From Laetmonice hystrix (taxonomy: Eukaryota): a stretch of 64,000 nucleotides of DNA. Positions 1 through 64,000 of this stretch are shown in pieces. The position numbers and the translations under genes are program-made. Positions within the stretch are counted from its first letter, which is position 1. The number at the start of each line of letters is the position of its first letter. The stretch is from positions 18,664,001 through 18,728,000 of the forward strand of contig OZ249436.1 in assembly GCA_965235115.1 (NCBI GenBank), written 5' to 3'. The notes below the pieces were generated by a model. It did not search any database. It saw only the letters and a list, made by a program, of their open reading frames with translations, and was not told where the DNA came from.

Positions 1-918
1 GACGTCATACCGGCTATAACTTGTAAATGGTTGAAGTTAGAGCCATAGTTACTAGTAAAGACTAGGCCCTAATAGGAAGTCATATATTTCTTTTCGGTGT
101 AGTATTATGAGTAAACAGTATATCTCAGTCAGTTTTCAAGATATCTCAATCAAACTTGGCACATATATTGACCATGGCAACGTCAGGTCACACAATCAGT
201 CATGAGGTCACGTGACGTCACGTCATGACGTCATGACGTCATTATTTTTCAGGTCACGTGACCTATGACGCCATAATGATGTCAACCATGTTTACTCAGG
301 GCTATCACGTGTAAATGGCTGGGGTTATAGTCATAGTTACTATTGAAGATGAATAGGAAGTCATATGCTCTTTCATTTAATACCATCATTTTTCAGGTCC
401 CGTGACTTATGACGTCATAACGTTGTCATCAATACTTTCACAGGGCTAGAACCTGTAAATAGTTGAAGTTAGAGCCATAGTTACTATATTAAACACTAAT
501 AGGAAGTCATATGCTCTTTCATTTGATACCATTCATTTTCAGGTCACGTGACCTATGACGTCATACCGGCTATAACTTGTAAATGGTTGAAGTTAGAGCC
601 ATAGTTACTAGTAAAGACTAGGCCCTAATAGGAAGTCATATATTTCTTTTCGGTGTAGTATTATGAGTAAACAGTATATCTCAGTCAGTTTTCAAGATAT
701 CTCAATCAAACTTGGCACATATATTGACCATGGCAACGTCAGGTCACACAATCAGTCATGAGGTCACGTGACGTCACGTCATGACGTCATGACGTCAAAC
801 GTGTTTGGGACATTAAGGGCCATTTTTGTAAGGTTAGCCTATATTGGGAATTTCCAAGATCTACCATAGCGTTATGATCAGGCAAGGGTCTAGCCTAAAA
901 CTGACCCTTCATTTGACC
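1..918 (+). mobile_element. Non-autonomous Helentron (HINE/DINE-like) fragment with ~145-bp internal tandem repeats and a 556-bp tandem duplication
   Basis: Bases 1-240 recur near-identically at 557-796. Repeat units caggtcacgtgacctatgacgtc...aataggaagtcatatgctctttcatt start at about 250, 393 and 540. The blocks tcagtcagttttcaagatatctcaatcaaa and atattgggaatttccaa...atcaggcaagggtctag are shared with the copy at 19450-20881, which ends in subTIR + hairpin + CTAGTT. Confidence 0.75.
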
Positions 919-2212
919 GCCGTACTGTACATTCCGCTCAGCCACCTCCCCAGCTTGGAGCCATCACTGACCGGGACTTGGACGCAGCAAGTCCCGTCAG
1001 CAAGCAGTTGGCCTGCCGGTGTCCTGCCGCGATATGGCCGCGCACTGAACAATTTAACTGGGATAAATCCAGTTAGTTTGACCGGAGTTTTCAATTTTGG
1101 GCACAGAAAACGTATAAAGTACATAATAAGTAAGGCCAATAAGACTTAGGTTGGGTCATAAAATACAATTTAAATACACAATCGTTTAAAGTATGATTGC
1201 TCCGCGCACGACAACCAACGCCATAATCTATTTTGAGCTTTGCACGCCTAAAATTCGAATCTATAAACATGTCAATTGGACTTTTAACAGTCACAATACA
1301 AGAACAAAAATTCTCGAAGACATTTCTTTTTTGGGGTGTGATGCCAATGAGTTAAGAGTGATAAATTCAAAACAAAACATGCTCATGTTTCAGACATGCC
1401 AAGACGTTCGAAGCAACAGAGAGCTGCAAAGAAAAGGGCAGCGCGAAGACCCCTAGAGGTAACAGTATACAACTATTCTGGCTTCACTTAACCATTTAAA
1501 GCAGTGATATACAGGTCAGACTTATATTTAGCAGTACTTGTATTTATCAGGGATGAAACTTCCAAAATAGTGGGTTTCCACTTGTTTATCCCCAGGAGTC
1601 CTGTATATGTCTCTCCTCGCACATAAATTTTTCTGCCCTTTTCCGGTTAGCCCCTATCGGTGAATTACCGTAAAAGATCATGTACAGTCAGACCCCTTTA
1701 AATAGTCCCTCTAATGCTAAATCCATGGATATTTGGATGGTGAACCTAGAGAAGAGTTTTTGGTCCATTTTGTTATCATTAACCGGAATGACCCATTTTC
1801 CGGGTCCAGATGGAATTAATTATGAACATTTGTCGTCACGTTTGTGTCATTAAACTGGACGGCCGACCTTTGAATTACCATTGGTGTCTCGGGCAAGCCA
1901 GGGTGTGAATGGGCAACACCTATTGTGTGTATGAAGCACAGGAGCTTACTACCTTGCATTTCAAACAAAATGAACTCTCTTTGAGCTTAAACGAATTTTC
2001 CCAAATTATATTTAACATTAAAAGAAAAGGATTTTCACAGTGGATACATAGCCAGGCAGACAGGTCCTGAAATTTTAAGCATTGTAACAACAACAACAAA
2101 AAACCTACACTATAACACACATATGGCGTTTAGTATGATCTATGCATATACAGGGTGGCCTGGAAAAAACGGAATAGCATATTTCCAGCATCCCAATATA
2201 TAGGCCTAAAGA

Positions 2213-2545
2213 CAGGGTTCTCGCCAGAAATTTTCGACAGCGTAGTGGTCAAACTAAGGGCAGAGCCCTGGTTAGGGGTACAGGAGGGGCAAACCCCAAG
2301 CTCAGGTAATTTAGGCTATTTTAGAGCCTTATCTTGCGGTCTAGATAGTCAGATGAGAAAGGTTTGTTAAACTAGACAGTAAACAAGCGACATTTTACCG
2401 GTATTCCTGTGGGTTCTGTTGACTTTAGACAAGTTTTTGCCGCTACGCTGGTCAAGAGACAGTGTAGCGGCCTCAAAGACAGTGTAGTGGCCTAAATACA
2501 CAGCGTAGCGGCCCGCTACGCTGAAAAAGGCTGGCGAGAACGCTG
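2213..2545. mobile_element. MITE with 5-bp TSD (hAT5-like), nested in the mariner-like element
   Basis: 15-bp TIRs cagggttctcgccag / ctggcgagaacgctg; aaaga duplicated on both flanks. Confidence 0.8.
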
Positions 2546-2688
2546 AAAGAGTAGGTATGGCAGGAAAGAAAATCTCATAAAACAAGTTCTGTGTAACAAA
2601 AGATGGAGCAAGTAAGATACCAACTAAACAAAGGATTTTACTTCAAACATAACGAAATGTGCAATGTGGCCTACGAAATATTGGGTCA

Positions 2689-3339
2689 CCCGGGATCTCG
2701 CTAGGATTTCAAAATCATTAGCTGCTGTGGCTAACTGAGCAGAGTTTTAATGAGCCACATTCATGATTCATTAGCCACAAAATGGGAATCCTCAATCGTT
2801 TAGTAAAAACGTTTATTTTCCCATATTCATTGTGTAACACCAGTCTTAATCTTATTCATGACTTAACATAGGCCAACAGGGTACCCAGTGGTCCCACATT
2901 TTAAATATTTTGTCATACATTTTTAAAAATTCACAATTTTGAGGTACTCCTTTTTGCAAGATGGCTACAGCCTACAGCAACATCCTTCCACAGGCGTACT
3001 GATCACAGATGCACAGACAGCTGGCTGGTACCAGAAGCTTCCCCTCTAGCTCAAACCCACTCCTTCAACAGGTATATCTGCCACCCACCTCCACTCGCGG
3101 GCCACATCACCTTCCAATGAGGGAACCACCTGGCATTACATAATGCGCTTGAGAAACAGGTCTGCAATTTGATGGGGTCAGGTAGACACAGGCCAAGTCC
3201 GCGAGTGACACTAATCACACTATGGGATAGGTGGGCCGGGAAGGAGACGCCAAAGTAGCGATCGATTAATTAAATTTATTAGCCACATTGCATTTCTATT
3301 TGCCTATGGTGAAGTGGCGAGCGGCTAGCGAGATCTGTG
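2689..3339. mobile_element. MITE with 5-bp TSD (hAT5-like), nested in the mariner-like element
   Basis: TIR cores gatctcgctag / ctagcgagatc; ggtca at 2684-2688 and 3340-3344. Confidence 0.7.
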
Positions 3340-3590
3340 GGTCAGATGGTAATAGTCTGTTATGACAGGGTTAGTATAGTTGACTTGCCACACAAAAATA
3401 GCTCCCGTTAGAAAACTACTCAACCGAATCAGATGATATTGGTGTCAACTTTCATAAAAAGAGTTCCTTTCCTACCATACCAGTCTTTTATGTACCAGCA
3501 TAACGGAATATGCTATTCCGTTTCTTGTGCGCCACCCTGTATTGATTGGTTCATGATCTGGCTACTAGGAGGAGATCTTTTGCAGACCAG

Positions 3591-3935
3591 GGCCCGGTTC
3601 TTTTGTGCAATCTTCGTGAGCTGAGCAGCATTTTTGTGAGCTGAGAAGCAATTTTCGTGAGCTTGTGACGTTAGAAATTAGGCCTTATTGTTTAAGTCTA
3701 GAAGAGTTCCAAAAGTATTGTGACGTCACAGTATCTGAGTGATGACAATAGGACTGTTCCGTCATATATCGCAGGTTGGCTCACTGTGAGCAAGTGCTCA
3801 CGTGAGATTGTGCTCAGGGTAAACAAAAAAACCCGAATAGCTGCTCACGGTGAGCAGTGCTCACGTAAGCAGTAAAGCGGTGCTAAGCTCACCACATCTC
3901 AGCTCACGGTAAGAGGTAAACAAAAGAACCGGGCC
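3591..3935. mobile_element. PIF/Harbinger-like MITE
   Basis: TIRs ggcccggttcttttgt / acaaaagaaccgggcc; 3-bp TSD cag (3588-3590, 3936-3938); internal gtgagc/gctcac repeats. Confidence 0.8.
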
Positions 3936-4038
3936 CAGGTGCACGTTATTTATAAACAGTATAATCTTTATCAAAATTAATAGTAGAATTATATTGTATA
4001 GTACCATAAGAATAATTTACGTTTTTGACGATAGTGTA

Positions 4039-5288
4039 GGGTAACAGGGGGCATTAGAGACCTGGGGGCATTAGTGCCCACTACATGTAACACATATTGT
4101 GAAAGCTATCATGAGGGAGCCATCTTGCCCAATCCAGCCTGGCCAATCATAGCAAGGCTAATATATGTCATTAGGCATAATAAGCCAATAGGGTGGCTCT
4201 TAATATAATGGGGAGGCAAGTTTGAAAATCAGTCCACAGTAAACCTTCATTTTGCGAAGCCATCTTGCTTTTTTCCTACCAGACGAAACTTTGCAGTTTG
4301 TGCTATATTATTGTGTTTGACACTTGTTTTGGAGTTGAAGAGAATTCTTTTACTGAAAAATCAGTTGGTGAGTATTATTTCAGTACTTTTGAAAGGAAGT
4401 GGGTGGTAATATGATGAAAATGGGCACATTTAATTACATGGGTTAGTGTCGGCCATTTTGGTTTTCCAGTATCAGTCACTTTGTGGAGTCTTGTGTTGAA
4501 GCTTGGCATTTGAAGTAAAATCTACCCATAAAATGATCAATTAACATGCACCAACATTGAATATCATTAGATTATAAAAGATTAACATTGATGCTTTCTA
4601 CTTTCTAAAGAACTTGCTTGCCTAAAATTATCCATTTCTCAAGCGGTCATTAATGCCCCCCAAAAGGGGGTCATTAATGCCCCATCTAGGTCAGAAAATT
4701 ATAATTATTGTATTTTCCCTTTTATAGTGTTTGTACTTTTATGTGTCAATGACAAGTATATATATGTATGCTACCATATAGTTATACTGTAGGGTCAGCT
4801 AATAGCTTATTAGGTTTTAGAACAATAATTTCAAAAGTGGTCACTAATGCCCCCTCTTTTTGAACACTACAGAGTTCAAAATGGTTCGCAACTCGGGTTA
4901 TAACAAGAAAGATCTTTATTACTCTTATAATTTTCATGGTATATAGCCTTTTTGAACATTTTATTGCTTTTGAAAATGCTGTTTTTTTGTGTAAAATAAA
5001 AGAATGAGCAAAGTTGTTGTACATGTTAACTTTAAGTGTACTTTATTGCCAATGGTCATTAATGCCCCCAGTGGTGGTCACTAATACCCCGGCAACGGGG
5101 GCATTAGTGACTTTTGAAAATTAAAGCCTATTATAATTCTTAAGCGAGAATAGTGAATAATGTATGTATAATTGGATAAGTCTTGGGCATCTGGTAAATT
5201 AGGAATACAAATTTCAAGGTGCCTCCTCAAGATAATTTTTGTGTACCCCATAATATAAAAAGGGGGTCACTAATGCCCCCAGTTACCC
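4039..5288. mobile_element. Non-autonomous TA-flanked DNA transposon (Tc1/mariner-pogo-like)
   Basis: TIRs gggtaacagggggcattag / ctaatgcccccagttaccc, flanked by TA; repeated internal ggggcattag/ctaatgcccc motifs; no ORF. Confidence 0.8.
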
Positions 5289-6875
5289 TATAGGCCTAGT
5301 GTGCTTTTTTTACCCACAAACTGGCCATTGAAAATCCTGTGCGTGCACGGGTCTGGTAAAAAAAAAACGGTTGCAATATCTCGACTGCTGAAAATGGACG
5401 ATAATGGAGGATTTTTGGCTTCATAGTCACTACAGTGGTAAGTAGCACTTGGAAATTAGCATTCAAAAATAAAAAGCCCAGATATACCGGGGGTATTCAA
5501 TAAAGGCATTAGTTTGTGTTCTGAATGCATAATTTAAAAAAAAAACTTTGTTATAAAGTTCCAAATTAGGCCGACTTGTCATGGCCGTAAAATGACAGAG
5601 GTGAAACATTACTTTAGAGATGCATAGTGGTAAAATGAAACACTTTTGGAACTAAACAACTAGGGATGACGTTAATAGGCCTAATAATAATATTTTTTCT
5701 AATCGGTCTGGCACCCAAAATTGCCTCCGTACGATAGCACACTAGACACAAATTTTTATTGTACTCCTAAGTGTTACTGTAACATGAGTCAGTTTTCGTC
5801 TTCCAGTGTATTGCAGAATGGGCAAGAATAAGATTAGGAATAAGAACTACACAGATTAGCAGCAACAGGGCCCAGGACTACGACATAATTATTTAGAGCT
5901 TTTGATGCAAGAATTTTTAAGCTTTTGAAACTCGAATATTTTTTTCTATAGCATGCAGGGGTTTTCACTGCAATGCAGCTCTGTCTCCGAATCTGGATTG
6001 CCATAAATGTTAACATATGTGATCTACACACAAATCTAAGCAAAAATCAATGGTAAAATGGAACATCCTCGTCAGCCGAAAATACCTATCAACAAGTCTA
6101 AGCAAGGTCAGATGTAGCATCTCGTCAGCCGAAAATGGACAAAAATGTGCAGGTTCTTTGCATTGAGACATGTCTCGTGGTAAGTAGTAATCAGAAATAC
6201 GCATACAATAATACAAGAAGCCCAGTTATATCCAATAAAGGCATAAGTTTGTGTTGTGAATGCGTATTTCTAAAATATAGGTCTGTAGCCCTAAAAACCA
6301 GTTGCATGCTATCCATGATAGTGTCCTACACATGGTCTTTTACGGTAAAAAAAAAACAATGCCAAATGTCTCCCCTAGAACTGTAAAGCGCCCCCTAGGG
6401 AGCAGTCCCGCCCCCTTCAAAACCCGTGATATAAACCCTGAAAGTTTGCTTTGTTTCATTTACGTTGCAGATCTTAAAAAGACTCTAAATTGAAACTGTA
6501 TTGATTGGTGTAGATATTTTAAATATAAAGGGTCTCAAGGTAAAAATATTGCTGTATGCTTACCATGTTCTGAAAGACTAAAATACTGTTTTTTCGGGTG
6601 TATACAGCAGGTTTCTCAGATTTATGTAACCGTGATTTAAGAGTGGCTTGTATGTAGCCATCCTGATTTTGAACTTACTCAACCGATTTAGACAGTTGAA
6701 TACAATATCACCAGGTCGCGCCTTGTGGCATACATTGATTCAGGCCCAGTAAATTCCCTGGACTTTGATGTAACATAAAGGTGAGGTAAATTACAGCAAT
6801 CTAGTACAGTACAAAAATTGCTTATTGCCATCAGTTGTTTCTCTTTGATCTTAACAAACATTATCCTTTTTCTCT

Positions 6876-9800
6876 TTGCAGCTGAGAGGCTGCACGGAGG
6901 TTGGTGACCTCACGGAGGATGATCAGGCCCTCCGTTCAAAAAAACCTGTCCCTGGATCGGAGGTCTCTGACCTCACGGAGGTTGATCAGGCCCTCCGTTC
7001 AACAAAACCTGTCCCTGGATCAGAGGTCTCTGACCTCACGGAGGCTGTCCACCTCCGTACAAAAAATAATGGACCTGGTACAATGTATCCCCCCGTACCA
7101 GAAGGATCAAATGACGTGTCAAAAACTATGGATACAAATGATGTGCAAAAAACTATGGATACAAATGACGTGCAAAAAACTATGGATACAAATGACGTGT
7201 CAAAAACTATGGATCTCAGTATCATGAATCTCAGTATCACAAAACATGTTCCTGTTACTTGTATCGAAAAACATGTTCCTGTTACTTGTATCACAAAACC
7301 TGGTCCTGTTACTTGTATCGCAAAACCTGGTCCTGTTACTTGTATCACAAAACCTGGTCCTGTTACTTGTATTACTGTACCACAAGTATCAAAATCAAAC
7401 TTGTCAAGTGACAATATGAAACCAAACATGCAAAGTGACAGTTTGCCAAACAAGCCAATTCCCAGTCTACCAACCATGCACAGTACTAGTATTACAGATG
7501 CAATCGGTACCAGTTTACCAGTGCAGCACAGTACCAGTCTCCCAGATGAACACTATAAACGTGAACATGGCAAACAGACCAACCGCATATCCAGCAACCA
7601 TGCCAACATTACGCCAGGTCAGCAATCTAAGAATGTACCAGATCAGCAAACAAGGAGTACACAAAACATACCAAGTATCAAGGACATTAACAGTGTACAA
7701 GACAAGTCTGGTATCCATCCACCACAAGGACAGACTAACAGTGTTGATAGCGGGAAAATGACTACAAGTAACCTTCTGAATCAAACTTTGAAAAACTCAT
7801 CGAGTGACTGCTGTTCTGCTTATAGTGAAACTTCCGATATTGTTATTGAAACATGTGTTGTTCCAGGCAGTATGCACCAGGGGAATGCCAAATTTCCAGA
7901 CTCAGTCAGAGGTAGATTTTGTGTAGGTGCTGCCGTAGTAGCCATTGAAAGGCTCCAGAATATGAGAAATGTCTCAACAGCTGACGTTGATAGAGTTCTT
8001 ATTGAAGGTTCTACTGTATATCAAAACGTTCGAAACAAACTAAGAGAACAAAGGTTTAATCTACCAGATGACTATCTCTCATTCAGTAATCTTCCCCATC
8101 AGTTAGAGACTACCAACAGTCAGTTCGTGTGTGATATGAACGAAAGTGATCTGTCACTGGGTACCTGTGTAAGCATTGATGATGACAATGTATCACTTGC
8201 CGAAGCTGTAAAAGAGACGTTTGATCGACACAATGCAGGTCTCATAATCATAGGTCTTGAAGCCATCAGTGTATTTCTGAATTGTAAAGGACAATTCTGC
8301 CTCTTTGACTCTCATTCAAGAGATATACAAGGTCAGCAAACTTGCAATGGAACAGCCATATTTATGTGTTTTCCAACCTTGAGAGAATTACAAGACCAGT
8401 TACTGAAATTTGTGTGTAGTACTACAAATGATCCATGTATTGTCAGATACGAAATGCAACCAGTACAGATAACACATGATGATGGGAACCTGACCATGAT
8501 TTCTGGTGTGAGAACTAAAAAGTATGTAGAAAGAAGTGATTTGCCTGTTGTACAGCCAGTGCAAAATGTTGAGTTATCGGATCGTGTCTGTAAGAACTCT
8601 CATGGAATTCAATGTTCCAACAGATTTTCCATTTTAACTGAACCTACTGACACGCACAGAACAGACAAACAATTAACAGTTCATGATCAGCAAGATGAAC
8701 AGTCAACCGATAAAATACCCTCACATCTGTCTGAACCACTGCAAAGCAATGGAGTGATTTCAAGTAAATCATGTGACACTGACATAGACACTGTCTATGG
8801 TAACATTAGTCAAGCTGACGATTGCTTTTCACAGTACAATAAACAAAGATTGTCACTCAGTAATGCGCTCATAAGTCTCATGTGTCTAACAAAATGTGAA
8901 CAATATCAACCTTCTGATCTTAACTATGTACTTCTAGAGGGGGCTCGACTTTGTGGCAAATCACAGGCAAAGGTTGACACAAACAATATGGAGAAGGCAG
9001 TCATGAAACTCCATGAACAAACTGATGGATCCTGTGTTGTGGAAAATATACAGTCCGTTGACATTGCTTTGAGCGGTGGTATGAAAACTCGGAAGCAAAA
9101 AAGCACAAATCTGGCCAATGAGGTTCAAAAGGCGTTTTCTGTTTCAAACAGCCTGATTATATCTACAGGATATGGCTTCCTTACTGCCTTCAAGACGAAA
9201 CATGACTCATGGGTAGTATTTAATCCCAGTCCATACAAGGTAAAAGAACCGCAGGTTGGAAAAGCAATGCTTGTTGTGTGCAAAAGTGTAGACCAAGCTA
9301 GTGAAGTTATCGAAAACCTACTGAAAAACATGAAGAAAACCGTTACACGTTGTCGACTTGTTGCATTAACAGTTGTAAACATCACAGGCAGTGTTGGCAG
9401 CTCAATGGAAGACTTGGCCCCAACAGACAGTGCTCAAAGAAATAATAATCAAAAGACTGAACTTGAAACACATGACAGAAAGGAATACATGAGAAAATAT
9501 ATGAGAAAGAGAAGAGCAGATTGCCAATTCCTACAGACTGAAAGACTGTACAAGAAGCAACGTAGGCTCAATCTAGCAAATAAACGTGCTGACCGGGAAT
9601 ACATTAACAAAAAGCGTCTAGATGCAAGTTTCCAAGAAAGGGAACGAGAATACATAAAGAAACAAAGACTAGATTCAGGCTTCCAACAAAATGAACGAGA
9701 ACGTATCAAGAAACGAAGATTAGATTCAGGCTTCCAACAAGATGAACGAGAATACATGAGAAAACAAAGACTAGACTTGCAATTTAAGGAAAATGGAAGA

Positions 9801-12800
9801 CAGTACACCCAAAAAAGACGACTCAATTTAGAGATTAAAAGTAATGAAAGTAGATCAAAAAAATGTAAATACATAAGTGATATAACGTACCGTGAAAAAT
9901 GTATACAGTATAGTAAGACAAAGTATACAACTGATGAAACATACAGGGACAAAATGAAATGTTACAGTTCACAAAAATACAAACAAAATCTGGATTTCCA
10001 AAGCAAGACAAAAAGCTACAGTTCTCAGAAATACAAACAAAATCTGGATTTCCAAAGAAAGACAAAAAGCTACAGTTCTCAGAAATACAAACAAAATCTG
10101 GATTTCCAAAGAAAGACAAAAAGCTACAGTTCTCAGAAATACAAACAAAATCTGGATTTCCAAAGAAAGACAAAAAGCTACAGTTCTCAGAAATACAAAC
10201 AAAATCTGGATTTCCAAAGCAAGACAAAAAGCTACAGTTCTCAGAAATACAAACAAAATCTGGATTTCCAAAGAAAGACAAAAAGCTACAGTTCTCAGAA
10301 ATACAAACAAAATCTGGATTTCCAAAGAAAGACAAAAAGCTACAGTTCTCAGAAATACAAACAAAATCTGGATTTCCAAAGAAAGACAAAAAGCTACAGT
10401 TCTCAGAAATACAAACAAAATCTGGATTTCCAAAGAAAGACAAAAAGCTACAGTTCTCAGAAATACAAACAAAATCTGGATTTCCAAAGAAAGACAAAAA
10501 GCTACAGTTCTCAGAAATACAAACAAAATCTGGATTTTAGAGAGAAGGTGAAAAGTTACAGCAGAATAAAGTACCAACAAAATGCATTGTTCAGGTCAAA
10601 AATAAATGACGCACAGAGATTAAAATACCAAACCAATATTCGATATCAGGAATGGAAAAGAAATTCAGTGCAGTTCAAATATCTAGACATCATGAATGAT
10701 CCTAAGTTAAGGAAGCGTATGAAAAAGATGAAAAGACGACAGTACATGAGAAATGCTATAGCACTTAGACTAAGAGCTCGTCAGAGGAAAGAACGAAATG
10801 ATGAGCATCGTAAAGAGATTCAAAACGTGAAAACTATTTTTCATAGCAAAGTTCAGGAGTACCCAGAGTATGTGTGTTCAGTTTGTCATAGACTGCTTTT
10901 CAAAAAACAGGTTTTGAAATGTGATAAAACAAAATATGAAACGTCTGCTTCTCAGAAACGTTTGGCTAGAGCCTGCATTACTGAAGATAAATTACACAAT
11001 TGTAATCCAAAATCCACACAAACTTGTCATGTACTAAGGGAATCACGGAGAGACCTGTACATATGCCATACTTGCGACAGATATTTGAAAGCTGGGAAAA
11101 TTCCACACGAAGCATACACAAATAAACTGGAATTGCAGAAACTACCCCACGAACTACAAACATTGAATATACTGGAGAAACACCTCATCTCGAGAATTGT
11201 ACCATTCATGAAACTCATCACATTACCAAAAGGTGGCCAAAAAAAATTGAAAGGACCATGTGTTTTGGTACCGTCAGATTTACAAGATACAATAAATAGT
11301 CTCCCCAGAAGTGACGGAGACAACCCAGGTATCATTCGGCTCAAAATGAAAAGGAAGCTTTCTTATGAAGGTCATTATGAGTACAAGCAAGTTGATATGA
11401 AAAAGGTTCATGATGCTCTTAGGTATTTAAAAGAACAAATTGCAAATGTGCATTATGCTGACATTGAAATTGATCAATCAAGACATGTGCAAAATGACTG
11501 TGGAAAACTTGACTGTACTGAGGCTGATGAGCAACACACATGTGAAACTTCCAAAAATGAAAATACTGATAAGATTGTGTCCAATGATAATGATGAACAA
11601 AATGATTGTGAGGAGGTGAGAACAGGACCTCTATTAGACACGTTCCTTATGCCTGTTGACATGGTCCAGGAGGCCTTACCATTGTGTCCAGATAGTATTT
11701 TGTCTATTGCGCCGTGTGAAAAAAATAGACCCACGAATTTATATGCAAACAAATCAGGTGAAGCCCTTGCGTTTCCGAATCATTTCCCAGATGGTCGAAA
11801 TACTTTAACAGAAGAAAGAGCAGTTGAATTATCCCCATCAAAATATTTTCAGGCGAGACTGATGAACGTAGATAATCGTTTTGCAAAGGACCCACAATAC
11901 ATATTCTTTGCATTGTACATCACAGAATTGAAATTCATGGCCAGCAACATATCTATTGCACTTAGAAAGGGAAGAAAGCAAACAAAAGATGGAAACAAAA
12001 TAACAGCAGGCACATTATCTCAGAGACAAGGCATAGATCATGTCACCAGAGAAGATACAGGTTTCCGACACTTTCCCACACTGAAAGGTTCACCAGATTA
12101 CTGGAAAATGACCCAACACGATTTGTTTGCCATGATCAGACAACTTGGTATTCCAACATTCTTTTGTACATTTAGCTGTAACAATGATTGGCCTGAAATT
12201 GTGACTGCTATAAAAGCTCAGCAGGGACAAACGGTTGATGTTGATTCTTTGTCATGGGAAGAAAAGTGCAACATTCTGGCATCCAATCCCGTTACTTGTG
12301 CACGTATGTTTGATCATCGAGTGAAACTGTTCCTCAACGAAGTGATCATGTCTCCAGCAAAACCAATCGGTGAAGTGATTGATCACTTTTACAGAGTTGA
12401 ATGGCAGGCAAGAGGAAGTCCTCATATACATTGTTTATTCTGGGTTAAAGACGCACCAGTTCTAGACCGAGATTCAGACCAAGCTGTATGTGATTTTATT
12501 GATCAGTTTATCTCGTGTCAAGTTCCACCCGAAGGTGACGAATTACATGAAAAAGTTACCCGCTTTCAGAAACACAGTAAGCATCATACAAAATCATGCA
12601 AAAAAGGAAATCGCCCATGTAGGTTCAACTTCCCAAAACCAGTTGCAAAGAGAACATTTGTGTCAAGACGTGCAACCATGCCTGACGGACAGTCACCAAG
12701 CAAGGCGGACATGCATCATGCATCAGAACAGTTGTCAAAAGTGAGAGACTTGTTGAATGAACACATTGAAAATGAAAATGTGTCAATAGATGACCTCTTA

Positions 12801-14411
12801 CAGAAAGCAGGACTGACATGGCAAACATATAAACAGTATTTCGATATTGCCACAAAGAAAGTATCCATTGTAATGAAACGAGAATATAAAGACTGTTGGA
12901 CAAACCCTCACAACCCAGCTCTCCTTGACATATGGAATGCTAACATGGACATACAGTACATCACAGACCCATACAGTTGTGTTATGTACATTCTGTCGTA
13001 CATCAGTAAAGCGGAGCATGAACTGTCAGAAATTCTACGGAACGCTCAGAGAGAGCTCAAAGAAGGTAACATAGACCTGAAAACTGAAATGAGGAAATTA
13101 GGCAATGTCTACCTGAACTACCGAGAAGTAAGTTGTCAGGAAGCCGCACATCGCATGTGTAATCTACACTTGAAAGAATGCTCTCGTGCAGTTGTTTACC
13201 TACCAGTGGATCAAAATGCAACAAGAATGAGTCTACCATTATCACAAATCGAAGCAAAAGCAAAAGCAAACGTGGAGGATGATGAAATCTGGATGAAAAA
13301 CATTGTAGATAGATACCAAGCACGACCTGATACTGTGGAGTTTGATAACATGTGTCTCGCTCAGTTTGCTTCAGAATACAGAATGGTGTATGGACAGGCA
13401 AAGGGTAGAAATGCAATTACACTGAAAAACGACTGTGGTACAATACAGAAAAGAAGAAGTGAAAACTTTGCTGTGATTCGGTACCCAAGGCATTCCAAGA
13501 CAACAAAAGCAGAGAAATTTTATCAAGCTCAAATGAAGGTTTACTTGCCATGGAGACACCAGTGTCAATTAAAGCCCCAAGCATATGCTACATATGAGGA
13601 ATTCTTTGAAAATGGAGCGGTCAGACTGAGTGAGGACCATGACATAGAACCTGTAAAACTGATTGTGAGTGAAAATAGGCAGAAATATGAAAAAGATGCA
13701 GATGCCTTGCAAGAAGCTTGGGAAATGATGCAAAATTCCGAGAATTTGGAAGATGCATGGGCCAGCATTGCTAATGAAGCGGAGATAAGTAGATTGGAAG
13801 CAGAGCGAGAAAACCTAGCTTTTGAAGAGTGCTGTGATGAACCACTAGCTAACGATCACGACTGTATTGGTGACGAGGATAGAAGAAATATCCCAGGAGG
13901 AATCGCTATAGACCACAGTGATGATGGATGTGTTACCAAAGCTGTTAGGCCAATGTTAAAGAGTATGAATAAAAAACAACAACAGATATTTTACACAATA
14001 CGAAAGTGGTGCCTAGATAAAGTCAATGGTAAACGCCCTGAGCCGTTTAGGATATTCCTTAGTGGTGCAGCAGGTGTTGGAAAATCCCTCTTAATCAAAT
14101 GTATCTACTATGAAGCTACCAAAATTCTGCTTGGGCAACAAAGTGACCAGAACCTACCACCAGTATTCCTGACAGCAACAACCGGACTGGCTGCATTCAA
14201 TGTTGATGGAACGACAGTTCATTCTCTTCTCAAAATAATCAAACCCCGCAAAGGCCCATACATACCACTGACTGAAAGTGTCTTGAATACCATGAATACA
14301 ACCTTATGTGAAATGAAAATTCTTGTAATCGATGAAATTTCAATGATGGGAAGCAACATACAATGTACTGAATTATGTGCACAAACGATTGGGACAACTC
14401 AAACACAGTAA
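6876..14411 (+). CDS. Helentron RepHel polyprotein, N-terminal part: repeats, VTD/Peptidase C76-like deubiquitinase, pseudo-peptidase copy, basic repeat arrays, Zn-finger region, HUH Rep, first part of PIF1-like helicase
   Basis: 2511-codon ORF. Peptidase: GSMHQG..RGRFCVG..FDSHSR. Zn finger: YVCSVCHRLLF..YICHTC. Rep: GSPDYW, LGIPTFFCTFS, RVEWQARGSPHIHCLFW (HUH), NMDIQYITDPYSCVMYILSYISK (catalytic Tyr region). Helicase: SGAAGVGKS (Walker A), ILVIDEISM (Walker B). The TTG at 6876 lies within a splice acceptor (ttttctctttgcag|ctg, exon start 6882); the first in-exon ATG is at 7083. The real frame leaves this ORF at about 14354. Confidence 0.95.
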   Translation: MQLRGCTEVGDLTEDDQALRSKKPVPGSEVSDLTEVDQALRSTKPVPGSEVSDLTEAVHLRTKNNGPGTMYPPVPEGSNDVSKTMDTNDVQKTMDTNDVQKTMDTNDVSKTMDLSIMNLSITKHVPVTCIEKHVPVTCITKPGPVTCIAKPGPVTCITKPGPVTCITVPQVSKSNLSSDNMKPNMQSDSLPNKPIPSLPTMHSTSITDAIGTSLPVQHSTSLPDEHYKREHGKQTNRISSNHANITPGQQSKNVPDQQTRSTQNIPSIKDINSVQDKSGIHPPQGQTNSVDSGKMTTSNLLNQTLKNSSSDCCSAYSETSDIVIETCVVPGSMHQGNAKFPDSVRGRFCVGAAVVAIERLQNMRNVSTADVDRVLIEGSTVYQNVRNKLREQRFNLPDDYLSFSNLPHQLETTNSQFVCDMNESDLSLGTCVSIDDDNVSLAEAVKETFDRHNAGLIIIGLEAISVFLNCKGQFCLFDSHSRDIQGQQTCNGTAIFMCFPTLRELQDQLLKFVCSTTNDPCIVRYEMQPVQITHDDGNLTMISGVRTKKYVERSDLPVVQPVQNVELSDRVCKNSHGIQCSNRFSILTEPTDTHRTDKQLTVHDQQDEQSTDKIPSHLSEPLQSNGVISSKSCDTDIDTVYGNISQADDCFSQYNKQRLSLSNALISLMCLTKCEQYQPSDLNYVLLEGARLCGKSQAKVDTNNMEKAVMKLHEQTDGSCVVENIQSVDIALSGGMKTRKQKSTNLANEVQKAFSVSNSLIISTGYGFLTAFKTKHDSWVVFNPSPYKVKEPQVGKAMLVVCKSVDQASEVIENLLKNMKKTVTRCRLVALTVVNITGSVGSSMEDLAPTDSAQRNNNQKTELETHDRKEYMRKYMRKRRADCQFLQTERLYKKQRRLNLANKRADREYINKKRLDASFQEREREYIKKQRLDSGFQQNERERIKKRRLDSGFQQDEREYMRKQRLDLQFKENGRQYTQKRRLNLEIKSNESRSKKCKYISDITYREKCIQYSKTKYTTDETYRDKMKCYSSQKYKQNLDFQSKTKSYSSQKYKQNLDFQRKTKSYSSQKYKQNLDFQRKTKSYSSQKYKQNLDFQRKTKSYSSQKYKQNLDFQSKTKSYSSQKYKQNLDFQRKTKSYSSQKYKQNLDFQRKTKSYSSQKYKQNLDFQRKTKSYSSQKYKQNLDFQRKTKSYSSQKYKQNLDFQRKTKSYSSQKYKQNLDFREKVKSYSRIKYQQNALFRSKINDAQRLKYQTNIRYQEWKRNSVQFKYLDIMNDPKLRKRMKKMKRRQYMRNAIALRLRARQRKERNDEHRKEIQNVKTIFHSKVQEYPEYVCSVCHRLLFKKQVLKCDKTKYETSASQKRLARACITEDKLHNCNPKSTQTCHVLRESRRDLYICHTCDRYLKAGKIPHEAYTNKLELQKLPHELQTLNILEKHLISRIVPFMKLITLPKGGQKKLKGPCVLVPSDLQDTINSLPRSDGDNPGIIRLKMKRKLSYEGHYEYKQVDMKKVHDALRYLKEQIANVHYADIEIDQSRHVQNDCGKLDCTEADEQHTCETSKNENTDKIVSNDNDEQNDCEEVRTGPLLDTFLMPVDMVQEALPLCPDSILSIAPCEKNRPTNLYANKSGEALAFPNHFPDGRNTLTEERAVELSPSKYFQARLMNVDNRFAKDPQYIFFALYITELKFMASNISIALRKGRKQTKDGNKITAGTLSQRQGIDHVTREDTGFRHFPTLKGSPDYWKMTQHDLFAMIRQLGIPTFFCTFSCNNDWPEIVTAIKAQQGQTVDVDSLSWEEKCNILASNPVTCARMFDHRVKLFLNEVIMSPAKPIGEVIDHFYRVEWQARGSPHIHCLFWVKDAPVLDRDSDQAVCDFIDQFISCQVPPEGDELHEKVTRFQKHSKHHTKSCKKGNRPCRFNFPKPVAKRTFVSRRATMPDGQSPSKADMHHASEQLSKVRDLLNEHIENENVSIDDLLQKAGLTWQTYKQYFDIATKKVSIVMKREYKDCWTNPHNPALLDIWNANMDIQYITDPYSCVMYILSYISKAEHELSEILRNAQRELKEGNIDLKTEMRKLGNVYLNYREVSCQEAAHRMCNLHLKECSRAVVYLPVDQNATRMSLPLSQIEAKAKANVEDDEIWMKNIVDRYQARPDTVEFDNMCLAQFASEYRMVYGQAKGRNAITLKNDCGTIQKRRSENFAVIRYPRHSKTTKAEKFYQAQMKVYLPWRHQCQLKPQAYATYEEFFENGAVRLSEDHDIEPVKLIVSENRQKYEKDADALQEAWEMMQNSENLEDAWASIANEAEISRLEAERENLAFEECCDEPLANDHDCIGDEDRRNIPGGIAIDHSDDGCVTKAVRPMLKSMNKKQQQIFYTIRKWCLDKVNGKRPEPFRIFLSGAAGVGKSLLIKCIYYEATKILLGQQSDQNLPPVFLTATTGLAAFNVDGTTVHSLLKIIKPRKGPYIPLTESVLNTMNTTLCEMKILVIDEISMMGSNIQCTELCAQTIGTTQTQ
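6897..7375 (+). repeat. Coding minisatellites in the RepHel N-terminus: 63-bp x~2.5, 27-bp x4 (NDVQKTMDT), 27-bp x5 (KPGPVTCIT)
   Basis: gaggt(t/c)(gg/tc)tgacctcacggagg at 6897, 6960 and 7023; aatgacgtgcaaaaaactatggataca units about 7110-7217; aaacctggtcctgttacttgtatcaca units about 7242-7375. Confidence 0.9.
9963..10556 (+). repeat. 54-bp coding tandem repeat x11 (YSSQKYKQNLDFQRKTKS)
   Basis: Near-identical units tacagttctcagaaatacaaacaaaatctggatttccaaagaaagacaaaaagc with 54-bp period, preceded by degenerate 51-bp (EREYIKKQRLDSGFQQN-type) units at about 9590-9845. Confidence 0.95.
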
Positions 14412-16065
14412 AGAACTGTTTGGAGGTGTATCTATTCTTGCTGTTGGGGATTTCTATCAGCTTCCACCTGTAAGGGCCGGTTCGCCAATTTGTGTACCAA
14501 ATACCTGTGATTTGTGGATGGAAAACTTTAAGTGTGTTGAACTTACAGAAATAATGAGACAGAAAGACGACGCCGTATTTGCAGCACTGTTAAATCGGCT
14601 CAGAACAAAGCCAAAAACTGAAAGTTTGAGTGAATCCGATACAAATACACTGTTATCAAGGATTACCCCATCTGACAAATGTCCGCAAGATGCTCTCTTT
14701 ATCTATGCGAAAAACAAAGAAGTAGATGAACACAATGAAACCATGTTACAAAGTAAGTGCACACAGATCTGTGACATTAGAGCTATTGATGTGGTCCGAA
14801 ACAGAAAGACTGGAAAACTGGAGGAAAGGGCAGCAACAAAATCAAATGACAAAAGTGACAGCTTACCAAGTTGGTTAAGAATAGCAGTTGGTGCAAGAGT
14901 CATGGTAACAAAGAACACTGACACTGGACACGGAATAACGAATGGTGCCATAGGAACTATAACTGCCATATTACCTGCACAACACGGTAAACCATTACCA
15001 GAAGCAGTGTGTATTAAATTTGACAACGACAAAGTTGGCCGTGGACTGGCGGAAAAAAAGAATAACAGCACAGTTCCAATTGGTTCAGTGAAATTAATGC
15101 CATATGAAGAATCTCTGGATCCTGTAGAACAAGAAAGAAAAGGAGGCATCAGGCGGCAGTATCCATTGAGATTAGCTTGGGCATGTACAATACACAAAGT
15201 TCAAGGGCTCACTGTGGACAAAATAGTGATATCCATGAAAACCATGTTTGAATCTGGACATGCTTATGTTGCCCTTTCCAGAGTGACCAACATAGCTGGT
15301 CTCTATCTCCTTGATTACAATGCCAATAAAATATACAGGAATGAAGGAGTTGCACAGGGCCTGGAGCTAATGGAACCACTCGTGCCAAATGAACTTGATA
15401 TCCAAGAAAAAAGCCTGCTAATTGTCCATCACAATGTTGAAGGATTGGCTAAGAATTTTGAAAGTACAAGAAATCACTTCCAGATATTCACTTCAGACGT
15501 TGTCTTACTAACGGAAACGTGGCTCACTACTTCTGAAGATCTATCAAACTTGCAGCACCCAGACTTTAATCTGTTATCAAAAACAAGACAAGAAAGTTAT
15601 GATATTAAATCAATGGCAAAGCTTGAAAAAGGTGGTGTGGCAGTATACGTGAGAAAAACAACCGTACATAGTCTTCTACATCTATCTGTCAGAAACATTG
15701 AATTCATTTCAGTTGTGTTGGTCACTGATGAAAAACCATTAACTATTTGTGTAATTTACAGACCGTCCAGATACTGCACAAACTTGTTCTGTCCAGCTCT
15801 TGAAGAGCTTATCCATAAAATGGAAGAAACCGTAAAGGATTCTGGTTATGTAATCGCAGGTGACTTGAATGAAGATTTAATGAAAGGCCAGAACACGATC
15901 AAAAACGTGATGTCCCGAAATAATTACCAACAAGTAATCACTCAAGAAACGACCCTAGGAAGTACCCTGATAGATGTTATCTATGTAAAAAATGTGGACT
16001 TCAAAAACTGTGGTGTATTACAAACTTATTACAGTTATCATGATGCAGTATTCTTAAAAATTTAA
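14377..16065 (+). CDS. Helentron RepHel polyprotein, C-terminal part: PIF1-like SF1B helicase motifs III-VI plus APE/EEP endonuclease; continuation of the upstream ORF across a frameshift
   Basis: Helicase: FGGVSILAVGDFYQLPPV, LTEIMRQKDD, RQYPLRLAWACTIHKVQGLT, AYVALSRV. Endonuclease: HHNVEGL, LLTETWL, GGVAVY, IYRPS, AGDLN, STLIDVIY, YSYHDAV. The frame is already homologous from 14362 (NVLNYVHKRL). Confidence 0.95.
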   Translation: MHKRLGQLKHSKELFGGVSILAVGDFYQLPPVRAGSPICVPNTCDLWMENFKCVELTEIMRQKDDAVFAALLNRLRTKPKTESLSESDTNTLLSRITPSDKCPQDALFIYAKNKEVDEHNETMLQSKCTQICDIRAIDVVRNRKTGKLEERAATKSNDKSDSLPSWLRIAVGARVMVTKNTDTGHGITNGAIGTITAILPAQHGKPLPEAVCIKFDNDKVGRGLAEKKNNSTVPIGSVKLMPYEESLDPVEQERKGGIRRQYPLRLAWACTIHKVQGLTVDKIVISMKTMFESGHAYVALSRVTNIAGLYLLDYNANKIYRNEGVAQGLELMEPLVPNELDIQEKSLLIVHHNVEGLAKNFESTRNHFQIFTSDVVLLTETWLTTSEDLSNLQHPDFNLLSKTRQESYDIKSMAKLEKGGVAVYVRKTTVHSLLHLSVRNIEFISVVLVTDEKPLTICVIYRPSRYCTNLFCPALEELIHKMEETVKDSGYVIAGDLNEDLMKGQNTIKNVMSRNNYQQVITQETTLGSTLIDVIYVKNVDFKNCGVLQTYYSYHDAVFLKI

Positions 16066-16342
16066 TATTTTATGTTGTACTTAAACTGCTGGTGTGAACA
16101 AATGTACCAGACTATAAAATTCCCCAACTGAATATTATACACATTACTGCATGAATTTTTACTCGAGATTATTCTCAATAACAATGCATTTCAACCATGC
16201 ACATGTACTATTTTATTATATTACTACTTGAGCAGTAAATCATATTCTACTAGTAAATCATAGATCTTCTTATATTCTATGATGAATTTATACAGATATG
16301 TGATTGTATTGATCATCAATGAAATATTTCAACCAATTATAA

Positions 16343-16803
16343 GAACAGTAACGGATAACAATGATGGGCAAACAGTAACGGATAACAATGATGGGCAAAC
16401 AGTAACGGATAACAATGACAGGCAAACAGTAACGGATAACAATGACGGGCGAACAGTAACGGATAACAATGACGGGCGAACAGTAACGGATAACAATGAC
16501 GGGCGAACAGTAACGGATAACAATGACGGGCGAACAGTAACGGATAACAATGACGGGCGAACAGTAACGGATAACAATGACAGGCGAACAGTAACGGATA
16601 ACAATGACGGGCGAACAGTAACGGATAACAATGACGGGCGAACAGTAACGGATAACAATGACGGGCGAACAGTAACGGATAACAATGACGGGCGAACAGT
16701 AACGGATAACAATGACGGGCGAACAGTAACGGATAACAATGACGGGCGAACAGTAACGGATAATAATGACGGGTGAATAGTAACGGATAACATGGACAGG
16801 CAA
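16343..16803. repeat. 27-bp minisatellite, ~17 copies
   Basis: Unit gaacagtaacggataacaatgacgggc, head-to-tail, no spacers. Confidence 0.95.
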
Positions 16804-17147
16804 ATACTACCATTATACCAGATGAACAAACTAGCAGTATACCAAATGGGTCTGGGGGCGTCCATACTTGGGCGGGGGTATGGTAGGGGAGGGAGATTAT
16901 ACAAATGGGTAAGGGGACGTCCATCGTGGGGAGGGGTTGGCTAAGGATATGGTATAGGGGAGGGTGATTATGTATAGTAAACATGTAAAATGTTGTAAAA
17001 GATCTGTATATCTTTTCGTGTATTGTTTCCATTGTTATTTATAATTAATTAATCTTGTCATAAATGAACAAATTGGAATGTAACTCATTGTTCCTGAACG
17101 AAAACCACGACTAGCACTGTACCAGACGGGCCGCATATATACACAAA

Positions 17148-18430
17148 ATACCGGTATACCAGACGGTCAAACTACCAGGATACCAGATGGACAAACTACC
17201 GGTATACCAGATGGACAAACTACCAGTATACCAGATGGTCAAACTACCAGGATAACAGATGGACAAACTACCGGTATTCCAGACAGTCAAACTACCAGGA
17301 TACCAGATGGACAAACTACCGGTATACCAGATGAACAAACTACCGGTATACCAGATGAACAAACTACCGGTATACCAGATGGTCAAACTACCGGTATACC
17401 AGATGGTCAAACTACCAAGATAACAGATGGACAAACTACCGGTATACCAGATGGACAAACTACCGATATTCCAGACGGTCAAACTACCAGGACACCAGAT
17501 GGACAAACTACCAGGAAACCAAGTGGACAAACTACCGGTATACCAGATGGTCAAACTACCAGGATACCAGATGGACAAACTACCAGTATACCTGATGGAC
17601 AAACTACCGGTATTCCAGACAGTCAAACTACCAGGATACCAGATGGACAAACTACCGGTATACCAGATGGACAAACTACCGATATTCCAGACGGTCAAAC
17701 TACCAAGACACCAGATGGTCAAACTACCAGGAAACCAGGTGGACAAACTACCGGTATACCAGATGAACAAACTACCGGTATACCAGCTGGTCAAACTACC
17801 AGGATACCAGATGGACAAACTACCGGTACACCAGATGAACAAACTACCTGTATTCCAGACAGTCAAACTACCAGGATACCAGATGGACAAACTACCGGTA
17901 TACCAGATGAACAAACTACCGGTATACCAGATGGTCAAACTACCAGGATACCAGATGGACAAACTACCTGTATTTTAGACGGTCAAACTACCAGGATACC
18001 AGATGGACACACTACCACTGAACGAGTCCCAGTATACCAGATGGACAGACTGCCACTATAACTGTCAGGCGAACCACCACCATAGCGGATGGACAAACTG
18101 CCGAAATACCTCTATCAGTATACCCGATAGAAAAACGAACACTATACTATCTCGGCCCACTACCACTATCGGTATATCAGATGGACAAACGCCACTATAC
18201 ATTATACCAGATGGACAAAGTACCAGTATACCTGTCAGGCCAACGACCACCATACAGGATGGACATGCTACCGATATAGGCCTACCTGTATCAGTATAAC
18301 TGATAGAAAAACTAACAGCATACGATAGTCGGGCCCAACTATACCAAATGGACAAGCTACCACTACCAGGATACCCGACGAGAAACTACCACTATACCAC
18401 ATGGACACACTAGCAGTCTACCAGACGGGC
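17148..18430. repeat. 24-bp minisatellite (~36 regular copies to ~18015, degenerate copies to ~18430)
   Basis: Unit actaccggtataccagatggacaa with recurrent variants; a diverged pair of units also at about 16805-16850. Confidence 0.95.
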
Positions 18431-19269
18431 CCCAAAAGCCGGTCGCATGTAGCACAGTTACACATGACTCTGTATGATATGATAAACAGCTTTCACCATG
18501 TCAGAAGAAATTTAGAACTGTCTCTGGGTATTAATTATGGACGTCCCCTATAAACGTGGGAAGAACGGGTGTAGGGGAGAAGGCCGGGTGGGAGACATCA
18601 AAACTAGACCATTCCCCATCATATGGAAAACTTTGTTTCATTAGGCGTAGTCGCCATCTGGCGGCGAAATTTACCCTCTCCATCCACTATACATTTGTAG
18701 TTTGTGCTGGTTTGTGTCAGCTGAGACCTTGCATCAATTGCGAGAATTATCATTTCATGTGTTTAAAAGTTACATATATGTAGGCACGGATATCAAATCT
18801 TAAGATCATAAGCTGTCATCCAAAGATATTTTATTTTCTGAAAGATAAGTATTTCGTTGGGGGAGTGGTGGGTGGGGATGAGGGTGCTAGGGTTTGCTTT
18901 GTTCATATTTTTGATTTATATTTCTGGTATTTTCTTGATCTCTCTCGCTTCCGTCATTGATCAAGTATTGTTGAAAAAGGTTGTTCTACTGGTCTCCACT
19001 GAAAATCGGCCTGTATCCGATGTGTATGCACCAGTCTAAATAAAAGATCTAAAAAAAAAAAATTCTGTTTAAAGTTGGGTGAAATAGCAGCAAAAAAAAT
19101 ATAAAGTCACGCTCTAGCATGGCCAGGAATCCTCGGCCGTATCTTCCAGTTTTATATTTATCCACGATTCAGAAACGGTTTTACAAAGCTCGGAGAATGG
19201 CCCATCCATGTATGTTATACCAATTCTGATTGGATGAATAAATCGTGTTAGTTTAATATAGGCCTACGT

Positions 19270-20881
19270 TTACACCATTATTTTCTAGGTCACGTGACCC
19301 ATGACGTCATCATGACATCATTGCAATCTTCTAAGGTGTATAAGCCAACCATGCAAGATATAGCCCCAGTTTCTATCTAATACGAATCGGAAGTCATAAA
19401 GACGGGACACCCAGGGGATGGGATCCATTGTGGTATCACCACAACGTGTCTAGTTCTTTGCGTCGTAGTAGTAGTAGTAGTAGTAGTAGTAGTAAACAGT
19501 GGCGTCTATCTCAGTCAGTTTTCAAGATATCTCAATCAAATTTGGCACACATCTTGACCATGACAAGGACTGGTCAGACAATGAGTTGTGACATATCACG
19601 TGACGTGACGTATGACGTCACGTCATGACGTTCATATTGGGAATTTCCAAACCCCATCATGGCGTTTTAATCAGGCAAGGGTCTAGTCTAACATGGACGC
19701 TTCATTTGTCATTTGACCTTGAACTTTGGGAGAACTGGGTCCTCAGTCACAAATCTCTTAAATCGCTACTCCTTCTTCATTTTTTGGTGAAATTCGACAA
19801 TATTAGGCAGAAGGACTCTCTAACATGAGCTTGTCTCAAATCATCAAAAGATAAGCGATTTGACTAATATTCGCTGAATCACGTGACTTTGAAATTTCGA
19901 AAAATTGTCAATTTTCTAGAACTTGTAAACGGTGCCAGATTTGGCATTGGTTACTATTAAACACAGATAAGAAGTCATTATGCTCTTTTATGATATTTTT
20001 TTTCAGGTCACGTGACCATTTTTAAAAATTAGAGGGAAAAAACAAAAAGAAAAAGAAACGTGACTCGGCCTGGGATTGAACGCGGGACCCTTCCGGTAGA
20101 AGTCCAAAAAAATAGGTGACTCGGCCTGGGATTGAACCGGCGACCCATAGCATGTGAGTCAAGACACTTATCGCCAGTGCTACGCCATCTGACAAGCTAA
20201 TACTGGATTGAACTGGTACTGATTACCACAGCCAGTGAACCTATATTTTGTGAGGGCTATAACTTGCTATCACTTGGTATCGTCATCCTTAAGGTCACGT
20301 GACCTGTGACGTCGTAAAGATGTCATCGATATTTTCTAAGGGATATAACTTGTTAATGCTTGAAGTTAGACCCATAGTTACTATTGAACACGAATAGGAA
20401 GTCATGTATACTCTTTCGTTTGGCATCATTATTTCTTAGGTCACGTGACCCATGACATAACGATGTCATCGATATTTTCTCAGGGTTTTAACTTGTAAAT
20501 GGTAGGAGTTAGACCCATAGTTAGTATTGAATATAAACAGGAAGTCCTCATTATGTTCTTTCAATTGACACCAAGATTTATTCTGTTGTGTGATCTATTA
20601 CATCCTTATGACGTAACTGAGCCCTTCTAAGGATTGGTAGAAGCCTGTAACTAGTAAACGGTGCTAGATACACCTATAGTTATTTTTGAACATGAATAGG
20701 AAGTCCATTGAGATCAATATTTATGACGTAGCATAAGGTCATAATGACGTAACTTCCATCTTCTAAGGCTCATAAGTCGTCACGGGTGCAAGATAGTACC
20801 ATAGTTATCCCTATTCAGAACATGTTACATGGGACACCCCGGGGATGGGATCCATTGTGGTACTCCACAACGTATCTAGTT
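19270..20881 (+). mobile_element. Two head-to-tail non-autonomous Helentrons (HINE family)
   Basis: 3' termini GGGGATGGGAT + hairpin ttgtgg..ccacaa + CTAGTT at 19414-19455 and 20841-20881; (TAG)n microsatellite at about 19465-19493; ~145-bp internal repeats at about 20280-20820. Confidence 0.8.
20060..20186 (-). other. tRNA-like (pol III promoter-like) cassette with a partial duplicate, inside the HINE
   Basis: The minus strand reads gtagcactggcg (A-box-like)...ttgactcacatgc...ggttcaatcccaggccgagtcac followed by T-rich runs; the 3' half is duplicated at 20060 and 20116. Confidence 0.55.
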
Positions 20882-21315
20882 ACAGTATGTAACTGTTACT
20901 TCTGAAAAACTATAGGCCTACAGTAATGTACTGTAAAAACGAAAAACGGTTATTTAATGTTGCCAAATAACAGCAGTTTCCTGTAAATTAAACAACAGCG
21001 CCGATTTACAGTGTAATAGGCAGGGGGACTGCCCCCATTGCCCCCGCCCGTGGATGCCTATATGCGCAGCTACTCATGGGGGTATGATGGGACAGTTACC
21101 CATTGTGTCCCATAAGCCACTGTCCCATTATGCCCCACCCTAAACGTCACAAAGCTGTCCTCTTCCCGCTAGAGTAGATAGTGATGCATCACTATCTACG
21201 TAGGCCTAATGAATGTTTATTCTATAATGCCGAGACTAACTGTTGGTGTTAGAATAGTCAGTCATTCTTAGTTAGGCCTATAGAGACTTGGGGGGTGTTA
21301 AATAGTTACCTGGCG

Positions 21316-21676
21316 GAAGTTTGGGTGCCAAGAATTCCAGGTTACAGATAAATGTGGGTCTGACGTTCGGATCCGTCAACACCAAGGCCGTGACAAAGTA
21401 GGGAATCCCAACGCCATCTGGTGGAAAGTGTAGGAGCTAGAGCCATGTCCCTTCATGAATGCCCCGTGTCCCGCCATGCCCCGCTTTCCTACCTCACCTG
21501 ACTGTATTTTTCTTTTGAAATGCACGGGCATCAGGGGTAACCCAATTACTTTGACAATGTCCCTAAAGAGAAAAGTTGTATAGTCCTCTACAGGAATCGA
21601 ACCCCGGCCCCCAAGATTACTGCACCCATTCGCATAGCATTTGTTGTCGACACCCATGCCCACTCGGCCACCGCCA
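21316..21676 (-). mobile_element. tRNA-derived SINE
   Basis: Minus-strand A box ggtggccgagtgg (21660-21672) and B box ggttcgattcc (21593-21603), followed by an unrelated body; the 3' limit is approximate. Confidence 0.55.
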
Positions 21677-22068
21677 CTCCCCCGTGATTTGGACCCTATG
21701 TAGGTAGGCCTACCCCACCTGACTGTAGTGATTAGGAGGGGCGCCGCTGCTTATTTCAAAGTGGGGGGGGGGGCACCCTTGGTGTGTTTGACCTTTCCCC
21801 CCAGATTTAGCCTGTGTCGGCCTAGAATTGCAAAATAACAGTGTAGATCTATACACCCCCACCCCACCCCCGGGCAGATCCAGGATTTTTTTGCACGGGG
21901 GGGGGGGGGGGTTAGAAGGTTCCCCCGCCGATGGGGGGTGTACAACCCGGAAAATTAACGCAATATGTAAAAATATTTGCCCGTATATGTAAAACCCCCA
22001 CAATGTGTAAAAATTCTGCCCGTATACGGTTTTATTAATTTATAATAAGCTTAGAAACCTAGTTAAAA

Positions 22069-23401
22069 GGGTCATTCTCCTGAAAACGTATAGGCTAAAA
22101 CCCGAAACGAAAAACCAACTAAAAAAAATCTATTCCAATCAAATTCGTTTTTATTATCTGAAACATACATTATATGAACATTTTAAAATGATATATACTT
22201 GAGCTCCCACCTTCATACAACCCTGAAATTTTTTGAGGAAATGTTCCTAACCCATGACCTTTTTGTCAGTGGTGTGACCCCCACAAATCTTGGTGCATAC
22301 TGACTGCAAAGATGTTGAATTCTAATAGTGAGTTGTTAAATATTTTCCACTTAGGTCACCTGGACAGGAAATATATAGCTATATTTCCTGTAGTTGAAAA
22401 AAGTGATCTTATGGCAGTGATTTCATCACTGGTCACACCACTGACAAATTACATAAACACCACTGACGGCAAGTAACACCACTGACTTAAATTGACTTAA
22501 ACATCACAGACAGCATGCGTCGTGCGTCATGCGGTGTGTTTCCAGCTTAACATCTAGTATTGAACCATCCAAAAGAACTTAACATGCTGTAGAAACCTTG
22601 ACTGTTATCAAAATGTCAGTGGTGTTACCAGCAGGTGTCACACCACTGACGCGTATAACACCACTGACATTTTATGTTAAAATAATGACTGCTCCCGACC
22701 TTTGACCATGTCATCAAGGTTAATTGTGTTTTGACACAGGACAGGGCTACACTTAATCTGCACATGTAATTTCTTAAGAATGTCTGGTATAATAAGGGTG
22801 ATATTAAGGTAACACTACTGACACCTAATTAAAATACTCAAGAGACTTGACCAATATAATTCCATTTTTTTTAAAAACCTGTAAAACTTCGCTAAATGTT
22901 TCACGTGTGTCTGTGGCCAGGAAGTCATACTGCCCTCTGATGTTGAAAAATGGAACTTCAGGGATCAGTCATTATCTCAAATGTGAAATCTGGTGTCTGG
23001 TAACACCACTGACAAAAAAATGCTGTAACGGCCGTTGTAGTGTAATTTTTCCGAGAATAACGTGTGTGATCAATATTTTTCTTGTATAAATTAATTAAAG
23101 GCATCATTCTTTTATATAAATAGCAGTAACTTCAAGCACATTTAATTATTAATGTGCTTGAAGGAAGAAACAACATTGGAGACTCCCATCAGTGACAAGC
23201 GATTTTGCTAATTTTTTGATTCCTCAGTGGCTGTAAAAAATTAGATTACCACATAATATACTATAAATAGAGTGTTATTTACAAGAAAGACATTAATTAA
23301 TCATATTAGATTCGAAATTAGTGGTCTTGGTTATTTTCTCCAGAAATATTCTGATATAAATAGCAGTGACGTCACTTTATACGTTTTCAGGAGAATGACC
23401 C
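22069..23401. mobile_element. Non-autonomous DNA transposon, Sola2-like
   Basis: Perfect 24-bp TIRs gggtcattctcctgaaaacgtata / tatacgttttcaggagaatgaccc; aaaa on both flanks (4-bp TSD); many internal acaccactgac motifs in both orientations. Confidence 0.8.
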
Positions 23402-24129
23402 AAAAAAGGGATTAACAAAGCCAGAGGACCAAACTAATGGTCAATCCATTGACGATATGTATTATACACTGCTGATCACATTAATAACTTCTTCAGTGAG
23501 GTAGGCCCACAACTGGCTCAACAACAGCCAGTAACTGGCAGAATACGTTTAACTACGCAAACTCGACCTTTAACTTTAACTTTTGCATTTTTTAAATTTT
23601 TTAATTAAAAAAATGCAAAAACGCATTTTTCCCCACAAAAACTGTAGTTTCACTATTGTTTCCATTTAATGTCTTGCCTTATGTCCTATAGGTCACGGCA
23701 TAACAAGTTTGAATGCTCCCTCTGCAATATCTTTGACGTTGTTAGCAATTTCATTGAATTTAAGACGAATTTCACAAAAGGAGATTTTGTTATCTAATGT
23801 TATCTAGCTCCGTATATGTTATTTGCCTGGTAGATAGTCGGATAGTCGTATTGCCGTTACCGTACGCATGTGTACACATTCACTGGATTTCATTTTGGCG
23901 ATTTTTTTGGCCGCTGCCGCATTGCCGCATTATCGTTGCCGTTGCCGCAAAAACGCTACATGTGTTCACAGCTTAAGTCGGCAACTTTGGCTGAGGCAAT
24001 TACAAATGCGGTATCTTACCAGGCTTTTGACAGAAGCCAGGTCACTCTACCGCCACCGAAACCCCAACCTGTGAGGCACGTGGCTCCTGTGACGGACACA
24101 GGCCCAAACGAACAGCAGGGCAGTCTTCA

Positions 24130-25619
24130 AAGAACTCCCCCGGTGTACATGTCTATCATGACTGGCTCGGCGATGGTGGTGCCCGGGTACGCTCGTTTTG
24201 CCAACAGCTGAAGGGCATGTCCATATTCAGCTACAGATTCGGCAGGTTTACATAATACGGTTCATACACTCTGCTGCAAATTGTGACTCACGGCCAGGAG
24301 GGATGTATTTCCTTTGCAGCGCACTTATGACACAGTCATAATCATATTGAAGATGGTTAGGCACAGTGCTCAGTACCTCACGTGCTCCCTCAATTAAGCT
24401 ACATGCCAGCTGCATTTCTTGTTCATGATAGGTCCACAGGTTTCAGTGGGCAATAGCTGAGAAATGCCCTAAATAATCCCCGAAATCGGTCTTCCCATTG
24501 TACTTCAGGGGCTCCTTCTGCTTCCGTCTGCTCAGGTTTGGGGAGAATGGTGGCTGTGGGGGTATTGGACTCAACTGGTCAGTGGCTGTAGCAGGTGGGG
24601 GCTCGCCCCAGTGTTTTTGGGCATTCCCTGCACCTGACAGGCTCATGTAGGGACTTGTCTCAAACAACTCCTGTGTGGGTGTACAATAACTGGCCTATCT
24701 CTGGGAATGTGGGCTGGGAGGTATACCCTACATGTGAGTTTGGTCTGTGGTCAGGGTACCTACTGTAACTGTCAGCCTGCCCGCTTGGGACAGTGTCATA
24801 GACCCACCTGTTAGCCTTATTCACACCCCTGTCATAGTCATATGTTGACCTGTCATTGTCAGCGTTCCAGTGGGAGGTCGGACTACCGTAATGGCTATCA
24901 ACCAGTGGTGTAGGGTTGCCAGTCTCTGGCTATCTACTTAAATCAGCTGCAATGTGCAGGTTATCCCCAGCATACCTTTCTGTCGTGGGCCTGGCTGTGG
25001 TAGGATTCACAGCTGGTGGCAGGGTGATTCCCCTCCCCAGTGTATTTATTCCGTGTGGGTGTGGCATGTGGATGGTAGCTAACGTAGGGAGATCTATCTG
25101 CCCCGTGAGAGTATGCCTGACGGTATAATGATGTGGTTGCTGTCGTTGGGTGGGGTAACTGTGGGTTCGGAGTAATGGCCTGCTTACACCCAACTCATAC
25201 CTGTCACTAGATGTGGCCATCCTTCTAACGCTACCTGTGTAACGCAGTGAGTGGGTCGATATATTGGCTAACCTGTCACCTACAGAAGGGGCATTTCCTT
25301 CACTGACCCTTACTTCTGGGAAATGGTTCCACACTGATCGGTGGTCTCTGTCATTGTCACCGTTGGCAGACCCAAAAATACCTCTAGGAGGTGTTCCCCG
25401 GGCAGAGTCAAACAATTCCTGCCTCTCCTCCCTCTGGCCATGGGGAGCCCAGTGGACCCTCACATCACTAGGGGTGCTATTGACAGGTCTGGTAATGTTT
25501 TCACCATACTGAGTAGTAGATTCTCTACTATAGTTGGGCGGCCCCTGTCGGTAGTCACGGATTCCCCGCCTGGGGAGGTTGGCTGTATAGTGTGGGTGTA
25601 CGCCACCAGTTGGCAGCAC
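24130..25619 (-). pseudogene. Decayed Gypsy/Ty3-type LTR-retrotransposon gag
   Basis: Minus strand: KQKEPLKYNGKTDFGDYLGHFSAIAH*NLWTYHEQEMQLACSLIEGAREVL...ALQRKY...MNRI/(frameshift)CKPAESVAEYGHALQLLAKRAYP. This is the capsid pattern PxxYxG..Y..HF..A..N.W..L...L.G.A ... ES...Y...L..LA..AYP, preceded by a long Pro/Thr/Arg-rich region. No pol or LTRs recognised. Confidence 0.8.
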
Positions 25620-26106
25620 TTCATCGGGGTTAGACCAGGCGAGCCGCCTGAATCGTCGGTGCTATAGCCGCCGTACTGTCAGATGTGTCCGTCTCGGAGC
25701 CCGACCACAAACTCCGCACATAAGATATTCCCCACTTCCTACCATCCATGATTACCTAGAGAACAATGAATTTTACCACTCTACCAAACTTTCTAACAAG
25801 GGTCCTGCAGCACTCAAATCAATCAATCAAAACATGGAGTGCATCCCTACATTTTCAGTGTTAACATGGATATTCGTGTTCATTAGATCCATGAGCTTCA
25901 GAAAAACATAGTTTTGTTGAGTCGTGAGGGCGGGGGGGTGGGGGGGTGCAGGGGACCATATCTGGCCCATGGCCTGCCTACTAGAGCCGTAATCGAGGTA
26001 GTAGGCCTAAATTAAGTTTGTGTCAATTCTTTTAGGTTTTCTATTTTGTGGATTATTCTTTTCATGGAATAGGCCTATCTTTAATTAGGCCCGATAGATC
26101 ATATTC

Positions 26107-26429
26107 CATAGGCGCCGGAACCGGGGGCAGGGGGACACGTCCCCCCCCCTCAGCTCAAAAGCTGGGGGCAAGCATATAGTTTTGCCCCACCCCCAGCTCA
26201 AAGGTGGCAGGAGATGGTCAGAGCGTCAGAGGGCCTAGATTTTGTTCCCATATGCCAGGAAAACGCGTAATTGGCACTTTAATTTTCAAATATTTCTAGG
26301 GGGCCCCAGACCCCCTACTCCAGGCTTCGCGCCTTCGGCGTTCGCATGACCAGCCTTTCAAATCTTGGAACTTGGGACCTATGATTTGGTCTTTGCCCCA
26401 CCTGTGAATATCTTCCGGCGCCTAGTATG
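26107..26429. mobile_element. hAT-like MITE just upstream of the prominin promoter
   Basis: Inverted ends taggcgccggaa / ttccggcgccta; G/C-run-rich body; TSD not clear. Confidence 0.55.
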
Positions 26430-26459
26430 TATTCCGATAGGTATTCCGATAGGTCGCTA

Positions 26460-26828
26460 TCCTCCCCCTCCCCCCGGCCCATGCCAAATATCATTATAGA
26501 TGATCTGTTCCCCCGCTTCACCTGAGTGATCCCCGCCTGACACACTTCCCCTGAGTCACCGGCCTCCGTGACCACGACCACAAGGGGCGGGACGTGAACC
26601 CTGGCAGCCGCTGTGACGTCACAGGCCCAGGGAGCTTGCCCAACCACTCCGCTGGCAGGCTGGCTCAGTGGTAACCGCGATGGTAGACGGAGTGGCAGCA
26701 GTCAAATGGTGCTCTACAAGAGCTCGCTGTTTTCATAGTTGATCAAGGAGCAAGGCGCACATCATCGCTTGGATTATTGATCCGAGGAAATACACAGGGG
26801 CACGTTGGATTATAGTAACAACTTCATT
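26460..26828 (+). promoter_or_regulatory. Probable GC-rich promoter/5' UTR of the prominin-like gene
   Basis: Local GC/CpG-rich island with GC box ggggcggga (~26584) and CRE tgacgtca (~26614), directly upstream of coding exon 1. Confidence 0.45.
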
Positions 26829-27105
26829 ATGAGGACTTCAACTACCATGCTTTGGACGTTAGGGCTAACATTACTCGTCCATACAGAGGTGGTACTCGGC
26901 AATAACCTCACGGCGAGCAACACGGCCACTGACGGACAGGAAGTGAAGCGGTCTCCCATAGAGGAGGGTTTAAGACCGTTTTATGATATGACAACTATTT
27001 TTCTAGGAATCGTGCAGCGTAAAAATATTGTAGATGACCCAGTGAGGTATCAGGAGTTTTTAGACATGCTCAATTCGACTCTGAATGGTGATCCAGATTC
27101 GATAG
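26829..27105 (+). CDS. PROM1: Prominin (CD133)-like protein, coding exon 1 (signal peptide and N-terminal ectodomain)
   Basis: MRTSTTMLWTLGLTLLVHTEVVLG signal peptide; GLRPFYDMTTIFLGIVQ matches the prominin N-terminal G..xxF.....FL..VQ motif; donor G|gtaag at 27106, phase 1. Confidence 0.8.
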
Positions 27106-28583
27106 GTAAGTGCAACAACTGTTTTGGTGACTGTCATGAGTTCGATAATGATAATCGCACCACTCCCATGCAATGGCCCATGGTCCGGTTTCCAGGTTTC
27201 GGCGGTTAGGCCTCTTAGACCTCCTAGGCTAATCCTCGTTTGGCCAAACGCTCTCGCCGAGGAGGGTGCGGTGCGGTAGACCTGTATAAGAGGACCGGCA
27301 ACAGATATGATCTGGCCCCTCCTTATTACTAAACTGCAGTATGCCTACCTCACTCGGTTCATCATGCTAGTGGCGTCGGTTAGCAGGGCCCCCGGTGTCG
27401 CGCACTCGGATCTCCGTCGGTCTCAGATCTCCGGGAACATGAATGGTTTCCTATTGTTTAAGCTATGTGCTGAATTTAAGCTGCCTGCTTTCACATGCAA
27501 CATGGAACAACTGAAAATAGATAGCCTACATGTATAACCGTTCACATGCCCCCAGTTTGCGACGTACGGCGATTTTCATTTCTTAGGCCTAGGGCTGTTA
27601 TTTGCAAAAACGCACGCCGCATGCTGCACACCGTATGCATGTGAACGCAGCGCGAAAGCAGCTGAGCACGAGACCGTCACTGTTTTGGCTCACACCTCTG
27701 GCTCTGCTTATGGTCGTCTGCTACCAGATGGGCGGGAAAGTTTTCTTCCAAACATGAAACGACAGTCTGGATAGGCAAATTGTAAACCAAATATCGTAGA
27801 GGAGGTTAGAGTCTAGAGCCTAGATCTACATGTGACTCAACTGGGACCTGATATTTCGGCTTGTTCGAGTAGAACACACATCCCGGAGATCTGAGACCGC
27901 AACACCTGTCACTGTGTCAGTGTCACTGTTAGGGACTGTCGGGAATGAAGTTTTAGTATGACGTTAAGTTTTGAAGACGACGCCAGCTGTGACCTAGCTT
28001 GGCTTCAAATGAGTTTGGCCCCTTGTCTGTCATCTTCATGTAGGCCTACCTAGTTGTAGGCCTACAAGACTTCCCCTAACGTAGCCACATCTACCCCTAA
28101 CGTTACCCTCCCGAGACCATCCTCCCCTAACCTAGTCCCAGGCACTATATGTCTATGTCTATGTCGCCGGCGAAGCCATACTGCCGTCGGTCCGCCCTAG
28201 ATACCCACTGCAGTGTATTCATAGTTTGTCCCACTTGCTATTCATAGCCATCCAGTTGGATGTTCGTGAGTTCCTGGTGCGTCTCTGTTTCTCACGACAC
28301 AAAACGAGGGTTATTGGTGTAGGTGCAGTCAGGCGTGGCCGCGGTGACAAAGGCAGCCTGCCAACCGTGCGCGTTCCACCCCAACGGCAACGGAATCATG
28401 AGCAACAAGGGATATGGGGGACCTGAGTGGTTGCAACACCTGTTGCCATAGTAAATGAAGCCATACTTGTATTGTAAACAGGAGCAGTAGCATTTTATGA
28501 TTTTGATTAGATCTAAGCTGTAGGCCCTACCAAGGCATCATCCGACCAGACTACTTAATTAATTTTGGTAGAGGCCTACATGA

Positions 28584-28807
28584 CAGGGCCGGAACCAAGG
28601 GGGGGGCGTACGCCCCCTATTTTTGGCAGAGTAATGATTTTTGAGACTGGAATTTTACCAGTACTTTGCCCCCAGAAAAAAAGGAACAGTTCTTTTCTCA
28701 GATGCCGGGAAAATGCATCAGACAAACATGAATTTTCAAATTTTTGGCGCTCGCTATCTTCTTCAGGGGCTACGCCCCCCTTTCTAAGAATCCTGGATCC
28801 GGCCCTG
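28584..28807. mobile_element. MITE with 5-bp TSD (hAT5-like)
   Basis: TIRs cagggccggaacca / tggatccggccctg; catga at 28579-28583 and 28808-28812. Confidence 0.8.
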
Positions 28808-29022
28808 CATGACGTGTTTCAAGCAATATGAGAATCTGGCCGCTTATCGCCCAGTCATTACAGGAATTCTCATAATACATGTTACTTCCGGAATCGGCCA
28901 GACTGGTTCTGAAATTGTTCACCACCGCTCTCATGCCAAAGAACGTCTCTGCTCCCGTCAGTCAGTTATCTTCCAGTGAGTGAATAAGTTCATTTGGGTA
29001 AGGGTTAATTGTTCCAAGCGAT

Positions 29023-29291
29023 ATGAGAATATGGCCGATTCTAGAATCGCCGGATCATTAGCCCTATGGGAATTCCCATGATGCACGTCCTTCTAATGGC
29101 CCACCAGGCATTAATAGAATACCTGCCTATAAATTTGTATAAGGCATGATTCCAAAACCGGCAATGATTCTTATAACGTTCATGATCATATTCTGGAATT
29201 GACCCGTCCTTTATCGCAATTCTGAAAGTGGCGGTCACTATGGGAATTCCCATAATGTCTGGGGCAATTCTAGAATCAGCCAGATTCTCAT
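29023..29291. mobile_element. Palindromic MITE-like element, with a related partial copy at ~28820-28900
   Basis: Inverted ends atgagaatatggccgattctagaatcgcc / ggcaattctagaatcagccagattctcat; internal palindrome atgggaattcccat twice. Confidence 0.6.
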
Positions 29292-31939
29292 TTAGTCGTG
29301 CTCGAACTGGTCTGCGCTTGAAACGTTCATACACTCAGAAAAGTGTCTGACTTTTTGATAGCCTACTTAGGCCTACTCATCTTTGGATTACCATATTCTT
29401 GTTGTATGATGGTGTTGCAAAATGGTGGCCAATATGCATTGCAATTTAATTTCAATTCAGGTCCAAAATGGCGATATGGTGGCCATATTTCTGTCTTGAC
29501 GTTTCTTGGTTTATATCTTGAAAATGCTGAGAGATAAGCACATAGTTACTATTTAACATGGATAGTAAATCATTTATGAAGTTTTATTTGGCACTATTTT
29601 CTTTTACCTCAAGTGAAGGTCAAAGGTCATTCAAGGTCGCACATTTTTTCAATGTCTTAGGCCTATATATTTCCATAAGATCGTTTCGTTAGATCAAAAT
29701 CAACAAAGGTGGCTTTTCCACAGAGTGTTGATTGTTTCTAGATAGTTTAGACACATTTGCACTACTGTAGAGATTTATATTAAGCAGTGATTTCCACGAG
29801 ATTCAGAAAATTTTTCACCGCTCCTTTTCTCAAAGGGCCTGCCCACTGAAGTGGTCAGTGTGTTTACTGACGTGATACCTAGACTGAATACTACCATTTC
29901 TACCAGTAAATTCTATACCTACCATGATCAAAAAAACCATGACCAATCTTAACAATCAGTCACCTACCACATAAACTTCTCATGTCGGGAAATTAGATAC
30001 AGGGATCCATCGTGTTCACGACTGCTTCATCTAGCTACGCCTCGAGCTAGCCTAGACTAGAGGCTATACAAGATTCTGAAATCAGCCTCGTGTAGTTTCC
30101 GCTTTGCTATCATATGATGTCACCCCTCCAGTCTGTTATATTAAACTTGCGTAAAGCATGCGTAAGAGCCTATTTGGTAAAAACACTTGATGGCAGTGAA
30201 AAAGAAATATATACTAGTCAATATTACTTTTTCCGTGCAATATTAGTTTTTATTTTATGGCTGCCGCACTTTCCCTGTCCTGATTGGTCAGTTCCCTGTC
30301 ACGTGACTACAGATAAAAACCTTTCCTTGCGAATCGTCTTTTACCCAGTTTGTTTTGGTTTTCTGGTCATTAGTTGCAGGAAAACGATATTTGTACCTAA
30401 TTTAGGGTATAAGAGGAATATCGTTTGGGTGTAAGATGAATTATCTGTGATATGCTGGCCAACAACCAGATGGTCATATAAGAGGTAGAGGTATTTTTCA
30501 ATACTTTTTGCACATTATTGTGTTGAACCCTCCCTTTAAAAATGGTAAATATATTCTAACGTATCCTGAACAATTCCTGGTACCACAGGTGATACGGGCT
30601 GAAGGTGGGGGAGGGGGTTGACACAAGTTTGCGCACCTGTCGTCTGGGTGTGTCCCTTGAATTCTTTGCTGATCGGAGACAGTGACGCCTGGCAGTGATG
30701 TTGATGCTGCTGAAACATTGGTCTTCATGATGTCGTACAATGATATTGCTCTTAAGATGGGATTTTTCCGTCGCCATGTGTTTGGTCCATGGTTAAGAGA
30801 GAAATTAGCTCAATTAAACTCAAAATTTACCAAGTGATGGCCTTTCAGGCAGTTTATAAGGTTCATGATTGATACAAGTTGAAGCATATCAGGCCTGTTA
30901 AAGATTCACAGATTTAGAGTGTGACAGTTCGAGAGCGGCAGAGTGAGTGATGTGTACCAGATTGTCTGTCTGTGTAAGGTGTGTCTCAATAATAAGGGAT
31001 GATGATTATCAGGCATGGGGCCAATGGGGCCGATTACGATTGTAATCGTAAATTTACCCGCGCTCAGAAACATGCAAATGCAAGTCTTTTTTGTTCTCTA
31101 TAATTATTTCTGTATTTGATAGTCTGATTAGGTCAGTTCTGCTGTATTGGCAGAATTAGTATGAGAACATGGTTTCCCACTTGCCAGTGTGACACATCAT
31201 TAAAAATTGTTAATGTAAAATGTGATGCCATACCGACTATTTCCACCCCATGGAAGTCTAGGTTTACATTTCCAAACCAAAGCATAAAGATTAAAGAAGT
31301 TTTTGATATTGACTAGAGATGTTAGGAGAGGCAAGTTATTTAATGGTGCACCCAGTCATAGACAAAATTACGTAAATATGATGGGGTTTTTAATGGCATT
31401 ACCAATTTGGGCCATTTTGTTAGAAGGAGAGAAACGATTTCCCTCTCTATAAACTCTCTATAAACAAAGAAATGCAACTAGAAACTCTGATTGCCAAGCA
31501 ATACAGGTAGGATCCCATTTCCCCAATGCTTTTCTATCATTACCGACATTTTTCTCTCCTTTAATTTGACTGTCCTGTGATTCCGCCAACTGTTCCACAG
31601 GTATACTTGACACTGCCATGCCGACATTACCTCTGGAGGTTATTTTCATTTACATGGAATTTACTAAGTACCCCTTTGACAATTATGAAATAGTATAGTC
31701 CTTAAACCTGTTATCGGCATCATGAACAATTGACACGGATATCAAAAAGTGCCCTGCCAGGCCAGTGTCACACAAGGCCAATGGGTGTGAATTTCATCCA
31801 CACCAGGCTTTTGACTCAGGCTGAAACGAAGTGCAACTGACGAAATGTTTGGCATGTCACCTTAATTCCACGGCCAACAATCAAAGTATTCTTTTATTCA
31901 GCTCTCCCCCCATGTAAGATTCAAAAACATACATTAGAC

Positions 31940-32095
31940 TCCAACCCCACCCTGACTGGGAGGAAAGGGGGAGTATCCAAAAACATGTATTAGACAGTTA
32001 CACCTACAGTTTAGAGGCACAGCTAATTCAGTAATGTCAGTTTGGAATACACATATTCCTCCAACCCCACCCTGACTGGGAGGAAGAGGGGAGTA
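31940..32095. repeat. ~37-bp direct repeat, two copies
   Basis: ctccaaccccaccctgactgggaggaa.ggggagta at about 31940 and 32059. Confidence 0.7.
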
Positions 32096-32439
32096 GTCAC
32101 GACCAACCGGCGGGCCCTTATCACCATCCCTTACGTAACTCTGCCGACGGCCGCGTCACAGTAGGAGATCTGTGTATTCAGAGATGCCAACCGTCAGAGT
32201 GCAAAAATATTATTGTGAAGACTATACTTTGTAATTGTTGTATTTGTATATGGCTATCTTAAAACTGTTTCAAGATAGAGCCCATCAAAATCAAATTACA
32301 TATTTCATCATCAATACAAAATCATTGATAAATTTATGAAAAAATCTATGCAAAGTTACCAATCGTTAATAGCAGCACAAATCTGGTGAACAAATACACA
32401 ATTCCTATCTGACTGAAGCAATTTTAGGAAAAAAATGTC

Positions 32440-33008
32440 AAAAGTGACAAATTTTAAAGTCACGTGACTTTCTTAATATAAGTCAAATTCCTTATTTCTA
32501 AAGGCCCCCATAAAGAGCCACCTTATGAGACTCTTCAGACACACTTTGCCTACATATTGCCAAATATCTAGGGAGGAGATGCAATTTAAGCTGTTTAACA
32601 TCTTTGACCTAGATCTCACAAAGGTCAAAGGTCAGAGGTCAAATTCAGGTGCATGACGATTAATGCCTAAGTGCCTAATTAGGAACTATCATGGAGATTG
32701 CTCCTACTTTTCCAGAAATTCAAGAAATGAGCCCTCCTTTGAGAAACTTTAACACATCATAAGTCATTGACGTGATGTTATATGACGTAATCAGTCAAAA
32801 GCTTATCATTTTAGTGGATGATCAATGTTCCCTACAAGCTTCATGACGATACCTCCATAGATAACCGAGATACAGCCATAGTCTTACTACGCCAATAATC
32901 AGAAGAAGAAGAAGAAGAAGAAGAAGAAGAAGAAGAATAGTGTAGACGAAACCCAGTAATTTCTAAATCCCATTTCCTCCTTTGGGGGGGGGGGGGATGG
33001 GATAATAA
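32440..33008 (-). mobile_element. HINE-family copy retaining its 5' terminus
   Basis: Minus strand starts TTATTATCCCATCCCC (reverse complement of the 3' subTIR GGGGATGGGAT), then a partial inverted copy, a (CTT)n microsatellite (32902-32937) and a body homologous to 19700-19910. Confidence 0.75.
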
Positions 33009-34864
33009 GCCTCCCAAGTACATGACTATTTCTTGCAAAAAGACGTACCGTTAAAGGGGCTCATTTCAATGTACGAAATGTACCGAATTCAGACATTTAT
33101 TAACCTTGCATGTGTCCCAGGGTGGTAAATAAGTACTTACATTGACAAATTTGTGACATCCGACTTAAATCAATTGGCATGCAGTGAGTCTAAATCTATA
33201 GGACCATAGCTAATTAGGTTCACGCGCCTCCCCAATCCAACAGTGATCTGCAAAAACCTAGCAAGTCCACTTTGCCTCATTTTGAGAAAACTGGGACAAA
33301 CAAACCATTCCTCCCATTGAGGTGCATGCAAACGCTATGTTTTTCCAGGTCAATAACTATGAATTGTGTATAGTTCTGATCTCTTGTATAGGACTATATG
33401 AAAGGGCAAAACCTAGTAAGTCCAAAAATGAGACTAACTCAAATTGGACAAAAACTCGACTTACTAGGTCTTTCCAAATCACTGTAGAATCCTCAAATCA
33501 ACACTTTCACAAGGCGTATGTAGGTCAGGGCAGTCGCAGCCCCTCTTGAGTGACAGCGTCAAGGTCTGGCACAGCCCTGTATAAATACATCAGTGGCAAA
33601 TAGACTTAAAGCCAACGGAGGCATCGATCGACAAGATTGACAGGATGCCGTGTGCCTGTGTGCCGTGTGTCTGTCAACAGAAAAGTCTGTGTCAACGGCA
33701 TTCAAATTATCCTTTTTGGCATTGATTTTAGATACCCCTTATAAATGCTTTTTTCAGCTATCTCTAAGACCTTGGATTTTGTTCCCAGATGCCAGGAAAA
33801 CATGTATTTGGCACTTTAATTTTTTGGGGGGAGAGGGCCCCCAGACCTTCGCGCTTGCATAGGGGGCACGCCCCCTTTCCTCAATTCCTGGATCCGCCAC
33901 TGAATAACTTGCAGCACCAAGAAAAATTTGGTATGAAAATTCAGCTCCAACATTATAGAGGTTTGGACAGGTCTGACATGACCGAAACAAACACCTGGTC
34001 AGGTAAGTCGCCAACCACAACGGGTCAGGAACCATGAAGTGCTAAATATATATATTCCATATCATCCATAATACTGTTTGTGTATCGCTTTCCTTCTGCC
34101 TATAGATCTATATTTAAGACCTTAGGTCCATTATCCCCCACTCCAGCCACACCGTCTCAATTCCCAATTCAGGTAAGATTACTAGGAACACAACGAGAAG
34201 TAAGTTATACGTACACGGAGCCTGTGCCCCAGACCCTGACATCCATAGCCAGGGTCGCCACACTATCTTTAATCCACCAGTTTTGCTTTGGGCTACCAGA
34301 ATTTTGGGCTAGTGGACACACGGTTTGGGCTATATGTTCTTCTCCTGCTTAGCCCCGGGCTACCAGTTACTGGAAAAAATTCAACACCACTGGTATTTGA
34401 GGAATTCTTGCTGTCACTTTAAGAGCAGAAATAAGTAGTGCTGTGCACCCCCCCCCCTTTTCTAGTGAAGGGAGATAATGGTTTACTGATGACCTGAAAT
34501 GGCAGTGGAAGGAACTATCATTATATTCCAAATGGTAACCGGCAGCATCCTAAATATGTCACTGTTTCATGGTAGCACAGTAGTTTGAAGTTGGTGAAGT
34601 ACTCAAGTTTATCCCAGGCCAGATGAGCCGGACAGTGTTCATGGCGTTACCGACCTGGCCTATTATAATTGCCAGGCACCCAAGCATTAGTGACATAGTC
34701 CAGTTTGAAGGAACCAGCAAGTACAGCTAATCCTACATTGGTATCATCATGTAGCATTCATTAAGTGACAGGGTTCATGAAAACATTCTATGGAGAAAGG
34801 CTGTGTGCGACAACTGAACGTGCGACTTTTTATTCTTATACGTGTTGTGTGGTTTTTTTTACAG

Positions 34865-34896
34865 ATGTGGATGACTTAACAGAGAATTGGGAATAT
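34865..34896 (+). CDS. PROM1: Prominin-like exon 2 (32-bp micro-exon, DVDDLTENWEY)
   Basis: Acceptor ttttttttacag| and donor |gtaagt; converts phase 1 to phase 0, which is needed to join exons 1 and 3. Confidence 0.75.
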
Positions 34897-37800
34897 GTAA
34901 GTAAAAATTATTTTATTTTACCCTTGGTCCATTGCTTTACCCCATTTTGGAAGTACAATGTAGCCCTATTTGTCCATGTAGCGATGCCAAAGCTCGGTAG
35001 GTAGTGTGCGCAACCTGAAATGGAAGGCCGACGAAAACCTGACTCGGAAATACAGGGGATATATTACAGCTTACAGTGTCAAAGATTTACTTCGGATTGA
35101 CAGAAAAACTAACTGGAACGAAAGAGAAAACTTTAAAGGTCACGTATGTGCATGACAGCTCCAGTTTCCCGCCGAGCGACGCTTATAACGTGGTTTACCT
35201 ACAGATCACCCTGACTTCTGAAGAGGGAAAACAAGTACTGGATTACGAAGATGCGTTTCTTTACTTATTATATAATAAATGGCTGATTGATTTAAATACC
35301 CAAGGGAATAACTTAGAAACAAGGAGTGACAGACAATGTACTTTTAAAACAAATGCAATATTATTTATTGCAAAAATTTCTCTGAAGGAAAAAAATATAC
35401 ATAAAACAAAGAAGACATGGAGATTAACTCGCAACAAGTGCACTGATGTGTTTATTATAACATAAAAGTAGGAAAACTAAAATTCAGGGATTTTAACCTG
35501 GAATATAAAGCACCATCCTATTTAAATACCATTGACTTTTGTAGGGTATCATTAGACTATGGATTTTAACTTAAAATTGCTGTTATTTTGTCAGTTTTTT
35601 TAGATAAGGGGTCCCATGTTTTTTTTGAAATGTTAAATATGTCAACTTTATGTGAAAGAAACTTGGAGGCAATCAGAACAAATCAATTTTTTTTCAAATG
35701 GCTCACGTTTCGTGAGAATCGACCATATATATATGATTTCCGTTTCGTAACGCTATGGTGTGGGAGTGATACGGCCGTGGGGGATCCTATATCTATATTC
35801 TTACCCATGACGTCACGGCAGTTCACTGACTTGAGCCAACAGGTCTGCACTGACACTGCGCGCGATCTCAGTGCCCGGTGGTAGTCAGAGTGGGGGCCCA
35901 GCAGGGCTGACTCTGTCAACATCACACCTCCGAGCGTACATGTAGTTATGAATTGAATGTCCGTGTCCACCCTGATATATCCTAAGTGTTCGAAATAAGG
36001 AAAAAAATTAGGTTGCCCAGTGGGGCAACCTACAGAACAAATCAGGTTGCCCGCCAAAATTTCTGCTTGCCCTGAGAAATGCCACAATTTTTTTTTACAT
36101 AAAAGTCAAAATAATGAGTAGGCCTTTTAACGTTGCAATGCTATTAATCAAGTTAACCAGATCCTCATAATTATTTAACACACTCCTGCAGACTCTTGCA
36201 TTTTCATTATTGGAGCTGGAGCTTGCTATGATTATCAGTTGCCCGCCAGGGCAATCTCATGACCACTACAGCTTGCCCGTGGCGATTTTTGGTTGCCAAA
36301 TCGGCCGGGCAAGCTCTTATGGCGAATGCTGGTGTTACACCCTGATGTCGTTAGGGTTAATTCCTAGCGACTCCGCATCACTATTGATGGTTTCCATCTA
36401 TGTTTTAACAAATATGGCTCATGTAAGCTGTAAATGTTTGCTACCTTCGAATCTATTAACGCATCATGTGTGTCAGTTTTTAGTTCCTCCCAAACTGGAG
36501 AGCAGTCGTGCTGTGATTTGTTTAGACCATGTTTAGACGCATGACGCAAAAATAGCAGACGCTATGGCCGTATCCACCCGCTGAGCTGGCTCCAGCACTA
36601 AAATCCTTATATCTTAACTATTTGACCACCAAATGTATTCAATTTTTTTCTAACTTGCTTAGAATTTCACGGCCTGTATGCCTGACCTGTACAAACTGGC
36701 GAATTTAATTTCGTTTTAAACAACAAATCTTTCCCCTGTATACAGTGGGATTTCCTAAATTATAAGGTTATATCCTTCCCCTAAGTCTTTGATTACCAAA
36801 TATGCCTTTACACTATAGATACAGATAAAATATCGAACTGCATTAATCTGCTAATTAATTATGCTACAACAAAGGTTCTTCAAAACGTCACTTCTCCTTA
36901 GGCCTATAGGTGGTCTAACTGTATGTACTCTTAATTAGTCAATAGAGATTTAAAGGGCCACCCCGAATATTTAATGACGAAATTGCCCCCAACCAGTATG
37001 AATCAGCCTTACCCTCTGGCACTCATAAGACATCGGAAGCCATCAGAACACTCGTGAACGCGTGATTCACTTAAAATGTGTGCGTGCATTCCCGATTTGG
37101 AATTTTTTCCTCGGAAGAGCTCGTAAGACCGCGCAAGGGGTGAATCGGAAGCATCGCAACACAAGTGGATCACATCCTGTCAATAACGCCATTCAGCAGG
37201 GGAATCCCAGCCTTCCCAGCGACTCTATATTTCCTTTAAAAACCTATATTTTGATGGTCTTTCCTATATTTCCTATATTTTGCTGAAAAACTTTATATTA
37301 ACCTTTAAAAACCTTGGCCTTGTCAGGAGTGGAGCGCGATCGCGCACGAGCTCCTTCGAGCTCCCCATTTAGGTACCCTCAAAATCGTTAGGTAACCATT
37401 TTTCCATGAAGTGATAAAAACCTCCTGATGATGCATTGAGCAACTTGAAGGTATCAAATATAATGTTGTACAGTATATATATATATGCAGTCTTTATTTG
37501 AATAATTCACATATTTGTAACAGCAGTTAGGGTTGGGGTTAGGGTTAGGCTGAGTATAATTCCGCCGAGAAAAGTATAATTCCGCCGAGAAAAGTATAAT
37601 TCAGCAGAGAAAAGTTTTCTCCTGGGAGAAAAGACTTTTCTCCTCGGAGGAAATACAACAAAAGGTCACTGTTTTCATCTGCTAGTGCCATTTTTCGTCA
37701 CTCAGCAGTTGCTTAGCAACTGATCGGTAATCGCTACAGCCAGGTCGTGGAAGTGGACACTGGAGATCAGTACCTATTTATTTGGTATCGATCTCAATCG

Positions 37801-38219
37801 GTACCAATCACTCGGGACAGTGGACATTAGGATCAGTTTCAAGTAATCGGGTACGATTTGGGGGCCAATCCTTGCAGTGATCCATGCCAATCCGGTTGGG
37901 CAGGATCAGGACAGTGGACGGCGCCCTTTAGAAGATGCCAATGACGTCATTATGACATAATAATTATGACACACTACGTCATAAATCTTGGTGTCAATGG
38001 AAAGGGCATGTATGACTTCCTATTGATGTTCAATAGTAACCATGGCTCCATCTTCCACTGTTTACAAGTTACAGGCGTAAGAAAATAATTTTATCATATA
38101 TCTCCTGAAAGTTGAAACCCTTAATCACCCGTCTTTTCGGCCCAGTCATCTAACCTCAGACATGTGAAGCAATCTTGTGGCATGGTGGTTACCAGCCTGG
38201 GGCCTATTCACAAGGCTCT

Positions 38220-38787
38220 CGCAGGGGATGGGATTTTTAAATTGTGTGGTTTCAATTTCTGTATAGGGCTGGTCAGTTCTCATGTCCTAGATATGCAAAT
38301 ATGCGAGAACGAGCGAGACTGGGGACAAACAGAGGATAGTCTCGTCAGCTCAGCATTGCTACGCCCAGAGGACCACCTACTGTCAACTTTAAAATATTTT
38401 TACCCCCCCACCCCAATGAGGGCACAATGAGCCTTACAAATATGATTAAATAACAAGTCTAGTGAATCAAAAGGTACATTTTACATGTAAGAAGTTTAAA
38501 TACGTTCTTTCAAATGACACCAAGATTCATGTTGCAAATCATAATGTCATAATGAATTCATCAATATTTTCTAAGGCAAGGTAGGGCCATGGGTATTATG
38601 AACATGAATATGAAGTCGTATATTTTCCTTCAATTGACCCTAAGCTTTATGATGTAGCGTCATGTCATATGTCACAATGACGTTATGAAGTCGTAAACGG
38701 TGCAGAATAAAGCCATAGTTAACACTACTCAGAACATGTCACCCAGGGGATGGGATCCATCGTGGTTTAGCCACGACATGTCTAGTT
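38220..38787 (+). mobile_element. HINE-family copy (decayed body, intact 3' terminus)
   Basis: 5'-region remnant ggggatgggatttttaaattgtgtggtttc at about 38224; 3' end GGGGATGGGAT + hairpin tcgtgg..ccacga + CTAGTT at 38746-38787. A minus-strand repeat unit lies at about 37930-38090. Confidence 0.65.
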
Positions 38788-39210
38788 CCCCGTCGCAACT
38801 GCTGCGAGATTGTTAACATGATGCGTGAACGATGCGTGAGCATTTGTACTACACATCGCAACCTAAGTAATCTTGCATCGCCCTCGCAAGTCTACTCATA
38901 GCGAACTGGGAGATCGCAAGGCTTTAGTGAATATGGTCCCAGGTGCTGGAGTGTGTAAACCTTATCCTTCATCAGAAAATCATCAGGACAAATTGGAGTT
39001 GTATAGCCCAACCCAAGAACGGCCTATCTTAGGGCCACAATCCAGGACTCGACATCCCAGAGTTTTTGGTCTAGTATTATACAGCCAATCTATCAGTACC
39101 ACCTTATTTGTTTTTATTAGTGGGTCATCATAAAATCCTTTATTTTTGGCTCTCCCCGCTGCAAATAAGGTCGACAACATTCGCTAAACCGTTGCCTGTT
39201 TTTTTTTCAG

Positions 39211-39416
39211 TTTGTGAAGCACTATTTGGGATACACAATATGCGTAGCTGTAGGAATACTCTTCATAATATTGATGCCCATCGTCGGCTTGTGCTTCTGT
39301 TGCTGCCGGTGCTGCGGCCACTGTGGAGGAAAGTCCAGTGCCAAAGAGGGACGGTTCGCCAAACCAATGCGCATCACATGCGGCACCTTCCTCTTCCTCA
39401 TCACGATTATCATGCT
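39211..39416 (+). CDS. PROM1: Prominin-like exon 3 (TM1, cysteine-rich loop, start of TM2)
   Basis: FVKHYLGYTICVAVGILFIILMPIVGLCFCCCRCCGHCGG is the diagnostic prominin MPxxGxxFCCCRCCxxCGG motif; acceptor tttttttcag|, donor |gtaagt, phase 0 to 2. Confidence 0.95.
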
Positions 39417-41020
39417 GTAAGTAACAATTTATTCTTTCAGGGAAAGAAAAGAGCTGGATTTCCAGATTTGAACTGAATTGATATAATTTTCGCATTTTGT
39501 ATTTGAATACAATTCATCAAGAATTTTCCAACAAATGCATGCATAGAAAAAACGTAAAGCCATTGTGGAGGGCTACTACAGACGTGTAGTATCATTTTAA
39601 TATCGTTTTCATGTTTCTCCAACTTCTACATAAACTTCAATAATTTGGTTTGACGACATTTATGCAGCAGTTACAATGGTAGGGGTGAGAGCTTAACTGC
39701 AGCAGCGATGGCCTGAAGAGTTCCATTCCTGGCAGGGTTATAAAGATGACGAATGATTTTATGAGTGATTTTTAATCTTTTATGACTCAGTCTGGACTAG
39801 AATGTGTGATTAGTGGATATGTGATTATATGGCAGTCATAAGGAGAGTACACGCAAGTGACTGGGCCTGTATCTAGGAAACACCCAAGACAAGCTCAAAA
39901 ATGTGACATTCGGGCTTCATAAAGGTTGGCTCTTTTTACCATGACCTCAGCCATATTTTGTCATGAGAATCGTATATTCACAGAACGTAAAGTTGCGGCT
40001 GTGTTGAATCAGGGAATCCACGCATGATGCAGTTTGTGGTGTCTAGAATTATAAAATTGAGGAGATAAATTACTTCGTAGGTTAAATTGTGTTTCTTGTC
40101 ACACAGGGGCCTATTTTACTAATGGGGTATGCCCGAGCGGTGACAATCCTGTTCTGGGGACATCCTGGTGACATTTCCTCATCACTGGATAGGCCAGGAA
40201 GGGACATTTTGAGTGGGGAGGTCGCCAAATCTGTGGATATCTGGGGATGTCGCGAGGATGTCACCGTTAGTGAAACATGGCCGCTACCTGGTCTCGGCCA
40301 TTCGAACAACAGGTCAAACAGCTAAATTCAGTCATATTCATAAGGTCGTAATTGCCTTGGAGACATTCAGCGAAGTCTTTATGGTGATCAATAAAATGGT
40401 AACCATGTTACAGTGAGTCACAGCGGTGAGAGACTCGGTGATTCACAGACTCCAAAAGGAAGTCGGCCATCAGCGAAACAAAAAGCACAAAGAAGTAGAT
40501 CAAACATATCAGTAAGCGACTCGTGGGGCCTGGTAGGAATGTTTTCTTACAAGCCGGGCACAGAGAGAAGGGGGGGATTCTGATGGGGGGGGGGGCGGTG
40601 CAGATACGTTACAGTATAACGCCTCATCGTGGTCGTGACCTGAACCTGGAGGCCACAGAGACAGACCAAGGAGGGGGAGATATGACATTGGCTGTTTGTC
40701 CCGCCTCTTCCTAGTCCCAACAGACACTGATAGTGTCAGCAAAACAGCGGTGCTGAAATGCCACAAGCATCTCTGAAAAAAAAACCAGCACACCTCAGCT
40801 GTAGACAATATCCGGTTCTGGACGTGAATGCGATATGTGCCATCCGATGCCAGGGTCATAGAAGCGGCAGTGCGGTACTGGTTTTGGTTGTCGTGTTCAT
40901 AGAGTCCAGGCAATGACTGGTGTACATCCAAGGTCCCAACATAAAGTTGCCTTTTTCACATTAGGCACAGGCCCAGTTCCCAGTATGTAAACTTAGTTCC
41001 ACACAGAGTAGCTGGAGGTC

Positions 41021-41390
41021 TTTTTAGCCCTCAACCGGAAGGGGCGGAGGCTTTTAATTTATCCTCCATCTGTACGTACGTACGTCCGTCCGTCCATAGA
41101 CACCGATTTCTCAGAAGTGTATGGGTCAAATTGTATGAAACTGTACACAATGATCAGGGACGGTCAGAGGATGATGAACATCGATTACATTTTTGATATC
41201 ATTTAAAATGGCCGCTTTTAACAAATAAGAAGTCATATGTGAACATTTGTCTGGTGCCATTTTTCATGACCTTGTGTGACCTATAAAGGTCATTTCTAGA
41301 AAACGCTTCAAGATAATCACTTACTACCATTACCAATGATGGATGAAGACATACTATGAAGTTTCTTTGTGGACTGCATTTCAAAAATAC
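41021..41390 (+). mobile_element. DINE-1-like non-autonomous Helentron fragment (second family)
   Basis: T-rich start tttttagccc...ggaggctt, (GTAC/GTCC)n microsatellite, then atttctcagaa...atgaaact...cacaatgat; this layout is typical of DINE/HINE 5' blocks. Confidence 0.55.
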
Positions 41391-42491
41391 GAAGTATGCA
41401 TAGTTCCTATACCCACAAATAATTAGTCCCTACCCAGTTAGGGGCTCTGACTCCGACGGGGTGTTGTTTCATTATAAAGCAGAATTCTAGAAGGCATTGA
41501 AAGGAGGTTTTGCCCAATGCAACTGTTAGTCTTAGATATGCAGCCACAATTCGTAAGTATGCTATAGCATAACAAGGTATACTTTGTGTCTGGTGATATA
41601 CAATAGAAGATAATGGAAACAAGAAGGTTTATGTAATGTTTGATGTCAAACACAACCAGTAATAAGCGTGAAATCCTCGCATAAGGAGTTGGGGGGGGGG
41701 CGGGGGTAATTTACTGTAATTTTGTAACATTAACGCCGTCCATTCATAATTATTGACGTACCTTAATTGTGTAGGCATCGGTGGTCCTCACGAAAAGGCC
41801 GGCATTCAAGCTGTTGATTGATTAGTCAATTATGCATGGTAATCGGCACATTACTAGTATTCCTTTGTTCAGCAAACAATATTAAACGTCGTGACAATAC
41901 GAGGTAATTGTGTAGCAAGTGTATCGATATGATGAGGAAGTATTTTGCTCGTTGCCGTAAAGCATTATTCATGAGCAGCCATCTCGCTTACAGCACCAGA
42001 GAACTTCAGGTAACAGCTGTCTACCTTCAGGGATGAGAGAATCTCCAATCTGGCAGTGGGTCTCTGGCCGCTCACTTAGCTTTACATTAGGCTCTACAGG
42101 AGATAACATTATTAGTTTGACTTCATTTCTCTGTAATGGCAAGTGTAGCTGTATGGTAACGTTAAGAGCCCGGGGGGGGGGGGGGGGCTCGTTTTATAGC
42201 AGTTCATATAAGGTTCATATTACCACATCGCTGATCTCTCATAAATCAGACTTGTGACGACAGTAGTTTTCCGAATCTATATGGCACAGCTGTAAATTAC
42301 ATGTACGTGTATTTGTTTAAATGTACCGGTAAGTCTCCAAGTCCATCCATCTTTTGTTGCCTATTCAGGAACAAACAAAAAGAGAAAATTTGGTCAAAGG
42401 CATGTGACTCGCACGAGCCAAGGTGACACGCCCTATCTGCAGTGAAATACGTGCTGTACCACACCGCCTCCCGACACAGTGATCGTCCTAA

Positions 42492-43217
42492 AGGCCTGTA
42501 CCCACTACCGCGTTTTACCGCTGCGTTCCCCGCTACGGGAAATCGCGAGGCACAGCGCCGAGATTGGTACAACTGAATTTCATAGAATGGTTTACACTTG
42601 GGCGATACGGCAAAAATACCCGATTGACGCCGCTGCGGCCGACGCACAGGGGGAAAATCCGTTGCAAAAATAGCATTTGAAGCAATTAATCGCAGTTAAT
42701 GACATCCATAATCCAGGGACCTCATCCTGCTACAGAAGCACATACACCAAGGACATTTGGGCCAAAATATACGAGAAAGTGGACGTGGTCAGGAGATAGG
42801 ACTCGCCTACCTGCCTTGAACGACCATGATGGCAGATTTCATTGAAAGATTGATAGTATAGAGGTTGAGAAACACCCCAGCCTCTATGACAAGTCCATGG
42901 CAGAGTACATGTTGAAAAGAAAGTGATGGTACTCTCCATAATATGTTTCCCTCTCCTGCAGTAAGTCATGCACCCACACCTTATGACTTCGCTCCCTTTT
43001 CCTTGTTTTGCTATACAAGTATAACGCCAAAATATCGGCAAATTCTTACTCTGATTCCGACATGTCTGACACCTGAAGGGGAGTGAATGATGACCGGTAT
43101 GCGTTTTTCTGCCTCAGTGGGAACACGTTACCTAATCAGGGCCGCCGCGATTTCCCGTCGCGGGAAGTCGCGGCGTTTTTTGGCTGAGCGACAAAACGCG
43201 CTAGTGGGTTCAGGCCT
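42492..43217. mobile_element. Harbinger-derived non-autonomous element with a MADF-domain remnant
   Basis: TIRs aggcctgtacccactaccgcgtttt / aaaacgcgctagtgggttcaggcct; flanks taa/tta; 42829-42920 reads MADFIERLIV/EVEKHPSLYDKSMAEY (frameshifted MADF/Myb-like start). Confidence 0.8.
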
Positions 43218-43736
43218 TTACTGGGGAAGGCATTCAGAGAACAAGCTGCCCAACCATCGGCTAAAAATGTAAGCAGTGTGTTAAATCGTATTCTCTTTAA
43301 CGGTCTCCGTCGTATTAACAAAAACATCCGTTCTACAGACTTTGGCCTGCTTAGGCTCCGCAACATTCCAAATGCCTTCTCTGTGGCGAAGTCACATTGT
43401 TAGGGAGCCAGATAATGAAGCACGTGATCGTTAGACTCCTGCGCCAGCTAGGACACTCATGTCTGCTAAACCTCACAGGGGAAAGGTTCGGTGGGGGAAT
43501 TCTGGTTAACCGAGCAACGTCAATGGTGAAGCACCGCACCGAATGCCACCCTTCCCTCGGCCCGCCGTATAGAAGTCGCATTCTGCCTCCTGGCAGAGAT
43601 CCTACCCAGGTAAGCCTTAGTACACAGTACTGGTCTCTGTGCCTCCAGGCAGCAAAATCCTGTCAGCAAGTTGTAAAAGATTTTCACTAGTAATATGCCA
43701 CGAGAAGCACTGGAACAAAAAAGGCCTGAAGAGTAA

Positions 43737-44920
43737 AGGCCTCCACACACTTGGGCAGTTCACGCCGCGATTTGACGTCGCGTGAAACGCGTCGCGAAAA
43801 CGCGTTGTAACCCATAATAGAATTACAATAAGAAATCACACACTTCGGCTTGGCGTCAAAAAAACACGCATTGCGACCGCAGCGTGAAATGACCGAAACC
43901 TCAGAATAGGTTTCTGTGCGTATCACGCGGCGTGTTGCCTCGGCCGATCATCCATTCAGCCAATAGGCGTCCAGTATCTGTGGTCACACCGCCTTGCACC
44001 GGGTGATCCCAGGGTGATCTGTATTCCATTCTACCATAGCAGCCAGCAGGATGGGGAGGAAGGAAGAAGACCAGAAAACCGAACAGTTGATAGTGGAAGC
44101 CGAGAAGAATCCCTGCCTATACGAAAAACAATGTCCCTCCTATAAAGATGCACAGAAACAGTATGACATATTGCAGTTTGCATTTTGCCATTTTGCAAAC
44201 AGCCAGCGATGACCGCGTGCGTTTTCCGCGCAAGTGGGAACCATTTATCGCAGCGCGAAACGCCCAGTGGTTACGCCGGGCGTTTCACGCGGCGTGCTGA
44301 CGCAGCGTAAACTGCCCAAGTGTGTGGAGGCCTTTAAGGCCCACACACTTGGGCAGTTCACGCCGCGATTTGACGTCGCGTGAAACGCGTCGCGAAAACG
44401 CGTTATAACCCATAATAGAATTACAATGGGAAACCACACATTTCGGCTTGGCGTAAAAAAAGCATGCATTGCGACCGCAGCGTGAAATGACCGAAACCTC
44501 AGAATAGGTTTCTGGGCGTATCACGCGGCGTGTTGCCTCGACCGATCATCCATTCAGCCAATATCTGTGGTCAGACCACCTTGCACCTGATGATCCCAGG
44601 GTGATCTGTACATTGTGTATTCCATTTTACCATCTAGCAGCCAGCAGGATGGGGCGGAAGGAAGAGGACCAGAAAACCGAACAGTTGATAATGGAAACCG
44701 AGAAGAATCCCTGCCTATACGGCAAACAATGTCTCTCCTATAAAAATGCACAGAAACAGTATGACATTTTGCATTTTGCCATTTTGCAAACAGCGATGAC
44801 CGCGTGCGTTTTCCGCGCAAGTGGGAACCATTTATTGCACGGCGAAACGCCCAGTGGTTACGCCGGGTGTTTCACGCGACGTCAAATCGCGGCGTGAACT
44901 GCCCAAGTGTGTGGAGGCCT
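43737..44920. mobile_element. Head-to-tail dimer of Harbinger-derived elements (43737-44333 and 44337-44920), each with a MADF-domain remnant
   Basis: TIRs aggcctccacacacttgggcagtt / aactgcccaagtgtgtggaggcct; flanks taa, shared tta (44334-44336), tta; ATGs at 44051 and 44649 read MGRKEEDQKTEQLI.E.EKNPCLY.KQC.SYK.AQKQYDI. Confidence 0.88.
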
Positions 44921-45491
44921 TTATAAATCAACACCATTCAGAGCGTTGTAACGCTGCGTTTCACGTGGCGTGAACACGCTTGGTAAAACGCGAATGTGGA
45001 GCGAGACCTTTTTCAACCAGACGATCAAGCGCCGCCGCTGCCGCCGCCCATACCTGGGCACACTGACTGTGGTGGCAGATAGTATCAACCAGTGCAAGCT
45101 AACAATGGCCGGTACCTGCGGCAACCATTGAAGAATACAGCCTCTCTGTTATTTCGCTTCATACCTAAAGAGCCGTATTCGCACCTGACGTTAAGAAATT
45201 AACGAAGACTATACCTAAAATTTTTAAAGCTTCTGTCGTCGAGAGTGTGGCAGTGTTTCATGGCAGGTGACTATAAATAGAATCGGCTGCTGCTGCCACC
45301 ACCAAAAGGCAGATTTTACCATGTACTGCATGGTGCTCATGAGATGCTATGTTAGACCACAGGTAGGCCTACTGGTAAACTACATGGGATGATTTCCTGT
45401 TAGAAATTCTCGGAAAGAGGTCGTAGAATATTTCGACGAAAATACCTTAATATTGTGTACTGCAAACAAGATGTATCTGTTGTAAGCAGAA

Positions 45492-45742
45492 GGCCGAGTG
45501 GTCAAGGTGCTGGCTCATGACACCTATTTCGGACCATCGCCTCACACCGCTGCGGTCCGGGTTCGATCCCCGGCCAGGGCTGCATGTGTGAAAGGTTTGT
45601 CAGTCAGTTCCTTCCCGGAGGTCGGTGGTTTCCTTCGGGCACTCCGGTTTCCTCCACCAAGAAAAACTGACTTTTATCATTATCTGCACCGCCGTGATAT
45701 GACCCTGGCTGTTGCAAGGCGTAAAACCCCAAATACCCACCC
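45492..45742 (+). mobile_element. tRNA-derived V-SINE with 12-bp TSD
   Basis: A box ggccgagtgg, B box ggttcgatccc, V-domain-like ggtttccttcgggcactccggtttcctccacc; ttgtaagcagaa at 45480-45491 and 45743-45754. Confidence 0.88.
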
Positions 45743-45880
45743 TTGTAAGCAGAAAACTAAAATTCACGAAGGAATTTATCCCTTGTTCATTGTCAATCTG
45801 AAAAGAAATTTGATGTCAGATATAGTCTGCAGCACTTCCTCATTCGACAAAGAAATGCCCAGAAGAATGTGGGATTATTA

Positions 45881-47920
45881 TTATTATCCCGTTCTCCGAC
45901 AGGAAGGAACGGGATCTTGAAATTGTACGGTTTTGGTGTACACTATTCTTATCCGGGATGGGATTTTGAAATTGTGTGGTTTCGTCTTCTGTATTATTTT
46001 TGGTATTTTTGTCCCAACTACCAAAAACAAATGTGAACTAAATATGTTGTATAGGAAAGAAAAAAACGAGTGCCGGGCGGTGGTCTTGCTCTAGCACCGA
46101 AGGCGCAAGGTTTTCAGTTGGCAAGGGGTGCAGACCTGTGGGGGGCTATTTTAGATGATAGGCCTAATAACAATTCCTGCCGGGCGGCACTTGCACCATT
46201 TTAGTTTTGTGCCGGGCAGCTAAAGTCTGTGCTGGGCGGGCCCGCCCGGCGCCGCCCGCCGTCGGCACATCCCTCTATATCCCCACTCTTTCTTTATGAA
46301 GAATTGACAAAAATTATTGTTAGGCTAACTCAAAATACAGCTCAAAAATTAGAAGCTCTTAGACACGATTTTCCGCCTTTTTTCCGCATTTTAGGGACCA
46401 TTTTTAGTGCATTATAGTTTATGGATTCATCACTGAACCGGTTCAAAATAGCCGGAAGACTTTGCACCTGTTCCTTCGGTGTTGTTTCGTTGAATCTAAG
46501 GGGAAAAGAATCTATGCTCTGGTGAAGCAAGGGGGTCGGCGACACGCGCCTGAAATACTTTGAGAAACTTCACATCTGTCTCCTTCTAAATTCAAGTTAA
46601 CCCCCACCACCCACCCCCCACCCCTGCCCATGTTCGCCTCGCACCTTTGGTGCCCCTCTTGTCATGCAGTGCTGGATCTGTGTATGCCTGCCATTATATT
46701 CTTAAGCCTATAATTCGGAAACGTTGAAAGATAGAGCCATGGTTACTAGTGAACAGGAGTAGGAAGTCATAGGCCTATACATTGTATGCTCTTTCAATTG
46801 ACACCAAGATTTATTATGCAGCCTATGTCATAATGATGCCATTGACATCTTCCAAGGCTTCTAAGTAATAAACCATTCAAGATAGAGCCATGGTTACAAC
46901 TTAACACGAATAGGAAGTCATATGCCTATAATGATCTTTCACTTGACATTTTTTACGTGTCCCATGACATCATAAGGTGTCATAGATCTCAGGGCAATAA
47001 CTTGTAAATGGTTGAAACTATAGGTACTATTAAACACTGATAGGAAGTACATGCTCTTTCATTTGAGACCAAGATTTATTACGTCACACAGCAGGCACAT
47101 TCATTGTTCGATTCCCGGTGGTGGTGTGTTGCGTCATATGGCTGAGTCACGTGATATTATTTCGAAGTTTGTCTATTTTCTGTATAATCAGAAAGTTGGC
47201 TGAATCTCTGTCATATCTAATGTTTCTGGCCTAATTCTCTTCCAATAGGCCTACTTTATAAGCCTGCCATGACGTAACCGCGGTATGACGTAATACATAG
47301 TTCTTTACCACTATGGTCATTCATATACAGCAACACTCGAAAAGTTACTCTTGTGCACGGATGGCTCAGTGGTAGAGTGTAGGAATTTCATGCCAAGGGT
47401 CTTGGGTTCGAATCCCACACAGGATTTTTTTTTTTTTAATTTAATTTTTATATTTTCTACCACGGAGAATCTAGGTGAATATCCCTCTCAGTGTTGGATA
47501 TCTCAATAAAACTTACAGGGTATCATGACCATGACATGACATGATATGACACACAGGTCGTAATGTAGAAAACATGTCTCCTCCCTCATCTTTTGAAGAA
47601 TCTTCTCCAAATTTGGTATACCTATTTTAGAGTGGAATTCTTCGATTGGTGACAGCCTTTATGACATATGATGTAACATGGCTGTGTCACGTGATTTTTA
47701 AATTTGTCTATTTTGCATCTAATCAGGAAGCAGACTAAATCTCAGTGATATATAACAATTGTGGCATAATTCTCTTCGACTCGGCGTCTTTTCTTAGCCT
47801 GCAATGACATTGACCCTGTATGACAATATGCTAATGGCGTAGTTCAATGCTTCTTATGGTCATTCATTTACAGCAAGACTCCAAGAAATCTTTGTGTGCA
47901 CAGCTGGCTTAGTGGTAATC
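45881..47920 (+). mobile_element. HINE-family copy (5' terminus, interrupted body, ~145-bp repeats, duplicated tRNA-like block)
   Basis: 5' end TTATTATCCCGTTC..GAACGGGAT at 45881-45915; family repeats at about 46700-47090; block 47130-47375 recurs in diverged form at about 47670-47917. The pieces may belong to more than one copy. Confidence 0.6.
47355..47438 (+). other. tRNA-like pol III cassette inside the HINE
   Basis: A box tggctcagtgg (47362-47372), B box ggttcgaatcc (47405-47415), long T run from 47425; acceptor and anticodon stems do not pair well. Confidence 0.6.
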
Positions 47921-48079
47921 TTTCTCTTGGTCCCCTACGTTTATTACTGGTATGGTTGACTTTCTTTCATGCCTTACACAGCCTTTCTAGATAGTACATC
48001 CATAGAGGAACGGGATACCTGATTGCCTGAAATCTGGAGGTGTAGTTAGCTCTTTATAGTTATCACACATATTATAATG

Positions 48080-49003
48080 CTCAGGTAAACTGGGCAGGGT
48101 GGGGGAGGGGGAGCAGGTGGGTAGGGCTGGGGGCTGTCATGAAGCTACGTATAGTGTTATTTATAGGAATAGCACTAATGATGAAGCGCAATAAATATTT
48201 CTTCTTTTTAAGCACTCGTATCTTAACAAATTACAACTTTATATTATAAGCGTACCAGACTTTCTTGTTTTCATTACCTCTTGATTTCCTGACTGATTAC
48301 TGAGTGAAGGGCTGTTCGGGAAATGACCAGAGGAGGTCTCCGTGTCAGAGGTTTCGGGCTCGAACCAAGCCTAGGGTTGAACAAACAAACTGGTGACAAA
48401 AACACTTGTTTAATGTTAGCAGCCTTAGACGGTTCGCACATTCATAGAAGGCGCTGCCGTCAGTGGTGCGGTGCGGTGCGGTGTTGCATGACTCACCTCA
48501 ATCACTGAATTCCCCGTCCCCCATCACTGCGTCCCGCTGATCAGTATTAGTTCCCGGAGCAGGATCCAAACGCCTACAAATTGCCAAGTCATGGCAGGGG
48601 ACAATTTGGGTCGTTATTCAGTAATGTGACCAGCTTCAGCTTGAATACGACTGGTAGGTAACACATAATGATTATAAAATGGTGATATCGACGAGATCAT
48701 CAGGAATATGAGTTTTATTTATATTGAGTTTGACAATCTGAGTGGTTACATTTTGGAATTGTCGACCCGACTCCCAGGCAAGCAAATTGATTGGTGTCAA
48801 AGCTGGGGTGGGGAGCACCAGGATCAAATAACTGATCGTGTATGTGAATTCCATGAGATCACAATCACTTGTGGTGGCCACACGGAACTCAGGTAAAACT
48901 GGGCAGGGTGGGGGAGGGGGGAGCAGGTGGGGAAGGCTGGGGGCTGTCATGAAGCTACGTATAGTGTTATTTATAGGAATAGCACTAATGATGAAGCGCA
49001 ATA
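48080..49003. repeat. ~115-bp near-identical direct repeat (48080-48193 and 48888-49003)
   Basis: ctcaggtaaa(a)ctgggcagggtggggg...gctgtcatgaagctacgtatagtgttatttataggaatagcactaatgatgaagcgcaata occurs twice. Confidence 0.85.
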
Positions 49004-49159
49004 TGCTAATTAGAACAAGAGTTCACTTTTATACTATGGATTCCATTAGCTCTCGTCTGCCCTTGACTTCATGACTCTTGTGAATGTTACAAGCTAATTT
49101 GATAAATTTGATCACCGTATAGACTCTAAATTGTCAAAAACTCCACGCAAAAGATAATT

Positions 49160-49740
49160 GATTAGGTTACTGGTTAAAGGTCTGTCAGTGGGTAATTTGA
49201 ATAGCAATTCCGGTCAGGTTTACAAAGAAATGAAATAACCTGACGTTAGAATTGATAGCATGCTATCTCTAGATTATATAGATACGGACGTACTATGTTT
49301 GCAAGAAACCTGGCTCAGAAGGGAAATGAATGACCCTCTCATAGCTCTACTATGCAGTTATCAGAAATAACAGGAAAGTAATAAATAGTGATGGTACCAT
49401 AAAAAAGGTGGAGGAGTATGCACCTATTCAAGAAATAAATGGTCCGTAACGCCCATATATGACGACAGTATCAATATCTCGAGTGGAGATATCGAGGTCT
49501 TGGTTCTCAAACTCAATCTTAAATTTACTAAGCAGATTTTCATTGTTAATATCTACAGGCCCCCTTCGGGAAATCTTCAAAACTTCTTTACACAATTGGA
49601 AGGTATTAAGGCCTAGATACACATGGGCGTCAAGAGGCAAGCGTCGAGCATCTAGGCCTTTAGACTCTCTTAATACTATGGCAGATTGCGAGCTCTACCT
49701 AGGAGGCAACATAAACTTAGATTATCTGAAACCGGAATAC
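49160..49740 (+). pseudogene. Decayed LINE (CR1/L2-like) APE endonuclease domain
   Basis: Ordered motifs across frameshifts: GNLN, DVLCLQETWL (~49288), KKGGGVCTY (~49402), VNIYRPPSG (~49545), LGGNIN (~49699). Confidence 0.85.
49609..49659. mobile_element. 51-bp Harbinger-like mini-MITE inserted in the LINE remnant
   Basis: Ends aggcctagat / atctaggcct; tta at 49606-49608 and 49660-49662. Confidence 0.7.
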
Positions 49741-52700
49741 AGCCAGAGTGCTCGCGTTGCGACACCTGAGCGATAAGCCCTGTTCGTCAGTCAAGCTGCT
49801 CGCGTTGCGACTCTTGACGACGAGCCAAAGACTACACGTCACTTGATGACTAGTTTATGACTAGTTTAAGTCTAGATTAAGTCCAGCTTAAGGCCCTGGT
49901 ACAACCGAGCTGGCACGAGAGCGCCATTACTATATTTTAAGTACACCCTAGTAATGTACATACAAATGATTTGTAAACCTACATTTGACACATGGTCTTA
50001 ACTATCATCCCATCTCATTATTTCACCCATACACTAGGCATCACCAATATTATATGACAAGTTCTTTTCTTTTAAATAGTGTTGTTTATTTCATGCCCAC
50101 ATGTATTTCAAAACTGCTTCTAGTGGGAGAACAAGCTGTAGGGTTGGAACTAGGCCCAGTATAAAGGATCAGTAAAAAAATAATAAAAGTGGGAGGTGAG
50201 AGAATAAATGTTTCAGATACAGCGAGTCATTCGTAATGAATCTTCTAAAAGTGTGACTTTGACCAGTACCAGGTATATACCGCGGCATATTCGTGAGAAC
50301 GTTGTTGACCATTTTTCAGACAGAAACACCCAGGCATCTCCTTTTGTTTTGTCATACGACTGATGACGACGGTAGTTTGTGCAGAGATAAATGGCGTTAT
50401 TAGTCTATTCAGTTTCTTCAAAGGGTTGGATGCTTTTTCATGAATCTCACAACGACAGGATTTCGTCATGGCTGTCAGTAATGACTCATCATGCGGATGA
50501 CGCTTATGCCTATATAGCTTGCATAAGTAACCACAGACTGGGCCGTACTTCACTGACAGAGAGAGAGAGTCCTATCTGGTTACCATAGCATAGTAATGGA
50601 CAGGTATGTTCAGGTGAACTGCCATTTTCTTGACAAGAACACTGTCAAAACATCTGGGGCTAGTCACGGGGTTGTGTTAGTGACACAGGTACCCATACGT
50701 TCCCAGTTGGAAACGTTTTGTTGACAGATATTAAACATGTGAAGCCAGGGATGACACATAATTATGGGCAGCAGTTCGTGATCCCACATACCTCTTAAAG
50801 GGACACAATTTTTCGACTGACTTTGCGTTTTTCTTATGTGATAGCGTAAAGAGGTCCGGAATAAATATTCCTACCCTGAAAATGTTGTTTGGCCTGTAAT
50901 CAAGCCACAGGCAGCCTCCAAAGTGAATTTCAGCAGATAATCATTGTAGAGGCGGCGTGGCCCTAAGTCAAGAGAACGGGTTTCACCCACATTATTTATG
51001 TTTTGCATTTAACTATAGAATGCCTCACAAAAGATTCAAAAGCCGTTCAAAAGTGTGATTCTTCCAATTGTTCCCCGTTAATATATTCTTAATAGACCTC
51101 TATATCTTAATTTTTAGAGACCTTCATACGGTTATTTCATGTATAGGCCTACAGTGTGGAATTCAACTCTGCCCTTCTTTCACTAAAGATTCGAGATAGG
51201 CCTAAGCCTGGAGTATCTCAAACAATTCCAGCCGGATTTTAGAGCTAACACTATGATCTGTTATCGTCAGAGGATATGTTACCAATGCAGCATAAAAAAA
51301 CATCACCTGCATCCTCCCATCCTAAGCCAGATTTAGTAAACGTCCCTATTTGTTACATTCTGTGACGTTTCCTTCAGACAATATAACGCTTTTTGAGTAC
51401 CCAGTAGATTGTTACTCTCAAGGGCAAAGACCATAGGAAGGTTGAGACCAGTGAAACCAGTGAAACCAGTGAAACTGGTGCATCATATACTTTAAATGAG
51501 TGGGCCGAGGTCAGCGGATGTACCCACGTCCGGCCTCTTGGCAAAGTGAAATCTTTTTCTTACTCATGCGACACTATTATAATGGACGTCAGTATTGACG
51601 CACGACGCTGCTTGTTGATTGTGGAGTTGCAGTAAGCCTAGACTGTAGTTCCAGTTTATTCCATTGCTGTAAAATAACTGTTTCACTGTTTGAATGGTAA
51701 GACTCTGCAGTTTACATTATCACGTTCTGGAGAAATTACATTTATTGAAGATAAATTTTCATATTCCCAGCAGTGCTTTTGATTTTGTCTGCAATCTGTA
51801 GACTAATTCAATTATTCTTTGAACGGAGTAATGGATTCCGGTATAATCTCCCCATTGAGCTAGTATCCCAATGTCACAGGTTAACAAGTAGGCCTATAGG
51901 GCCTCTTGCACGTTTGTGCCATTTTAAGTATGGAATAGCCTATGACTTTATGGCGTTTGGCTTTCCTAACGGAAACAGTTCTTGGAAAACCACGAGGTCC
52001 GGTGGATTGGTAGTACATGTACTGGGAAGAAAAACAACCAGATGACTCTTGATAAAGAATACACCGTCTGGTTTGTGCGTGTCGGACAGTCCACATCAGT
52101 GCTAAGGACTGACAGGCCCGTCGGCTATCATTTTGTCGTGTAATTGGAATGACATTCATAGCCCGAGTTTTGCTGCACGTGTCAACCTTCACAAGTTTCA
52201 AAACGACACTGAAGGAAAAACATTGTCACTCTTTAAAAAATTCCACATTAAGATTGTATTTGGTGTTGCTTGACATTTTAGTTTCTTTTTGTTTTGGGTG
52301 AAACTGGTACGAGAATTGATTATAGTAAGTCAAGTAAGTAAATAGTTTATTCGCGTCTCACCCTATATACCCTAGGCCTTGCTTAGAAGAGATATGGGAG
52401 ACGAAAAGGACGTATACCATTACATAGTAAAAGAATAAAGGTACAGTAGCAGGTAAAACAAGTTTATGATGAATAAATTAAACGTCTCCTATGACACAGA
52501 ATTGTGCGGCAGGTTTTGGCGCTTCTTCTGCGTATAGGTGGGTTACTGAGTATAAATATTATTATATCACTAAATTGATTAAATGATACATTGATATTGC
52601 TACAACGGAATTATATGCATTGCACCTGGTGATAACATATTCTTCTGTTTCTACTTCATGGCATAATGAGCAGAAACGTGTTCGGAGGTCTCTGTCTCTA

Positions 52701-53459
52701 ATCTTATGGGGACTACCCGACACCTAAATTTTGCTAAGGCGTTATGTTTTGGGTTTAAAGGCGGGCAGCGGACTATAAAAGGAGCCAGTGGGGAGCTCCG
52801 ATACATGTGCTTTTGACTCTCATGTTGTACACAGCAGGCTTGGCTTTCCAGACATTATTGCCTCCTGTGAGCGTTTAAGGAAATTATCTTCAATGAAAAT
52901 TGTCAGGGATATGTTTAAACATATGAGGAGCACACCTCATTATTGAATGTATCTTTAGAGCTTATAGAAAATCATATTTGGGGTAATTTGTGAATCAAAA
53001 CAAACCCTATTTTGCCTTTAGAATTTGGATTTGATTGACAGCTGGTTAGTCAGCTTACTAGTGATGTATCTCATGTGGTGGTGTTATCTTGGTGACCTAG
53101 TTTGCTAGGATACCAGTCAGACCCTACCCTGCCACTGGCTCCTGCTCCACTAGCCCCTCCCTGTAGCCTATATATGGCTTTATTGCTGTCCGGAGGGGCT
53201 ATGATACCCGCCTTTAAGACAGACTTTACATATGTTTTACTTTCATGTTTAAAAAATCTGTATGTTCATAACTTATTAGTGTCGGCAAAGATTGCATGGT
53301 GCGCCATGGTGCGCATTTAATTAGGTAAGCCAAGCTGAGATGCCTCCTGTTTTTTGTAAGATACTGATGTATCCATAACAGCTACTAAAATATTTTTTGT
53401 GCTCAAATTTCCCAGCCGAATCCTTTCTGCTGTATGTAGGCCGGCAAGAGCATTACTTA

Positions 53460-53840
53460 CATGTTAGACATGATAGGAATGTCACATGAGTCCCGCGTGA
53501 ACCAGGCTAGGCTTGGCAATGGGGAGAGACTAACGTGGGCTACTGGCAGGCTAGCCGTTCTTTTCAATAATTTGAATCTTTCCAAGCATACAGTGAATTT
53601 GGATAAAGAAATGTTTCCATTGCTCATCTGATGAAGTAGACATAAGTGGAAACGTTGGTTGATCAAGATCTGATTAAACTTTAAAGGGGTGAAATGTTGC
53701 TTTCCACATGCAATTGTAAATAAAAAATGTAGGAAATTGTAATAAAACTGCAATTGACCATAATAATATGCAATAGCAATAAACAATATTGCTGTATAAT
53801 ATATATAAATCGCGCAATTTTGTTTTAGTTAACAGATTGC
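53460..53840 (-). pseudogene. Decayed LINE (CR1/L2-like) post-RT fragment
   Basis: Minus strand KLRDLYILYSNIVYCYCILLWS resembles the LxxLY..YC...W motif downstream of RT; heavily degraded. Confidence 0.45.
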
Positions 53841-55207
53841 TGGCAGGGGATACCAAGAAAATTGTGAAAAAAGTTAATTTATCCCTTGCGATGTCATTTG
53901 TGGTCCAGTTTACAGAGACGTACATGCAGAGAGATAGTTTTAACAGATTCGTGGTCATGATTTGAAATCTAAGACTGACCTGGAAGAGCTGTAAATTGTC
54001 CACGCGTTTTTTCTGTGGAGAATCGTCCTTGAAATAGGACTGCTTTTCGGTGGGCTGCTTGCCCTCCAGATGGGGGACTTTTTAAGACTTTTACATGGGT
54101 GCTTGTTGTGTTAACCCACTTACTGGTTATACGCGTACCGGTAGACATGTTGCAACATCAGTGGTACATAGAAGTTTCGATTTTTTGTTTCATAACCAGT
54201 CAGTTTCCCAAGTCTTCATAAATAGCTTCACTGTACTATTGTAGTTAAATTGTTAATTCATTTGCATAATAAAGGTATTAACCTGGGTCTACTGTAAATT
54301 TGGCGGTATGGCGGTTTGGTATCCGTTTGGTATACTGTATACAACATGTTGCAAACCTGAAATTGAAGGCCAAATCAAACAGCACAGCACATTCGGGATT
54401 CCCTCCGGCATATGACATCATATCTGCATATACCCTCAGGTGAAATGGGCGCCATTGGCAACCAGATACATGGCGAAATCGACCTGTGTAGCGAGGCACT
54501 GAGGGAACCGTCATATCCCATCGAGCCAGAAAGTAGTGCATTATTGAAACCTGCTTCTTGGCATCGTATGTGCAAATATATATTTTGTGGTATGAAGGGG
54601 AACGTTTGAACTGAAAAAAATCAATTACCTAATTTACCTAAATGGGCGTGATACGGTAATTTATCAAATTATGGGAAGCAATATGGCCGCGCCCATGAAC
54701 GACAGCACCACGACAGATGGTACGACTACTTGTATCATGAACATGATACTCTCGTAATATTGCCCACTGACTATGGGGAAAACACTGGATGCCTATTTTA
54801 GTTGCTTCCATGCCTGATGCAGGCAAAATACTGCAAGCACTGCCATGCTGGCGAGAGTCCCAACTAATTGTACCCGAGATACAATGCTCAAAATGGTGCC
54901 TATTTCACCCGAGGCTACTTTCGAAGATATGGCCGAGGATTCCCGAATGAGCACAGCAGTGGATAATACTGCTGGGAAAATGTGAGTACAGCATGGCATA
55001 TGCGTGCTGCGGCACATACTCCTCAACATATAATTATGTTTTCAGTACATGTAATAGTTACAGGTATTTCAAAACATGGACGGTTTACAGAGTGTCACCG
55101 GAAGGTTCACTGAACCATATCATATTTACAATACCCCTGGACGCTAGTTGTTAATTCACCCCTTATAAGCCTGAAGGGCAGGTACATGTAGTTCACGGTC
55201 AGACTAA

Positions 55208-55341
55208 AGCTGCGTGTCCACAGGTCCAGATGCGGACACGGTTACGGATACGGATTTTTAAAAACACATTACAAATATAGGGACTGTGTCCGATCGGTCG
55301 CCATGTTCGGACCGCATGAGTGGACCTGTGGACCCGCAGCT
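55208..55341. mobile_element. Harbinger-like MITE
   Basis: TIRs agctgcgtgtccacaggtcca / tggacctgtggacccgcagct; flanks taa/tca. Confidence 0.7.
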
Positions 55342-58300
55342 TCAGGCAGTCAGTTTTTAAAGGACCACTTTTTTCCACCATAATTCCATAAAGTCCCTCC
55401 TGACGCTCTAAAAAAGTGAGAGTTTTGTCACTTTGAAGCACTTTTTCTAAAGGAAAACTGATAGAACATGTGCATGTCATAAACTACATTTATTAAATAA
55501 AGTGGAGCAATGGAAAAAATACAGATTCTATTTTAATGATTTTTTTTCCAGAGAGCGAGCTTAGCTAGACCTACATAATGGTTAATTGCATAATATTCTA
55601 AGTACAAGGGTTTCCACATGAGCCTAGACAGGCAATTGTCCCCCTTTTTTTGGAATGACCCATATCTGTGGCTTTTAGTGGAGGCCTTCCATCATAGAAT
55701 GAGATGCTGTATACAACAATTTAGGGTGAAAAATCGTGCACTTCAAAAACTTTAGTTGCCTGGTGCCACGCCCCCTCAGCACTTGGAAGTCAGCGGCGAG
55801 GGGTTGGTCGTGGGTTGTGTTTACTGCACATGTGCGTCTTGGGGTCAATCCAAAATGGCGGAATATATAGCGGTTGATCGTGTTATGGGGAGTAAATTTC
55901 AAGCAATAGTGTGTAGCCTATAGGTCTAAATCATCTTCAGAAGTGGGTAGAGTTGAAAGACGCTGCTGTGCTGATGCACTAAGGTAAGACTTTTTAACGT
56001 CCACGTACCATGTTGACCTGCTGATAATGGTGACAGAGTTTGTGTTGCGACTAATGCACGTGGGCTGTGTACACAATTCACAATGCTTCATGGGATAGTT
56101 CGTTTTCTATTGCATGTCGTACACTCTCTTCTAATTTCTCCTGCCTAGATCTGCCGGTTTCTATTCTTAGTCATCTTGTGTTGTCAAGGGGCATCGCACA
56201 TCCTGCATTCTACCCCTTGAGCTCAGCCCAGTCTAAACTGGGGTAAGCCCCCCGGATCTGCGCATGAACAAATAGGCCTATTTAATGGCTTATTTCCTAC
56301 GTGGCAGGCACCAAGAATAGGACGGCTAGTATACCATGACGAAAATCTTATCGCCTTATCGATATAACGCATATTGGTGTTTTCGTTCAGTGAAGTATGA
56401 GTGTGCATGTCAGGTTCATCGCATATCTTCGGACGTGCATGGAAAAATACGTGAAGCAAAAAGTATGAACGTGATGAATCTGAAACATTTTCATGGACCC
56501 ACTAACGTAAATATAAATTCGTCTTTTGGCTGCAAGAAGTAAATTCCAACTTGAAAAATGTTCATTGAAAATACATATAGATTCTATATGTGGTCAATAT
56601 CAAAAATAATTCTTTTTAGTTTTTGAGCGAAACTATCTTTCACTAACAACTGGAATTGAATACAATTTATTTCTAAAAACTACAAAACATCCCTCTAAAC
56701 TTGCACACCATTTATTTCTCACTAATATGTAAAAAAAATAAATGGAGGATGCTACCTACCTTAATTACCTGCCATATTCCCTAGCTCATAAAATTTCAAA
56801 TTTCAAACAGCTCAGCATGTCGTATTCAAAATGTTACAGATACATGACCTGGTTTGATAGGGCTGTTCTGTTATCGGTTGTTACCCCCGACCAATGTAGT
56901 AGGTACCTTTTCGGAACACGGCACGATATTCCTTCTGATCCTCCGACCGCCTGAGCTTCTGATGATCGGATGTAAATCGGGGGGCAGGTCGGAGCGTTCT
57001 CATTGGTACTCTTGCGTGATCAGACGAACCGACCGCATGGTCAAAAGACCGACGAACTCGCACTACCCAAGAACCCCATTTACCTCCGACTGCCCGATGA
57101 TGATGATCAGTGAAAAGTCTGACACTGTCAGACTTTCCTCGGACTCACCGATCCTCGGATATTGCTCCGACCATCATTATCACACGGCACGACCTTGTGC
57201 TCACATAGATCGAGAGGCTCTATCCCACTCCGGTGCCCTCTGAGGGATAGAGTGCACTCCTATTTGATCAATTCAATGTTAACTTTACTCGACCAAAATG
57301 GTCGAAATGGTCGAGTAGACTTCATCGCCTCGGAGTACAGTTTTCTCCCCAACCATTGAACGTCATGTGCTAAAACTTCACCCAGACGTCCCTAAACACT
57401 ACACCTTCAGTTTCCAGCCTTTGCAGAGTTTAAATCCTTTGGGTTTAACAGTAATCCAGCAATTTGCCAGCCTTTCGCACGATGACCCAACTTTCCGATG
57501 CCATAATGGAACCGTGGTTGCTGCAGCTTCTGGCTACACAACCCGCAGGCATTCTCGCCAGTTTCCTCCAGTACAGGTGACTCTGCCTCCGACACTATGG
57601 GTGACCCTATGGGTGACCCTAACGGAGACCCCTCAGCTGAAGATGGGGGGGGGGGGGTCAGAGACATGATCAAACTGTATGGTTGTCACTTATATATTTC
57701 GTGGTCTTCTTTGGGGAGATATACTGCATAGACTTTCGGCACATTTAAGTCAAAACGCTGAAATTCTGCAGTTTACATCCAGCACTTCCCGCCGTCTTGT
57801 CTGGGTACCCATGTCACATCTGATGATCCAAGTTTGGGTTGGCAAACTGGCTGACTTTGGCGGTGTCTCACTGAGAGCTCGATTTCCCAGTGCCAGTTGT
57901 TTGTGTGACACGGGAATTATTTTCTTGTTTGCTGGTTTGAGTAGAACGAGATGTTAACTTATTGGGTTGCATGAAGCAGCACAAACCTCAGGACGAAGGT
58001 CTTGGTCTTGTCGGGAGGTATCACTTTCAGTACCCGGGTTCTCCACCATTTGTCGTCGGGGTTTGGTATGCCCACGACCTTCAGAAGACTGCTGGGCAGA
58101 AGGACGGAGCCTGGTTGGTTAACGATGGTTGTTTATTTCCGATTCCAAAACTCCAAGTGAGGTTTCAATGTATAACATCAGTATATAAGGAAAATTGCTG
58201 GTCTCAAACCGACCAATAAAATAGAACAAAATAATTCTGGCCAGCTATTGGCCCAAGCCCTTAGTGGGCAGCCTGCTTGTACGGAAAATTATCTTGTTGC

Positions 58301-60536
58301 CAAACTCAAAGGACTGAATACGCTTGACTGAACAAAGGCATACAGGAGATGGAATAGTCAGTTGTGAAACGGACACATTGACGCTGGACGCTCCATCAAA
58401 CAGGTGCTAACACACGGAGAATTAAGGTTCTCTAATTGGGCGCCTATATATGTCCTGCTATTATTGTTAGAACAATTCTGGTAACAAAGCTGCCATCCAC
58501 ACCATCAAAGAACACAATGTCATTCGGCATTACACTGTCTAGATTGCTGTTACCATGACCCAAGATGAAAGCTAGAAGTTAAAGGCAAATTAAAGTTTAA
58601 AAGAATGAGATTTTGTAGGAATGTGATAAATTTCCATAACTTTCCCATATCCCATGACAAAAAACTTGATTTTCCCAGACTTTCCAGGTCCTAAAAAAAC
58701 AATATCCCTTTCCATACCTTTCCAAAACCCGTACGAACCCTGCTCTGAACTTGTATCAATGAGAAGTGTGGGATTGTGGTGCTGCAGCAGGTAGGTAAGG
58801 ATAGGGAAATCCCTGAACGTATAGAGAAGTTTCTGGTCGTTGCGGGTATTTGGCGATTCTCTCCTAGTGTCAAAAGCTAAGAAGTGAATCACAGCCGAAG
58901 ATGGTGGTGGGGGACTTGTTGGTTTTGCGTCCTGTTGCCAAGAATTGGGCATTTTCCGGACGTGAACAATTTTTTGTGTTGTGATGATGATGTAACGATA
59001 CACCAGAAACCTACATATGCTTTGCATGTGATTTGCTTTCATGAATTTCTTCTATATTAACAATTTTCTTACTCTCTGGGCGTTATTATAGTCCGCATGA
59101 ATTTACATTGAATGATTTGGGTATCGTCTATTATGGTGTTAATATGTCATATCATGTGGTTACCACATCATGTGATGGAATGTTATTGTTGTTCACAGTT
59201 GGGTAATCAGGGACCAGGTCGTTCTTGGCTTATATTTACTCTATACATGTATGTCATAAGTGGACTCATAGGAATGTTGGGACACCATTACACTCACCCG
59301 GATTTGACAGGCTCGCCCCACTTCGAGTACTTGTATATAATCTAGCCACACTTGAAGTCTTCCGTTCAGTGCCGACCCTGACAGGCGAACATCAAAAGGT
59401 AGAATTAAGAATCTAGGTCAGCCGGCTGTCCTGCTCAGTGACTGTGTAGGCTGTGATCACACGAGGAACAGGAAGGGGAGTTTGAGATGAAGTGAGGTTA
59501 CACTGGTGGACTGGTGCCCCCGACGTGATCCGATATTGGGTCTAGCTTCAGCCGGCTGTTTCAGATCAAGGTCGCCTAATGTCGCCACAATCGTATCCAC
59601 GAAATTGTGCAATTTCTTTGGCCAATTCTAATGTAACTAAAGAATTAAACATAAAAAACCGAGTTGTCACTTTTGTAGTGTTTTATAACTATCTTTATAT
59701 AATAATAACATTGAGATTTAAAGTTGACTAAAAAAAATAACATAGTCTACCTGTTATTTAGTTTCTATATGATGTGAGATTACTTCATGACGCCATTGTG
59801 TGATCGTCTGCAGTGACCGTAGACTACCAAATTAATTGGGGCCCGATGCGTAATGAAGGAGAGTGGTTATTGGCCAAAGGGGGGAAAATTTACCTTTTTA
59901 CGGACAATTTTGGACACTTTCGGAATAAATAAGTTCAAACGTAGGCTTACATGCCTAAACACTTACTAGTTCATAAAATCGATGAAAAAAACAGGTAGGC
60001 TGACCGTAGGCGTAGCAGCTGTACTACAAATTCTGAAACGCCTTTTCTTGGCCAACCAGTTTAGCAGGTAGTCTCTATATAAACTTAAAATAGGGCTCTA
60101 TTAAAAGGGAAACAACGGTACTGTCTGTTCTGGGTGTGGCGGTAAGCACGTTTCAGTGATGATCGTGGTGATGAATACGGGTCCGGGACCGCCTATATTT
60201 CGGCCACTCTGCCGTCATCATCACCTCTTGCCACGACTTTTGGTTAGGGGTGGCATGGTTTAACATCGAACTCTAACCCGTATGCCTAAAGATGTTTCAA
60301 TGGGAGTTTAGCAAAACTGAAGTTTAACTCATCAGTGTTGTACCTCTGTCCGGACACATAGATGGGGTTCAAGAAAACCAGCGGTTTATAGTTACACTCG
60401 GTATAAGTGTCGGTATGCAGGAAGATGGTTTAACTTAAATTTTCTTACACCAGGGACAGTGGAATAGCTTAACCAGGTTTTGGCTAAACCAAAGTATAGT
60501 TATACGTACCTCTTTTATACATACGGGCCCGGAAGT

Positions 60537-60870
60537 TTAAAAGGTTGTGAAATAAACGAGGTTAGTATGGGGTAGGAGTAGGAAGGCAAAGTCAGATTTC
60601 GTGTAAAAATATGGTGCAATATCCTTTTTGTCAATCACAGCAGTATTGTCATTAATCTGAGAAAAAGTTATTTTCTGGAGCATCAGTAATCTTCTATACT
60701 TAGGCCTACATGGGAGTAATCTAGCTTCTTTATGCAATTCTATAGTACTATAATAAAATCTATCTTTGTTTAGCGCAATTTTTAAACCATTATTTCGAAT
60801 GAGCTGTAGTTTCTGCTTATAGGCCCTAAGCCTAATACTCGTTGCATGTCCCGTTAAACACATTTCCGTA
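60537..60870 (-). pseudogene. Decayed LINE (CR1-like) ORF2 C-terminal fragment
   Basis: KQKLQLIRNNGLKIAL...STIELHKEARLL...RRLLML resembles the LQxxQNxxLR...LH...L..RR tail of CR1/L2 ORF2. Confidence 0.6.
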
Positions 60871-61228
60871 TTAGGGAAGTAGGCCTACCTTCGATTTAAA
60901 AATGGGCAGAGTCTTGTTGAGACGAAGAATGAATAGTATACGCTCTTTGATTATATGCACTCAAAACCCGACCCCACATACCCGATTCCGTCCAACCCAA
61001 TGGTCGGCGACCACTTGGTCGGGATGTGGGGCCAGAGCACTGACTACTGAAATGGTTAAGAGATTTGGCATAGGCTTATGGTAGTTTTGGCAATAACTAG
61101 TACTGTGGCGCCACCTGTTGGCTCAATTACACAATTATCTCCTTGTATAGATTCGGAATCAAACTTTGAGAGTATCGATTCTAGCCTTACGCACTGAGCC
61201 TAATGAGGGGTTACCATGTCTTTGCCAG

Positions 61229-61428
61229 CACGGGGATGGTGTTCGCCTTCCTGTCCAATGAGCAGCTGAGGGTGCAGACGTCATCCGAGAGTGAAGGCGT
61301 CGTCTCCAAGTTTTCCCAGCACCTCGATTCCGTCGACATGTATTTTACACAGTCCACCGAGGAAGCCACTACGTCTATCGTCGCAAGGACACAAAGTGCA
61401 ATTCAGAATGTTATAAGTACTCTCACAT
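61229..61428 (+). CDS. PROM1: Prominin-like exon 4 (end of TM2, start of first large extracellular loop)
   Basis: TGMVFAFLSNEQL matches prominin G...F..N.Q; acceptor tctttgccag|, donor |gtgagt, phase 2 to 1. Confidence 0.88.
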
Positions 61429-61862
61429 GTGAGTGAAAGTTTGCCTTGCTTTACCAAAGTCTAAAGTTGTTCTGTTGTTGTTGGTCATTTGGTCATGCTT
61501 GTAGCGTTCAAAATTAACAAATTAGGCCTACCAGCAAATCTGTCATCGTTTTATTTTGTAAGACAAGATCTTTTTCGTGGGATATTAAAGGCCCTACTTA
61601 GATAAATATACAAGGATATATTCAACATCACATACAGGTCTTACATTCCATTCCATTCTTACATTCCATTCTCGTATCATTATACAACGTACTGATCATA
61701 GGTTCTTTGGACCTCTCAAATTAACATGTTGCAGTAGTATTGCAATTGTTTTCACAAACCTTAAATTTGGATCCACAGTTCACATCTTTCTTTAGTCATT
61801 GAAGATAGAAAATGTGACAGATTCTACATATGAACGGTTATAATGGGCTTTCGTCTTTTCAG

Positions 61863-61946
61863 GGTTACCACGGCAAGCGTTTTTAAAAATGGAAGAACTG
61901 ACGAACTCGGGCCCTCTTCTCGCAACAGCCCGGTCTCTAGCAAACA
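61863..61946 (+). CDS. PROM1: Prominin-like exon 5
   Basis: Acceptor tcgtcttttcag|, donor |gtgagt, phase 1 to 1; reads LPRQAFLKMEELTNSGPLLATARSLAN. Confidence 0.75.
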
Positions 61947-62370
61947 GTGAGTGCAGCACACCGCAAATTGAACAGTTTCCTGGTGGACCTATGTTTTCCT
62001 TTATACTTTACTTCCTTACATGGGTATTAAAATATATTTATCAGTCAATCCGAAATGACAGAATAGCAATCAACAACTCAAAATGTTTTTGAAGATAGTT
62101 GGTCATGTCGATGCTCTAACTTTGAAGACTCTTTCATCTTCTAATGCCGTTTGAATAGATGAAGGTGAAAAAAGACATCTAGTGCTATGATTTTATTTGC
62201 GCTGTGTATACGTTATTTTTGCGCTGTGTATACCTACGTTATAAAATGTTTAAATTATATCTAACTACTAGTTCAGTTAAATTAGGCTTAGCTATTTTTA
62301 TTCTGTAGTTAAAAATTGCTATTCTATTTACCATGACTACTTACTTACAAGATGCAATCATTGCTTCCAG

Positions 62371-62573
62371 ATGTTGACATCATTCAAGCAAACCTCGAAA
62401 CTATTGTAAACGTCAAGAACGAGATAGTGAACCTCGTAAATGCCCTGAGGACCAAGTTGCAGGACCTGGGCAGTGCTGTCTCCACCACCCTGTCGGGCTG
62501 TACGAGTGCAGAGTGTGACCAAGTACGGAACAGGGTGGCAGCTCTCGACGCCAGCCTCGACTTCAGCCAATCA
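62371..62573 (+). CDS. PROM1: Prominin-like exon 6 (helical extracellular loop with Cys pair); gene continues beyond the window
   Basis: Acceptor ttgcttccag|, donor |gtgagt, phase 1 to 0; VDIIQANLETIVNVKNEIVNLVNALRTKLQDL...GCTSAECDQVR...LDFSQS fits the prominin loop-1 heptads, C-x4-C and D/NFSQ motif. Confidence 0.88.
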
Positions 62574-64000
62574 GTGAGTACTTTTTGTCTATGATTAACT
62601 ATGCCTTGCACGGTTTCCTTAGAAGCATCTCCAGGGAATTCAGTCATATTCTGTAAGTTCACGCGAGTCCAACTTGATTTCAACAGGGCGGAAAGCAGAC
62701 CATAATTTGTAAACTAGTGGCAAGGTGTTGCTGGGCGACACCCACCGGATCCCATTTCCCCATCTATATACTAATACCGTAACGGGGCTGCGTTGTCATC
62801 GCTCTACCGCTTTGCTCTTTCGAAGCATCAACGTGAAAGTACGCCAGGCATATCCACAGTATTCCCCTGTTTGTTTTGATGTGTATTCAAGTTTGTTTCC
62901 TTGGCGCTGTGAGGCATTTTTGGCACATGTTTCACTAGAACCGCCCGAACTGTCCGCCATTGTTGTTGTTGATCGGCTACGACAACTGACCTTGGCTGGA
63001 GACCCGCGCCCTTTGGTGGCAGTCTGGCCGCACCATCTCTGGTGCGGCGTAGAGGGCAGCAGCAGAGGGCAGGTCTCCAGCCAACAACTGACCTCGTTTA
63101 CGGTAATCGCGACAATCGAGCCACTTCTCAACATAATTCATGTCAAGCCTGTGCCACAGACTCGACCCCCGCACCCGGCCGCCCACTTGCTGAGCCTGTT
63201 GATCTGTGCTGTAGTCCGAGAGACTCTGACCCTCTCTGAGGGGAAACTTGTGTATCATTTCTCTCGAGATCCATTAAGATCGTACGGAAAGGACTGGGAC
63301 AGGGGGTCATTATGATTAAATTTTGCATTGTAAAGGAAATGAACTTTGATAGAATTTTTGATCGGGGGGGGGGGGGGCATTTCTGCACGTACCAGGGTGG
63401 TGCATGTTAACCACTACACTACAGTCCCTTCACTCCCTAAAACATGTCATCATTATTTTGAAGTGTTGAAAACTTCATAAATTTTTCAGTTAGGTTGCCT
63501 GATGTAATCCTTGACATAGCTTGTTAAACATGTCAATTAGGCGAATGTGTTCACTAAGTTTCTTTCAGATATTCTGAAAAATAACAAAGATGCATGTTAC
63601 CTGTAATGGGAAATGGCAGTTTCAACAACTTTGAGGTCACCTGACTGAAACGTTGGATCGCTTTAAAACTCCGTAACTTTATGAGGCCTTCTATAGAGAT
63701 TGCAAAATTTGGTGAGAATTCAAAAAAAAAATTTGGGGAGGAGTAGCGAAGTTCTCATTTTTTGACCTTTGGCAAAGGCCAAAGGGCAGAGATGAAATGA
63801 AGGGGGAAATTTAAAGACCTCTAAGGGCCAAGTAAGATGGAATGAATGATTTTTGTCTAACTTCTCCTGGTACTGTACTAAGTGGTACCAAACATGACAT
63901 AATGTCATAAAATGACGTCATAATGTATTATGACGTATGCGGTATTCCATTATATGTCGAGAACTTCATGCCATGATTTCTCTTCCGTCCAAGTTTCATT

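What the first reader, a model, noticed from the sequence alone, without database searches (positions are those of the whole stretch)
6882..16065. ~3,050-aa Helentron polyprotein: deubiquitinase + pseudo-deubiquitinase + repeat arrays + Rep + PIF1 + AP endonuclease
Seen: one frame (apart from a single 7-bp lesion) with all HUH, catalytic Tyr, Walker A/B, helicase III-VI and endonuclease motifs intact, behind a ~1,300-aa N-terminal extension. Established: endonuclease-bearing Helentrons exist, and some animal Helitrons carry herpesvirus-tegument-like (VTD) or OTU deubiquitinases. Inference: this is a young, probably still active family whose transposase carries a ubiquitin-directed counter-defence module and long repeat scaffolds. 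It is the most substantial system in the window.
Basis: partly seen in the sequence, partly recalled or inferred. Interest (0 to 1): 0.75.

Follow-up and report, generated by a model that had tools for sequence, protein, structure and literature searches.

The report
Helentron transposase with dead second deubiquitinase
This is a frameshifted copy of a known kind of animal rolling-circle transposon whose large protein carries one domain predicted to cut ubiquitin and, unusually, a second such domain that has lost its catalytic residues yet is conserved across related families, so it likely serves as a binding module.

Summary
This is a Helentron (HLE2) transposase of about 3,060 aa: VTD deubiquitinase, second VTD, basic 17/18-aa repeats, zinc motifs, DUF6570, HUH Rep, PIF1 helicase and AP endonuclease. 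Seven extra bases just after Walker B break this copy. Position 6882 is a likely splice acceptor, with a likely first coding exon at 1396-1458. VTD1 keeps its Cys and Asp-x-His and matches the zebrafish Helentron VTD structure 8ADD (TM 0.89). VTD2 is a true VTD (independent HMM, fold search) but has Ser for Cys, Asn for Asp and no His. The scaffold is published: Helentrons with one or two active VTDs (Erven 2022), and repeat arrays occur in most relatives scored. What I did not find in print is the stable active-plus-dead pair. It occurs in 9 of 121 Helentron proteins, all in one clade, and in 18 of 18 full-length relatives. 'Young, active family' is not shown for this copy: it is broken, no near-identical intact sister was seen, and the open multi-copy relatives are unnamed records elsewhere. 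'Counter-defence' is untested. The scan had no earlier look-alike of the VTD region. Verdict: a new variant of a known kind, of moderate interest.

The parts
644..921 (+). Left part of a HINE-type (non-autonomous Helentron-like) sequence; candidate left terminal region of the large element (inferred, boundary not proven)
   Evidence: 70-83% like 19480-19708; earlier scan note e1-8074978 on a stack at 1-918
967..1000 (+). Strong DNA hairpin upstream of the gene; role unknown
   Evidence: -12.9 kcal/mol, z -3.8, 0 of 200 shuffles as good; chosen from a hairpin scan
1396..1458 (+). Likely first coding exon (21 codons, ATG, basic), phase 0
   Evidence: Preceded by TTTCAG, followed by GTAACA, in phase with 6882; splicing not shown by RNA
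1459..6881 (+). Likely intron (5,423 bp) holding inverted-repeat-bounded insertions at 2148-3542, 3586-3940 and 4037-5290
   Evidence: relatives P0163, P0164 and P0165 begin with the same acceptor-like FSLQ reading
6882..7847 (+). Low-complexity N-terminal region with 21-aa and 9-aa repeats; poorly conserved
   Evidence: 15-22% identity to relatives
7848..8477 (+). VTD1, viral-tegument-like deubiquitinase domain with Cys347, Asp476-x-His478 (P0001 numbering); Asn403 replaces an acid kept in all 18 full-length relatives
   Evidence: 8ADD E 2.7e-13; model pLDDT about 95; Foldseek 8ADD TM 0.89, rmsd 2.0
8478..8783 (+). Unconserved linker, predicted disordered
   Evidence: pLDDT under 50; 12-23% identity
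8784..9386 (+). VTD2, same fold, catalytic Cys to Ser, Asp to Asn, His lost (pseudo-deubiquitinase)
   Evidence: HMM from 196 outside-clade VTDs: 60 bits, E 2e-11 at Z=1.8e9; 8ADD top hit by Foldseek E 1.2e-6 and VIA Z 9.5, rmsd 5.0, 157 aligned
9477..10571 (+). Lys/Arg-rich repeat arrays: 17-aa units, then 10.6 copies of an 18-aa unit (54 bp, 99% match)
10875..11483 (+). CxxC...CxxC zinc-binding-like motifs and DUF6570 (HLE2 marker)
   Evidence: PMC11417382 passages
11844..13001 (+). HUH Rep domain (Helitron_like_N) with HUH motif and two catalytic-type Tyr
13965..15290 (+). PIF1-type helicase, split by the frameshift
14357..14363 (+). Seven extra bases after Walker B; shift the frame, stop at 14409-14411
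   Evidence: eight relatives read through without them
15427..16065 (+). AP-type endonuclease domain and stop codon
   Evidence: Exo_endo_phos E 4e-8; motifs aligned to eight relatives
16343..18430 (+). 3' minisatellites (27 bp x 16.7; 24 bp x 36 and decayed units), probably non-coding and inside the element
19273..19456 (+). HINE-type right end with a 7-bp-stem hairpin, ending CTAGTT; candidate 3' end of the large element (inferred)
   Evidence: 92% and 88% like ends at 20831-20881 and 38740-38788; fold z -2.6

Best explanation
This is a frameshifted copy of a Helentron rolling-circle transposon whose single large protein joins a Rep-helicase-endonuclease core to one VTD domain predicted to cut ubiquitin chains and a second, catalytically dead VTD that likely acts as a binding module. 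Shown here: domain order, catalytic residues present in VTD1 and absent in VTD2, VTD fold of both, conservation of VTD2 across the clade, and the frameshift. From established knowledge (HUH and PIF1 families; PMC4067079, PMC11417382): in an intact relative the Rep would nick and join single strands through its Tyr residues and the helicase would unwind the element; the endonuclease is only hypothesised to nick the T-rich target. From homology (PMC9741609): zebrafish Helentron VTDs cleave K48, K63 and K11 chains, and two of three also remove NEDD8, so VTD1 of intact relatives probably does the same and would shield the transposase or its partners from degradation. Inferred: VTD2, tethered by a flexible ~100-aa linker, most likely holds ubiquitin, a ubiquitinated substrate or a host partner near VTD1; the basic helical repeats would likely bind DNA. 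This copy is predicted to be non-autonomous, and its VTD1 may be weakened by the Asp-to-Asn change at 403.
For: VTD1: 8ADD hit E 2.7e-13 with Cys and Asp-x-His aligned, TM 0.89. VTD2: non-circular HMM and fold searches. All 12 clade VTD2 domains in the tree have Ser for Cys and Asn for Asp and lack His, with 28 invariant columns. VTD2 is 36-53% identical among three families, against 12-23% for the adjacent linker and 15-22% for the N-terminus; mean pairwise identity among nine elements is 53% for VTD2 and 59% for VTD1. 18 of 18 full-length open frames among 53 clade proteins examined have active + dead. The nine active+dead proteins form one Rep clade, FastTree support 1.0. Eight relatives read through the lesion site.
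Against: No activity, binding or expression was measured. The window's VTD2 departs at 23 of 56 columns invariant in eight relatives, against 5 of 65 in VTD1 and 27 of 454 in Rep, so constraint on VTD2 looks weaker in this lineage. The segment carrying the acidic pair that binds the ubiquitin tail in DrT1-VTD2 is not conserved in VTD2, which argues against canonical ubiquitin binding. All clade relatives are unnamed ENA records whose contig lengths recur between clusters, so they may come from one assembly. 58 of 121 Helentron proteins had no VTD by my HMM (some may be truncated gene models), so the module is dispensable in other lineages.
Confidence: 0.6

Rival explanations
1. VTD2 is a structural relic: a second VTD that died once in the clade's ancestor and is kept only because it must fold without harming the polyprotein, with no binding job.
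For: Two-VTD Helentrons exist (3 of 121 with two active domains; DrT1 in PMC9741609), so a tandem ancestor is plausible. VTD2 sits on a long branch and is drifting in the window's lineage.
Against: Kept full-length in 18 of 18 full-length relatives, while the linker and N-terminus diverge freely and repeats change in number. The replaced active-site positions are themselves fixed (Ser, Asn) across families 65-80% identical in the core.
Confidence: 0.25
2. VTD2 is an enzyme with a rewired active site, using the invariant Ser at the Cys position or the Cys of the FNPNPC motif.
For: Ser at the nucleophile position and Asn at the Asp position are invariant in 12 of 12 domains; most relatives have a Cys just after.
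Against: No His is conserved near the site, and the window copy has Tyr in place of that Cys. Asp-x-His is invariable in active VTDs and its loss abolishes activity (PMC9741609, section 8).
Confidence: 0.07
3. One reading: this very subfamily is young and still jumping, with the 7-bp lesion private to this copy or an assembly slip.
For: Only one lesion in 9.2 kb; catalytic motifs intact; the 54-bp array is nearly homogeneous (8 of 10 units match the consensus). Many contigs 80-99% alike lie on the coding region in a matching sample.
Against: The long related pieces listed in the coding region are 84-89% identical, and unique non-coding pieces of this copy have the same low depth as other unique pieces (depth is not a copy number, so this is only a hint). 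No listed contig bridges the lesion, but the tables were cut. Three insertions sit in the intron. No genome was held.
Confidence: 0.3
4. The large element is the autonomous master (or a dead copy of it) of the small self-nesting Helentron-type elements beside it, running from their shared left end (about 644) to their shared right end (19456).
For: HINE-type left body at 644-921 and right end at 19273-19456 bracket the gene in the same orientation, and the next HINE body starts directly after 19456.
Against: Shared stretches are only about 270 and 185 bp at 70-92% identity. No inverted-repeat pair of 12 bp or more links 800-6880 to 16066-19400. The element's head would lie upstream of the window. 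The junctions at 921 and 19272 could equally bound later insertions.
Confidence: 0.4

Closest known systems
VTD-bearing Helentrons, zebrafish DrT1 (two active VTDs; structure 8ADD) and DrT2 (VTD + OTU); Erven et al. 2022, PMC9741609 (sections 6, 8, 13 and passages read; supplements searched by term; figures not seen)
   Same: VTD domain(s) in the RepHel frame with a C-terminal AP endonuclease; same fold and Cys/Asp-x-His site. Zebrafish P0197, whose second VTD matches the 8ADD sequence seen, also has 18-aa repeats.
   Different: The second VTD is stably dead here, whereas the paper states that VTDs of presumed autonomous Helitrons keep all catalytic residues apart from pseudogenised copies. 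No OTU was found. Rep identity to named relatives is only about 50%.
HLE2 subgroup b (Helentron) of HELIANO; Li et al. 2024, PMC11417382 (passages read)
   Same: [quoted passage not shown]
   Different: The passages read do not address catalytic state or tandem VTDs. Termini were not resolved here, and subgroup placement was not tested against their tree.
Insect inactive-VTD (iVTD) array proteins; PMC9741609, and beetle proteins P0021, P0031, P0149
   Same: Dead VTD domains kept under selection; several arrays seen here hold one active and several dead domains.
   Different: Those lack transposase domains. VTD2 does not group with them in my tree, and its origin is unresolved.
HINE / DINE-1 and their Helentron partners; Thomas et al. 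2014, PMC4067079 (passages read)
   Same: Candidate 3' palindrome near a T-rich end; small relatives nearby.
   Different: No subterminal inverted-repeat pair found inside the window, and no RPA or OTU frame recognised in the flanks (inspected by eye, one flank frame scanned).

Membership tests
Helentron (HLE2) | HUH Rep domain followed by PIF1 helicase in one protein | tested here: met
   (frame broken by 7 bp in this copy, continuous in eight relatives)
Helentron (HLE2) | AP endonuclease fused C-terminal to the helicase | tested here: met
   Exo_endo_phos E 4e-8; motifs
Helentron (HLE2) | DUF6570 marker and Rep similarity to HLE2 transposases | tested here: met
   DUF6570 E 4e-22; nearest named relatives are fish, amphioxus and bivalve replicase/helicase/endonuclease proteins
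Helentron (HLE2) | Subterminal inverted repeats and 3' palindrome | tested here: inconclusive
   No IR pair of 12 bp or more within the window; candidate 3' hairpin near 19430-19446; the 5' head may lie outside the window
Helentron (HLE2) | Insertion at TT without target duplication | not testable with these tools
   No genome or empty site available; the candidate end reads CTAGTT|CTTT
VTD deubiquitinase (VTD1) | VTD fold with Cys and Asp-x-His triad | tested here: met
VTD deubiquitinase (VTD1) | Acidic residues binding the ubiquitin tail (D376/E377 in DrT1-VTD2) | tested here: not met
   The window copy has Ser-Asn; all 18 full-length relatives keep Asp at the second position
VTD deubiquitinase (VTD1) | Cleaves ubiquitin chains | not testable with these tools
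   Needs an assay
VTD fold (VTD2) | Sequence and structural homology to VTDs | tested here: met
Active VTD deubiquitinase (VTD2) | Cys and Asp-x-His triad | tested here: not met
   Ser, Asn and no His in 12 of 12 domains
Active autonomous element (this copy) | Uninterrupted transposase frame | tested here: not met
   7 extra bases and a stop at 14409-14411

The most novel reading that the evidence does not exclude
A clade of Helentrons has turned a second deubiquitinase domain into a dedicated pseudo-enzyme that traps ubiquitin chains or a host ubiquitin-system factor and feeds or regulates the active domain: a transposon-borne enzyme/pseudo-enzyme pair that parallels the dead-VTD arrays domesticated in insect testis genes. 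The element here would also be the master of the genome's self-nesting small Helentrons.
Probability: 0.3. Interest if true: 0.62.

Novelty: new variant of a known kind. Interest (0 to 1): 0.38.

Why it matters
Why rolling-circle transposons carry deubiquitinases is an open question raised by Erven et al. 2022. A clade that keeps one active and one dead copy shows that the fold is probably valued for more than catalysis. It also offers a natural pair for finding the host target: the dead domain is a ready-made pull-down bait. Dead VTDs were described as domesticated insect genes; here one persists on mobile elements with many open copies. The rest of the architecture is ordinary for Helentrons, and this copy is broken, so the finding refines a known system and does not open a new one.

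Tried and rejected
Own genome: none held, so no count of sister copies or empty sites was possible. JGI metagenome scan with clade alignment A1: 229 pattern matches, none confirmed. Search for longer proteins (372-2000 aa) with VTD2 alone: none of 771 candidates scored (weak evidence). Pfam finds no family for either VTD of this copy, and a PDB sequence search with VTD2 gave only a chance hit; a custom HMM and folding were needed. Predicted complex VTD1 with VTD2: no verdict (score 0.00), not evidence either way. No RNA holder listed. Read laying showed 12 of 359 indels and 32 rows of contig pieces (18,655 not shown), so the state of the lesion in sister copies could not be read. Of 36 listed coding differences, 15 were synonymous and 21 not, a selected subset that I did not use for dating. 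Terminal inverted repeats: best matches were 11 bp, chance level. Origin of VTD2 by duplication of VTD1: not supported, tree unresolved. The 325-aa frame in the 24-bp minisatellite matches only repeat-type Pfam models, and its unit has few routes to a stop in that frame; rejected as evidence of a gene. Print searches: helitron + deubiquitinase + tegument, 2 papers; helentron + ubiquitin, 10; helitron + pseudoenzyme + deubiquitinase, 0; helitron + Herpes_teg_N, 2; viral tegument-like + transposon, 2. Erven Fig. 1b (domain drawings), the source-data archive and Repbase could not be seen and may show a dead VTD in a Helitron.
Full report
OBSERVATION. The window holds two overlapping + strand frames, 6855-14411 and 14347-16065. 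Their products match Helitron_like_N (E 9e-36), DUF6570 (E 4e-22), PIF1 in both halves and Exo_endo_phos (E 4e-8). HUH, two Tyr, Walker A and B, the later helicase motifs and six endonuclease motifs are in place. Eight relatives read straight through the point after Walker B where the window has seven extra bases (about 14357-14363), which shift the frame into a stop at 14409-14411. Discounting them, the frame from 6882 is 3,058 aa.

THE GENE STARTS EARLIER. Position 6882 follows a pyrimidine tract and CAG. At 1396-1458 there is a 21-codon, ATG-led, basic exon bounded by an acceptor and a GT donor, in phase 0 with 6882; my scan for in-phase small exons in between found none. Three relatives' predicted proteins begin with the same acceptor-like FSLQ reading. 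The protein would be about 3,079 aa, and the 5,423-bp intron holds three inverted-repeat-bounded insertions. Splicing is inferred; no RNA run was listed.

VTD1. Residues 323-532 hit one PDB sequence, 8ADD (E 2.7e-13), with Cys and Asp-Ser-His aligned. 8ADD is zebrafish Helentron DrT1-VTD2, for which Cys322, Asp451 and His453 were shown to be essential (PMC9741609, section 8). The AlphaFold model of the tandem region gives two separately folded domains with the same order of helices and strands, joined by a low-confidence linker, and matches 8ADD at TM 0.89, rmsd 2.0. One difference: the position equal to Glu377, whose mutation strongly lowers DrT1-VTD2 activity, is Asn in this copy but Asp in all 18 full-length relatives.

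VTD2. Residues 635-835 give no Pfam or PDB sequence hit. An HMM built from 196 VTD domains outside the clade scores it at 60 bits (E 2e-11 for 1.8 billion proteins) and its relatives at 78-90 bits. Its own model (mean pLDDT 55) has 8ADD as top hit by Foldseek (E 1.2e-6; all six matches under 0.001 are VTD structures) and by VIA-align (Z 9.5, rmsd 5.0, 157 aligned; next is the herpesviral M48 at 7.1). The catalytic Cys is Ser, the Asp is Asn and the His is absent in 12 of 12 clade domains, which share 28 invariant columns. It is conserved: 36-53% identity among three families against 12-23% for the linker. Against this, the window's own VTD2 departs from 23 of 56 otherwise invariant columns, far more than VTD1 (5 of 65) or Rep (27 of 454).

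HOW COMMON IS THE ARCHITECTURE? A Rep search listed 120 of 881 hits. Among these plus the window protein (121), my VTD HMM found none in 58, one active domain in 41, a truncated domain in 10, two active in 3, and active + dead in 9. The nine form one clade in a Rep tree of 120 of the 121 (509 columns, FastTree support 1.0), with the window copy branching first under a midpoint root. Among 53 clade proteins examined, all 18 full-length frames have active + dead, several at 93-96% identity to each other, so related families have been mobile recently with this layout. All are unnamed ENA records, and contig lengths recur between clusters, so they may be one assembly. Periodic repeats upstream of the zinc motif occur in 73 of the 90 proteins where my pattern found that motif (31 not scored; own threshold, no null control), 64 of them with period 18. 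The repeat arrays are thus ordinary for this group. Outside transposons, multi-VTD proteins with one active and several dead domains also turned up, three of them named beetle proteins. VTD2 does not group with them or with VTD1 in a tree of 270 domains.

IS THE FAMILY YOUNG AND ACTIVE? No genome was held. Four runs of one sample hold the stretch and match non-coding pieces without differences, so they are probably the source and not independent. On them, unique pieces at 1500-2193, 6226-6970 and 17980-18648 have depths near 100, while coding bins sum to thousands from many contigs. The long related pieces listed are 84-89% identical and include VTD2 (8964-9423, 55 differences in 460). Depth is not a copy number and the tables were cut, so this only hints at a low-copy subfamily among more distant multi-copy relatives. 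This copy is predicted dead; an intact near-identical sister is neither shown nor excluded.

ENDS. No inverted repeat of 12 bp or more joins the flanks inside the window. HINE-type sequence brackets the gene: a left body at 644-921 and a right end at 19273-19456 with a hairpin and CTAGTT, followed at once by another HINE body. An earlier scan note (e1-8074978) describes a nested stack at 1-918 and gave me this lead. The element may run about 19 kb between these ends and be the master of the small elements, but the junctions could also bound later insertions. I put it at 0.4.

MECHANISM. From known families, an intact relative would transpose by Tyr-linked nicking, helicase unwinding and strand transfer. 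The endonuclease's role at T-rich targets is a hypothesis of PMC4067079 (passages). By homology to DrT1 and DrT2, VTD1 would remove K48, K63 and K11 chains (passages). Erven et al. speculate that this prevents degradation of proteins needed for transposition, perhaps in the male germline. I infer that VTD2 is a tethered binding module. It need not bind ubiquitin in the canonical way, since the segment with the acidic pair is not conserved in it. Rivals are a folded relic (0.25) and a rewired enzyme (0.07).

COMPARISON AND NOVELTY. Erven et al. (PMC9741609; sections 6, 8 and 13 read, supplements searched by term, figures not seen) report that most non-viral VTDs lie in Helentron frames with a C-terminal AP endonuclease, that DrT1 has two VTDs, that VTDs of presumed autonomous elements keep all catalytic residues apart from pseudogenised copies, and that inactive VTDs occur in insect genes outside transposons. 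Li et al. (PMC11417382; passages) place Herpes_teg_N, the endonuclease and DUF6570 in HLE2, the first two enriched in subgroup b. Five literature searches found no description of a conserved dead VTD in a transposase, but Repbase and the paper's figure were not visible. The scan's own notes had no look-alike. Verdict: a Helentron by every coding feature tested, termini unresolved; a new variant through the conserved enzyme/pseudo-enzyme pair; this copy broken; interest 0.38.

Noticed in passing
window:2148-3542: Element with 36-bp terminal inverted repeats and TA at the ends (Tc1/mariner-like MITE by recall), itself holding a 23-bp-IR element at 2213-2545, inside the likely intron.
   Followed up: partly
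window:4037-5290: Element with 26-bp terminal inverted repeats flanked by TA, with many internal copies of its terminal motif; contigs over it have higher depth than unique pieces.
   Followed up: partly
window:3586-3940: 355-bp element with 21-bp inverted repeats and internal short palindromes.
   Followed up: no
window:14355-14363: The seven extra bases sit between two CAA triplets, like a slippage product or an excision footprint; untested.
   Followed up: no
window:17084-18061: The 24-bp minisatellite stays open for 325 codons in one frame (8-aa Thr/Gly/Pro-rich unit); only repeat-type Pfam matches.
   Followed up: partly
window:5378-5539 and 6119-6275: A 160-bp stretch present twice at 71% identity within the intron.
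   Followed up: no
window:26781-27209: A frame with a signal-peptide-like start in a GC-rich region, probably a host gene exon (resembles a prominin N-terminus by recall); no Pfam match.
   Followed up: partly
proteins P0021, P0027, P0031, P0060, P0088, P0149: Arrays of 5-8 VTD domains with a single active one among dead copies; the three named ones are from beetles. The text of PMC9741609 that I read describes insect arrays as inactive.
   Followed up: partly
window:19457-20885 and 38740-38788: Further HINE-type bodies and right ends ending in CTAGTT.
   Followed up: partly
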